Source: Narcine bancroftii
Taxonomy: Eukaryota
Direction: 5' to 3'
Assembly: GCF_036971445.1 (NCBI RefSeq)
Contig: NC_091480.1
Coordinates: forward strand, 66,030,001 to 66,094,000
DNA length: 64,000 nt
Position 1 is the first letter of the stretch. Each line of letters begins with the position of its first letter. This document shows, piece after piece, positions 1 through 64,000 of the stretch. The position numbers and the translations under genes are program-made. The notes below the pieces were generated by a model. The model was not told the DNA's origin. It worked only from the letters and a program-made list of their open reading frames with translations, and made no database searches.

Positions 1-400
1 GCAGATGAACTGGACAAGCAGAGCAAGGAACGGCAGATGGGATTTCACTCGGAAAGTGCGAGGTGTTGCATTGAGGTGGATTAATTAATCCAGGGCAAGA
101 ATTACATGGTGAATGGAAGGTCGCTGGGGCGTGCTGCAGCACAAGGAGGCTTGGGACGACAGCCAGATATTTCCATGGAGGCAGTGACCCAAGAGGACAG
201 GGTAGCGAAGAAGGTGTTTTCCACGCTTGCCTTCTTTGGTTAGGGAAGTAAGTCCAGGTGCAGGGATGTCATGTTCCGACTCCACAGGACGTTGGGGAGA
301 CCAGAGCTGGAGTGTGGTGTGCAATTCTGGCCACCCAGCGATTGGAAAGATTGAATTGGAAATGGGTGCAGAACATTCATGAGAATGTTACTGGAGCTGG
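1..400 (+). mobile_element. Decayed CR1-type LINE fragment; repeated at ~15690-16190, ~28880-29380 and ~42075-42570
   Basis: Degenerate match to the CR1 RT C-terminal region (WQMEFN..KCEV.HFG-like), similar to the better preserved copy at 57385-57603. Confidence 0.55.
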
Positions 401-1503
401 CATGATAATGAGAGGATGGGTGGGCTGGGGCTTTCCCCTTGAAGTGCAGGGAACTTTTACAGTATAGTCTTACTATTCTAATATTTCAACTTCTATTCTA
501 ACTTATATTTATATCAATATGCTCCTTGGTCCTGGAGAAAAGCTATTTCGTCTTTACTGTGCGAACACGTGTTGAACGTTGATGAAGGTGACTTGACTTG
601 ACTTGACGAGAGGGGCAAGTGGAGGAGACGAGCTGAGGGGACTCTGCGGCCGAGGGACCAGGTCATGCGGCGGGCTGCTGGCGACCGAGGCGAGGAACCC
701 GCGGAAGGGAACGGCGATTCAAAGAGGTGCCGATGGCGCTGAAGGGTCCCTGACCATGTCGGAGATCTGGAGCTCGAAGTGCCAATGGCTTGGACTGGAT
801 TCTGTGTGGCTGCGGGGGCAGGGGAAGCGCCGGAAGCGAATCTAAGGGGATGGGGGGTGGGGTGGGGGTGATTCTCTCCCTATAACTGTAAGTCTGACTG
901 TAAGATCTATCAGAGGCGCTTTGGCAATTACTGCCGGTGGCGAATCTGTCTGCCTTGCAGCAAGCAAAAGGACATTTCATGTAATAGGACACTCTTTTAC
1001 CACCAGCATGATCAGTTGAAGCTAGAATCTTGAAAGATTTAAAGGGGACCTGTGGGGCACAGTTGTCATACAAAGGGTGGTGGGGAAATAGAAGGAGCGG
1101 CCAGAGACAGGAAAATTGTAAGGTGCACGAACGTCCATGGACAGGAAAGGTTTGAAGGCACATGGCTAAAGGCAGGTCAATGGGAGGAGATTGGAGTGTG
1201 CTGGGGACATCTGTAACCCAACCGCGGGGCTGGATGGGCTGAGAAGAATGGCCCCTTCCCCGTCTCTTCGTCGCCTCCAGCCCGACACGGCCGTGCAGCT
1301 CTGGGCAGTCAGGAGCCTGCTTTTCTGGAGCCCACACATTTCTGCTGACGCCAGCGTTGCCCGCAGCGCCAAGGGCGGTGAGCAGCGCAGGGGAACAGGT
1401 TGGAACTCACGGCAGAAGGTGGCGGCCGACTCCTCCTCCCTCTCTCCATTGCTCCAACCCCATCCTTGTCACCTGATAAGCCGACCAAGCCCTCTGTACA
1501 GCT

Positions 1504-1510
1504 CATAAAA
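1504..1510 (+). promoter_or_regulatory. TATA-like box (CATAAAA) of keratin copy 1; also at 17287, 30476 and 43671
   Basis: CATAAAA lies ~90 nt upstream of a Kozak-context ATG (ttcaccATG) and is conserved in all four copies. Confidence 0.6.
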
Positions 1511-1595
1511 GCAGCTCCAGCCTCTCTCGGCTGCACCGGGGACTTGCGATCGCCGGAGCAGCTTCGCCGCCACAGAGCCCACATCATCTTTCACC

Positions 1596-4500
1596 ATGTC
1601 CTTAACAGGGATCAAGATAACAAGAAGCTCCTCCAGCAGATCAGGAGGACAACGAAGCTCCGGATTGGGACAATGGGGCGGGAGCCGCATGTCTTCCATA
1701 GGTGGAGGATTCAGATCGTCTGGAGGATACCAGGGTGCCGGGCGGGCTCAAAGTCTCATCCTGTCCAGTTCGAGAAGCTCGAGGTTGTCCCGCCCCTCCG
1801 GCATGGGGCTCGGTGTTGGTATGGGGCTCGGTGTTGGCATAGGGCTCGGTGTTGGCATGAAGACGGCTGTGGATCTGCACAGCCCCTTACCCAAAAATGA
1901 CCTCAGTCAGCAAGCCATTCGTCTCCAGGAGACGCAGCAGATCACTGGGCTCAACGACCGGTTTGCCTCTTTCATTGAGCAGGTCAGTGCACCAGCTCTC
2001 CCCCGTCGCGCATGTTGGGAAGCCGGGGTTGCGTGTGTCTGGCCAAATGGCGCCTCCTTTCCTTGCCGGCTCCCTGTCAATCTAACCGTGGGCTCGCTTC
2101 CCATCCGCAGGTTTGCGCGCTGGAACTGAAAAATACTGAACTGAAGACCAAACTGGATCTCCTGCAAAAGCAGGGAACTTCGACATCGAACATCGAGAAC
2201 ATGTTCCAAATGTACATCGCCAACCTCAAGAGGCAACTGGAAGCTCTGGGGCAGGAGAAAGCGAAGTTCGAGTCGGACCTTGTGCAAATGCAGGCGCTGG
2301 TTGAGGACTTTAAGGGCAAGTAAGTGCGTGTGAGGCATTCCCCATTTCATCTGTTCTCGTCCCGGACGCGCTCACGGGGTCAGAGACATGGAGCAGAAGC
2401 CGGCAGATTGCGGCAAGGTTCAATGCATGAGGCACCCCGCTCTCTCCCACTCGGACACTTGGTTCTGGTGCGGCGGAGCAACAGCAGCGAGTGGGCGTCT
2501 GGGGCTTCTCTATGGGACCGGCAAGTGCGCCAAGAGGAGAGGCGCAGGCGAAGCCGAGCTCTGGAACGCGAGGAGCCTCCCAGAACTCTGAAAGCCAGCG
2601 AGATGGACCGGGAGATTCAGGGCAAGGAGGGCGCGCTGGTCTGGGGCGCGGCAGGGCCGATACTTCCCACGGAGCAGGGAGGGAAGAGCACTCCCAATGA
2701 ACCGGGCAGCGTGCGAGGCGTCAGCACAAAGCAGCAGGGTCCCCTCGCAGCAACGGGACTCAATGCCTTCTTTGGAAGAGATTTTCCCTAAAGTCTAGAT
2801 TCCTTTCAGGTACGAGGATGAAATTAACAAGCGGACTGAAATGGAGAACGAGTTTGTCATCGTCAAGAAGGTGAGTATGACTGGCGAGCTGTCTGTCCAA
2901 TATGTCAAGCGCATTTCCGAGCGAGCTTTTCAAAGGCGTGGGTCACGAACATCTGTGGACACCGTGGTTGAAGTAAGCAACGACCTTTCACAGCCGTGTG
3001 TCCCTTTCCTCTTCAGGATGTCGATGAATCCTACATGAACAAGGTGGAACTGGAGGCGAGGCTGGAAGCCTTGACCGATGAACTCGAATTCCTCAAGAGT
3101 ATCTTTGACGAGGTAAACAGGCGACATGGTCCGGCAATTGGTCCCTTGCCGATCCTTTCAATCTCCTTTCAGTTCTTTTCCTTCCGCCTGTTATGAGTCC
3201 AGAGGAGCCCAAAGCCCAGCAGCAAAAGATATTCACCACGACAAGTAGTTACTTCAACAAAAGTTGTTTTAAATTCTCTTTAAACATGGAAACAGGATCA
3301 AACTTTAACGTATCACTATTAACTTAACGCCCCGACTTAAGCCCCTTTTCATTCTGAGCGCACGTGTAAGTAATGTGTGCGTAAATTTAAGAAATGTTCT
3401 TTGGAAAGGTAAATGTTTACCACCCAGGAAGGTCCTTGGAGGTTTGCAGAGAGACATGTGTTGTTCCAGGATTTGCACAATTCAGGTACCACCATTATTC
3501 ACCTCAATGTCTTTTTGATGAAACTTGCCCTATGTGGGTTCTCTAGATGATAACCTCTTTCTTTCTGGCCAGCACAGAGTTCCTTTCTGTTCTTCCTATT
3601 CCAAAAGAAACATCAGACAGATAGCACTTCCAGCCATCCGCCACACTGGAGCTTCTGTTTCAGTTTGAACAACCTTCTCCTGGCTGACATTGTTCAGTTT
3701 CTCCCTCTCTCTGAGATTCAGAACAGCCAGCCACATGTCCTTCTCTCTCTCTCTCTCTCTCTCTCACTTGCAAAAACCCCTCCTCCTTCTCCAGCAAACA
3801 ATAGGAGTTAATCTTCTGCTCCCATCTGTTGTTTTAGGTAAACAAACGTCTCAATGACCTTTGAGTGAGCCCTTTGCAGAGAGGTCAGAAGGCTTGCAAA
3901 AATGTCCAACATCATTTCAATTAGCACCTAATTGTGCAATGTGCATTGCATTCTGCATAGTTTCTGTAAAGCCACTGAATATGAATGCTTCAGAATTTCA
4001 AATAAGATCTGTTTTAAAATGTGTGTATGTATGTAACCTACTCTAATTCTACCAATTTATCTCCCCAAAACATCTCCAAATATTCCATCACACCACCCAC
4101 CTTTAGGAAATCCGCGAGCTACAGGCACAGATCCAGAACACTTCTGTCTGCGTGCAAGTGGACACTTCTCGTAAACTGGATATGAGTGGGATCATTGAAC
4201 AGATCAAGAATCAATATAAAATATTGGCAGATGCTAACCGCAAGGAGGCTGAACAATGGAAAATGATGAAGGTAAGCGTTCGCATCCAAGTCGCCAGGTC
4301 CCACCTGCACTGGCAGCTCTGACCTCTGTGTTGGAGGGGGAAACCTTTTGCTGACCAGTTCTCGATGTGTCCTTGCAGATGCAAGAGCTGAGCATGTCAG
4401 GTGGAGGTTTGGAAGCAGACATGCGGGCAATAAAAACAGAATGTAATGATCTGAATCAATCCATCCGGAGAATCAGCATGGACATCGAAAATCTTAAAGC

Positions 4501-6768
4501 CCAGGTAAGCCTCGGAGTGAAAGCATGCAGGATCTGGGTATCAACACCCGCAGTTTGGCAAAATACCCGCTTCTCCTCCCAGCCCAAAGCAAACGGCCAA
4601 GAGACGACTGAAATCTCCGATCAATTGGGTCGAATTCTGCCATTCCAGGACCCTCTCACTCCTTCCGGGGAAAGGCTTAGGATGCTGATCCATTCTCAGC
4701 CAATCTACAACACAGCACGCTCAGCATGGTCCTTCTCAAGGAGGGGGTTTGGGTGGGGTGTGGCAGGTGAGGCAGCGCTCCACGTACAAGTCATCATGTT
4801 AACCTTTGTGCCACTTAGCGTTTGAAACTGGAGGCTGATATCAGAGAAGCGGAAGAACGTGGGGAAATGTCTCTCAAAGGCAGTAAAAGCAGAATTCAAG
4901 AACTGCAAGACGCCATCCAGAAAGCCAAGCAAGAGATGACCAAGCAAGTCCAGGAACTCGAGAATCTGATGCAAGTCAAGCTGGGTCTGGATATGGAGAT
5001 TCTTGCCTACAGGAAGCTCCTAGAGGGAGAGGAAGCAAGGTAGGACATTGGGTAGTTCCACCTTCCATGTGTGACACCTCTACACCAATTCTGTTTTCTT
5101 GTTCCAAAGGAGCGTGGGTGCAGCAGCCACGTACCTTGTACCCATGTGCTCCGCGGTGTGCCCCATTTGAGGTTGTGGAGATCCCTGCCATGCTCAGAAA
5201 GATGACTGCTTTTTACTATCAGCACTCAGGCGTGAAGAATGAGCAGCTCGGGCAAGGGTCTGCAGGCTAGAAATCCCCACGGGGTTTCACCCAACCAAGT
5301 CAGTGTTCCTTCGAGACGGAAGCAATTTGTAAACCTGAGCAAAATATGCCTCGAAACGTCCTCGAAAGGCCTGTGGTAACACGAATATTTCTTCTCAACA
5401 GGATGGCCGAAGGGATAAGAACACTCAGCATCCAATCAGTGCAACAGCAAGGTAGGCAGACGTGTCAAGATTTTACCCAGAGAACACAGCTATATGCATT
5501 GCTTTAATGATACTTGTTCATGAGTGTTACCTCACTGGCCTTCATGGTCTCCTGGCCAAGAGATGGTGTGAACTGAACTCCTCGCTTTTCCCTTCACATC
5601 CACTGTCCTTTCCTCAGAAAGCTCACAGTTGACATCTCACCCCTAACTGAGACTCCACATCGCGGCCTTCTTCTGCGATCAGTCGTCGGATGGCACCCTG
5701 GCTCCCAGCCTGCTGCTTTAACGAGACTCCATGTGTCTGTCTCATGGGCAGCAATCCCTCCTCATCCTTACCCTACCCGTGTCTCTGCAACAATATACAC
5801 CGTTGCATTCACCTTCATTCTCCAGTGTTTCTTCTGCCTTCTCTCATTGGGACGGGATGCCCTCGCCCCTTTTGATGCCTGACTACCATTTGGTCAGCCG
5901 TTCATTCCCTCTAATGTCTGCTCTTCCTGTTCTGACATCAAGCCAAGGCATTCATCAGAGACATAGTAGCAAGGCCATCCACCTCCATCGTCACCTCCTT
6001 CCTATAATCTAACTCAGTCCCTAAGTCAGGCTGACCTATTCATTTGTGCTTTTCCCTCTTCCACATTGAACTGTTGTGCTCCTCTCTTGGAGCCCTGTCC
6101 CAATTCTTGTTGGTCCATTCATCTCCATCAAAGATCTCTTGTCCTCCTTGTAACTTATTCCAACTCCCACCACCCGCTTTGTTCCCTGATGTATATTTGT
6201 TCCGAACTTGGTAATGTCGCATCTTTCCGATCTCAGTGTCCAACTCTCTCCAGAGCCCTGTGACCGTCCTTACTTATCTCTGCACTCTACCGCCCTGTTA
6301 TCTCGGTGCCTTGACTGACGGATGCACCTCGAGCTCCCAAATGCTGACATTTCAGTGATCACCTTTCCAAATCTTACTTCATCTCGGGTTCCCTTTCCTT
6401 CTTTTCAAACACCGTCTCCCCGCCCGCCACCCACCCCCCACCCCCACCCCATGCTTTGATGTGTGCGGATGTAGCTTAGAGTGAAGCTTGTGTTCGATCG
6501 AGTCCTTTGGGGTGCATTGAAGTAGCAAAGTGTCTGCCTTGGTTGTTGCAGTTCTTTCCGAAATTGCAGCGTCCTCATTTCAATGGCCTTTCTCCCCCTT
6601 CTCTCCCCCACTGCAGCTGATTATGGGCAATTTAATCAATCGAGTAGCAAAATGTCGGGATTTCTCCAAGGGGCCGGTGAGATGGAAAGCTCTTCCATAC
6701 AACTCGGAACACCATTAATTACGAAATCGGTGCTGCAATCCAAAAGCCAAGTGCAGAGCACATTTTAA
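1596..6768 (+). CDS. Type II keratin (K8-like family), array copy 1; 9 exons, 488 aa
   Basis: Exons 1596-1982, 2111-2319, 2810-2870, 3017-3112, 4107-4271, 4379-4504, 4819-5039, 5402-5451, 6617-6768. All introns are GT-AG and the exons join in frame (1467 nt). Internal exon sizes 209/61/96/165/126/221 match type II keratins. Motifs: [54 protein letters not shown], and a Ser/Gly-rich head. Confidence 0.93.
3189..4092. mobile_element. Solo-LTR-like element in keratin intron 4; also 18972-19875, 32161-33064 and 45338-46245
   Basis: Termini TGTTAT...ATCACA with flanks ccgcc/ccacc (possible decayed TSD). Clearly homologous to the TSD-flanked element at 47494-48556. Confidence 0.65.
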
Positions 6769-7125
6769 ATCACAAGGGAGAACCTCCTGTCCGCTCTGTC
6801 GCTCGTGGCTTCCTTGCCAGGCGCAGCAATTCTTCCTTGTGGTGTTTTTCGTGAAGTGGGTTCACTTGGTCACATTCCCTTTCTGCATGACCTTGGAATT
6901 CTGCTCAATGCACGCCGTTGTGCAACATGACATTAACTTCGATCTTAATGAGGGCAGAAATGATATTACATTAGTCTGCAGCTTGGGGTTGTGAGCAAAT
7001 TGGGGAAGTCATCTTTATTTGTTGGTCGTTGTAAAACAGAAACTGACCCCATGTTTTACATGCTGTATCTGCTCTCTGGTTCTCTCTCTTTCTGTATCGG
7101 GAATTTACCTTGTTCATCAACTTTG

Positions 7126-7131
7126 AATAAA
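7126..7131 (+). terminator. Polyadenylation signal of copy 1; also 22911-22916 and 36100-36105
   Basis: AATAAA ~360 nt after the stop codon, conserved in copies 1-3. Confidence 0.55.
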
Positions 7132-7629
7132 CTGGAATATTTCAATCTGCAACTCTGCATTTTACTTTGATCAAACACATGATGAAATGATCGAAAAGGG
7201 CAGGGTTCACATCTTCGTGTCAACATTGAATCATTCCATTAGTTCCTCTCAAGGAAAAAATAGAACAGATAGAAGTCTCAAATCAAAATCACGCCCGACC
7301 AAGTCGAGCTGCAACAGAAGGGCTCCCTCACCAGAGATAGGCCAGTTTATTATCTGAAAGTACATACATTGACACTGTTCACAATGCAGCTCGATTATCA
7401 TAAATACTGTGCAGCTCGTCAGTGGTGCAGTGAGATACGCACCGGGCCAGAACAATCCCAGTGGGTCCTGCACACAGAACCAGTCCAAATTGAATGAGGA
7501 AAGGACTCTTCATCTCCGGGCTATAAGGGCCTTGCAGGAAATGGCACGGGGACGAATCCAATGCGTTCTGCAATCTCTAATTTACCAGAATGACTGCAAA
7601 TTCTCCCACCGCTCCCTGAAATGGCGGGT

Positions 7630-8130
7630 AAAGAAGTGGTAAGGCATGCTTGCCCTTATTGTTCACTGGGTCTAAAATTTGGGAGGTCACGCTGTAGCTG
7701 TGTAGCAATATGCTGAGGCCACATTTGGAGAATGCTGTGAAGTTCTGGTCACTGCTGTCCAAGGACATTTTCGAGAGGGTGCAGGACATTTTCAGCCGGG
7801 ATTGCCTGCCTTCGAGAGTATGATCTCCAACGGGTTGGACACATTTGGATTGTTTTCATTTGAATGTTCGAGGCTGAGGGGCGTCCTGACAGCACCATAT
7901 CAAATCATAACGGTCATAGATAGGCGAGATGGTCAAAGCCTCCCCACCCCCACCCCCACCCCCACCGTGGCAAGGTCCAATATTAGAGAACGCAGCTGTC
8001 AGGTGAGACAGGGAAAGGTTAAAAGAGATGTGCGAGGCATGTTCTCCACACAACACACTGAAGAGCTTTGCTCCGGGAGGCGGTGGAAGCAGGTAGCTGC
8101 AGCATTTGAAATAGAAGTGAGGCAGGTACA
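7630..8130 (+). mobile_element. Decayed CR1-type LINE 3' fragment; also ~23430-23930 and ~36620-37120
   Basis: Translates to LRPHLENAVKFWS...GLFSFECSRLRG, resembling the CR1 ORF2 C-terminus (VRPHLEYCVQFWSP...LFSLE.RRLRG). Confidence 0.6.
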
Positions 8131-8737
8131 GGAATAGGACGAGATGGACAGAACAAGACCCACATGCAGGCAGGTGGGATGATTGGAAAATTGGCCCGAT
8201 GATTCCCACACACATCATGGGCTGAACAGCTTCTGCTAACTGGTCGATGTACGGAGATTTAGAAAATCCAGAACAGTGAAGCGTTCAAAATTAAAACGTA
8301 GAATTCAATATACACGATCACAAGAACACGTCATTGAAAACGCAAATGAAATGCTTCACTTGCTTTCAGTTACCCGGGCCCAGTGCCGGGTGCACCGTCT
8401 GTACAAACAGTCCCAATACCTGCTCACAGTTCGGGGACTCCCCCTGAGAGTCGGGCCTTTGTATTGGCCACATGGTGCCCAGGCAAAGACCTGCCCCCAG
8501 CCCACCACCCCATTGGGAAGCTGGATGTGCGCGGTTACTGGTGTGGGGCGAAAGTGGTTGGGATTCATTCCCTTCCCAACACAGGACTATCAAAACCCAC
8601 GGAGCAGGACAGTTCGCCGCAGAGTGACTGTTTTCAGTGCCGGCAGGGATCAGTGTCCGTGGTTTCCTTCAGTAGCATTCGAGTTGTTGGCTCTCTCGGC
8701 ATATTCATCAGCCCCGCGTCCAACTGACACTCAGTGC

Positions 8738-8882
8738 NNNNNNNNNNNNNNNNNNNNNNNNNNNNNNNNNNNNNNNNNNNNNNNNNNNNNNNNNNNNNNN
8801 NNNNNNNNNNNNNNNNNNNNNNNNNNNNNNNNNNNNNNNNNNNNNNNNNNNNNNNNNNNNNNNNNNNNNNNNNNNNNNNNNN
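8738..8882. other. Assembly gap (145 N) at a (GT)n microsatellite
   Basis: Run of N. The equivalent positions in units 2 and 3 contain long (GT)n tracts. Confidence 0.95.
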
Positions 8883-9078
8883 CCATATCTACTCTTCATG
8901 CCACCCTTTGCATATTACGCTGTCCGGGGGCTTAAAACCTACCGCATTCTTGGGGTCCCTTGCTTGGCCAGGTGAATTGCCCCCTGTCTGACCAAGGGTC
9001 CCTCCACCTGACCACGGATCATTCCTCCTCACCACATCCACACACTTGCGCGCACACACACACGCATTCACAGACGCC

Positions 9079-9110
<32 letters not shown>

Positions 9111-9239
9111 TTAGTTTTTCCAGTCCGTGTGTTCAATCCACCTTCTCAGAGCCCCTTTCCCAGCCAGGAGACTCGACGCCCCTCCACATCACCTCTCACT
9201 AAGGGTACACCACTGGATACACACAAACACCAAGGTGAC

Positions 9240-9960
9240 TGCACCCATGTGATGTGCTGGGCAGGGCTGTCCGTGAGGTACACAGGCCATTCTGTGATTA
9301 GCGGGCATTGCGATCACAGTCGGGATAGTGGTATGGTTGGGCTCATTGGTGAAGGTCAAATGGGCTTGAGGTCAGAGGTTAGTGTGGGGTCATTGGGGAA
9401 GTTCGTGCTTTGTGAGGTCACTGTCCAGGATTTGAACGATCTGTTGAGGGAGCTGACTGTGGTTTTAATTGATGGTTCTGATAGTTTTTCCTGATGGGAG
9501 CAGCTGGAAGATGTGAGGTGCATTGTGGTGGGGTCTTCCCTGATTTTGAGAGGCCGCTTTAAATACCCATCTCAGTAAATCACATTAATGGGAGTGTGCT
9601 CCCAGTAATCCTCGCTGCTGCTTTTATGGTCCAGTGGATTTACCTCTGCCCTGTCGCCACGTAGCAACTGTCCGGCCCTGTGATACAGCCGGCCTGGACA
9701 TACTCCATAGAGCTTCTGCAGGAAGTTGACATGATGGTGGGTGATAGTCTTTCCCGTTTAAGCCTTCTAAAGGAGTGCGGTCGCTGTCGCACCTTCCTGA
9801 CAAGTGAGGAGATATTGAGTACCCACGATAGGTCATGAGTCATCTGAGCTCCAAAAAACTTGGTGCTCTCCACTCTCGCCACTCTCAAGCTATTAACATG
9901 CAGTGGAGGCTGATCGTTCCTGGTCCTCCCGAAGGCCACAATCATCTCCTTTTTCTTGAT
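9240..9960 (-). mobile_element. Decayed Rex1/Babar-like LINE fragment; also ~26460-27180 and ~39650-40375
   Basis: VESTKFFGAQMTHDLSWVLNISSLVRKVRQRPHSFRRLK resembles the Rex/Babar motif V..FKFLG.HI..DLSW..N...LVKKAQQRLYFLRRL. Confidence 0.6.
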
Positions 9961-10584
9961 GTACGTTGACTTAATGGTAAGAGTGTGGCAGTGGGGTGTA
10001 ATGACTCAGATTAGAGGCCTGTGTCTAATGGTGCGCTGCAGGATTCAGCACTGGCCCCACTCTTGTCTCTTATCAATTTGAATGCCTTCTTTTCTTTGAA
10101 TATTTTATTTATTCAACATATATAATGTCAAGAAGTTAATATAATACCATAGTTACATAATAGTATCTTAACAAATATATGCTGAAACTATATAAAAAAC
10201 TAAAATATAAAATAAAAAAGACTAACTACTACAAATAAAAACCGTACACCTACTAATCCATTCACCTGAACTAATCTAATCCCTAAACTGAAATATATGC
10301 CATTTCATTATAAAATGATTACAAATATTTAATTCGGATTGTATCAGTTGACAATCAGAGACCTCAAAAACACCATAAAATTACACTTTCAGAGAAAACT
10401 TCACTGATCAGGAAAAATAAATTAATAAAATCATACTTTTAATTTCATTATTTTAGCATAGGGACCCCAAATTTTTTAAAACAAGAAAAGTTATTCCTTA
10501 AATTAGACGCAATTTTTTCTCATGGAATCTTTCTTTGGCTTGGCTTCGCGGACGAAGATTTATGGAGGGGGTAAAAAGTCCACG

Positions 10585-13500
10585 TCAGCTGCAGGCTCGT
10601 TTGTGGCTGACCAGTCCGATGCGGGACAGGCAGACACGATTGCAGCGGTTGCAAGGGAAAATTGGTTGGTTGGGGTTGGGTGTTGGGTTTTTCCTCCTTT
10701 GCCTTTTGTCAGTGAGGTGGGCTCTGCGGTCTTCTTCAAAGGAGGCTGCTGCCCGCCAAACTGTGAGGCGCCAAGATGCACGGTTTGAGGCGTTATCAGC
10801 CCACTGGCGGTGGTCAATGTGGCAGGCACCAAGAGATTTCTTTAGGCAGTCCTTGTACCTTTTCTTTGGTGCACCTCTGTCACGGTGGCCAGTGGAGAGC
10901 TCGCCATATAATACGATCTTGGGAAGGCGATGGTCCTCCATTCTGGAGACGTGACCCATCCAGCGCAGCTGGATCTTCAGCAGCGTGGACTCGATGCTGT
11001 CCACCTCTGCCATCTCGAGTACCTCGACGTTAGGGGTGTGAGCGCTCCAATGGATGTTGAGGATGGAGCGGAGACAACGCTGGTGGAAGCGTTCTAGGAG
11101 CCGTAGGTGGTGCCGGTAGAGGACCCATGATTCGGAGCCGAACAGGAGTGTGGGTATGACAACGGCTCTGTATACGCTTATCTTTGTGAGGTTTTTCAGT
11201 TGGTTGTTTTTCCAGACTCTTTTGTGTAGTCTTCCAAAGGCGCTATTTGCCTTGGCGAGTCTGTTGTCTATCTCATTGTCGATCCTTGCATCTGATGAAA
11301 TGGTGCAGCCGAGATAGGTAAACTGGTTGACCGTTTTGAGTTTTGTGTGCCCGATGGAGATGTGGGGGGGCTGGTAGTCATGGTGGGGAGCTGGCTGATG
11401 GAGGACCTCAGTTTTCTTCAGGCTGACTTCCAGGCCAAACATTTTGGCAGTTTCCGCAAAGCAGGACGTCAAGCGCTGAAGAGCTGGCTCTGAATGGGCA
11501 ACTAAAGCGGCATCATCTGCAAAGAGTAGTTCACGGACAAGTTTCTCTTGTGTCTTGGTGTGAGCTTGCAGGCGCCTCAGATTGAAGAGACTGCCATCCG
11601 TGCGGTACCGGATGTAAACAGCGTCTTCATTGTTGGGGTCTTTCATGGCTTGGTTCAGCATCATGCTGAAGAAGATTGAAAAGAGGGTTGGTGCGAGAAC
11701 ACAGCCTTGCTTCACGCCATTGTTAATGGAGAAGGGTTCAGAGAGCTCATTGCTGTATCTGACCCGACCTTGTTGGTTTTCGTGCAGTTGGATAATCATG
11801 TTGAGGAACTTTGGGGGACATCCGATGCGCTCTAGTATTTGCCAAAGCCCTTTCCTGCTCACGGTGTCGAAGGCTTTGGTGAGGTCAACAAAGGTGATGT
11901 AGAGTCCTTTGTTTTGTTCTCTGCACTTTTCTTGGAGCTGTCTGAGGGCAAAGACCATGTCAGTGGTTCCTCTGTTTGCGCGAAAGCCGCACTGTGATTC
12001 TGGGAGAATATTCTCAGCGACACTAGGTATTATTCTATTTAGTAGAATCCTAGCGAAGATTTTGCCTGCAATGGAGAGCAACGTGATTCCCCTGTAGTTT
12101 GAGCAGTCTGATTTCTCGCCTTTGTTTTTGTACAGGGTGATGATGGTGGCATCACGAAGATCCTGAGGCAGTTTACCTTGGTCCCAACAAAGCTTGAAAA
12201 ACTCATGCAGTTTGGCATGCAGAGTTTTGCCGCCAGCCTTCCAGACTTCTGGGGGGATTCCATCCATACCTGCTGCTTTGCCACTTTTCAGTTGTTCGAT
12301 TGCCTTATATGTCTCATCCAGGGTGGGAACCTCATCCAGCTCTAGCCTTAGGGGCTGTTGAGAGAGCTGGAGCAGGGCGGAATCTTGGACTGAGCGGTTG
12401 GTACTGAAAAGAGATTGGAAGTGTTCTGACCATCGGTTGAGGATGGAGATCTTGTCGCTGAGGAGGACTTTGCCGTCTGAGCTGCGCAGCGGGCTTTGGA
12501 CTTGGGGTGAGGGGCCGTACACAGCCTTTAGAGCCTCGTAGAAACCCCTGAAGTCGCCAATGTCCGCGCTGAGCTGTGTTCGTTTGGCGAGGCTAGTCCA
12601 CCACTCATTTTGGATCTCCCGGAGTTTGCGCTGAAGATGGCTGCATGCGCGACGGAAGGCTTGTTTCTTCTCTGGACAGGACGGCTTTGTAAGGTGAGCC
12701 TGGTGGGCAGCTCGCTTCTTTGCCAGCAGCTCCTGGATTTCCTGGCTGTTTTCGTCAAACCAGTCCTTGTTTTTCCTGGAGGAGAAGCCCAGTACCTCTT
12801 CAGTGGATTGCAGTATGGTAGCCTTCAACTGATCCCAGAGGGTTTCAGGGGACGGGTCCGTGAGGCGGGTTGCAACGTCGAGCTTTGCTTTGAGGTTTGC
12901 CTGGAAGTTTCCTCTCGCTTCGTCTGACTGCAGTTTTCCAACATTGAACCTCTTTCTGGGGGCTTTATTGTTCCTGGGCTTTGGCTTGAAGTGAAGGTTG
13001 AGCTTGCAGCGAACCAGCCGGTGGTCAGTGTGGCATTCCGCGCTAGGCATGACCCTGGTGTGGAGCACATCTTGTTTGTCACTTTCTCGCACCAGGATGT
13101 AGTCCAGGAGGTGCCAGTGTTTGGATCGGGGATGCATCCAGGTGGTCTTAAGGCTGTCCCTCTGCTGAAAAAGGGTGTTTGTAATGACAAGCCGCTGTTC
13201 TGCGCAGAGCTCCAACAGGAGGCGCCCATTGTCGTTGCACTTGCCGACGCCATGCTTGCCCAGGATTCCTGGCCAGGTTTCTGAGTCTTTGCCGACACGA
13301 GCGTTGAAGTCGCCCAGGATGACAACCTTGTCGGCTGTAGGGGTACGTTGGATGAGGTTGCGCAGGTCGGTGTAGAACTTGTTCTTTTCTGCTGGTTCCG
13401 CCTGGAGGGTTGGAGCATAGACACTGATGAGGGTGATGTGACGCTTGTTTTGAAGTGGGAGTCGCATGGACATGATTCGGTCCGAGAGGCCTGTCGGAAG

Positions 13501-13941
13501 GTTTTCGAGTTTGGAGGCAATGAAGCTCTTGACCATGAAGCCTACACCAGATAGGCGTCGTTCATCCGAAGGCTTGCCAGACCAGTAGAGTGTGTAGCCC
13601 GCGCCGCGTTCTTGGAGGCTGCCTACATCTGCCAGGCGGACTTCACTGAGAGCAGCTATGTCGATGTCAAGTCTGAGGAGTTCATGTGCAATGAGGGCAG
13701 ACCGACGTTCAGGTCGGTGGCTGTCGGTCTTGTCTAGCATGGTTCTGATGTTCCAGCATGCTAGCTTGAGTTTGTGAGCATCTTTTGAGGGGGAGGACGT
13801 GGAGGGGGAGGACGTGGAGGGGGAGGACGTGGAGGGGGAGGACGTTGAGGGGGAGGACGTGGACCTGTCCTCGGGCCTGCGCAAAGGAGCTTTTAGGTGG
13901 AGTGCAGTGCGCGCAGTACTGGCCCCACCCTTTACACCCAT
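10585..13941 (-). CDS. RTE ORF: APE endonuclease, reverse transcriptase and C-terminal zinc finger (1118 aa from the ATG)
   Basis: Uninterrupted ORF. APE motifs ACWNIRT, LSEVR, GDFNAR, LDYILV and TDH. RT motifs NYRGITLLS, FVDLTKAFD, GVKQGC, LFADD and YLG. C-terminal CNRC...SHKRAC. Confidence 0.95.
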   Translation of the reverse strand: MGVKGGASTARTALHLKAPLRRPEDRSTSSPSTSSPSTSSPSTSSPSTSSPSKDAHKLKLACWNIRTMLDKTDSHRPERRSALIAHELLRLDIDIAALSEVRLADVGSLQERGAGYTLYWSGKPSDERRLSGVGFMVKSFIASKLENLPTGLSDRIMSMRLPLQNKRHITLISVYAPTLQAEPAEKNKFYTDLRNLIQRTPTADKVVILGDFNARVGKDSETWPGILGKHGVGKCNDNGRLLLELCAEQRLVITNTLFQQRDSLKTTWMHPRSKHWHLLDYILVRESDKQDVLHTRVMPSAECHTDHRLVRCKLNLHFKPKPRNNKAPRKRFNVGKLQSDEARGNFQANLKAKLDVATRLTDPSPETLWDQLKATILQSTEEVLGFSSRKNKDWFDENSQEIQELLAKKRAAHQAHLTKPSCPEKKQAFRRACSHLQRKLREIQNEWWTSLAKRTQLSADIGDFRGFYEALKAVYGPSPQVQSPLRSSDGKVLLSDKISILNRWSEHFQSLFSTNRSVQDSALLQLSQQPLRLELDEVPTLDETYKAIEQLKSGKAAGMDGIPPEVWKAGGKTLHAKLHEFFKLCWDQGKLPQDLRDATIITLYKNKGEKSDCSNYRGITLLSIAGKIFARILLNRIIPSVAENILPESQCGFRANRGTTDMVFALRQLQEKCREQNKGLYITFVDLTKAFDTVSRKGLWQILERIGCPPKFLNMIIQLHENQQGRVRYSNELSEPFSINNGVKQGCVLAPTLFSIFFSMMLNQAMKDPNNEDAVYIRYRTDGSLFNLRRLQAHTKTQEKLVRELLFADDAALVAHSEPALQRLTSCFAETAKMFGLEVSLKKTEVLHQPAPHHDYQPPHISIGHTKLKTVNQFTYLGCTISSDARIDNEIDNRLAKANSAFGRLHKRVWKNNQLKNLTKISVYRAVVIPTLLFGSESWVLYRHHLRLLERFHQRCLRSILNIHWSAHTPNVEVLEMAEVDSIESTLLKIQLRWMGHVSRMEDHRLPKIVLYGELSTGHRDRGAPKKRYKDCLKKSLGACHIDHRQWADNASNRASWRLTVWRAAASFEEDRRAHLTDKRQRRKNPTPNPNQPIFPCNRCNRVCLSRIGLVSHKRACS
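13787..13862. repeat. 15-bp coding minisatellite (GGGGAGGACGTGGAG) x~5, encoding (TSSPS)n in the RTE N-terminus
   Basis: Read directly from the sequence and the ORF translation. Confidence 0.9.
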
Positions 13942-14085
13942 GGTTCGTGTGCCGTGGCCAAGCAAGCTGGGACGTGGCAGCGAGGTCCTTGGGTCGTAGG
14001 TTTTATATCGGAGTGGCCTTCTCCTATGCAGGTTTCTTACCCGGGCTGGAGGGGCCTGCCTCCCCTCCTAGGTCGGTCCATACTG

Positions 14086-14577
14086 CCCGGACCGGGGCCG
14101 AGGCCGCCGCAGTTCACCCTGTGCCTGGACTGGGGCCACCGCCTCCCACTCCCTGCCCGGACCGGGGCCTCCGCCTGCCTCACTCGACCGAGGCCGGGGC
14201 CGCCGTCTCCCCCTTGCTCCTGCCCGTATCGGGGCCGCCGCCGTCTACCCTTCGCCCGGACCGGGGCCGGGGCCGCTGCTGCTCTCCCTGTGCCTGGACT
14301 GGGGCCGCCGCCTCCCACTCCCTGTCCGGACCGGGGCCTCCGCCTGCCTCACTCGACCGAGGCCGGGGCCGCCGTCTCCCCCTTGCTCCTGCCCGTATCG
14401 GGGCCGCCGCCGTTTACCCTTCGCCCGGACCGGGGCCGGGGCCGCTGCTGCTCTCCCTGTGCCCGGACTGGGGCCGCCGTCTCCCCCTTGCTCCTGCCCG
14501 GATCGGGGCCGCCGCCGTCTACCCTTCGCCCGGACCGGGGCCGGGGCCGCTGCTGCTCTCCCTGTGCCCGGACTGGG
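14086..14577. repeat. GC-rich complex tandem repeat at the 5' end of the RTE insertion
   Basis: Recurring modules ccggaccggggcc, gctgctgctctccctgtgcc, ggactggggccgccg and tctcccccttgctcctgcccg. Confidence 0.85.
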
Positions 14578-17378
14578 GCATGCCGTCTATCTAATGTTAA
14601 TGAAACATCGGATTTCCATGTCACGGTAACACATTTCCTCGCTTTTACTAAAATCAACTTAACAAATTTTAATTGCAAATCTGACAGCGATAATGTAGGA
14701 GTGACACTTTCAAAATGTCCCAACAAAAATAATTCACGATTTAAAGGAAAGTTCACTCCTGTGATCCGTGGCAAACCCCCAAAGGGTTGACCTTTGAACA
14801 AGACCACGTGGAATGAAGAAAGGTACCAATATCCGTTCCACATCTAAAACATTGATCCGATAAATCCAATCTCCATCGACTCAATTTCTGAGGAGTAAAT
14901 ATGCAGCTGATGTAAAACATTATAATGAAATCATCTATCTCTTCCATTAATAGGATTTGTCAGAACCTCTTGACACAAATTTTGCCGGTTTTGTAGATCC
15001 ATAATCATGTCCAAACCTCGTTCCCATCTTTCTTTTGATTTAAGCAATCCTAATTTAGGTGTCAGTTCTTGTAACAAAATATATGCAATTGAAATAAATT
15101 TTTAAATCATTCCATCAACCATAATTTGTTCCAAATTTGAAAGATCTTTTGAATAGTTTCCGATCCTAGTTTCTCTCTTTAGAAAACCCTTCGATTGAAA
15201 ATAACTAATTAATGTATTTTAAGGTACATCATATTCAATCATTAATTGACCTTAACACCCCCTCCTCATTTCCCTTCTAATACCATCTATTTGAAAAAGG
15301 AATCTCTTTTGTAAAAATCAACAAGGGATTAATTAATGGCGTTTTCAATGAAAGAATATTTCCACCAGTTTCCAAGTTTATTTAATTCCAAATATTCAAC
15401 CAATGTTTTAATATTGGGCCTTCCCTGTCTATTACACTAGATTTAGAAAGACATTTATAAATAAACTCGTCTCCTATCTTATTTAATTCGATATCCACCC
15501 ATGATGGACTAATGTTAACGGACATAAAAACTAACAAGCTTAATTGTGCTGCTTTGTACCAATTCTTAAAATTGGGACGTTGTCTTCCTCCTTGATCATA
15601 TTTCCATGTTAATTTTACAACGACTTTCTTACCATCCTCACTTTCCAAAGAAATCCCTGAACTTGCTTATTTAAATCTTGAAAAAATTTTGAGGTTAAAG
15701 TGTGAACGTCTTCAATGCCGACGATACCAAAAGTTCGTGCTATACCTGAGAGTGGAGAAGGTGATCCCGGATTACAACAGGATGCAGATGAACTGGACAA
15801 GCAGAGCAAGGAACGGCAGATGGGATTTCACTCGGAAAGTGCGAGGTGTTGCATTGAGGTGGATTAATTAATCCAGGGCAAGAATTACATGGTGAATGGA
15901 AGGTCGCTGGGGCGTGCTGCAGCACAAGGAGGCTTGGGACGACAGCCAGATATTTCCATGGAGGCAGTGACCCAAGAGGACAGGGTAGCGAAGAAGGTGT
16001 TTTCCACGCTTGCCTTCTTTGGTTAGGGAAGTAAGTCCAGGTGCAGGGATGTCATGTTCCGACTCCACAGGACGTTGGGGAGACCAGAGCTGGAGTGTGG
16101 TGTGCAATTCTGGCCACCCAGCGATTGGAAAGATTGAATTGGAAATGGGTGCAGAACATTCATGAGAATGTTACTGGAGCTGGCATGATAATGAGAGGAT
16201 GGGTGGGCTGGGGCTTTCCCCTTGAAGTGCAGGGAACTTTTACAGTATAGTCTTACTATTCTAATATTTCAACTTCTATTCTAACTTATATTTATATCAA
16301 TATGCTCCTTGGTCCTGGAGAAAAGCTATTTCGTCTTTACTGTGCGAACACGTGTTGAACGTTGATGAAGGTGACTTGACTTGACTTGACGAGAGGGGCA
16401 AGTGGAGGAGACGAGCTGAGGGGACTCTGCGGCCGAGGGACCAGGTCATGCGGCGGGCTGCTGGCGACCGAGGCGAGGAACCCGCGGAAGGGAACGGCGA
16501 TTCAAAGAGGTGCCGATGGCGCTGAAGGGTCCTTGACCATGTCGGAGATCTGGAGCTCGAAGTGCCAATGGCTTGGACTGGATTCTGTGTGGCTGCGGGG
16601 GCAGGGGAAGCGCCGGAAGCGAATCTAAGGGGATGGGGGGTGGGGTGGGGGTGATTCTCTCCCTATAACTGTAAGTCTGACTGTAAGATCTATCAGAGGC
16701 GCTTTGGCAATTACTGCCGGTGGCGAATCTGTCTGCCTTGCAGCAAGCAAAAGGACATTTCATGTAATAGGACACTCTTTTACCACCAGCATGATCAGTT
16801 GAAGCTAGAATCTTGAAAGATTTAAAGGGGACCTGTGGGGCACAGTTGTCATACAAAGGGTGGTGGGGAAATAGAAGGAGCGGCCAGAGACAGGAAAATT
16901 GTAAGGTGCACGAACGTCCATGGACAGGAAAGGTTTGAAGGCACATGGCTAAAGGCAGGTCAATGGGAGGAGATTGGAGTGTGCTGGGGACATCTGTAAC
17001 CCAACCGCGGGGCTGGATGGGCTGAGAAGAATGGCCCCTTCCCCGTCTCTTCGTCGCCTCCAGCCCGACACGGCCGTGCAGCTCTGGGCAGTCAGGAGCC
17101 TGCTTTTCTGGAGCCCACACATTTCTGCTGACGCCAGCGTTGCCCGCAGCGCCAAGGGCGGTGAGCAGCGCAGGGGAACAGGTTGGAACTCACGGCAGAA
17201 GGTGGCGGCCGACTCCTCCTCCCTCTCTCCATTGCTCCAACCCCATCCTTGTCACCTGATAAGCCGACCAAGCCCTCTGTACAGCTCATAAAAGCAGCTC
17301 CAGCCTCTCTCGGCTGCACCGGGGACTTGCGATCGCCGGAGCAGCTTCGCCGCCACAGAGCCCACATCATCTTTCACC

Positions 17379-20300
17379 ATGTCCTTAACAGGGATCAAGA
17401 TAACAAGAAGCTCCTCCAGCAGATCAGGAGGACAACGAAGCTCCGGATTGGGACAATGGGGCGGGAGCCGCATGTCTTCCATAGGTGGAGGATTCAGATC
17501 GTCTGGAGGATACCAGGGTGCCGGGCGGGCTCAAAGTCTCATCCTGTCCAGTTCGAGAAGCTCGAGGTTGTCCCGCCCCTCCGGCATGGGGCTCGGTGTT
17601 GGTATGGGGCTCGGTGTTGGCATAGGGCTCGGTGTTGGCATGAAGACGGCTGTGGATCTGCACAGCCCCTTACCCAAAAATGACCTCAGTCAGCAAGCCA
17701 TTCGTCTCCAGGAGACGCAGCAGATCACTGGGCTCAACGACCGGTTTGCCTCTTTCATTGAGCAGGTCAGTGCACCAGCTCTCCCCCGTCGCGCATGTTG
17801 GGAAGCCGGGGTTGCGTGTGTCTGGCCAAATGGCGCCTCCTTTCCTTGCCGGCTCCCTGTCAATCTAACCGTGGGCTCGCTTCCCATCCGCAGGTTTGCG
17901 CGCTGGAACTGAAAAATACTGAACTGAAGACCAAACTGGATCTCCTGCAAAAGCAGGGAACTTCCACATCGAACATCGAGAACATGTTCCAAATGTACAT
18001 CGCCAACCTCAAGAGGCAACTGGAAGCTCTGGGGCAGGAGAAAGCGAAGTTCGAGTCGGACCTTGTGCAAATGCAGGCGCTGGTTGAGGACTTTAAGGGC
18101 AAGTAAGTGCGTGTGAGGCATTCCCCATTTCATCTGTTCTCGTCCCGGACGCGCTCACGGGGTCAGAGACATGGAGCAGAAGCCGGCAGATTGCGGCAAG
18201 GTTCAATGCATGAGGCACCCCGCTCTCTCCCACTCGGACACTTGGTTCTGGTGCGGCGGAGCAACAGCAGCGAGTGGGCGTCTGGGGCTTCTCTATGGGA
18301 CCGGCAAGTGCGCCAAGAGGAGAGGCGCAGGCGAAGCCGAGCTCTGGAACGCGAGGAGCCTCCCAGAACTCTGAAAGCCAGCGAGATGGACCGGGAGATT
18401 CAGGGCAAGGAGGGCGCGCTGGTCTGGGGCGCGGCAGGGCCGATACTTCCCACGGAGCAGGGAGGGAAGAGCACTCCCAATGAACCGGGCAGCGTGCGAG
18501 GCGTCAGCACAAAGCAGCAGGGTCCCCTCGCAGCAACGGGACTCAATGCCTTCTTTGGAAGAGATTTTCCCTAAAGTCTAGATTCCTTTCAGGTACGAGG
18601 ATGAAATTAACAAGCGGACTGAAATGGAGAACGAGTTTGTCATCGTCAAGAAGGTGAGTATGACTGGCGAGCTGTCTGTCCAATATGTCAAGCGCATTTC
18701 CGAGCGAGCTTTTCAAAGGCGTGGGTCACGAACATCTGTGGACACCGTGGTTGAAGTAAGCAACGACCTTTCACAGCCGTGTGTCCCTTTCCTCTTCAGG
18801 ATGTCGATGAATCCTACATGAACAAGGTGGAACTGGAGGCGAGGCTGGAAGCCTTGACCGATGAACTCGAATTCCTCAAGAGTATCTTTGACGAGGTAAA
18901 CAGGCGACATGGTCCGGCAATTGGTCCCTTGCCGATCCCTTCAATCTCCTTTCAGTTCTTTTCCTTCCGCCTGTTATGAGTCCAGAGGAGCCCAAAGCCC
19001 AGCAGCAAAAGATATTCACCACGACAAGTAGTTACTTCAACAAAAGTTGTTTTAAATTCTCTTTAAACATGGAAACAGGATCAAACTTTAACGTATCACT
19101 ATTAACTTAACGCCCCGACTTAAGCCCCTTTTCATTCTGAGCGCACGTGTACGTAATGTGTGCGTAAATTTAAGAAATGTTCTTTGGAAAGGTAAATGTT
19201 TACCACCCAGGAAGGTTCTTGGAGGTTTGCAGAGAGACATGTGCTGTTCCAGGATTTGCACAATTCAGGTACCACCATTATTCACCTCAATGTCTTTTTG
19301 ATGAAACTTGCCCCATGTGGGTTCTCTAGATGATAACCTCTTTCTTTCTGGCCAGCACAGAGTTCCTTTCTGTTCTTCCTATTCCAAAAGAAACATCAGA
19401 CAGATAGCACTTCCAGCCATCCGCCACACTGGAGCTTCTGTTTCAGTTTGAACAACCTTCTCCTGGCTGACATTGTTCAGTTTCTCCCTCTCTCTGAGAT
19501 TCAGAACAGCCAGCCACATGTCATTCTCTCTCTCTCTCTCTCTCTCACACTTGCAAAAACCCCTCCTCCTTCTCCAGCAAACAATAGGAGTTCATCTTCT
19601 GCTCCCATCTGTTGTTTTAGGTAAACAAACGTCTCAATGACCTTTGAGTGAGCCCTTTGCAGAGAGGTCAGAAGGCTTGCAAAAATGTCCAACATCATTT
19701 CAATTAGCACCTAATTGTGCAATGTGCATTGCATTCTGCATAGTTTCTGTAAAGCCACTGAATATGAATGCTTCAGAATTTCAAATAAGATCTGTTTTAA
19801 AATGTGTGTATGTATGTAACCTACTCTAATTCTACCAATTTATCTCCCCAAAACATCTCCAAATATTCCATCACACCACCCACCTTTAGGAAATCCGCGA
19901 GCTACAGGCACAGATCCAGAACACTTCTGTCTGCGTGCAAGTGGACACTTCTCGTAAACTGGATATGAGTGGGATCATTGAACAGATCAAGAATCAATAT
20001 AAAATATTGGCAGATGCTAACCGCAAGGAGGCTGAACAATGGAAAATGATGAAGGTAAGCATTCGCATCCAAGTCGCCAGGTCCCACCTGCACTGGCAGC
20101 TCTGACCTCTGTGTTGGAGGGGGAAACCTTTTGCTGACCAGTTCTCAATGTGTCCTTGCAGATGCAAGAGCTGAGCATGTCAGGTGGAGGTTTGGAAGCA
20201 GACATGCGGGCAATAAAAACAGAATGTAATGATCTGAATCAATCCATCCGGAGAATCAGCATGGACATCGAAAATCTTAAAGCCCAGGTAAGCCTCGGAG

Positions 20301-22553
20301 TGAAAGCATGCAGGATCTGGGTATCAACACCCGCAGTTTGGCAAAATACCCGCTTCTCCTCCCAGCCCAAAGCAAACGGCCAAGAGACGACTGAAATATC
20401 CGATCAATTGGGTCGAATTCTGCCATTCCAGGACCCTCTCACTCCTTCCGGGGAAAGGCTTAGGATCCTGATCCATTCTCAGCCAATCTACAACACAGCA
20501 CGCTCAGCATGGTCCTTCTCAAGGAGGGGGTTTGGGTGGCATGTGGCAGGTGAGGCAGCGCTCCACGTACAAGTCATCATGTTAACCTTTGTGCCACTTA
20601 GCGTTTGAAACTGGAGGCTGATATCAGAGAAGCGGAAGAACGTGGGGAAATGTCTCTCAAAGGCAGTAAAAGCAGAATTCAAGAACTGCAAGACGCCATC
20701 CAGAAAGCCAAGCAAGAGATGACCAAGCAAGTCCAGGAACTCGAGAATCTGATGCAAGTCAAGCTGGGTCTGGATATGGAGATTCTTGCCTACAGGAAGC
20801 TCCTAGAGGGAGAGGAAGCAAGGTAGGACATTGGGTAGTTCCACCTTCCATGTGTGACACCTCTACACCAATTCTGTTTTCTTGTTCCAAAGGAGCATGG
20901 GTGCAGCAGCCACGTACCTTGTACCCATGTGCTCCGCGGTGTGCCCCATTTGAGGTTGTGGAGATCCCTGCCATGCTCAGAAAGATGACTGCTTTTTACT
21001 ATCAGCACTCAGGCGTGAAGAATGAGCAGCTCGGGCAAGGGTCTGCAGGCTAGAAATCCCCACGGGGTTTCACCCAACCAAGTCAGTGTTCCTTCGAGAC
21101 GGAAGCAATTTGTAAACCTGAGCAAAATATGCCTCGAAACGTCCTCGAAAGGCCTGTGGTAACACGAATATTTCTTCTCAACAGGATGGCCGAAGGGATA
21201 AGAACACTCAGCATCCAATCAGTGCAACAGCAAGGTAGGCAGACGTGTCAAGATTTTACCCAGAGAACACAGCTATATGCATTGCTTTAATGATACTTGT
21301 TCATGAGTGTTACCTCACTGGCCTTCATGGTCTCCTGGCCAAGAGATGGTGTGAACTGAACTCCTCGCTTTTCCCTTCACATCCACTGTCCTTTCCTCAG
21401 AAAGCTCACAGTTGACATCTCACCCCTAACTGAGACTCCACATCGCGGCCTTCTTCTGCGATCAGTCGTCGGATGGCACCCTGGCTCCCAGCCTGTTGCT
21501 TTAACGAGACTCCATGTGTCTGTCTCATGGGCAGCAATCCCTCCTCATCCTTACCCTACCCGTGTCTCTGCAACAATATACACCGTTGCATTCACCTTCA
21601 TTCTCCAGTGTTTCTTCTGCCTTCTCTCATTGGGACGGGATGCCCTCGCCCCTTTTGATGCCTGACTACCATTTGGTCAGCCGTTCATTCCCTCTAATGT
21701 CTGCTCTTCCTGTTCTGACATCAAGCCAAGGCATTCATCAGAGACATAGTAGCAAGGCCATTCACCTCCATCGTCACCTCCTTCCTATAATCTAACTCAG
21801 TCCCTAAGTCAGGCTGACCTATTCATTTGTGCTTTTCCCTCTTCCACATTGAACTGTTGTGCTCCTCTCTTGGAGCCCTGTCCCAATTCTTGTTGGTCCA
21901 TCCATCTCCATCAAAGATCTCTTGTCCTCCTTGTAACTTATTCCAACTCCCACCACCCGCTTTGTTCCCTGATGTATATTTGTTCCGAACTTGGTAATGT
22001 TGCATCTTTCCGATCTCAGTGTCCAACTCTCTCCAGAGCCCTGTGACTGTCCTTACTTATCTCTGCACTCTACTGTCCTGTTATCTCGGTGCCGTGACTG
22101 ACGGATGCACCTCGAGCTCCCAAATGCTGACATTTCAGTGATCACCTTTCCAAATCTTACTTCGTCTCGGGTTCTCTTTCCCTCTTTTCAAACGCCGTTT
22201 CTCCCCGCCCCCCTCCCCTCCCACCCCCCACCCCCATGTTTTGATGTGTGCCGATGTAGCTTAGAGTGAAGCTTGTGTTCGATCGAGTCCTTTGGGGTGC
22301 ATTGTAGTAGCAAAGTGTCTGCCTTGGTTGTTGCAGTTCTTTCCGAAATTGCAGCGTCCTCATTTCAATGGCCTTTCTCCCCCTTCTCTCCCCCACTGCA
22401 GCTGATTATGGGCAATTTAATCAATTGAGTAGCAAACTGTCTGGATTTCTCCAAGGGGCCGGTGAGATGGAAAGCTCTTCCATACAACTCGGAACACCAT
22501 TAATTACGAAATCGGTGCTGCAATCCAAAAGCCAAGTGCAGAGCACATTTTAA
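17379..22553 (+). CDS. Type II keratin, array copy 2; 9 exons, 488 aa
   Basis: Exons 17379-17765, 17894-18102, 18593-18653, 18800-18895, 19890-20054, 20162-20287, 20602-20822, 21185-21234, 22402-22553. Near-identical to copy 1; the tail reads NQLSSKLSG instead of NQSSSKMSG. Confidence 0.93.
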
Positions 22554-23939
22554 ATCACAAGGGAGAACCTCCTGTCCGCTCTGTCGCTCGTGGCTTTCTT
22601 GCAAGGCGCAGCAATTCTTCCTTGTGGTGTTTTTCGTGAAGTGGGTTCACTTGGTCACATTCCCTTTCTGCATGACCTTGGAATTCTGCTCAATGCACGC
22701 CGTTGTGCAACATGACATTAACTTTGATCTTAATGAGGGTAGAAATGATATTACATTAGTCTGCAGCTTGGGGTTGTGAGCAAATTGGGGAAGTCATCTT
22801 TAATTGTTGGTCATTGTAAAACAGAAAATGACCCCATGTTTTACATGCTGTATCTGCTCTCTGGTTCTCTCTCTTTCTGTATCGGGAATTTACCTTGTCC
22901 ATCAATTTTGAATAAACTGGAATATTTCAATCTGCAACTCTGGATTTTACTTTGCTCAAGCACATGATTAAATGATCGAAAAGATCAAGGTTCACATCTT
23001 CGTGTCGAGTTGAAGAACAGTGAATCATTCCACTAGTTGCTCTCAAGGAAAGAGGCTGAAAAATAGAACAGATAGACGTCTCGAATCAAAATCACACCCG
23101 ACCAAGCCGAGCTGCAACAGAAGGGCTCCCTCACCTGAGATAGGCTAGTTTATTATCTGAAAGTACATACATTGACACTGTTCACAATGCAGCTCAATTA
23201 TCATAAATTCTGTGCAACTCGTCAGTGGTGCAGTGAGATAGGCACCGGGCCAGAACAATTCCAGTGGGTCCTGCACACAGAACCAGTCCAAATTGAATGA
23301 GGAAAGGACTCTTCATCTCCGGGCTATGAGGGCCTTGCAGGAAATGGCACGGGGACGAATCCAATGCGTTCTGCAATCTCTAATTTACCAGAATGACTGC
23401 AAATTCTCCCATTGCTCCCTGAAATGGCGGGTAAAGAAGTGGTAAGGCATGCTTGCCCTTATTGTTCACTGGGTCTAAAATTTGGGAGGTCACGCTGTAG
23501 CTGTGTAGCAATATGCTGAGGCCACATTTGGAGAATGCTGTGAAGTTCTGGTCACTGCCGTCCAAGGACATTTTTGAGAGGGTGCAGGACATTTTCAGCC
23601 GGGAGTTGCCTGCCTTCGAGAGTATGATCTCCAACGGGTTGGACACATTTGGATTGTTTTCATTTGAATGTTCGAGGCTGAGGGGCGTCCTGAGAGCACC
23701 ATATCAAATCATAACGGTCATAGATAGGCGAGATGGTCAAAGCCTCCCCACCCCCACCGTGGCAAGGTCCAATATTAGAGAACGCAGCTGTCAGGTGAGA
23801 CAGGGAAAGGTTAAAAGAGATGTGCGAGGCATGTTCTCCACACAACACACTGAAGAGCTTTGCTCCGGGAGGCAGTGGAAGCAGGTAGCTGCAGCATTTG
23901 AAATAGAAGCGAGGCAGGTTCAGGAATAGGATGAGATGG

Positions 23940-25344
23940 TGTCGGACTCTGGCTTTACCCTACCCTCAATGTAGTCTATATGTCGTCTGAGTCCAGCGTG
24001 CTCGTTGAATGAAGTGATAGGAGAAGGTATTCGGTTCAACAATCAGTTTATTACACAGCACAAGAATAAAGCTTAACAGAGCTCTGGTTCTGTCGTTAGT
24101 TCATAGGTCACCTGCACAGTGAGCTATTCCCCAAGACTGACCTCTACTGTCCAGTCTCTACAGTTTATATAGCTCAACCTTATCATACAGAACAAAAGTT
24201 GGCTTCCTTTGCTAGATCTCATTATCATACAGAACAAAAGTTGGCTTCCTTTGCTAGATCTCATTATCATACAGAACAAAAGTTGGCTTTCTTTGCTAGA
24301 TTTCTTGCATAAGATTTATCACAAGTAATTTCCTGCTCTGCAGATATCTGGGATATAGAACTCCCATCTTAGTCCTCAAGGTCAGAATATCCTGTTATTT
24401 TGATCAGAAATCAATTCATACCCCAGATATTTCTAATTATTTCTTTGTTCTCATTTGGCCATGTTCTTCTGTTCTACTCAACACCTCCTTCTGCCTTCTT
24501 ACTGAGTTATTCCATTCTCTTTGTTTCTGACAGTTTCTGTCAGGATTCTCTTTGTTCTTGTCTGGCCATTGGCTCCTGTGCTAATCAACACCTCCTTTTG
24601 CCTTAACCTTCCTACTAAATTGTTTCATACATATCCTCTCTTTTGTATTTTGGGAGCAGGCAATTCTAAACCTACTGTAATCAGCCAACTTTGCTACATA
24701 CTGTGGTTGCCCCTTACTTACATTACTCTTTCCCTTCACCATGAGGTAAATATTAAATTGTTACATAGTCGAAGTACTCGAGATGGCAGAGGTCGACAGC
24801 ATCGAGTCCACGCTGCTGAAGATCCAGCTGCGCTGGATGGGTCACGTCTCCAGAATGGAGGACCATCGCCTTCCCAAGATCGTGTTATATGGCGAGCTCT
24901 CCACTGGCCACCGTGACAGAGGTGCACCAAAGAAAAGGTACAAGGACTGCCTAAAGAAATCTCTTGGTGCCTGCCACATTGACCACCGCCAGTGGGCTGA
25001 TAACGCCTCAAACCGTGCATCTTGGCGCCTCACAGTTTGGCGGGCAGCAACCTCCTTTGAAGAAGACCGCAGAGCCCACCTCACTGACAAAAGGCAAAGG
25101 AGGAAAAACCCAACACCCAACCCCAACCAACCAATGTTCCCCTGCAACCGCTGCAATCGTGTCTGCCTGTCCCGCATCGGACTTGTCAGGCTGACGTGGA
25201 CTTTTTACCCCCTCCATAAATCTTCGTCCGCGAAGCCAAGCCAAAAGAAAAGACATAGTACTGGATTCATGTATACAAACTGAATAGTACATAAGCATAT
25301 ATTCTACATATTTTCTATGATTAATTAACCCCTATATTCCAACA
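23940..25344 (-). mobile_element. Solo LTR (ERV/Gypsy-like) with a nested truncated RTE, unit 2
   Basis: Termini TGTCGGA...TCCAACA with a 4-bp TSD ATGG. The site is empty in unit 1 (~8141-8150). Minus-strand TATAAA (24164-24169) and AATAAA (24047-24052), plus three 42-bp tandem repeats at ~24180-24300. Confidence 0.85.
24770..25252 (+). mobile_element. 5'-truncated RTE inserted in the solo LTR
   Basis: Near-identical to the 3' end of the full-length RTE. 7-bp TSD ACATAGT and a 17-bp internal deletion near the ORF end. Confidence 0.92.
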
Positions 25345-25965
25345 ATGGACAGAACAAGACCCACATGCAGGCAGGTGAGATGATTGGAAAATTGGCCCGA
25401 TGATTCCCACACACATCATGGGCTGAACAGCTTCTGCTGACTGGTCGATGCACGGAGATTTAGAAAATCCAGAACAGTGAAGTGTTCAAAATTAAAACGT
25501 AGAATTCAATATACACGATCACAAGAACACGTCATTGAAAACCCATATGAAATGCTTCACTTGCTTTCAGTTACCCGGGCCCAGTGCCGGGTGCACCGTC
25601 TGCACAAACAGTCCCAAGACCTGCTCACAGTTCGGGGACTCCCCCTGAGAGTCGGGCCTTTGTATTGGCCACATGGTGCCCAGGCAAAGACCTGCCCACA
25701 GCCCACCACCCCATTGGGAAGCTGGATGTGCGCGGTTACTGGTGTGGGGCAAAAGTGGTTGGGATTCATTCCCTTCCCAACACAGGACTATCAAAACCAA
25801 CGGAGCAGGACAGTTCGCCGCAGAGTGACTGTTTTCAGTGCCGGCAGGGATCAGTGTCCGTGGTTTCCTTCAGTAGCATTCGAGTTGTTGGCTCTCTCGG
25901 CATATTCATCAGCCACGCGTCCAACTGACACTCAGTGCTACAGCGCACATACTGTTGTGTGTGTC

Positions 25966-25968
<3 letters not shown>

Positions 25969-26024
<56 letters not shown>
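25969..26024. repeat. (GT)n microsatellite; also 39158-39217, with (CA)n tracts at ~9055-9108, ~26302-26330 and ~39495-39523
   Basis: Direct dinucleotide runs; the unit 3 tract is 4 nt longer than the unit 2 tract. Confidence 0.95.
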
Positions 26025-26027
<3 letters not shown>

Positions 26028-26299
26028 CTTGCGTGTGTATGTGTGGGTGTTTGTCTGTTTGTGTGTGAGTGCGTTCGCGCGCGTGTGCGTGTGTGTGTAA
26101 AGAGGACATGACCATATCTACTCTTCATGCCACCCTTTGCAGATTACGCTGTCCGGGGGCTGAAAACCTACCGCATTCTTGGGGTCCCTTACTTGGCCAG
26201 GTGAATTGCCCCCTGTCTGACCAAGGGTCCCTCCACCTGACCACGGATCATTCCTTCTGACCACACACATGCGCGCACACACACACGCATTCACAGACG

Positions 26300-26335
<36 letters not shown>

Positions 26336-29300
26336 TTAGTTTTTCCAGTCCGTGTGTTCAATCCACCTTCTCAGAGCCCCTTTCCCAGCCAGGAGACTCG
26401 ACGCCCCTGCAAATCACCTCTCACTATGTGTACACCACTGGATACACACAAACACCAAGGTGACTGCACTCATGTGATGGGCTGAGCAGGGCTGTCCGTG
26501 AGGTAGACAGGCCATTCTGTGATTAGCGGGCATTGCAATCACAGTCGGGATAGTGGTATGGTTGGACTCATTGGTGAAGGTCAAATGGGCTTGAGGTCAG
26601 AGGTTAGTGTGGGGTCATTGGGGAAGTTTGTGCTTTGTGAGGTCACTGTCCAGGATTTGAACGATCTGTTGAGGGAGCTGACTCTGGTTTTAATTGATGG
26701 TTCTGATAGTTTTTCCTGATGGGAGCAGCTGGAAGATGTGAGGTGCATTGTGGTGGGGTCTTCCTTGATTTTGAGAGGCCGCTTTAAATACCCATCTCAG
26801 TAAATCACATTAATGGGAGTGTGCTCCCAGTAATCCTCGCTGCTGCTTTTATGGTCCAGTGGATTTACCTCTGCCCTGTCGCCACGTAGGAACTGTCCGG
26901 CCCTGTGATACAGCCGGCCTGGACATACTCCATAGAGCTTCTGCAGGAAGTTGACATGATGGTGGGTGATAGTCTTTCCCGTTTAAGCCTTCTAAAGGAG
27001 TGCGGTCGCTGTCGCACCTTCCTGACAAGTGAGGAGATATTGAGTACCCACGATAGGTCATGAGTCATGTGAGCTCCAAAAAACTTGGTGCTCTCCACTC
27101 TCGCCACTCTCAAGCTATTAACATGCAGTGGAGGCTGATCGTTCCTGGTCCTCCCGAAGGCCACAATCATCTCCTTTGTCTTGATGTACGTTGACTTAAT
27201 GGTAAGAGTGTGGCAGTGGGGTGTAATGACTCAGATTAGAGGCCTGTGTCTAATGGTGCGCTGCAGGATTCAGCACTGGCCCCACTCTTGTCTCTTATCA
27301 ATTTGAATGCCTTCTTTTCTTTGAATATTTTATTTATTCAACATATATAATGTCAAGAAGTTAATATAATACCATAGTTACATAATAGTATCTTAACAAA
27401 TATATGCTGAAACTATATAAAAAACTAAAATATAAAATAAAAAAGACTAACTACTACAAATAAAAACCGTACACCTACTAATCCATTCACCTGAACTAAT
27501 CTAATCCCTAAACTGAAATATATGCCATTTCATTATAAAATGATTACAAATATTTAATTCGGATTGTATCAGTTGACAATCAGAGACCTCAAAAACACCA
27601 TAAAATTACACTTTCAGAGAAAACTTCACTGATCAGGAAAAATAAATTAATAAAATCATACTTTTAATTTCATTATTTTAGCATAGGGACCCCAAATTTT
27701 TTAAAACAAGAAAAGTTATTCCTTAAATTAGAAGCAATTTTTTCTCATGGAATACAGCTTTGTATTTCAGCATGCCGTCTATCTAATGTTAATGAAACAT
27801 CGGATTTCCATGTCACGGTAACACATTTCCTCGCTTTTACTAAAATCAACTTAACAAATTTTAATTGCAAATCTGACAGCGATAATGTAGGAGTGACACT
27901 TTCAAAATGTCCCAACAAAAATAATTCACGATTTAAAGGAAAGTTCACTCCTGTGATCCGTGGCAAACCCCCAAAGGGTTGACCTTTGAACAAGACCACG
28001 TGGAATGAAGAAAGGTACCAATATCCGTTCCACATCTAAAACATTGATCCGATAAATCCAATCTCCATCGACTCAATTTCTGAGGAGTAAATATGCAGTT
28101 GATGTAAAACATTATAATGAAATCATCTATCTCTTCCATTAATAGGATTTGTCAGAACCTCTTGACACAAATTTTGCCGGTTTTGTAGATCCATAATCAT
28201 GTCCAAACCTCGTTCCCATCTTTCTTTTGATTTAAGCAATCCTAATTTAGGTGTCAGTTCTTGTAACAAAATATATGCAATTGAAATAAATTTTAAAATC
28301 ATTCCATCAACCATAATTTGTTCCAAATTTGAAAGATCTTTTGAATAGTTTCCGATCCTAGTTTCTCTCTTTAGAAAACCCTTCGATTGAAAATAACTAA
28401 TTAATGTATTTTAAGGTACATCATATTCAATCATTAATTGACCTTAACACCCCCTCCTCATTTCCCTTCTAATACCATCTATTTGAAAAAGGAATCTCTT
28501 TTGTAAAAATCAACAAGGGATTAATTAATGGCGTTTTCAATGAAAGAATATTTCCACCAGTTTCCAAGTTTATTTAATTCCAAATATTCAACCAATGTTT
28601 TAATATTGGGCCTTCCCTGTCTATTACACTAGATTTAGAAAGACATTTATAAATAAACTCGTCTCCTATCTTATTAATTCGATATCCACCCATGATGGAC
28701 TAATGTTAACGGACATAAAAACTAACAAGCTTAATTGTGCTGCTTTGTACCAATTCTTAAAATTGGGACGTTGTCTTCCTCCTTGATCATATTTCCATGT
28801 TAATTTTACAACGACTTTCTTACCATCCTCACTTTCCAAAGAAATCCCTGAACTTGCTTATTTAAATCTTGAAAATATTTTGAGGTTAAAGTGTGAACGT
28901 CTTCAATGCCGACGATACCAAAAGTTCGTGCTATACCTGAGAGTGGAGAAGGTGATCCCGGATTACAACAGGATGCAGATGAACTGGACAAGCAGAGCAA
29001 GGAACGGCAGATGGGATTTCACTCGGAAAGTGCGAGGTGTTGCATTGAGGTGGATTAATTAATCCAGGGCAAGAATTACATGGTGAATGGAAGGTCGCTG
29101 GGGCGTGCTGCAGCACAAGGAGGCTTGGGACACAGCCAGATATTTCCATGGAGGCAGTGACCCAAGAGGACAGGGTAGCGAAGAAGGTGTTTTCCACGCT
29201 TGCCTTCTTTGGTTAGGGAAGTAAGTCCAGGTGCAGGGATGTCATGTTCCGACTCCACAGGACGTTGGGGAGACCAGAGCTGGAGTGTGGTGTGCAATTC

Positions 29301-30567
29301 TGGCCACCCAGCGATTGGAAAGATTGAATTGGAAATGGGTGCAGAACATTCATGAGAATGTTACTGGAGCTGGCATGATAATGAGAGGATGGGTGGGCTG
29401 GGGCTTTCCCCTTGAAGTGCAGGGAACTTTTACAGTATAGTCTTACTATTCTAATATTTCAACTTCTATTCTAACTTATATTTATATAAATATGCTCCTT
29501 GGTCCTGGAGAAAAGCTATTTCGTCTTTACTGTGCGAACACGTGTTGAACGTTGATGAAGGTGACTTGACTTGACTTGACGAGAGGGGCAAGTGGAGGAG
29601 ACGAGCTGAGGGGACTCTGCGGCCGAGGGACCAGGTCATGCGGCGGGCTGCTGGCGACCGAGGCGAGGAACCCGCGGAAGGGAACGGCGATTCAAAGAGG
29701 TGCCGATGGCGCTGAAGGGTCCCTGACCATGTCGGAGATCTGGAGCTCGAAGTGCCAATGGCTTGGACTGGATTCTGTGTGGCTGCGGGGGCAGGGGAAG
29801 CGCCGGAAGCGAATCTAAGGGGATGGGGGGTGGGGTGGGGGTGATTCTCTCCCTATAACTGTAAGTCTGACTGTAAGATCTATCAGAGGCGCTTTGGCAA
29901 TTACTGCCGGTGGCGAATCTGTCTGCCTTGCAGCAAGCAAAAGGACATTTCATGTAATAGGACACTCTTTTACCACCAGCATGATCAGTTGAAGCTAGAA
30001 TCTTGAAAGATTTAAAGGGGACCTGTGGGGCACAGTTGTCATACAAAGGGTGGTGGGGAAATAGAAGGAGCGGCCAGAGACAGGAAAATTGTAAGGTGCA
30101 CGAACGTCCATGGACGAAAGGTTTGAAGGCACATGGCTAAAGGCAGGTCAATGGGAGGAGATTGGAGTGTGCTGGGGACATCTGTAACCCAACCGCGGGG
30201 CTGGATAGGCTGAGAAGAATGGCCCCTTAACCCGTCTCTTCGTCGCCTCCAGCCCGACACGGCCGTGCAGCTCTGGGCAGTCAGGAGCCTGCTTTTCTGG
30301 AGCCCACACATTTCTGCTGACGCCAGCGTTGCCCGCAGCGCCAAGGGCGGTGAGCAGCGCAGGGGAACAGGTTGGAACTCACGGCAGAAGGTGGCGGCCG
30401 ACTCCTCCTCCCTCTCTCCATTGCTCCAACCCCATCCTTGTCACCTGATAAGCCGACCAAGCCCTCTGTACAGCTCATAAAAGCAGCTCCAGCCTCTCTC
30501 GGCTGCACCGGGGACTTGCGATCGCCGGAGCAGCTTCGCCGCCACAGAGCCCACATCATCTTTCACC

Positions 30568-33500
30568 ATGTCCTTAACAGGGATCAAGATAACAAGAAGC
30601 TCCTCCAGCAGATCAGGAGGACAACGAAGCTCCGGATTGGGACAATGGGGCGGGAGCCGCATGTCTTCCATAGGTGGAGGATTCAGATCGTCTGGAGGAT
30701 ACCAGGGTGCCGGGCGGGCTCAAAGTCTCATCCTGTCCAGTTCGAGAAGCTCGAGGTTGTCCCGCCCCTCCGGCATGGGGCTCGGTGTTGGTATGGGGCT
30801 CGGTGTTGGCATAGGGCTCGGTGTTGGCATGAAGACGGCTGTGGATCTGCACAGCCCCTTACCCAAAAATGACCTCAGTCAGCAAGCCATTCGTCTCCAG
30901 GAGACGCAGCAGATCACTGGGCTCAACGACCGGTTTGCCTCTTTCATTGAGCAGGTCAGTGCACCAGCTCTCCCCCGTCGCGCATGTTGGGAAGCCGGGG
31001 TTGCGTGTGTCTGGCCAAATGGCGCCTCCTTTCCTTGCCGGCTCCCTGTCAATCTAACCGTGGGCTCGCTTCCCATCCGCAGGTTTGCGCGCTGGAACTG
31101 AAAAATACTGAACTGAAGACCAAACTGGATCTCCTGCAAAAGCAGGGAACTTCCACATCGAACATCGAGAACATGTTCCAAATGTACATCGCCAACCTCA
31201 AGAGGCAACTGGAAGCTCTGGGGCAGGAGAAAGCGAAGTTCGAGTCGGACCTTGTGCAAATGCAGGCGCTGGTTGAGGACTTTAAGGGCAAGTAAGTGCG
31301 TGTGAGGCATTCCCCATTTCATCTGTTCTCGTCCCGGACGCGCTCACGGGGTCAGAGACATGGAGCAGAAGCCGGCAGATTGCGGCAAGGTTCAATGCAT
31401 GAGGCACCCCGCTCTCTCCCACTCGGACACTTGGTTCTGGTGCGGCGGAGCAACAGCAGCGAGTGGGCGTCTGGGGCTTCTCTATGGGACCGGCAAGTGC
31501 GCCAAGAGGAGAGGCGCAGGCGAAGCCGAGCTCTGGAACGCGAGGAGCCTCCCAGAACTCTGAAAGCCAGCGAGATGGACCGGGAGATTCAGGGCAAGGA
31601 GGGCGCGCTGGTCTGGGGCGCGGCAGGGCCGATACTTCCCACGGAGCAGGGAGGGAAGAGCACTCCCAATGAACCGGGCAGCGTGCGAGGCGTCAGCACA
31701 AAGCAGCAGGGTCCCCTCGCAGCAACGGGACTCAATGCCTTCTTTGGAAGAGATTTTCCCTAAAGTCTAGATTCCTTTCAGGTACGAGGATGAAATTAAC
31801 AAGCGGACTGAAATGGAGAACGAGTTTGTCATCGTCAAGAAGGTGAGTATGACTGGCGAGCTGTCTGTCCAATATGTCAAGCGCATTTCCGAGCGAGCTT
31901 TTCAAAGGCGTGGGTCACGAACATCTGTGGACACCGTGGTTGAAGTAAGCAACGACCTTTCACAGCCGTGTGTCCCTTTCCTCTTCAGGATGTCGATGAA
32001 TCCTACATGAACAAGGTGGAACTGGAGGCGAGGCTGGAAGCCTTGACCGATGAACTCGAATTCCTCAAGAGTATCTTTGACGAGGTAAACAGGCGACATG
32101 GTCCGGCAATTGGTCCCTTGCCGATCCCTTCAATCTCCTTTCAGTTCTTTTCCTTCCGCCTGTTATGAGTCCAGAGGAGCCCAAAGCCCAGCAGCAAAAG
32201 ATATTCACCACGACAAGTAGTTACTTCAACAAAAGTTGTTTTAAATTCTCTTTAAACATGGAAACAGGATCAAACTTTAACGTATCACTATTAACTTAAC
32301 GCCCCGACTTAAGCCCCTTTTCATTCTGAGCGCACGTGTACGTAATGTGTGCGTAAATTTAAGAAATGTTCTTTGGAAAGGTAAATGTTTACCACCCAGG
32401 AAGGTTCTTGGAGGTTTGCAGAGAGACATGTGCTGTTCCAGGATTTGCACAATTCAGGTACCACCATTATTCACCTCAATGTCTTTTTGATGAAACTTGC
32501 CCCATGTGGGTTCTCTAGATGATAACCTCTTTCTTTCTGGCCAGCACAGAGTTCCTTTCTGTTCTTCCTATTCCAAAAGAAACATCAGACAGATAGCACT
32601 TCCAGCCATCCGCCACACTGGAGCTTCTGTTTCAGTTTGAACAACCTTCTCCTGGCTGACATTGTTCAGTTTCTCCCTCTCTCTGAGATTCAGAACAGCC
32701 AGCCACATGTCATTCTCTCTCTCTCTCTCTCTCTCTCACTTGCAAAAACCCCTCCTCCTTCTCCAGCAAACAATAGGAGTTCATCTTCTGCTCCCATCTG
32801 TTGTTTTAGGTAAACAAACGTCTCAATGACCTTTGAGTGAGCCCTTTGCAGAGAGGTCAGAAGGCTTGCAAAAATGTCCAACATCATTTCAATTAGCACC
32901 TAATTGTGCAATGTGCATTGCATTCTGCATAGTTTCTGTAAAGCCACTGAATATGAATGCTTCAGAATTTCAAATAAGATCTGTTTTAAAATGTGTGTAT
33001 GTATGTAACCTACTCTAATTCTACCAATTTATCTCCCCAAAACATCTCCAAATATTCCATCACACCACCCACCTTTAGGAAATCCGCGAGCTACAGGCAC
33101 AGATCCAGAACACTTCTGTCTGCGTGCAAGTGGACACTTCTCGTAAACTGGATATGAGTGGGATCATTGAACAGATCAAGAATCAATATAAAATATTGGC
33201 AGATGCTAACCGCAAGGAGGCTGAACAATGGAAAATGATGAAGGTAAGCATTCGCATCCAAGTCGCCAGGTCCCACCTGCACTGGCAGCTCTGACCTCTG
33301 TGTTGGAGGGGGAAACCTTTTGCTGACCAGTTCTCAATGTGTCCTTGCAGATGCAAGAGCTGAGCATGTCAGGTGGAGGTTTGGAAGCAGACATGCGGGC
33401 AATAAAAACAGAATGTAATGATCTGAATCAATCCATCCGGAGAATCAGCATGGACATCGAAAATCTTAAAGCCCAGGTAAGCCTCGGAGTGAAAGCATGC

Positions 33501-35742
33501 AGGATCTGGGTATCAACACCCGCAGTTTGGCAAAATACCCGCTTCTCCTCCCAGCCCAAAGCAAACGGCCAAGAGACGACTGAAATATCCGATCAATTGG
33601 GTCGAATTCTGCCATTCCAGGACCCTCTCACTCCTTCCGGGGAAAGGCTTAGGATCCTGATCCATTCTCAGCCAATCTACAACACAGCACGCTCAGCATG
33701 GTCCTTCTCAAGGAGGGGGTTTGGGTGGCATGTGGCAGGTGAGGCAGCGCTCCACGTACAAGTCATCATGTTAACCTTTGTGCCACTTAGCGTTTGAAAC
33801 TGGAGGCTGATATCAGAGAAGCGGAAGAACGTGGGGAAATGTCTCTCAAAGGCAGTAAAAGCAGAATTCAAGAACTGCAAGACGCCATCCAGAAAGCCAA
33901 GCAAGAGATGACCAAGCAAGTCCAGGAACTCGAGAATCTGATGCAAGTCAAGCTGGGTCTGGATATGGAGATTCTTGCCTACAGGAAGCTCCTAGAGGGA
34001 GAGGAAGCAAGGTAGGACATTGGGTAGTTCCACCTTCCATGTGTGACACCTCTACACCAATTCTGTTTTCTTGTTCCAAAGGAGCGTGGGTGCAGCAGCC
34101 ACGTACCTTGTACCCATGTGCTCCGCGGTGTGCCCCATTTGAGGTTGTGGAGATCCCTGCCATGCTCAGAAAGATGACTGCTTTTTACTATCAGCACTCA
34201 GGCGTGAAGAATGAGCAGCTCGGGCAAGGGTCTGCAGGCTAGAAATCCCCACGGGGTTTCACCCAACCAAGTCAGTGTTCCTTCGAGACGGAAGCAATTT
34301 GTAAACCTGAGCAAAATATGCCTCGAAACGTCCTCGAAAGGCCTGTGGTAACACGAATATTTCTTCTCAACAGGATGGCCGAAGGGATAAGAACACTCAG
34401 CATCCAATCAGTGCAACAGCAAGGTAGGCAGACGTGTCAAGATTTTACCCAGAGAACACAGCTATATGCATTGCTTTAATGATACTTGTTCATGAGTGTT
34501 ACCTCACTGGCCTTCATGGTCTCCTGGCCAAGAGATGGTGTGAACTGAACTCCTCGCTTTTCCCTTCACATCCACCATCCTTTCCTCAGAAAGCTCACAG
34601 TTGACATCTCACCCCTAACTGAGACTCCACATCGCGGCCTTCTTCTGCGATCAGTCGTCGGATGGCACCCTGGCTCCCAGCCTGTTGCTTTAACGAGACT
34701 CCATGTGTCTGTCTCATGGGCAGCAATCCCTCCTCATCCTTACCCTACCCGTGTCTCTGCAACAATATACACCGTTGCATTCACCTTCATTCTCCAGTGT
34801 TTCTTCTGCCTTCTCTCATTGGGACGGGATGCCCTCGCCCCTTTTGATGCCTGACTACCATTTGGTCAGCCGTTCATTCCCTCTAATGTCTGCTCTTCCT
34901 GTTCTGACATCAAGCCAAGGCATTCATCAGAGACATAGTAGCAAGGCCATCCACCTCCATCGTCACCTCCTTCCTATAATCTAACTCAGTCCCTAAGTCA
35001 GGCTGACCTATTCATTTGTGCTTTTCCCTCTTCCACATTGAACTGTTGTGCTCCTCTCTTGGAGCCCTGTTCCAATTCTTGTTGGTACAACCATCTCCAT
35101 CAAAGATCTCTTGTCCTCCTTGTAACTTATTCCAACTCCCACCACCCGCTTTGTTCCCTGATGTATATTTGTTCCGAACTTGGTAATGTTGCATCTTTCC
35201 GATCTCAGTGTCCAACTCTCTCCAGAGCCCTGTGACTGTCCTTACTTATCTCTGCACTCTACTGTCCTGTTATCTCGGTGCCGTGACTGACGGATGCACC
35301 TCGAGCTCCCAAATGCTGACATTTCAGTGATCACCTTTCCAAATCTTACTTCGTCTCGGGTTCTCTTTCCCTCTTTTCAAACGCCGTTTCTCCCCGCCCC
35401 CCTCCCCTCCCACCCCCCACCCCCATGTTTTGATGTGTGCCGATGTAGCTTAGAGTGAAGCTTGTGTTCGATCGAGTCCTTTGGGGTGCATTGTAGTAGC
35501 AAAGTGTCTGCCTTGGTTGTTGCAGTTCTTTCCGAAATTGCAGCGTCCTCATTTCAATGGCCTTTCTCCCCCTTCTCTCCCCCACTGCAGCTGATTATGG
35601 GCAATTTAATCAATTGAGTAGCAAACTGTCTGGATTTCTCCAAGGGGCCGGTGAGATGGAAAGCTCTTCCATACAACTCGGAACACCATTAATTACGAAA
35701 TCGGTGCTGCAATCCAAAAGCCAAGTGCAGAGCACATTTTAA
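30568..35742 (+). CDS. Type II keratin, array copy 3; 9 exons, 488 aa
   Basis: Exons 30568-30954, 31083-31291, 31782-31842, 31989-32084, 33079-33243, 33351-33476, 33791-34011, 34374-34423, 35591-35742. The protein appears identical to copy 2. Confidence 0.93.
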
Positions 35743-37128
35743 ATCACAAGGGAGAACCTCCTGTCCGCTCTGTCGCTCGTGGCTTTCTTGCAAGGCGCAG
35801 CAATTCTTCCTTGTGGTGTTTTTCGTGAAGTGGGTTCACTTGGTCACATTCCCTTTCTGCATGACCTTGGAATTCTGCTCAATGCACGCCGTTGTGCAAC
35901 ATGACATTAACTTCGATCTTAATGAGGGTAGAAATGATATTACATTAGTCTGCAGCTTGGGGTTGTGAGCAAATTGGGGAAGTCATCTTTAATTGTTGGT
36001 CATTGTAAAACAGAAAATGACCCCATGTTTTACATGCTGTATCTGCTCTCTGGTTCTCTCTCTTTCTGTATCGGGAATTTACCTTGTCCATCAATTTTGA
36101 ATAAACTGGAATATTTCAATCTGCAACTCTGGATTTTACTTTGCTCAAGCACATGATTAAATGATCGAAAAGATCAAGGTTCACATCTTCGTGTCGAGTT
36201 GAAGAACAGTGAATCATTCCACTAGTTGCTCTCAAGGAAAGAGGCTGAAAAATAGAACAGATAGACGTCTCGAATCAAAATCACACCCGACCAAGCCGAG
36301 CTGCAACAGAAGGGCTCCCTCACCTGAGATAGGCTAGTTTATTATCTGAAAGTACATACATTGACACTGTTCACAATGCAGCTCAATTATCATAAATTCT
36401 GTGCAACTCGTCAGTGGTGCAGTGAGATAGGCACCGGGCCAGAACAATTCCAGTGGGTCCTGCACACAGAACCAGTCCAAATTGAATGAGGAAAGGACTC
36501 TTCATCTCCGGGCTATGAGGGCCTTGCAGGAAATGGCACGGGGACGAATCCAATGCGTTCTGCAATCTCTAATTTACCAGAATGACTGCAAATTCTCCCA
36601 TTGCTCCCTGAAATGGCGGGTAAAGAAGTGGTAAGGCATGCTTGCCCTTATTGTTCACTGGGTCTAAAATTTGGGAGGTCACGCTGTAGCTGTGTAGCAA
36701 TATGCTGAGGCCACATTTGGAGAATGCTGTGAAGTTCTGGTCACTGCCGTCCAAGGACATTTTTGAGAGGGTGCAGGACATTTTCAGCCGGGAGTTGCCT
36801 GCCTTCGAGAGTATGATCTCCAACGGGTTGGACACATTTGGATTGTTTTCATTTGAATGTTCGAGGCTGAGGGGCGTCCTGAGAGCACCATATCAAATCA
36901 TAACGGTCATAGATAGGCGAGATGGTCAAAGCCTCCCCACCCCCACCGTGGCAAGGTCCAATATTAGAGAACGCAGCTGTCAGGTGAGACAGGGAAAGGT
37001 TAAAAGAGATGTGCGAGGCATGTTCTCCACACAACACACTGAAGAGCTTTGCTCCGGGAGGCAGTGGAAGCAGGTAGCTGCAGCATTTGAAATAGAAGCG
37101 AGGCAGGTTCAGGAATAGGATGAGATGG

Positions 37129-38533
37129 TGTCGGACTCTGGCTTTACCCTACCCTCAATGTAGTCTATATGTCGTCTGAGTCCAGCGTGCTCGTTGAATG
37201 AAGTGATAGGAGAAGGTATTCGGTTCAACAATCAGTTTATTACACAGCACAAGAATAAAGCTTAACAGAGCTCTGGTTCTGTCGTTAGTTCATAGGTCAC
37301 CTGCACAGTGAGCTATTCCCCAAGACTGACCTCTACTGTCCAGTCTCTACAGTTTATATAGCTCAACCTTATCATACAGAACAAAAGTTGGCTTCCTTTG
37401 CTAGATCTCATTATCATACAGAACAAAAGTTGGCTTCCTTTGCTAGATCTCATTATCATACAGAACAAAAGTTGGCTTTCTTTGCTAGATTTCTTGCATA
37501 AGATTTATCACAAGTAATTTCCTGCTCTGCAGATATCTGGGATATAGAACTCCCATCTTAGTCCTCAAGGTCAGAATATCCTGTTATTTTGATCAGAAAT
37601 CAATTCATACCCCAGATATTTCTAATTATTTCTTTGTTCTCATTTGGCCATGTTCTTCTGTTCTACTCAACACCTCCTTCTGCCTTCTTACTGAGTTATT
37701 CCATTCTCTTTGTTTCTGACAGTTTCTGTCAGGATTCTCTTTGTTCTTGTCTGGCCATTGGCTCCTGTGCTAATCAACACCTCCTTTTGCCTTAACCTTC
37801 CTACTAAATTGTTTCATACATATCCTCTCTTTTGTATTTTGGGAGCAGGCAATTCTAAACCTACTGTAATCAGCCAACTTTGCTACATACTGTGGTTGCC
37901 CCTTACTTACATTACTCTTTCCCTTCACCATGAGGTAAATATTAAATTGTTACATAGTCGAAGTACTCGAGATGGCAGAGGTCGACAGCATCGAGTCCAC
38001 GCTGCTGAAGATCCAGCTGCGCTGGATGGGTCACGTCTCCAGAATGGAGGACCATCGCCTTCCCAAGATCGTGTTATATGGCGAGCTCTCCACTGGCCAC
38101 CGTGACAGAGGTGCACCAAAGAAAAGGTACAAGGACTGCCTAAAGAAATCTCTTGGTGCCTGCCACATTGACCACCGCCAGTGGGCTGATAACGCCTCAA
38201 ACCGTGCATCTTGGCGCCTCACAGTTTGGCGGGCAGCAACCTCCTTTGAAGAAGACCGCAGAGCCCACCTCACTGACAAAAGGCAAAGGAGGAAAAACCC
38301 AACACCCAACCCCAACCAACCAATGTTCCCCTGCAACCGCTGCAATCGTGTCTGCCTGTCCCGCATCGGACTTGTCAGGCTGACGTGGACTTTTTACCCC
38401 CTCCATAAATCTTCGTCCGCGAAGCCAAGCCAAAAGAAAAGACATAGTACTGGATTCATGTATACAAACTGAATAGTACATAAGCATATATTCTACATAT
38501 TTTCTATGATTAATTAACCCCTATATTCCAACA
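37129..38533 (-). mobile_element. Solo LTR with nested truncated RTE, unit 3
   Basis: Duplicate of 23940-25344 with the same ATGG TSD. Confidence 0.85.
37959..38441 (+). mobile_element. 5'-truncated RTE, duplicated with the unit
   Basis: Same truncation point, ACATAGT TSD and 17-bp deletion as 24770-25252. Confidence 0.92.
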
Positions 38534-39154
38534 ATGGACAGAACAAGACCCACATGCAGGCAGGTGAGATGATTGGAAAATTGGCCCGATGATTCCCACA
38601 CACATCATGGGCTGAACAGCTTCTGCTGACTGGTCGATGCACGGAGATTTAGAAAATCCAGAACAGTGAAGTGTTCAAAATTAAAACGTAGAATTCAATA
38701 TACACGATCACAAGAACACGTCATTGAAAACCCATATGAAATGCTTCACTTGCTTTCAGTTACCCGGGCCCAGTGCCGGGTGCACCGTCTGCACAAACAG
38801 TCCCAAGACCTGCTCACAGTTCGGGGACTCCCCCTGAGAGTCGGGCCTTTGTATTGGCCACATGGTGCCCAGGCAAAGACCTGCCCACAGCCCACCACCC
38901 CATTGGGAAGCTGGATGTGCGCGGTTACTGGTGTGGGGCAAAAGTGGTTGGGATTCATTCCCTTCCCAACACAGGACTATCAAAACCAACGGAGCAGGAC
39001 AGTTCGCCGCAGAGTGACTGTTTTCAGTGCCGGCAGGGATCAGTGTCCGTGGTTTCCTTCAGTAGCATTCGAGTTGTTGGCTCTCTCGGCATATTCATCA
39101 GCCACGCGTCCAACTGACACTCAGTGCTACAGCGCACATACTGTTGTGTGTGTC

Positions 39155-39220
<66 letters not shown>

Positions 39221-39492
39221 CTTGCGTGTGTATGTGTGGGTGTTTGTCTGTTTGTGTGTGAGTGCGTTCGCGCGCGTGTGCGTGTGTGTGTAAAGAGGAC
39301 ATGACCATATCTACTCTTCATGCCACCCTTTGCAGATTACGCTGTCCGGGGGCTGAAAACCTACCGCATTCTTGGGGTCCCTTACTTGGCCAGGTGAATT
39401 GCCCCCTGTCTGACCAAGGGTCCCTCCACCTGACCACGGATCATTCCTTCTGACCACACACATGCGCGCACACACACACGCATTCACAGACG

Positions 39493-39528
<36 letters not shown>

Positions 39529-42500
39529 TTAGTTTTTCCAGTCCGTGTGTTCAATCCACCTTCTCAGAGCCCCTTTCCCAGCCAGGAGACTCGACGCCCC
39601 TGCAAATCACCTCTCACTATGTGTACACCACTGGATACACACAAACACCAAGGTGACTGCACTCATGTGATGGGCTGAGCAGGGCTGTCCGTGAGGTAGA
39701 CAGGCCATTCTGTGATTAGCGGGCATTGCAATCACAGTCGGGATAGTGGTATGGTTGGACTCATTGGTGAAGGTCAAATGGGCTTGAGGTCAGAGGTTAG
39801 TGTGGGGTCATTGGGGAAGTTTGTGCTTTGTGAGGTCACTGTCCAGGATTTGAACGATCTGTTGAGGGAGCTGACTCTGGTTTTAATTGATGGTTCTGAT
39901 AGTTTTTCCTGATGGGAGCAGCTGGAAGATGTGAGGTGCATTGTGGTGGGGTCTTCCTTGATTTTGAGAGGCCGCTTTAAATACCCATCTCAGTAAATCA
40001 CATTAATGGGAGTGTGCTCCCAGTAATCCTCGCTGCTGCTTTTATGGTCCAGTGGATTTACCTCTGCCCTGTCGCCACGTAGGAACTGTCCGGCCCTGTG
40101 ATACAGCCGGCCTGGACATACTCCATAGAGCTTCTGCAGGAAGTTGACATGATGGTGGGTGATAGTCTTTCCCGTTTAAGCCTTCTAAAGGAGTGCGGTC
40201 GCTGTCGCACCTTCCTGACAAGTGAGGAGATATTGAGTACCCACGATAGGTCATGAGTCATGTGAGCTCCAAAAAACTTGGTGCTCTCCACTCTCGCCAC
40301 TCTCAAGCTATTAACATGCAGTGGAGGCTGATCGTTCCTGGTCCTCCCGAAGGCCACAATCATCTCCTTTTTCTTGATGTACGTTGACTTAATGGTAAGA
40401 GTGTGGCAGTGGGGTGTAATGACTCAGATTAGAGGCCTGTGTCTAATGGTGCGCTGCAGGATTCAGCACTGGCCCCACTCTTGTCTCTTATCAATTTGAA
40501 TGCCTTCTTTTCTTTGAATATTTTATTTATTCAACATATATAATGTCAAGAAGTTAATATAATACCATAGTTACATAATAGTATCTTAACAAATATATGC
40601 TGAAACTATATAAAAAACTAAAATATAAAATAAAAAAGACTAACTACTACAAATAAAAACCGTACACCTACTAATCCATTCACCTGAACTAATCTAATCC
40701 CTAAACTGAAATATATGCCATTTCATTATAAAATGATTACAAATATTTAATTCGGATTGTATCAGTTGACAATCAGAGACCTCAAAAACACCATAAAATT
40801 ACACTTTCAGAGAAAACTTCACTGATCAGGAAAAATAAATTAATAAAATCATACTTTTAATTTCATTATTTTAGCATAGGGACCCCAAATTTTTTAAAAC
40901 AAGAAAAGTTATTCCTTAAATTAGAAGCAATTTTTTCTCATGGAATACAGCTTTGTATTTCAGCATGCCGTCTATCTAATGTTAATGAAACATCGGATTT
41001 CCATGTCACGGTAACACATTTCCTCGCTTTTACTAAAATCAACTTAACAAATTTTAATTGCAAATCTGACAGCGATAATGTAGGAGTGACACTTTCAAAA
41101 TGTCCCAACAAAAATAATTCACGATTTAAAGGAAAGTTCACTCCTGTGATCCGTGGCAAACCCCCAAAGGGTTGACCTTTGAACAAGACCACGTGGAATG
41201 AAGAAAGGTACCAATATCCGTTCCACATCTAAAACATTGATCCGATAAATCCAATCTCCATCGACTCAATTTCTGAGGAGTAAATATGCAGTTGATGTAA
41301 AACATTATAATGAAATCATCTATCTCTTCCATTAATAGGATTTGTCAGAACCTCTTGACACAAATTTTGCCGGTTTTGTAGATCCATAATCATGTCCAAA
41401 CCTCGTTCCCATCTTTCTTTTGATTTAAGCAATCCTAATTTAGGTGTCAGTTCTTGTAACAAAATATATGCAATTGAAATAAATTTTAAAATCATTCCAT
41501 CAACCATAATTTGTTCCAAATTTGAAAGATCTTTTGAATAGTTTCCGATCCTAGTTTCTCTCTTTAGAAAACCCTTCGATTGAAAATAACTAATTAATGT
41601 ATTTTAAGGTACATCATATTCAATCATTAATTGACCTTAACACCCCCTCCTCATTTCCCTTCTAATACCATCTATTTGAAAAAGGAATCTCTTTTGTAAA
41701 AATCAACAAGGGATTAATTAATGGCGTTTTCAATGAAAGAATATTTCCACCAGTTTCCAAGTTTATTTAATTCCAAATATTCAACCAATGTTTTAATATT
41801 GGGCCTTCCCTGTCTATTACACTAGATTTAGAAAGACATTTATAAATAAACTCGTCTCCTATCTTATTAATTCGATATCCACCCATGATGGACTAATGTT
41901 AACGGACATAAAAACTAACAAGCTTAATTGTGCTGCTTTGTACCAATTCTTAAAATTGGGACGTTGTCTTCCTCCTTGATCATATTTCCATGTTAATTTT
42001 ACAACGACTTTCTTACCATCCTCACTTTCCAAAGAAATCCCTGAACTTGCTTATTTAAATCTTGAAAATATTTTGAGGTTAAAGTGTGAACGTCTTCAAT
42101 GCCGACGATACCAAAAGTTCGTGCTATACCTGAGAGTGGAGAAGGTGATCCCGGATTACAACAGGATGCAGATGAACTGGACAAGCAGAGCAAGGAACGG
42201 CAGATGGGATTTCACTCGGAAAGTGCGAGGTGTTGCATTGAGGTGGATTAATTAATCCAGGGCAAGAATTACATGGTGAATGGAAGGTCGCTGGGGCGTG
42301 CTGCAGCACAAGGAGGCTTGGGACACAGCCAGATATTTCCATGGAGGCAGTGACCCAAGAGGACAGGGTAGCGAAGAAGGTGTTTTCCACGCTTGCCTTC
42401 TTTGGTTAGGGAAGTAAGTCCAGGTGCAGGGATGTCATGTTCCGACTCCACAGGACGTTGGGGAGACCAGAGCTGGAGTGTGGTGTGCAATTCTGGCCAC

Positions 42501-43762
42501 CCAGCGATTGGAAAGATTGAATTGGAAATGGGTGCAGAACATTCATGAGAATGTTACTGGAGCTGGCATGATAATGAGAGGATGGGTGGGCTGGGGCTTT
42601 CCCCTTGAAGTGCAGGGAACTTTTACAGTATAGTCTTACTATTCTAATATTTCAACTTCTATTCTAACTTATATTTATATAAATATGCTCCTTGGTCCTG
42701 GAGAAAAGCTATTTCGTCTTTACTGTGCGAACACGTGTTGAACGTTGATGAAGGTGACTTGACTTGACTTGACGAGAGGGGCAAGTGGAGGAGACGAGCT
42801 GAGGGGACTCTGCGGCCGAGGGACCAGGTCATGCGGCGGGCTGCTGGCGACCGAGGCGAGGAACCCGCGGAAGGGAACGGCGATTCAAAGAGGTGCCGAT
42901 GGCGCTGAAGGGTCCCTGACCATGTCGGAGATCTGGAGCTCGAAGTGCCAATGGCTTGGACTGGATTCTGTGTGGCTGCGGGGGCAGGGGAAGCGCCGGA
43001 AGCGAATCTAAGGGGATGGGGGGTGGGGTGGGGGTGATTCTCTCCCTATAACTGTAAGTCTGACTGTAAGATCTATCAGAGGCGCTTTGGCAATTACTGC
43101 CGGTGGCGAATCTGTCTGCCTTGCAGCAAGCAAAAGGACATTTCATGTAATAGGACACTCTTTTACCACCAGCATGATCAGTTGAAGATAGAATCTTGAA
43201 AGATTTAAAGGGGACCTGTGGGGCACAGTTGTCATACAAAGGGTGGTGGGGAAATAGAAGGAGCGTCCAGAGACAGGAAAATTGTAAGGTGCACGAACGT
43301 CCATGGACAGGAAAGGTTTGAAGGCACATGGCTAAAGGCAGGTCAATGGGAGGAGATTGGAGTGTGCTGGGGACATCTGTAACCCAACCGCGGGGCTGGA
43401 TAGGCTGAGAAGAATGGCCCCTTAACCCGTCTCTTCGTCGGCTCCAGCCCGACACGGCCGTGCAGCTCTGGGCAGTCAGGAGCCTGCTTTTCTGGAGCCC
43501 ATACATTTCTGCTGACGCCAGCGTTGCCCGCAGCGCCAAGGGCGGTGAGCAGCGCAGGGGAACAGGTTGGAACTCACGGCAGAAGGTGGCGGCCGACTCC
43601 TCCTCTCTCTCTCCATTGCTCCAACCCCATCCTTGTCACCTGATAAGCCGACCAAGCCCTCTGTACAGCTCATAAAAGCAGCTCCAGCCTCTCTCGGCTG
43701 CACCGGGGACTTGCGATCGCCGGAGCAGCTTCGCCGCCACAGAGCCCACATCATCTTTCACC

Positions 43763-45887
43763 ATGTCCTTAACAGGGATCAAGATAACAAGAAGCTCCTC
43801 CAGCAGATCAGGAGGACAACGAAGCTCCGGATTGGGACAATGGGGCGGGAGCCGCATGTCTTCCATAGGTGGAGGATTCAGATCGTCTGGAGGATACCAG
43901 GGTGCCGGGCGGGCTCAAAGTCTCATCCTGTCCAGTTCGAGAAGCTCGAGGTTGTCCCGCCCCTCCGGCATGGGGCTCGGTGTTGGTATGGGGCTCGGTG
44001 TTGGCATGAAGACGGCTGTGGATCTGCACAGCCCCTTACCCAAAAATGACCTCAGTCAGCAAGCCATTCGTCTCCAGGAGACGCAGCAGATCACTGGGCT
44101 CAACGACCGGTTTGCCTCTTTCATTGAGCAGGTCAGTGCACCAGCTCTCCCCCGTCGCGCATGTTGGGAAGCCGGGGTTGCGTGTGTCTGGCCAAATGGC
44201 GCCTCCTTTCCTTGCCGGCTCCCTGTCAATCTAACCGTGGGCTCGCTTCCCATCCGCAGGTTTGCGCGCTGGAACTGAAAAATACTGAACTGAAGACCAA
44301 ACTGGATCTCCTGCAAAAGCAGGGAACTTCCACATCGAACATCGAGAACATGTTCCAAATGTACATCGCCAACCTCAAGAGGCAACTGGAAGCTCTGGGG
44401 CAGGAGAAAGCGAAGTTCGAGTCGGACCTTGTGCAAATGCAGGCGCTGGTTGAGGACTTTAAGGGCAAGTAAGTGCGTGTGAGGCATTCCCCATTTCATC
44501 TGTTCTCGTCCCGGACGCGCTCACGGGGTCAGAGACATGGAGCAGAAGCCGGCAGATTGCGGCAAGGTTCAATGCATGAGGCACCCCGCTCTCTCCCACT
44601 CGGACACTTGGTTCTGGTGCGGCGGAGCAACAGCAGCGAGTGGGCGTCTGGGGCTTCTCTATGGGACCGGCAAGTGCGCCAAGAGGAGAGGCGCAGGCGA
44701 AGCCGAGCTCTGGAACGCGAGGAGCCTCCCAGAACTCTGAAAGCCAGCGAGATGGACCGGGAGATTCAGGGCAAGGAGGGCGCGCTGGTCTGGGGCGCGG
44801 CAGGGCCGATACTTCCCACGGAGCAGGGAGGGAAGAGCACTCCCAATGAACCGGGCAGCGTGCGAGGCGTCAGCACAAAGCAGCAGGGTCCCCTCGCAGC
44901 AACGGGACTCAATGCCTTCTTTGGAAGAGATTTTCCCTAAAGTCTAGATTCCTTTCAGGTACGAGGATGAAATTAACAAGCGGACTGAAATGGAGAACGA
45001 GTTTGTCATCGTCAAGAAGGTGAGTATGACTGGCGAGCTGTCTGTCCAATATGTCAAGCGCATTTCCGAGCGAGCTTTTCAAAGGCGTGGGTCACGAACA
45101 TCTGTGGACACCGTGGTTGAAGTAAGCAACGACCTTTCACAGCCCTGTGTCCCTTTCCTCTTCAGGATGTCGATGAATCCTACATGAACAAGGTGGAACT
45201 GGAGGCGAGGCTGGAAGCCTTGACCGATGAACTCGAATTCCTCAAGAGTATCTTTGACGAGGTAAACAGGCGACATGGTCCGGCAATTGGTCCCTTGCCG
45301 ATCCCTTCAATCTCCTTTCAGTTCTTTTCCTTCCGCCTGTTATGAGTCCAGAGGAGCCCAAAGCCCAGCAGCAAAAGATATTCACCACGACAAGTAGTTA
45401 CTTCAACAAAAGTTGTTTTAAATTCTCTTTAAACATGGAAACAGGATCAAACTTTAACGTATCACTATTAACTTAACGCCCCGACTTAAGCCCCTTTTCA
45501 TTCTGAGCGCACGTGTAAGTAATGTGTGCGTAAATTTAAGAAATGTTCTTTGGAAAGGTAAATGTTTACCACCCAGGAAGGTTCTTGGAGGTTTGCAGAG
45601 AGACATGTGCTGTTCCAGGATTTGCACAATTCAGGTACCACCATTATTCACCTCAATGTCTTTTTGATGAAACTTGCCCCATGTGGGTTCTCTAGATGAT
45701 AACCTCTTTCTTTCTGGCCAGCACAGAGTTCCTTTCTGTTCTTCCTATTCCAAAAGAAACATCAGACAGATAGCACTTCCAGCCATCCGCCACACTGGAG
45801 CTTCTGTTTCAGTTTGAACAACCTTCTCCTGGCTGACATTGTTCAGTTTCTCCCTCTCTCTGAGATTCAGAACAGCCAGCCACATGT

Positions 45888-45921
<34 letters not shown>

Positions 45922-48900
45922 TGCAAAAACCCCTCCTCCTTCTCCAGCAAACAATAGGAGTTCATCTTCTGCTCCCATCTGTTGTTTTAGGTAAACAAAC
46001 GTCTCAATGACCTTTGAGTGAGCCCTTTGCAGAGAGGTCAGAAGGCTTGCAAAAATGTCCAACATCATTTCAATTAGCACCTAATTGTGCAATGTGCATT
46101 GCATTCTGCATAGTTTCTGTAAAGCCACTGAATATGAATGCTTCAGAATTTCAAATAAGATCTGTTTTAAAATGTGTGTATGTATGTAACCTACTCTAAT
46201 TCTACCAATTTATCTCCCCAAAACATCTCCAAATATTCCATCACACCACCCACCTTTAGGAAATCCGCGAGCTACAGGCACAGATCCAGAACACTTCTGT
46301 CTGCGTGCAAGTGGACACTTCTCGTAAACTGGATATGAGTGGGATCATTGAACAGATCAAGAATCAATATAAAATATTGGCAGATGCTAACCGCAAGGAG
46401 GCTGAACAATGGAAAATGATGAAGGTAAGCGTTCGCATCCAAGTCGCCAGGTCCCACCCGCACTGGCAGCTCTGACCTCTGTGTTGGAGGGGGAAACCTT
46501 TTGCTGACCAGTTCTCGATGTGTTCTTGCAGATGCAAGAGCTGAGCATGTCAGGTGGAGGTTTGGAAGCAGACATGCGGGCAATAAAAACAGAATGTAAT
46601 GATCTGAATCAATCCATCCGGAGAATCAGCATGGACATCGAAAATCTTAAAGCCCAGGTAAGCCTCGGAGTGAAAGCATGCAGGATCTGGGTATCAACAC
46701 CCGCAGTTTGGCAAAATACCCTCTTCTCCTCCCAGCCCAAAGCAAACGGCCAAGAGACGACTGAAATCTCCGATCAATTGGGTCGAATTCTGCCATTCCA
46801 GGACCCTCTCACTCCTTCCGGGGAAAGGCTTAGTATGCTGATCCATTCTCAGCCAATCTACAACACAGCACGCTCAGCATGGTCCTTCTCAAGGAGGGGG
46901 TTTGGGTGGGGTGTGGCAGGTGAGGCAGCGCTCCACGTACAAGTCATCATGTTAACCTTTGTGCCACTTAGCGTTTGAAACTGGAGGCTGATATCAGAGA
47001 AGCGGAAGAACGTGGGGAAATGTCTCTCAAAGGCAGTAAAAGCAGAATTCAAGAACTGCAAGACGCCATCCAGAAAGCCAAGCAAGAGATGACCAAGCAA
47101 GTCCAGGAACTCGAGAATCTGATGCAAGTCAAGCTGGGTCTGGATATGGAGATTCTTGCCTATAGGAAGCTCCTGGAGGGAGAGGAAGCAAGGTAGGACA
47201 TTGGCCAGTTCCACCTTCCATTTGTGACACCTTTACACCAGTATGTGTACTTGCATAGCTCAATATGCTTTGGTGCTCTGATATATTGTTGTGACTGGGA
47301 TTTTTGACTTTGAAAATAGCATTCAGTCAGTTAGTTCATCTAAGCACCAAGCTCATTTCCAGAATTAACTGTGAGTCAGTTGTTCATGCACCATTTCTCA
47401 TGTTGGCATAACTCTCCCAATAGTTCAGTAGATGATGGTATTGTACGTCGTATCCAGATTTAATAGTATTTCGACCATACTCTTTTTTTGTGTTGTTACA
47501 ACTCCAGAGGACCCCAAAACCCAGCAGCAATAGGAATTCACCAAGATCAATGGCCACTTAAACAAAAGTTGCTTTTACTCATCTTTAAACATGAAAATGG
47601 GATCAAACTGTAACTTATTACTCTTAACTTAACCTTAACAACCTCCTTCTAATTTTAAGCGCATGTGTATGTAATGTGTATATGTTCAGGAAAGTTCTTT
47701 GATTTAGTGTCCAATCTCACTTATCACTACTCCAAGTCAGGCAAGTCTTACACTGTTCATAGAATTTTACATATATGAATTTTCACCATGCTTTGCTGCT
47801 TACAGGCAAATTGTTACTGTTCAGGAAGGTTATTGTCGATTTTCAGATGGAGAAATTTGTTGCTCATTGGACACACACAAACTGATTTCCTCGAACCAAT
47901 AACTTCAGTGTCTTGGTGAAGAAACTTGCCCCATCATTGGTTTTCCAAATTATAACCCATTCTTCTAGGTCACCACAGAGTTCCTCTTGTTTCCCTTATT
48001 TCAGGTGTAACAGTCTAGCCAATCATTTCCTCTTGCAAAGACTACAAGTGTTTTTCACCAGGCTGAACTCAGAACTCACAACTCGTCTTCAAAATGTGGG
48101 TTTCAACAAGCTGCTAGCTTGCCATTATGCAGCCTCAAAAACCACTGTAGAAATCAGTTCTCTTTCTGTCTAAAAGAGAAATCCTGTTTGGTCTTTTCTC
48201 TCTCTCTCTCTGCTTGCAAAACCACTTGACCCCTCTTAGAACAGCAAACTGCAACCAGACAGATGGCTGGCACCGGAATCAGTTTCTGCTGGTCATCTGT
48301 TGCTTTAAAGACAATAGTTCATTTACTCCACAGCATCGGTCCAATTAATACCTACGTGAAGTCTCCATAGGCACTCTTCAAAGTTTCTGCAAAGTCACTG
48401 TGGACATGAAGTCTCTCTTTCAGCAAAGCTCTTGCATTTTAAATGGGATGTGTTTTGTAAGTATCTGTTTGTGAAGTGACCTACCATAAACCCACAACAA
48501 TCTATCTCTTTTACAAACATTTATATATAATATAAAATATAATATACCCCATAACAGTGTGGACAGTTGTGCTCCTGACCTCCTGAAGGAGCCCAGAATC
48601 TTTTTTCCTATTTGAGCAGCACCGTTAGTGTAGTGCCAGTGACCCAGCTTCAAATCTGGTGCTGTCTGTCAGGAGTTTGTACACTCTCCCCATATCTGCG
48701 TGGGTTTCTGCTGGATGCTCCTGTTTCCTCCCACCCTCTAAAACCTTTCGGGTGTTTGTAGGTTCATTTGGGTGAAATTGGGCTGCATGGGTTTAAATGC
48801 TGTAATCAGCTTCTACCATTCTGTAAATAAAAAAAATTAATACATTTCATTTAAAATTTGAGGCCCTTCCATGCTCAGAAAGGCTTTTTACTATCAGCGC

Positions 48901-49962
48901 TCAGACGTGAAGAATGAACAGCTCGGCCAAGGGTCTGCAGGGTAGAAATCCCCACAGAGGTTCACCCAACAAAGTCAGTGTTCCTTAGAGAGGGAAGCAA
49001 TTTGTAAACCTGAGCAATATATGCCTTGGAACATCCTCAAAAGACCTGTGGTAACACGAATATTTCTTCTCAACAGGATGGCCGAAGGGATAAGAACACT
49101 CAGCATCCAATCAGTGCAACAGCAAGGTAGGGAAATGTGTAATTCCTTGTCAAAACTTTTCCCAGAGAATAAAATATAAATTAAAATCTCCCCTCATTCT
49201 TCTACGCTCCAGGGAATAAAGTCCTAACCTCTTTAACCTTTCCCTGCAACTCAATTCCTGAAGTCCCAGCAACATCCTAGGAAATCTTCTCTGCACTCTT
49301 TCAATCTTATTACACACAATACTCCAAATTTGGCCTCACCAATGTCTTATACTACTTTAGCATAGCATCCCAACTCAATACTGTGATTTATGAAGGCCAA
49401 TTTGCCAAAACTCTCTTTACGACCCTATCTACCTGTAATGCCGCTTTCAGGGAATTATGTATCTGTATTCCCAGATCCCTCTGATCTACTGCACTCCTCA
49501 GCGCCCGACCATTTACCATGTATGTTCTACCTTGGTTTTTCCTTCCAAAATACAACACCTCCCACTTCTATGCATTACATTCCATCTGCTATTTTCTGGC
49601 CCATTTCCCCAATTGGCCCAGATTCCGCTGCAAGCTTAAAAAGCCTTCCTCGCTTCCCACAACACCTCCAATCTGAGTGTCATCTGCAAACTTGCTGATC
49701 CAATTGACTACATTATCAGCCAGTTCATTGATATAGATGACAAACAACACTGGTCTCAGCACTGATAATCATAGTTTTCAACTTTGTTTCCTTTTGTAAA
49801 GGCCAGTATGGTGGAGGCTCCTTTTATAAGAATGATCTGGACATGATGAGATCCTCTTACGCTGGCGGAGAACAGTCAGAGCCCAATAAGACTGTACTGG
49901 TGAAAACAATTGAGCAATTAGATGGTGTGACCGTTTCATCAAGAACAACTGCCTTGCTATAA
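43763..49962 (+). CDS. Type II keratin, array copy 4, with a different K8-like tail exon; 9 exons, 485 aa
   Basis: Exons 43763-44131 (18 nt shorter head), 44260-44468, 44959-45019, 45166-45261, 46260-46424, 46532-46657, 46972-47192, 49077-49126, and predicted 49802-49962. The last exon follows actttgtttccttttgtaaag| in the required phase 1 and encodes [53 protein letters not shown]. Confidence 0.88.
47494..48556. mobile_element. Solo LTR in intron 7 of copy 4, same family as the intron 4 element
   Basis: Termini TGTTAC...ATAACA with a 4-bp TSD GTGT. Shares tccagagga.cccaaa.cccagcagcaa and many other blocks with 3189-4092. Confidence 0.8.
48615..48835 (+). mobile_element. tRNA-derived V-SINE (HE1-like)
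   Basis: Degenerate B-box (ttcaaatc), V-domain ggagtttgtacactctcccca..tctgcgtgggtttc and an A-rich tail. Confidence 0.65.
49180..49762 (-). mobile_element. Decayed CR1-type LINE fragment in intron 8 of copy 4
   Basis: Contains gtgtcatctgcaaactt (minus-strand KFADDT) and is homologous to 56750-57690. Confidence 0.65.
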
Positions 49963-50222
49963 TGCAGAAAGAATTCACGGAATTATGAGAATCTTGCAAC
50001 TAAACAATTTTATTGCTATCTCTTATTCATTTGTCATCTTTAATTCAGAGTTCAATTTTGTTAATTCTAGCTTTACATTTTTGTGAAACCTTTTAAAAGG
50101 TTGACACTGTAAAATCCCTTGGTTATGCCTTGATGCTTTTGCTGGGATAAGGAATGGTCACAATCTTTTGATCATCCGAATCACTGATCAATCTGTCAAA
50201 TGCAACATATGCTCCACAGACC

Positions 50223-50228
50223 AATAAA
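50223..50228 (+). terminator. Candidate polyadenylation signal of copy 4
   Basis: AATAAA ~260 nt after the TAA at 49960-49962. Confidence 0.45.
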
Positions 50229-50729
50229 TTGAACTGTAGTGACATCAGTGGCCATATAATGGATTCATGTTGGTGGAATCATTTATTAGCATCGATTACA
50301 CATTACTGAATCCCTCAGACATACTTTGGTATTAACAACTATGAATGGTTCGGTACATCTCTCTCATTGAACATTACAGCATAGTACAGGCCCTTCAGCC
50401 TTTGATGTTGTGTTGATCAATATGACTTTGATTCTGATCATTTGACAACTAGATACAAAAAATATTGAGATGTTTTTTGGAAAAGCTTGAGAAGATACTA
50501 TCATTTGAATTTTTGGTTGCTTGAATGAGAAATAAACTAAAATTTTTCAAATGGATCCATTTCATGTTTCTGAATCCAATTTAAAAAAACCAAGCACCTT
50601 CTCTTCAAGAACAAATTATTGCTTTCTTTATTTTCGACGTTTACCATTTTGTTTCTCTACCGATTTTTCTTCCATTGTGCTTTGAACCTCACATTTCTCT
50701 GCTTGGTAATTCTTTTGACTCACTCTTCC

Positions 50730-50900
50730 TGCAGCGCCAGCGGCCCAGGTTCGAATCCGGTGCTGTCTGTCAGTCTTCCCGCAGCGCCTGCGGCCCAAGT
50801 TTGAAACCGGCGCTCCGGTCTCCCACCCAAGTTCCAAAGATGTACAGGGTCGGAAGGCTAATTGGTCAAGTGGGTGTAATTGGGCGGTGTGGCTCATGGG
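50730..50900 (+). mobile_element. V-SINE fragment
   Basis: B-box ggttcgaatcc, followed by gctccggtctcccaccc. Confidence 0.55.
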
Positions 50901-50999
50901 AGCCTACTCTTTCTTTCCTCGACATTGAACACTGCATTCACACTACTTCCTGTACTTACACTGAACTTTAAATTTTCCTCACATATTAATTTTCACCCT

Positions 51000-52830
51000 G
51001 CACTAACCTTCATTCATATAATCCATCTCTGACACTTCATCTCCATCTCAGAACACAGGGAAGCTGCAAATATCACTAAAAGTGCAATGTAGCCCATGGC
51101 TACATTGATTATACTTTCTTCCCCACCCCCTCACCCAATTTCCACTCTCTCCATTTCTCAATATTCACTTCAATGATGAGACTTTCCACACAGATACCTC
51201 TAAAAGTTTCTTTCATCTTCCCAAATCATGGCTTCCACTGTATCAAAGATAACAGAGTCTGAGCCAAAACAGGCAAGGCTTCTCAACTCTTCCTCCATTT
51301 CACCGACAACTACATTGGTCCTGCTTTCTTCAACCAAGATGAGCTTGTCATTTTATCCTCAGACTCACTTGGTCTATCTTTGGCAACTCTTCCCACTTTT
51401 CTGATCTCTCTGCTTCCATTTTGGAGCACAAACTTTCAACAGACATCTTCTTTCGACCTGCTAACTCTCACAGTTACCTTAACTCTTCCCACCCTGTGTC
51501 CTATAAGGATTCTATTCCTTTCTCTCAATTCTTCTGTCTCCATCGCATCTGCTCTCAGGATGTGGCCTTGAGTTCCAGAAAATGTGGCTACCTCTCCATG
51601 ACCGTTGACTCAGCCCTCATCAGCATCTCCAGTATTTCCCACACATCGGCCCTGGCCCCTTTCCCCACAGATGCAACATGCATAGGATTCCCTTTGTTCT
51701 CACCTGCCACCCCACCATTCTCTGCATTCAACATATCATCCTCTGTCATGATCCCACCACCGGACACATCTTCCTTAATCCTCCCCTCTCAGCCTTCTAC
51801 AGGGACTACTCCCTCCATGACTTCCTCATCCACTCCTCCCTTCTCACTCCCTCCCTTCCTTTAGTACCTGCTCCAGTGACTGCAAGACTTGCACTTACAC
51901 CTCCCGCACCACTATTCCGGGCCCCAGGCAGTCCTTCCAGGTGAAGCAACACTTCATCTGTGAATCTGCGGGGGTCGTCTACTTCATCCCGTGCTCCCAT
52001 TGTGGTCTTCTCTACCTCGGAGAGACTGGACGCAGACTGGGGGATCATTTCCATCCACTGCAACAGCAAGGACCTCCCAGTGGCCACCCACTTCAATTCC
52101 ATATCCCATTGCCATACCAACATGTCTGTCCATGGCTTCATGCACTGCCAAACTTAGGCTACCTGCAAATTGGACGAATAACATCTTATATTCTAGCTTG
52201 GCAGTCTCCAAGTAGATGGCATCAATTTCCATTAACCGCCTTCCCCACTCTCCCCACCCCATTTGTCGCCCTTCCATTATCAGAGAACTACCCTTCTCAG
52301 CCCTCTGCCACCTCCCCCCATTATTTCTCAACTTCTTTCTCTGACCTGTATCCACATAACTCCAGCCTGAGAGCTATGTTCCTCCCCTTTCCCCATTCTC
52401 ATTCTCCAACTTTTTCTTCAGGTCCACTTTCAACATTCCTTACAAACTGTGGCGGATGAACCATTAGGCTGAGTAGGCTTATGCCAAGGGGCCCGGAAGG
52501 GAGGGGAGCCCGGCAGTAGCAGGGACGTCGGGCTCCCAGCAGCAGGGTTTGGAGAACCCTAATATAAGTTATTTAATGCAACTTAACATCACTTTTTTCT
52601 ATTCAACGGAGGGTGGGGCAGGGGGGCAAGGTCAGGGGGAGGCTTACTAAAACTCAGCCTAAGAGCCTGGATTATAGTTAACCCACCACTCCTTAAAAAG
52701 GTCTCAGGCCTGAAACACTGATTGCCTTTTTCTACCTGTGGATGGTATGTGATCTACTCCAGCACCTTTGTGTACAGCACTCGACTCGAGCGTCTACAGA
52801 TTTTCTTGTTTAACTACCTGAAAATCTGTT
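51000..52830 (+). mobile_element. Decayed Penelope-like element (RT C-terminus and GIY-YIG endonuclease)
   Basis: KLSTDIFFRPANSHSYL..SHP...K.SIPFSQF, and F.CES.GVVY.IPCSHCGLLYLGETGRRLGD (GIY-YIG). Confidence 0.75.
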
Positions 52831-53084
52831 CTAATTTTACCTTTGTAGTATCCATTGCCTGAATTGCCTGATTTTTATCTTTGATGGTAAGGGTCATTGC
52901 TCCCCAAATGTTATTTATAATTCACAGGTGTGTCTTTGAAGAGTTCAAATGGTTGGTTACACAAAATTCAAGCTTACACCTAAATAGAGAGCGTAGGTGT
53001 TCAGTGATACAGTCACCCAATCTGCGTTTGGTTTCATCAATGTATAGGAGGCTACCCCTTGTGCACTAAATGCAGTAGATTAGA

Positions 53085-53920
53085 GTAAAACACGCAAGTC
53101 TGCAGACACCGTTGGTTTAGGTTTAGGTATAAACACAATGCTGGAGAAACTCAGCAGGCCAAACAGTGTCATTTATATACCAAAGATAAAGTTGCATGAT
53201 CAACATTTCGGGCTTGAGCCCTTCCTCAAGTGATGAACAAAATGTCGGCAGGCACCCAAACAAAATGGTGGGGGGAGGTCAGGGGTAGGAGAATAGGTGG
53301 ATAAGGGAGGGAGGGTACAGCAACAAACAGGGGGAGGAGGGATGGCTCTGTGAATGGAGAGGGAAAGGGGTGGAGGACTGGAGAAAAGGAGACAGAGGGA
53401 TGGGGAAGGGAGGGAGAATGGGGAGTGGGTTAGCAGGAACCAGAGAGGTCGATGTTAATGCCGTCCAGTTGGAGAGGGCCAGATGGAAAATTAGGTGTTG
53501 TTCCAATTTACGGGTGATCTTAGTTTGACAGTGCACAAGGCCATGGGCAGACATGTCGGCGTGGGGTTGGGGTGCAGAATCAAAATGGTGGCCACTGGAG
53601 GAAGACAGTAGATTAGATTAGGCAGTATGCATAAAAAGTTTCAACTGGCCTGGAAGATCTGGTTGGAGGTTGAGGGTGGGGAGGGGAAGATGTGCCTGGT
53701 GGTGGGATTGCTCTGAAATTGGCGGAATTGTCAGAGGATTATGTGCTGCATGCGGTGGATGGTGGGATGGAAAATGAGGACCAGAGTCACGGTGCTTGTT
53801 TGCCTGGAGGAGACACTGGAACTTGAAGCTAAACCCACTAAATTCATCAGGTTGAACACCATCACTGGGAGAAAAAGAATTGTCAACATTTCCAGCCAGA
53901 ACCCTCCATCGAGGCAAAAT
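53085..53920 (-). mobile_element. Penelope-like 3' fragment(s), inverted
   Basis: MSAHGLVHCQTKITRKLEQHLIFHL matches the GIY-YIG C-terminus. The terminal region (tctgcagac...ctggagaaactcagc) has a hammerhead-like motif. Confidence 0.65.
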
Positions 53921-54469
53921 TCTTGTCCTGTCTTGCAACTTGGGTTGGGTGAAATTTTCCACTTGGCCTTAACCCTTTGGACTCCAGCCATTTGTAACCT
54001 TAGATGATATATACTGCTGTTTAGGTCCATGGGTAAACTACAGTGTGAACACTAGTCTGAACCAGCTGGTGGTTGTGTATAAAACCAGTCCTGGAAAACG
54101 GGGGACATGGATAATCCCTGAAATCTGGGACACGGAGTCCAAAGGATGAAGCATGACCCATTTTGGGAAAAGCAGGATGCTGGAAGTGGATGTTTTAAAT
54201 ATTGTACCTCTTTTCCAGAGGGCAGGTGTCAGGACCTTTACTCACATGAAGATCAGAAGAAACAGTACCCCTTCTTAAAAAAAATCCAGGAACTGTGCTA
54301 CACATTAGAATTAGTGTCTCACTTCACCTCACTGCTTCCCCAGCTGAAGATCAGGGTTCCAGACTCACACAGTTACCCTCGCTGTGTAACTGCACATGTC
54401 ACCCTAACAGGTGAGTGAAGTGGAACAAGAAAGTCTGCAGATGCTGGGGTCAAGTGCAACACACAAACT

Positions 54470-55055
54470 TTTCTCTTAGGAGCGCAAAAGGATGAGAGGA
54501 GACTTAATAGAGGTCTACGAGATTATGAGAGGTATAGATAGTGTGGACGGCCAGCACCTTTTCCTGAGGGCAGGAATAGCAAACACCAGGGGACATCTGG
54601 ACAAAGTGAAGGGAGGGAAGTTTCAGGGGAGACATCAGAGGTAAGTATTTTTACACAGAGAGTTGTGGGTGCCTGGAAGGCCTTCCCGGGGATGGTGGTG
54701 GAGGCTGAAATGTGGGCATTTATGAGACTCTTAGACAGGCACATGGGTGGAAGTAAAATAAAGGGTTACAAGGTAGGGTGGGTTTAGTACATTTGTTGGT
54801 AGGAATATACAGGTATACTCTGCTTTACAAAATGCGAGCGTTCCTATGAAACCTTTCGTAAGCCGAAATGGCGTAAAGTGAAGACCCATTCACTACCATT
54901 GGAGGCTATTTTCGTAAAAGCGAATGCGGCTTTCTTCGTAAAAGCGAATTTTCGTAATTCAAGCATTCGTAAAGTGGGCTATACCAGTACTGTATAGGTC
55001 GGCACAACATCGAATGCCGAAAGGCCTTTACTGTGCAGTAATGTTCTATGTTCCA
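54470..55055 (+). mobile_element. CR1-type LINE 3' fragment interrupted by a MITE
   Basis: Encodes ..RMRGDLIEVYEIMRGID and FTQRVVGAW-like motifs, with a ttctatg-type tail. Confidence 0.7.
54810..54987. mobile_element. Tc1/mariner (Tigger/pogo-like) MITE
   Basis: Imperfect TIRs caggtatactctgctttacaa / ttcgtaaagtgggctataccag, flanked by TA. Confidence 0.65.
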
Positions 55056-55384
55056 TGTACGAGTGACCTTAATTTCCCCTCATTTTACCTTCCTCCAAGC
55101 CTTAATCTGAGGTGAGGGAAAAATAGTCCGTTGATGAATCAGTCACTGATTTGCTTACTCTTCTGTTTTGAAATGAGTATCCCGAGCCATTAAATGCACC
55201 CCTTCCCCAACCCCACCTTTATTTTCCTTTGCCTTTTTGTGGTATGAGTGTGGGAGTCAGGGGAAAAAAATTGTTTTTTAATACTGGATACTGTCCATGG
55301 GGTGTGGAGAACCCTTGTTTGTGTACATTTCATTCAACTGACATTTGCAATTGGCTTGAAATTTATGACATGAAGGCATGATGT

Positions 55385-55600
55385 GGCCGGCATGGTTGGC
55401 ATAGTGGTTAGTGCAAAGTTGCGACAGCACTAGCGATGGGGTCCGGGATTCGAATCCAGTGCTGTCCGTAAGGAGTTTGTACATTCTCCCCATGTCTGCG
55501 TGGGTTTCCTCCCACCATTCCAAACGTACTGGGGGTTGTAGGTAAATTGGCCAGCATGGGCTCGTGGGCCGAAAGGACCTGTTACCGTGCTGTACGTCTA
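55385..55600 (+). mobile_element. tRNA-derived V-SINE (HE1-like)
   Basis: A-box tggcatagtgg, B-box gattcgaatcc and V-domain ggagtttgtacattctccccatgtctgcgtgggtttcctcc. Confidence 0.75.
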
Positions 55601-56411
55601 TATATATGTAAGGGTATATCCCTGCGGAGTACAAAGCAAGAAAAGGCGACAGTTTTTACCTGTCCATCTCACTTCACCACACAACAAAACTGCAACTTAA
55701 CACAACATAAAACAGAAAGACTTATGTTTAATTAACAATCGAGCAATCACAATCGACTGAAGAATTTCTGACAAAGAATAGCCCACACACAGCGGTGAAA
55801 TCACAATAATCCATTTCGTTCTTATGTACAATTACTGCAAGCGTTTTGAATTTTAAAATTCTACTCAGGAAACATGATGGTGAGGAGGGAATTTCTCACC
55901 ACAGGGAATGCAATTCTCACCATTCAGAAATGTGACCGAGCTCCAAGTTAAATTCACGTCAAATTCTAACTCAGTGTAAAAGGTGGGCTCGATTTTAACA
56001 TTTAAGAGGAATTTGGACTGGCACATGGATGGGAGGGGTATGGAGGATGATGAACTGGGTTCAGGTCGGTGGGACTAGGCAGAAAAATGGTTCAGGACAG
56101 ACAAGAAGGGCTGTTTCCGTGCTGTAGAGTTTTATGGTTTAAACATTTCAAATTTGCTGCTTCTGACATCCCTGATGACTTAACTCATGATTTTTAGCCC
56201 GGAAGTATGGTAAGAGGAAAATGAGCAATTTTCACCCAGAAAGTCCCTGAGCATGGCTATAACTCCCACTAATTAAAGGAGAGAAGAATGGTTGGCTTGA
56301 TTATTAGAAATGAAAGGAATTTTTTTTACTGCTGTTATTAATTCCCATTTGGTGCATTAAAAAAAAAAGTGATGTGTTCAATCACAATCGACTTTTTGTA
56401 TCAGACCCCTT

Positions 56412-59400
56412 TCAGTGTGTGGTTCTTTGAACTGACTGAACTGTTTTCACCATGACAGCTTTCCTCCCAACTGAGCTGGTAGAGAAATTCTGCAAACTGG
56501 TTCCACTCCCTGAGGATTCGTATTGTTCGCTTGAATAACTTCTGGAATACGTGGGACTGGAAACTCCGTAGTCTAAAGGAAATAAAGTAGAAGTGATGGA
56601 ATGCACATTCATGCATGTTCAAAAGAGTCCAACAAAAAATTATCATGGCTTAATGTTTATCGCGCAGGTTTTGAGTGATACCCCTGTGCCTAAAGCCCAG
56701 GACAAACTAAAAAAGAATGGGGGCTTGGCATTACCTAACTTTACATTAAACATTGAAACATGACAGCATTGTACAGACCCTTCGGCCCTCCATGATGTGC
56801 CAAATGGTATAAAAGTGCTAAACCCTCCATACCCTATAACCCGTTACTTTCCTTTCATCCATGTGCCCATCTAATAGTCTTTTAAAGGCCCTTAATATTT
56901 CAGCCTCGACCACCACTCCTGGCAGGGCATTCCAGGCCTCAGCAATTCTCTGTGTGAAATAAAACCTCGCCCTGATGTCTCCCCTATACTCCCCTCCTTT
57001 AATCTTATACATGTGTCCTCTAGTGGTTGTTATTCCCACCCTAGGAAACAGGTGCTGACTGTCCAACCTCTCATAATCTTGTAGACCTTAATCAAGTCCT
57101 CTCTCATCCTTCTACGTTCCAAAGAGAACAGTCCCAGCTTTGCCAATCTCGCCTCATAAGAGGCAATCTAAGAAAATCCTCATTTTCTGGATTGCCTCCA
57201 ATCCAGGCAACATCCTTGTAAATCTCCTCTCCTTAGCCTCCACATCCTTCCTGTAATGAGGTGACCAGAACTCGACACAACACTCCAAATGTGGTCTCAC
57301 CATAGACTTCTAAAGCTGCAACATGACTTCTCTACTCTTACACACAATCCCCCTATTAATGAAGCCCAGAATCCCATAGGCTTTTTAAACTATCCTATCG
57401 ACCTGGGCAACTCCCTTGAGGGATGCACGGACATGAACCCCAAGATCCCTCTGTTCATCCACGCTCTTAATTAACCGACCATTACCCCTGTACTCAGGTT
57501 TTCGATTTGTCCTGCCAAAATGCATCACCTCACACTTGTCTGAATTGAACTCCATTTGCCACTTTTCTGTCCAACACTGAATCCTGTCTATGTCCTCTGA
57601 CAACCTTCAGCTCCATCTATAATTCCTCCAATCTTCGTGTCATTCGCAAACTTACTCACCCAACCTTCTGTATCATCATCCAGATCATTTATTGGGCAGC
57701 TAATATTAGATTAGTTATTTTTTGGATTCATCGCAAGGAAGATTTAGGTGGTTCAAGATGGATTAACCAAGAAATTAAATCCACCAAGATATATTCTCTT
57801 TATCTTTTCTGGCCTCCAAATTAACTGATAATTTTGTTGTCAGACATACACTGAGAATCTGGTTTCAATTCAGAAACATTTTGGGTACCATCGATTTTTA
57901 TTAAAATTAGTCCTTTTTTAGGTAATTCTATTTTTTTTACTGTCGGTTCGAGATAGCGGTTATCATCATTGCTCAAATTTAGGTATCCAATCCTGTTTAG
58001 ATATTTTTACTGACCAAAATCTTGTCTCTTTTGAACAATTATCCACCAAATTTTTAATCCCTAGACACCACATCTTTCATTATTTACAGGTTAGGAGCTT
58101 TTGGAGTTCTTTAATTTTGTAGCTCCCCGAAGACCTGGATGGAGATGATTGATCATTTCCAACCTAATTACGAAGGGGTGGGATCTGGCCTTTAGGAATT
58201 ACTTCTCAATTCTTGGGACAGGCTCCCTGGACAGAATTTTAAAAATTATGAGAACAGGATTATCAAGTTAATTTCTGAAATGACATGGAATTCTCCTCTA
58301 AATTGAGTGCATTCATCTTCTCTTTGTGGTCAACACTCATTATCACAGTTTAAGGTCATACACTGGGCCCACTATCCCAACATCCAATTGGCCAAATTCT
58401 ACTCTAATCTCTCTTCTAAATGTGATAAATGGCTAACTGAAGAAGGTTCACTGTACCATATGTTCTGGTTATGTCCTTCTCTTTTCAATTTTTGAGAAGA
58501 GGTATTTCGTACCTTGTCTTTAGTTTTAACATTACTTTGACTCCAAATTCTTTTCTCGCTCTCTTTGGAATAAGTGGGCCAATGGGTCTGATATTGACGA
58601 TTTCACCATCCCATGTCATTGCCCTTGCCTCCCTTATCGCTAGAAGGGGCATTTTAATGAGATGGGAAGATGCTGTCCCTCCCGCTCACACTCAGTGGTT
58701 GGCTGATACGATGATTTTGGAAAACATCATGACTGAAATGAAATTAACTATATTTCTTTATCAGGTTCTTTTCTTAATTATTTTAAACATTTGTAAGATT
58801 AATTCTTTTCTACTTTATGACCCCACTGGTACCTTATTGGTTTTATTATCAGTAGTGGTCTGTCCGTGTTAAGCCAATCGCCTCTGTAGGGTGGGGTTAG
58901 ACAAGTAGAATAGTAGTTTAATGATTTTTTTTTCTACTTCTTTTTAATATAACATAGGTTACAATATCATCTGCATTTTTCCATAAGATTTATTAATATT
59001 CTATTTTATTCTCATGTACCTATGTAACATTTATACAATGAAACTAATAAAAATATAGAAAAAGAAGAATATTTATTTAATTGTATAAATGAATACTTGT
59101 CCTGCATGTGTATCATTTGCCTGTATGTATGTTATGTCTGGTTGTGTGTCTGCGTGTTTTGTACCAAGGACTGGAGAACGCTGTTTCATTGGGTTATACT
59201 TGTACATTCAGATGGCAATAGATTGAACTTGGCTTGAAACTCAATAACTTGAGAACCAGCTATGGGGCTCACATTCCTTGGTTGTGATTGAGACCTACAC
59301 TGGGTTGGGTTTAGATGATGACTGAGTTAGCCCATGATGAGATAGAACAACTTACCGGAGATTATCGGTGTGGGGTTAACGTGAAGAATTGCTTTTTGTT

Positions 59401-60474
59401 GCTGACCAATCCTGCAAACCAAAGTTTATGATATAAATAAAAAGAGCTGGAAAAATGTTGCTGTACTTAACCGTGTTTAAAGGAGAAATATCTTTGCACA
59501 TAATATTTCTCACAACCACCTCTGACCCTCCACAAAATTGATTTCCTAAACTAAAACTCAATAAACATGTTCCTTGGAAACTATTTTTATATTTCCACTG
59601 CCTAACCCAATCAGGGACACATTTAAGGACTCTTTGCATATTATTTATTATTAAACATTTATTTTCTGCATTGCACAGTCAGTTTGTTCACATCAGGGCG
59701 GCATGGTTGGCAGAGCAGTTAGCGCAACGCATTTACAGCGCCAGCGATCGGGACTGGGGTTCGAAATCTTTGGTGTCTGTAAGGAGTTTGTATGTTCTCC
59801 CCGTGGGTTTTCCCCGGGGGCCTCTGGTTTCCTCCCACCTTTCAAAAATATACAGTTAATTGGGGTATTTGGGTGGCACAGGCTCATGGGCCAGAAGGGC
59901 CTGCTACTGTGCTGTATGTCTGTGGTAAACCACTGTTGTGCCATGATTGGCTGCTGCAGGCTGGACACGCCTCCAGAGACCGATCCAACCCATAGCCCTT
60001 TGCATGCTCCCCATTCCACTCTGCCTTGATCAGTCAATGAGGTTAACGGCTGTTCCAGTCGATAGTTAATAAAAGACTATCAGTTTCACAACTCCAGTCC
60101 TTTGTGATTATTGCCTAAATTTAAAATATATATTATTGTTAAAGAGTTTGGGTTGGTTATTTACGTTCCTGACAGGAAAACAATTTCAACAAGATTGATT
60201 GATTATGAACAATACCACCCACCTCCCCCCAAGTGAACCCAAATAATTTGTACCTGATCTCCTCTCCCTCCAGCATTTTCTTGTAGGTTGAAATTTCAAA
60301 ATCCAGACCAAGTTTTATGTTCATTAGTTCCTGGCATTCACGCATTTTCTTGGCTGCTTCCTGCTTGGCCTTGACAATTTCATTGTCTTTCTCAGCAATC
60401 TTAGCCCTGATGGTTTTCAAATTTAGCTCACCTCGTTCTTCTGCTTCAGTGATTGCTGATTCTAACCCAGTGCG
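56412..60474 (-). CDS. Second, divergent type II keratin, 3' part (exons 7-9); 5' exons lie beyond the window
   Basis: Exon 7 60474-60254 (221 nt, [16 protein letters not shown]...[18 protein letters not shown]). Exon 8 59411-59356 ([18 protein letters not shown]; tttgcag| and |gtaagt). Exon 9 56572-56412 ([13 protein letters not shown]...[18 protein letters not shown]). Splice phases are consistent. Confidence 0.85.
56690..59070 (+). mobile_element. Old L1 3' fragment in intron 8 of the minus-strand keratin, interrupted by a CR1
   Basis: GGLALPNF before the CR1 and YWAAN after it. C-terminal QFKVIH...KCDKW...[11 protein letters not shown] and an A-rich tail. Confidence 0.65.
56750..57690 (-). 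mobile_element. CR1-type LINE 3' fragment
   Basis: [23 protein letters not shown] and TRGH..K...FTQRI..AWNALP. Confidence 0.8.
59696..59920 (+). mobile_element. tRNA-derived V-SINE (HE1-like)
   Basis: A/B-box-like head (ggttcgaaatc) and V-domain. Confidence 0.7.
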
Positions 60475-60645
60475 CTGCATGGAGTTTTGTTTTAAAATGC
60501 AAATGTTAGCAAAAAATCTTCCTGGTCATAAGCTGCTTAGCTTATTGGCAAAAAAGCACAAGTGAATCATATGGTATTTTGCCACTTGAAACCAATCCCC
60601 ATACTCCCCTCGAAGCTAAAAGGGTCAGTTGGATAAATGATATGG

Positions 60646-60907
60646 TGTAGCGGGCCAAATCACCGCCCATGCAGCTGGCCGAACGGCCGCGCAATCGCAG
60701 CACACAGGGCAGTTAGGGACTTACCCGTAAGATGGCACGGGGCTCCCATCATCTCAACGTTGGGGATGTGATGACGCCACTTCCAGTCCCGGGTGTCCGG
60801 GCCGGAAGTGACTTAAAAAAGAGAGGCAAGCTTGAATAAATGTTATTCCTGACTAACTACTGTGCCTGCTGGATTGATTTAATGGTACTGCTACAGCAGA
60901 CGCCACA
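60646..60907 (+). mobile_element. Short solo-LTR-like element
   Basis: Inverted termini TGTAGCG...CGCCACA, internal AATAAA, and an imperfect flank atgg/atgt. Confidence 0.45.
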
Positions 60908-61094
60908 ATGTCACTGTTCTAAGCAGAATTTGAGTTTCAACATCAGATCTCTCATCATGAGGAGGAGTCACGTGATGGAGTAGTGGCCGGACGGTGAACT
61001 CCAGCCCTCTCCAGAAAAGTCGGAAAAAACAAAGGAAAACACAAAGGCACAGAAATAAAAGTTAAAGAAAAGTGAGTATAAAGGTGGAAAGAAG

Positions 61095-62336
61095 ATGGCG
61101 ACAAAAAAAGAAAAATCGAAATCAACGGTAAGAAGAGAGGAAGAGAAGACAACGGAGGAAGAAGGACAAGGCCTTAACTGTTCGAAGAGGCCCGCGGTGG
61201 AGAGAGAAACCCGCTCCTTCAGGTCGGTAGAAAGTGGACTACAAAAATGGCTCGTTGAGCCGAGTAAAAGTGCGCAACCTCGCATGCGCGACTCCTCGCG
61301 CAGGCGCGATGCGCATGAAAAAAAACACGCCGACGGGAGGGGGGACCAGCTGGGGAGTCGATCTCCACAGCCGGCAACGACAGCTGCAGAACACCTGCAG
61401 CAAGAAGAGACCACAGAAGACAATGGAAACAAGAAAGAAGAGAAGAAAAGGGCAACAAAGAAACAACAGATGGCCAACCCAGAGGAAGAAGAGGAAGAGT
61501 ACAGTGAAATAGAAGAAGAAGGGAAAGGCAAGATAAAGGATATACTTTCTCTTGTTAAAGGATACATGGAGTCATTTAAAGAATGGCAGACACAGGAATT
61601 TAATGATTTAAGAAGAAGAATAAACAACACAGAAGAGAAAATGAACAAAATAGATATGACCTTAACAGAAATGGGAAAGAAAATGGACAAGATGGAAAAG
61701 CGGGCAGTAGCACCAGAAATGGAGGTAGAGGTCTTAAAAAAGAAATTAGAGGAATCTAATAAAAAAGCTATAGAGACACAAGAACTGTTAGCTCAGAAAA
61801 TAGATATAATGGAAAATTATAACAGAAGAAATAACATAAAGATAGTGGGCCTTAAGGAAGATGAAGAAGGCAAGAATATGAGGGAGTTTATAAAAGATTG
61901 GATCCCTAGGATCCTAAGATGTCCAGAACTACAGCAAGAAATGGAAATAGAAAGGGCACATAGAGCATTGGCCTCTAAACCACAACCACAACAAAAACCA
62001 AGATCTATTTTAGTAAAATTCCTAAGATATACTACAAGAGAAAAGGTACTGGAGAAGACAATGGAAAAAGTAAGAGAGGGCAACAAGCCACTGGAGTATA
62101 AAGGGCAAAAAATCTTCATTTATCCAGATATAAGTTTTGAACTCCTAAAGAAGAGAAAGGAGTTCAATACAGCAAAGGCGATTTTATGGAAGAAAGGGTA
62201 TAAATTTATACTAAAGCATCCAGCGGTATTGAAAATATTTATTCCAGGAAAACAAAACAGACTGTTCTCGGATCCAGAAGAAGCACGAAAATTTGCAGAA
62301 CAACTACAAAATAGACGGAGAGATGAAGACGTGTAA
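61095..62336 (+). CDS. L1 ORF1p (coiled coil, RRM, CTD); true start may be a downstream ATG such as 61470
   Basis: Coiled coil followed by ENYNRRNNIKIVGLKE, EIERAHR, PRSILVKF and KIFIYPD, typical of L1 ORF1 (Transposase_22). Confidence 0.88.
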   Translation: MATKKEKSKSTVRREEEKTTEEEGQGLNCSKRPAVERETRSFRSVESGLQKWLVEPSKSAQPRMRDSSRRRDAHEKKHADGRGDQLGSRSPQPATTAAEHLQQEETTEDNGNKKEEKKRATKKQQMANPEEEEEEYSEIEEEGKGKIKDILSLVKGYMESFKEWQTQEFNDLRRRINNTEEKMNKIDMTLTEMGKKMDKMEKRAVAPEMEVEVLKKKLEESNKKAIETQELLAQKIDIMENYNRRNNIKIVGLKEDEEGKNMREFIKDWIPRILRCPELQQEMEIERAHRALASKPQPQQKPRSILVKFLRYTTREKVLEKTMEKVREGNKPLEYKGQKIFIYPDISFELLKKRKEFNTAKAILWKKGYKFILKHPAVLKIFIPGKQNRLFSDPEEARKFAEQLQNRRRDEDV

Positions 62337-62640
62337 TGAGAGTAAAAATGATCACGATTGATATGTATGTGGGTAAAGAGGTATAAGAGTGTATAGGTAT
62401 AATGCGCATACGTGAATGTATCGGTACTTAGAGGAAAATATAGATAGTATAGACAAGAATTAATAAGGGAAGGTAAACAAAAATAGACTGAGGGATGAAG
62501 ACGGGTAATGAGAGTAAAAATGATCACGACTGATATGTATGTGGGTAAAGAGGTATAAGAGTGAATAGATACAATGTGCATACGTGAATGTATCTGTACT
62601 TAGAGGAAAATATACTTAGAGGAAAAAATACTTAGAGGAA

Positions 62641-63450
62641 AAACGGTCAACCAGTTTACCTATCTCGGCTGCACCATTTCATCAGATGCAAGGATCGACA
62701 ATGAGATAGACAACAGACTCGCCAAGGCAAATAGCGCCTTTGGAAGACTACACAAAAGAGTCTGGAAAAACAACCAACTGAAAAACCTCACAAAGATAAG
62801 CGTATACAGAGCCGTTGTCATACCCACACTCCTGTTCGGCTCCGAATCATGGGTCCTCTACCGGCACCACCTACGGCTCCTAGAACGCTTCCACCAGCGT
62901 TGTCTCCGCTCCATCCTCAACATCCATTGGAGCGCTTACATCCCTAACGTCGAAGTACTCGAGATGGCAGAGGTCGACAGCATCGAGTCCACGCTGCTGA
63001 AGATCCAGCTGCGCTGGATGGGTCACGTCTCCAGAATGGAGGACCATCGCCTTCCCAAGATCGTGTTATATGGCGAGCTCTCCACTGGCCACCGTGACAG
63101 AGGTGCACCAAAGAAAAGGTACAAGGACTGCCTAAAGAAATCTCTTGGTGCCTGCCACATTGACCACCGCCAGTGGGCTGATATCGCCTCAAACCGTGCA
63201 TCTTGGCGCCTCACAGTTTGGCGGGCAGCAACCTCCTTTGCAGAAGACCGCAGAGCCTACCTCACTGACAAAAGGCAAAGGAGGAAAAACCCAACACCCA
63301 ACCCCAACCCACCAATTTTCCCCTGCAACCGCTGCAATCGTGTCTGCCTGTCCCGCATCGGACTTGTCAGCCACAAACGAGCCTGCAGCTGACGTGGACT
63401 TTTTACCCCCTCCATAAATCTTCGTCCGCGAAGCCAAGCCAAAGAAAGAA
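62641..63450 (+). mobile_element. 5'-truncated RTE inserted in the L1 inter-ORF spacer
   Basis: Near-identical to the reverse complement of 10529-11336; ends aagccaagccaaagaaagaa. Confidence 0.93.
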
Positions 63451-63847
63451 GATAGTATAGACAAGAATTAATAAGGGAAGGTAATGGAATAGAGAGAATA
63501 AGGAGGGAATTAAAAGAGTGACCTTTGTTACATATGAAAAGTGAAATCTTTTCTGGGAGGGGCTGGGTGGGGGGGAATAGCGGTCACTGCAAAATCAGTT
63601 GACGTTTGCGAGTGAATTCGCAAACCCAAATGGAGAGGGGAGATGTGGTTGTCCGACAAGGGATAAAGGACAACTCAGGAGGGGAAGGGGAGATTGGGGC
63701 TAAAGAAGATATAAATAGGAGAATAAGGAAAATGTTTGATGTTGTAGGAATGTTGTCTTATAAAGAGTTTAAAATAAGAAAACAGAAATGGAAAAGGAGG
63801 AAAGGTAATGATGGAAAAACGTAAAGAGAAGATAAACAAAGTATAAA

Positions 63848-64000
63848 ATGGGTACGCTGAACTATATGACTTTAAATATTAATGGAATACATAACCAAAT
63901 TAAAAGGAAGAAACTACTAAATTTACTGAAAAAGGTAAAAATTGATATAGCATTTGTCCAAGAAACACATTTAACTGAATTGGAGCACAAGAAATTAAAG
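63848..64000 (+). CDS. L1 ORF2 N-terminus (APE endonuclease), partial
   Basis: MGTLNYMTLNINGIHNQIKRKKLLNLLKKVKIDIAFVQETHL contains the N.NG and D....QETH endonuclease motifs and is open to the window end. Confidence 0.85.
   Translation, partial: MGTLNYMTLNINGIHNQIKRKKLLNLLKKVKIDIAFVQETHLTELEHKKLK

What the first reader, a model, noticed from the sequence alone, without database searches (positions are those of the whole stretch)
43763..49962. Tail-swapped keratins: the same head and rod joined to two unrelated tail exons
Seen: copy 4 is essentially identical to copies 1-3 until late exon 7. Two silent changes then appear (TAC>TAT at 47163, CTA>CTG at 47175), intron 7 becomes a visibly diverged paralog with its own LTR and SINE, and exon 8 is still identical. 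The ADYGQ...QSTF exon 9 is absent. An in-phase exon at 49802-49962 instead encodes a tail ending [24 protein letters not shown]. Known: that end resembles the K8 C-terminal motif (AVVVKKIETRDGKLVSESS), and unequal crossover between adjacent paralogs creates hybrid genes (Hb Lepore/anti-Lepore). Inference: copy 4 is a parental gene, and copies 1-3 are an amplified chimera (its promoter, head and rod plus the 3' end of an upstream paralog), with the crossover at or before the YRKLLEGEE region. The locus would then make one filament rod with two tails and two 3'UTRs, in a ratio set by copy number.
Basis: partly seen in the sequence, partly recalled or inferred. Interest (0 to 1): 0.85.

Follow-up and report, generated by a model that had tools for sequence, protein, structure and literature searches.

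The report
Ray keratins: shared rod, two tails
In this ray, neighbouring keratin genes keep exchanging DNA, so they share almost the same filament-forming part while each keeps its own, much older tail; this is a known kind of gene exchange and not a newly made hybrid gene.

Summary
Four tandem 9-exon type II keratin genes share promoter to exon 7 (0.1-0.5% substitutions) and exon 8. Copies 1-3 end in tail A, copy 4 in a K8-like tail B.

The single-crossover chimera reading is only partly right. Both tails are old batoid paralog lineages. Tail B is closest to a Mobula hypostoma protein; tail A matches Pristis, M. birostris, Hemitrygon and record P0003, which also carries this rod. Rods group by species lineage and tails by paralog, and each rejects the other's grouping (AU p 0.0007 and 6e-49; 0.009 and 0.00015). 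Mobula A and B rods are 99.1% alike but 67% like the window's, so homogenisation happened independently. Inside the window, exchange is layered at about 10%, 2.5%, 0.4% and 0.03%. The tails are distantly homologous.

Verdict: partial concerted evolution of an old paralog pair, of the SIGLEC5/14 type, plus copy gain by unequal crossover. Expression, function and the array's upstream end are untested, and no outside species yielded both tails.

The parts
43763..47192 (+). Copy 4 (gene B) exons 1-7: head and rod, homogenised with copies 1-3; exon 1 lacks one 18-bp repeat at 43990
   Evidence: Pfam Filament hits on exons 1, 2, 4, 5 and 7 (5 of the 6 rod or head exons scanned; exon 6 gave none; exon 3 not scanned)
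42800..45261 (+). GC- and CpG-rich promoter and first exons (GC 0.56-0.58, CpG o/e 0.63-0.75; 0.43 and 0.43 at 50-64 kb); CATAAAA at 43671; inferred start zone of exchange
   Evidence: role inferred
43188..43441 (.). Patchy junction of the latest copy-adding crossover: copy 3 matches copy 4 upstream (last shared sites 43402, 43424-5) and copy 2 downstream
47163..47253 (+). End of the recent (about 0.4%) A/B identity: silent changes at 47163 and 47175, then about 87% identity at the start of intron 7
47494..48556 (.). Solo LTR in gene B intron 7 (TGTTA..TAACA, GTGT target duplication); same family (75-76%) as the element in intron 4 of all copies
48629..48743 (.). SINE-like repeat in gene B intron 7
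   Evidence: copies at 50730, 55449, 59764; class name recalled
48856..49182 (+). Older exchange layer: intron 7 3' part (about 90%), exon 8 (49077-49126, identical to gene A), first 45 or so homologous bases of intron 8; the true tail switch point is here
49183..49770 (-). Decayed LINE fragment (CR1-like, name recalled) filling most of gene B intron 8
49802..49962 (+). Exon 9B: K8-like tail, closest to the Mobula hypostoma P0027 tail (27 of 52 identical)
49963..50245 (+). Gene B 3'UTR, AATAAA at 50223
1596..6768 (+). Copy 1 (gene A1); exon 9A at 6617-6768, AATAAA at 7126
17379..22553 (+). Copy 2 (gene A2); exon 9A at 22402-22553
30568..35742 (+). Copy 3 (gene A3), youngest duplicate; exon 9A at 35591-35742
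27770..40962 (+). One full tandem period of about 13.19 kb (14578 to 27770 to 40963; homology ends at 47240)

Best explanation
These are two old neighbouring K8-like type II keratin paralogs of a batoid: A (at least three copies here) and B (the last copy). They exchange DNA repeatedly, by gene conversion and unequal crossover, across promoter, head, rod and at times exon 8, while exon 9 and the 3'UTR stay outside the exchange. SHOWN: rods group by species lineage and tails by paralog; the window holds four ages of exchange; the latest copy gain has its junction in the proximal promoter. INFERRED: tracts start in the CpG-rich 5' end and stop at heterology, now the LTR and SINE in B intron 7 and earlier the first 45 bases of intron 8. 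INFERRED: shared promoters give co-expression, identical rods pair with the same type I partner, and filaments carry A and B tails in a ratio that follows copy number (here 3 or more to 1). The tails look selected, since they are about as conserved as the rod between relatives. The donor of the older exchange was weakly more likely A.
For: Rod tree of 28 rows: starred clades join A- and B-tailed proteins within the window, within Mobula (100/98) and within skates (100/100). Holding the B-tailed rods together is rejected (p-AU 0.0007 for 4 rows; 6e-49 for window plus Mobula; 15 rows). Tail tree of 19 rows: copy 4 plus M. hypostoma 95/94; lineage-wise grouping of tails is rejected (p-AU 0.009 and 0.00015). 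The Mobula A and B rods are identical at 329 of 332 positions, against 277 of 332 for Mobula A and Hemitrygon A and 224 of 332 for copy 4 and Mobula B. Profiles built without window rows give copy 1 43.7 bits on A and 11.5 on B, and copy 4 40.2 bits on B and 6.7 on A. Layers: 9.6-12.9% (intron 7), 2.5% (A1 against A2, 3' side), 0.34-0.5% (5' halves), and 2 substitutions in 7.4 kb of spacer. The 5 sites shared by copies 3+4 all lie upstream of the 8 shared by copies 2+3 (p 0.002-0.006). Tail and rod identity are 82 and 82% against P0003, and 89 and 88% between two skates.
Against: No outside species gave both tails among my hits. The Mobula pair comes from two species, and members of the 90% clusters could not be listed. 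The skate A and B rods are only 74% identical, and the Rhinoraja tail is unresolved in the tail tree. The A|B split in the tail tree has support of only 74/57, although one change suffices in 96% of 200 bootstrap trees. Shark tails are intermediate (Stegostoma z 6.3 on A, 7.4 on B). Mobula heads are only 77% alike, so the head is not always homogenised. The 2.5% layer rests on copy 1, which is joined to the rest across a 145-N gap. There are no expression or functional data. The donor hint is weak (14 against 5 strong-to-weak differences, p 0.06).
Confidence: 0.75

Rival explanations
1. One reading: one unequal crossover at or before the end of exon 7 joined B's promoter, head and rod to the 3' end of a long-diverged gene A, making a new chimeric protein that was then amplified.
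For: The geometry fits an anti-Lepore array: the period is 13.19 kb and homology ends at 47240. Copies 2 and 3 carry the A-to-B spacer. An upstream gene with another 5' half cannot be excluded from this window.
Against: P0003 has this rod lineage with tail A. The 3' halves of A copies are six times more diverged than their 5' halves (p 3e-13). Intron 7 and exon 8 were already 90-100% alike between A and B. The latest junction is in the promoter. Mobula shows the same pattern with its own rod.
Confidence: 0.1
2. The ancestor was one gene with two alternative last exons; other rays still splice both, and the duplicates here lost one each.
For: It would explain shared rods in each lineage without conversion. 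All outside evidence is protein only, with no genomic context.
Against: No remnant of the other tail or UTR lies near any copy. The Mobula A and B proteins differ in the head (70 of 91 identical) while the rods are 99% alike, which suggests two genes. The visible parts of their names carry no isoform label. It does not explain the layered divergence.
Confidence: 0.07
3. Copy 4 is the derived gene: a Lepore-type deletion joined an A 5' half to the 3' end of gene B and removed B's own distinct 5' half once, recently.
For: It gives the same local geometry. The rod goes with tail A in P0003. B's share of intron 7 has lost CpG relative to A (6 against 1 differences in CpG).
Against: It needs an earlier event for the 10% layer and an independent one in Mobula, which amounts to recurrent exchange again.
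Confidence: 0.06
4. Assembly artefact: the 5' half of B was replaced by collapsed A sequence, or copies are haplotypes joined in tandem.
For: Copies 2 and 3 are 99.6% alike over 19 kb. A 145-N gap at 8738-8882 separates copy 1.
Against: Copy 4 has 10 private substitutions and 2 private indels spread over its 5' half. Copies 2-4 are gapless. The gap falls where the next spacer has a (TG)n run. A named Mobula protein has the same exon 8 to tail B join. An artefact could still change the copy number.
Confidence: 0.03

Closest known systems
SIGLEC5/SIGLEC14 and SIGLEC11/SIGLEC16 partial gene conversion (PMC4042635 passages; PMC5701461 abstract)
   Same: Adjacent paralogs with 5' halves homogenised separately in each lineage, different C-terminal parts kept, and fusion alleles from crossover in the shared part.
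   Different: Those are immune receptors in primates with opposite signalling, shown by experiment. Here it is a structural filament protein, the tails date to at least the split of batoid orders (150 million years or more, recalled), and the function of the two tails is untested.
Concerted evolution of mammalian keratins K6A/B/C, K81/K83/K86/K87, K31/K33A/K33B/K34 (PMC5540548 passages)
   Same: Tandem keratin paralogs group by species and not by ortholog.
   Different: The passages seen do not split rod from tail, and conversion was detected in only 3 of 19 groups. Here the boundary is mapped to intron 8, and the tails keep their own paralog tree.
Hb Lepore / anti-Lepore and the red-green opsin array (recalled, not looked up)
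   Same: Unequal crossover between adjacent paralogs adds or removes a copy with one gene's upstream region and the other's 3' end.
   Different: Here the 5' halves were already near-identical, so copy gain changes dose and yields no new protein; the latest junction is in the promoter.
Elasmobranch 'keratin, type II cytoskeletal 8-like' proteins; cluster 2 of Kimura and Nikaido (bioRxiv 10.1101/2020.05.06.063123, parts 1-2 of 5 and passages)
   Same: The window's rod falls inside this group, in a starred batoid clade (100/99).
   Different: The paper sampled elephant shark only among cartilaginous fish and has no occurrence of 'conversion' or 'concerted'. Whether this locus is cluster 2 was not testable: no flanking marker gene was seen in the window.

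Membership tests
Type II keratin gene | Intermediate-filament rod ending in the YRKLLEGEE motif | tested here: met
   Pfam Filament E 5.6e-20 on exon 7 and hits on exons 1, 2, 4, 5; motif in the translation
Type II keratin gene | Nine exons with a short exon 8 and the tail in exon 9 (layout recalled) | tested here: met
   all four copies
Type II keratin gene | Best relatives are type II keratins | tested here: met
   Named hits to exon 7 are type II keratins or unlabelled IF-rod proteins; none is labelled type I (63 hits among 255 candidates)
Type II keratin gene | Heterodimer with a type I keratin | not tested
   No type I partner from this organism was at hand
Canonical krt8 ortholog | Head-to-head with krt18; rod groups with K8 | tested here: inconclusive
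   Copies 2-4 have no head-to-head partner. The rod lies in an elasmobranch clade apart from the sturgeon, gar, tarpon and platypus rows (root not inferred). No Keratin_2_head match on exon 1. It is K8-like; orthology is not claimed.
Partial concerted evolution of paralogs | Converted part groups by species, unconverted part by paralog | tested here: met
Partial concerted evolution of paralogs | Both paralogs present as separate genes in several species | tested here: inconclusive
   Shown for the window only; outside A and B proteins come from different species
Partial concerted evolution of paralogs | Sharp identity boundaries and mosaic variants among copies | tested here: met
Anti-Lepore hybrid gene | Extra copy between two parents, with the upstream region of the downstream gene | tested here: met
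   Copy 3 has copy 4's upstream region and copy 2's body
Anti-Lepore hybrid gene | Product is a new protein found in neither parent | tested here: not met
   Copy 3's protein equals copy 2's; rod plus tail A occurs in P0003
Anti-Lepore hybrid gene | Upstream parent with a different 5' half | not testable with these tools
   The window starts 1.6 kb upstream of copy 1, inside the shared region

The most novel reading that the evidence does not exclude
Across sharks and rays, the K8-like keratin cluster works as a 'one rod, several tails' system. A fast-evolving rod is kept uniform within each species by recurrent conversion, so that all products co-assemble with one type I partner. Two or more tail exons are kept by selection for 150-250 million years, and their ratio is tuned by copy number. 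This would be a gene-level stand-in for alternative last exons. Possible further cases among my hits: zebra shark against whale shark (rod 92%, exon 8 16 of 16, tails 30%) and the two Scyliorhinus proteins (rod 83%, tails not alignable).
Probability: 0.35. Interest if true: 0.65.

Novelty: new variant of a known kind. Interest (0 to 1): 0.48.

Why it matters
The locus is a natural tail-swap experiment. Rods are the same and tails differ, so what a type II keratin tail does for bundling, mechanics or signalling can be tested without the rod as a confounder. It also warns that rod-based keratin trees and the blanket 'K8-like' labels misassign orthologs in sharks and rays: orthology sits in exon 9 and the 3'UTR. 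Short RNA reads can tell the genes apart only there. The mechanism itself, partial gene conversion with copy-number change, is well known.

Tried and rejected
- Database search with tail B alone: 12 candidates, none at E<=1, although P0027 is in the database; the word filter is lossy for short queries.
- HMMER search of the 50% representatives with tail B: 2 hits, P0178 and P0179, unnamed proteins of 762 and 634 aa with 7 and 5 weak stretches. This looks like repeat summation; they were not examined.
- Pfam on both tails: 0 families each. Rfam on the window: 0 matches.
- Cluster members of five named proteins could not be listed, so same-species A/B pairs hidden in 90% clusters stay unchecked.
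- Remnant search for the other tail: none. Alternative acceptor scan of 49127-50300: a strict filter of at least 16 pyrimidines in 20 bases gave one site (49212, inside the LINE, 22-codon frame) and missed the real acceptor, so it is uninformative.
- Idea that the intron-4-like sequence in B intron 7 is a relic gene duplication: rejected, because it is a solo LTR with its own target duplication.
- Idea that the RTE insertion marks the upstream limit of exchange: not supported, since divergence already falls from about 9460.
- Idea that sites shared by copies 1 and 4 need their own conversion: not needed; they are explained as changes on the copy 2 lineage before its duplication.
- No fold or complex prediction was run; neither would bear on the question.
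- Rows left out. Rod tree: win_c2, win_c3, P0026 (near-identical). Tail tree: 19 of the 28 tails; left out were win_c2, P0076, P0079, P0080, P0083, P0084, P0085, P0086 and P0088. The third-type tails (P0076, P0080, P0084) and P0088 match neither A nor B; P0085 is ambiguous (z 3.7 on A, 3.1 on B).
Full report
1. What is in the window. A self-comparison shows a tandem period of about 13.19 kb (14578, 27770, 40963), with homology ending at 47240. Four complete nine-exon genes lie on the + strand, each with GT-AG at all eight introns and an open frame. Pfam Filament matches exons 1, 2, 4, 5 and 7; exon 6 and both tails match no filament family, and exons 3 and 8 were not scanned. An exon 7 search gave 63 hits among 255 candidates, and the named ones are type II keratins or unlabelled IF-rod proteins. 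In a rod tree of 28 rows the window falls in a starred batoid clade, outside the stingray/manta, sawfish and skate groups. By elimination it is probably an electric ray; this is an inference, as no named member of that order was among the hits.

2. Copy 4 differs from copies 1-3 by 18-23 substitutions in about 5,000 columns up to late exon 7. The silent changes at 47163 and 47175, the identical exon 8, the solo LTR (47494-48556, GTGT target duplication), the SINE-like repeat and the in-phase exon 49802-49962 with AATAAA at 50223 are all there. Neither tail has a remnant beside the other gene type. Homology between gene A (copies 1-3) and gene B (copy 4) resumes in intron 7 at about 90% and ends about 45 bases into intron 8. 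The tail switch is therefore in intron 8.

3. Both tails are old. A profile search gave 3,870 proteins at E<=1e-100 among 8,000 scored, with 120 listed. I used the 20 named chondrichthyan proteins in that list, three unnamed records (P0003, P0083, P0085) and four bony-vertebrate outgroups. Tail B is closest to Mobula hypostoma P0027 (z 20.6; 27 of 52 identical), and also matches two skates, Callorhinchus and the three bony-vertebrate tails tested. Tail A matches P0003 (41 of 50), Pristis (z 17.5), Hemitrygon and M. birostris (z 8-9). Profiles built without window rows assign copy 1 to A and copy 4 to B (43.7 against 11.5 bits; 40.2 against 6.7). The A and B profiles align with probability 93% (E 2.9e-7), so the tails are distant homologs. 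P0003 encodes this rod lineage (82%) with tail A on a contig of 1,859 bases, which I take to be a spliced transcript (inferred). The named Mobula protein shows the exon 8 to tail B join, which supports exon 9B without proving its use in this species.

4. Rods and tails have different histories. Rods group by lineage: window A with window B, Mobula A with Mobula B (329 of 332 identical), and skate A with skate B. Holding the B-tailed rods together is rejected (p-AU 0.0007 for four rows, 6e-49 for window plus Mobula; 15 rows). Tails group by paralog: copy 4 with M. hypostoma at 95/94, and lineage-wise grouping is rejected (p-AU 0.009 and 0.00015; 19 rows). The A and B labels were set from the tail alignment, before the trees were seen. 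The Mobula A rod is 83% like the Hemitrygon A rod but 99% like the Mobula B rod, so Mobula homogenised after that split, and separately from the window's lineage (67%). Against this reading: no outside species gave both tails; cluster members could not be listed; the skate rods are only 74% alike and the Rhinoraja tail is unresolved; the A|B branch has support 74/57; shark tails are intermediate; and the Mobula heads are 77% alike.

5. The window records several rounds of exchange. (i) About 10%: the A/B ends of intron 7 (8 of 62 and 18 of 187), with an 87-base identical tract over exon 8; the chance of that tract is 0.005 if only intronic and silent sites are free. (ii) About 2.5%: copy 1 against copy 2 from intron 8 onward (63 of 2540 non-coding bases; most differences lie beyond 6100). 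(iii) About 0.4%: the 5' halves of copies 1, 2 and 4 (15 of 3774 non-coding bases for 1 against 2; p 3e-13 against layer ii). (iv) About 0.03%: the spacers 2-to-3 and 3-to-4 differ by two substitutions and one TG indel over 7.4 kb. Five columns shared by copies 3 and 4 all lie upstream of eight shared by copies 2 and 3 (p 0.002, or 0.006 when counted as events). This places the latest crossover near 43425-43441 in the promoter, with a patchy tract from 43188. One crossover followed by amplification cannot give 3' halves older than 5' halves. Layer ii depends on copy 1, which is joined across a 145-N gap at the position where the next spacer has a (TG)n run.

6. Mechanism. Shown: recurrent exchange limited mainly to the 5' part, and copy gain by unequal crossover. 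Inferred: exchange starts in the CpG-rich 5' end (CpG o/e 0.63-0.75, against 0.43 at 50-64 kb) and stops at heterology, now the 1.5 kb of B-only sequence in intron 7. From established knowledge (recalled), the rod sets pairing with type I keratins and the tails project from the filament; shared promoters and rods would then give mixed filaments with two tails. The tails are about as conserved as the rods between relatives (82 and 82%; 89 and 88%), which suggests selection. Direction is open, with a weak lean to A as donor of the old layer (14 against 5, p 0.06; CpG 6 against 1). Artefact is unlikely: copy 4 has 10 private substitutions and 2 private indels in its 5' half, and copies 2-4 are gapless.

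7. Comparison with what is known. It works like SIGLEC5/14 and SIGLEC11/16, where the 5' parts are converted in each primate lineage, the tails differ and fusion alleles arise (PMC4042635, passages; PMC5701461, abstract). Concerted evolution is reported for mammalian K6 and K81/83/86/87 (PMC5540548, passages). Kimura and Nikaido describe keratin clusters in elephant shark without any mention of conversion (parts 1-2 of 5 and passages; its supplements were not seen and could hold the elephant shark sequences). PMC8733776 (passages) says chondrichthyan type II keratins are close to KRT8 ancestors. PMC13558645 (passages) lists krt8 in dogfish epithelial and mucosal cells without resolving paralogs. 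Seven keratin searches (seen as listings and abstract openings) showed no paper on rod homogenisation with retained tails in cartilaginous fish. The library lacks most subscription journals, including older shark keratin work (recalled). Lepore and opsin arrays are recalled only.

8. Verdict. It is a new variant of a known kind. Interest 0.48. The bolder reading, an elasmobranch-wide one-rod, several-tails system under selection, has probability 0.35 and would merit 0.65. Unchecked: the upstream end of the array, genomic context in other species, expression, the unnamed hits P0178 and P0179, and the metagenome and viral contig collections.

Noticed in passing
window 60255-60477 (-): Intact exon 7 of another, divergent type II keratin (55% identical to the array's exon 7; Pfam Filament E 6e-21), facing the array tail to tail. 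No convincing exon 8 or 9 was found in 50001-60250 (a weak candidate at 56442-56546, E 0.38), and exon 6 is not in the window.
   Followed up: partly
window 10528-14578 (-): Apparently full-length LINE (RTE-like, name recalled) with an intact 1118-codon frame (13941-10588), present only in the spacer after copy 1; about 17 bases of the empty site are missing and no target duplication was seen. Fragments 95-98.5% alike lie at 24768-25260, 37957-38449 and 62640-63449, so the family is recently active.
   Followed up: partly
window about 60970-64000 (+): L1/Tx1-like element read by eye (coiled-coil ORF1 to about 62315; an endonuclease-like start near 63850), interrupted by the RTE-like fragment with a duplicated flank (62308-62442 / 62480-62614). 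A related minus-strand fragment seems to fill part of each array spacer.
   Followed up: no
window 45338-46244 and 47494-48556: The same LTR family (75-76% identical) has inserted into intron 4 of all four copies and into intron 7 of copy 4.
   Followed up: partly
window 23940-25344 and its counterpart after copy 3: A 1.4-kb segment with a 42-base tandem repeat and the RTE-like fragment, present after copies 2 and 3 and absent after copy 1.
   Followed up: no
P0075 / P0076 / P0080 / P0084; P0086 / P0088: Carpet sharks show a third tail type. Zebra shark and whale shark proteins share rod (305 of 332) and exon 8 (16 of 16) but not tails (14 of 46), and the two Scyliorhinus proteins also differ in tail: possible further cases of the same process.
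   Followed up: partly
P0025 / P0026: Two Mobula birostris A-tail proteins differing by 2 residues are listed with the same longest contig length (84,691,625), which suggests that gene A is multi-copy there too.
   Followed up: no
window 8738-8882: A 145-N gap between copies 1 and 2, at the place of a (TG)n microsatellite in the other spacers.
   Followed up: partly
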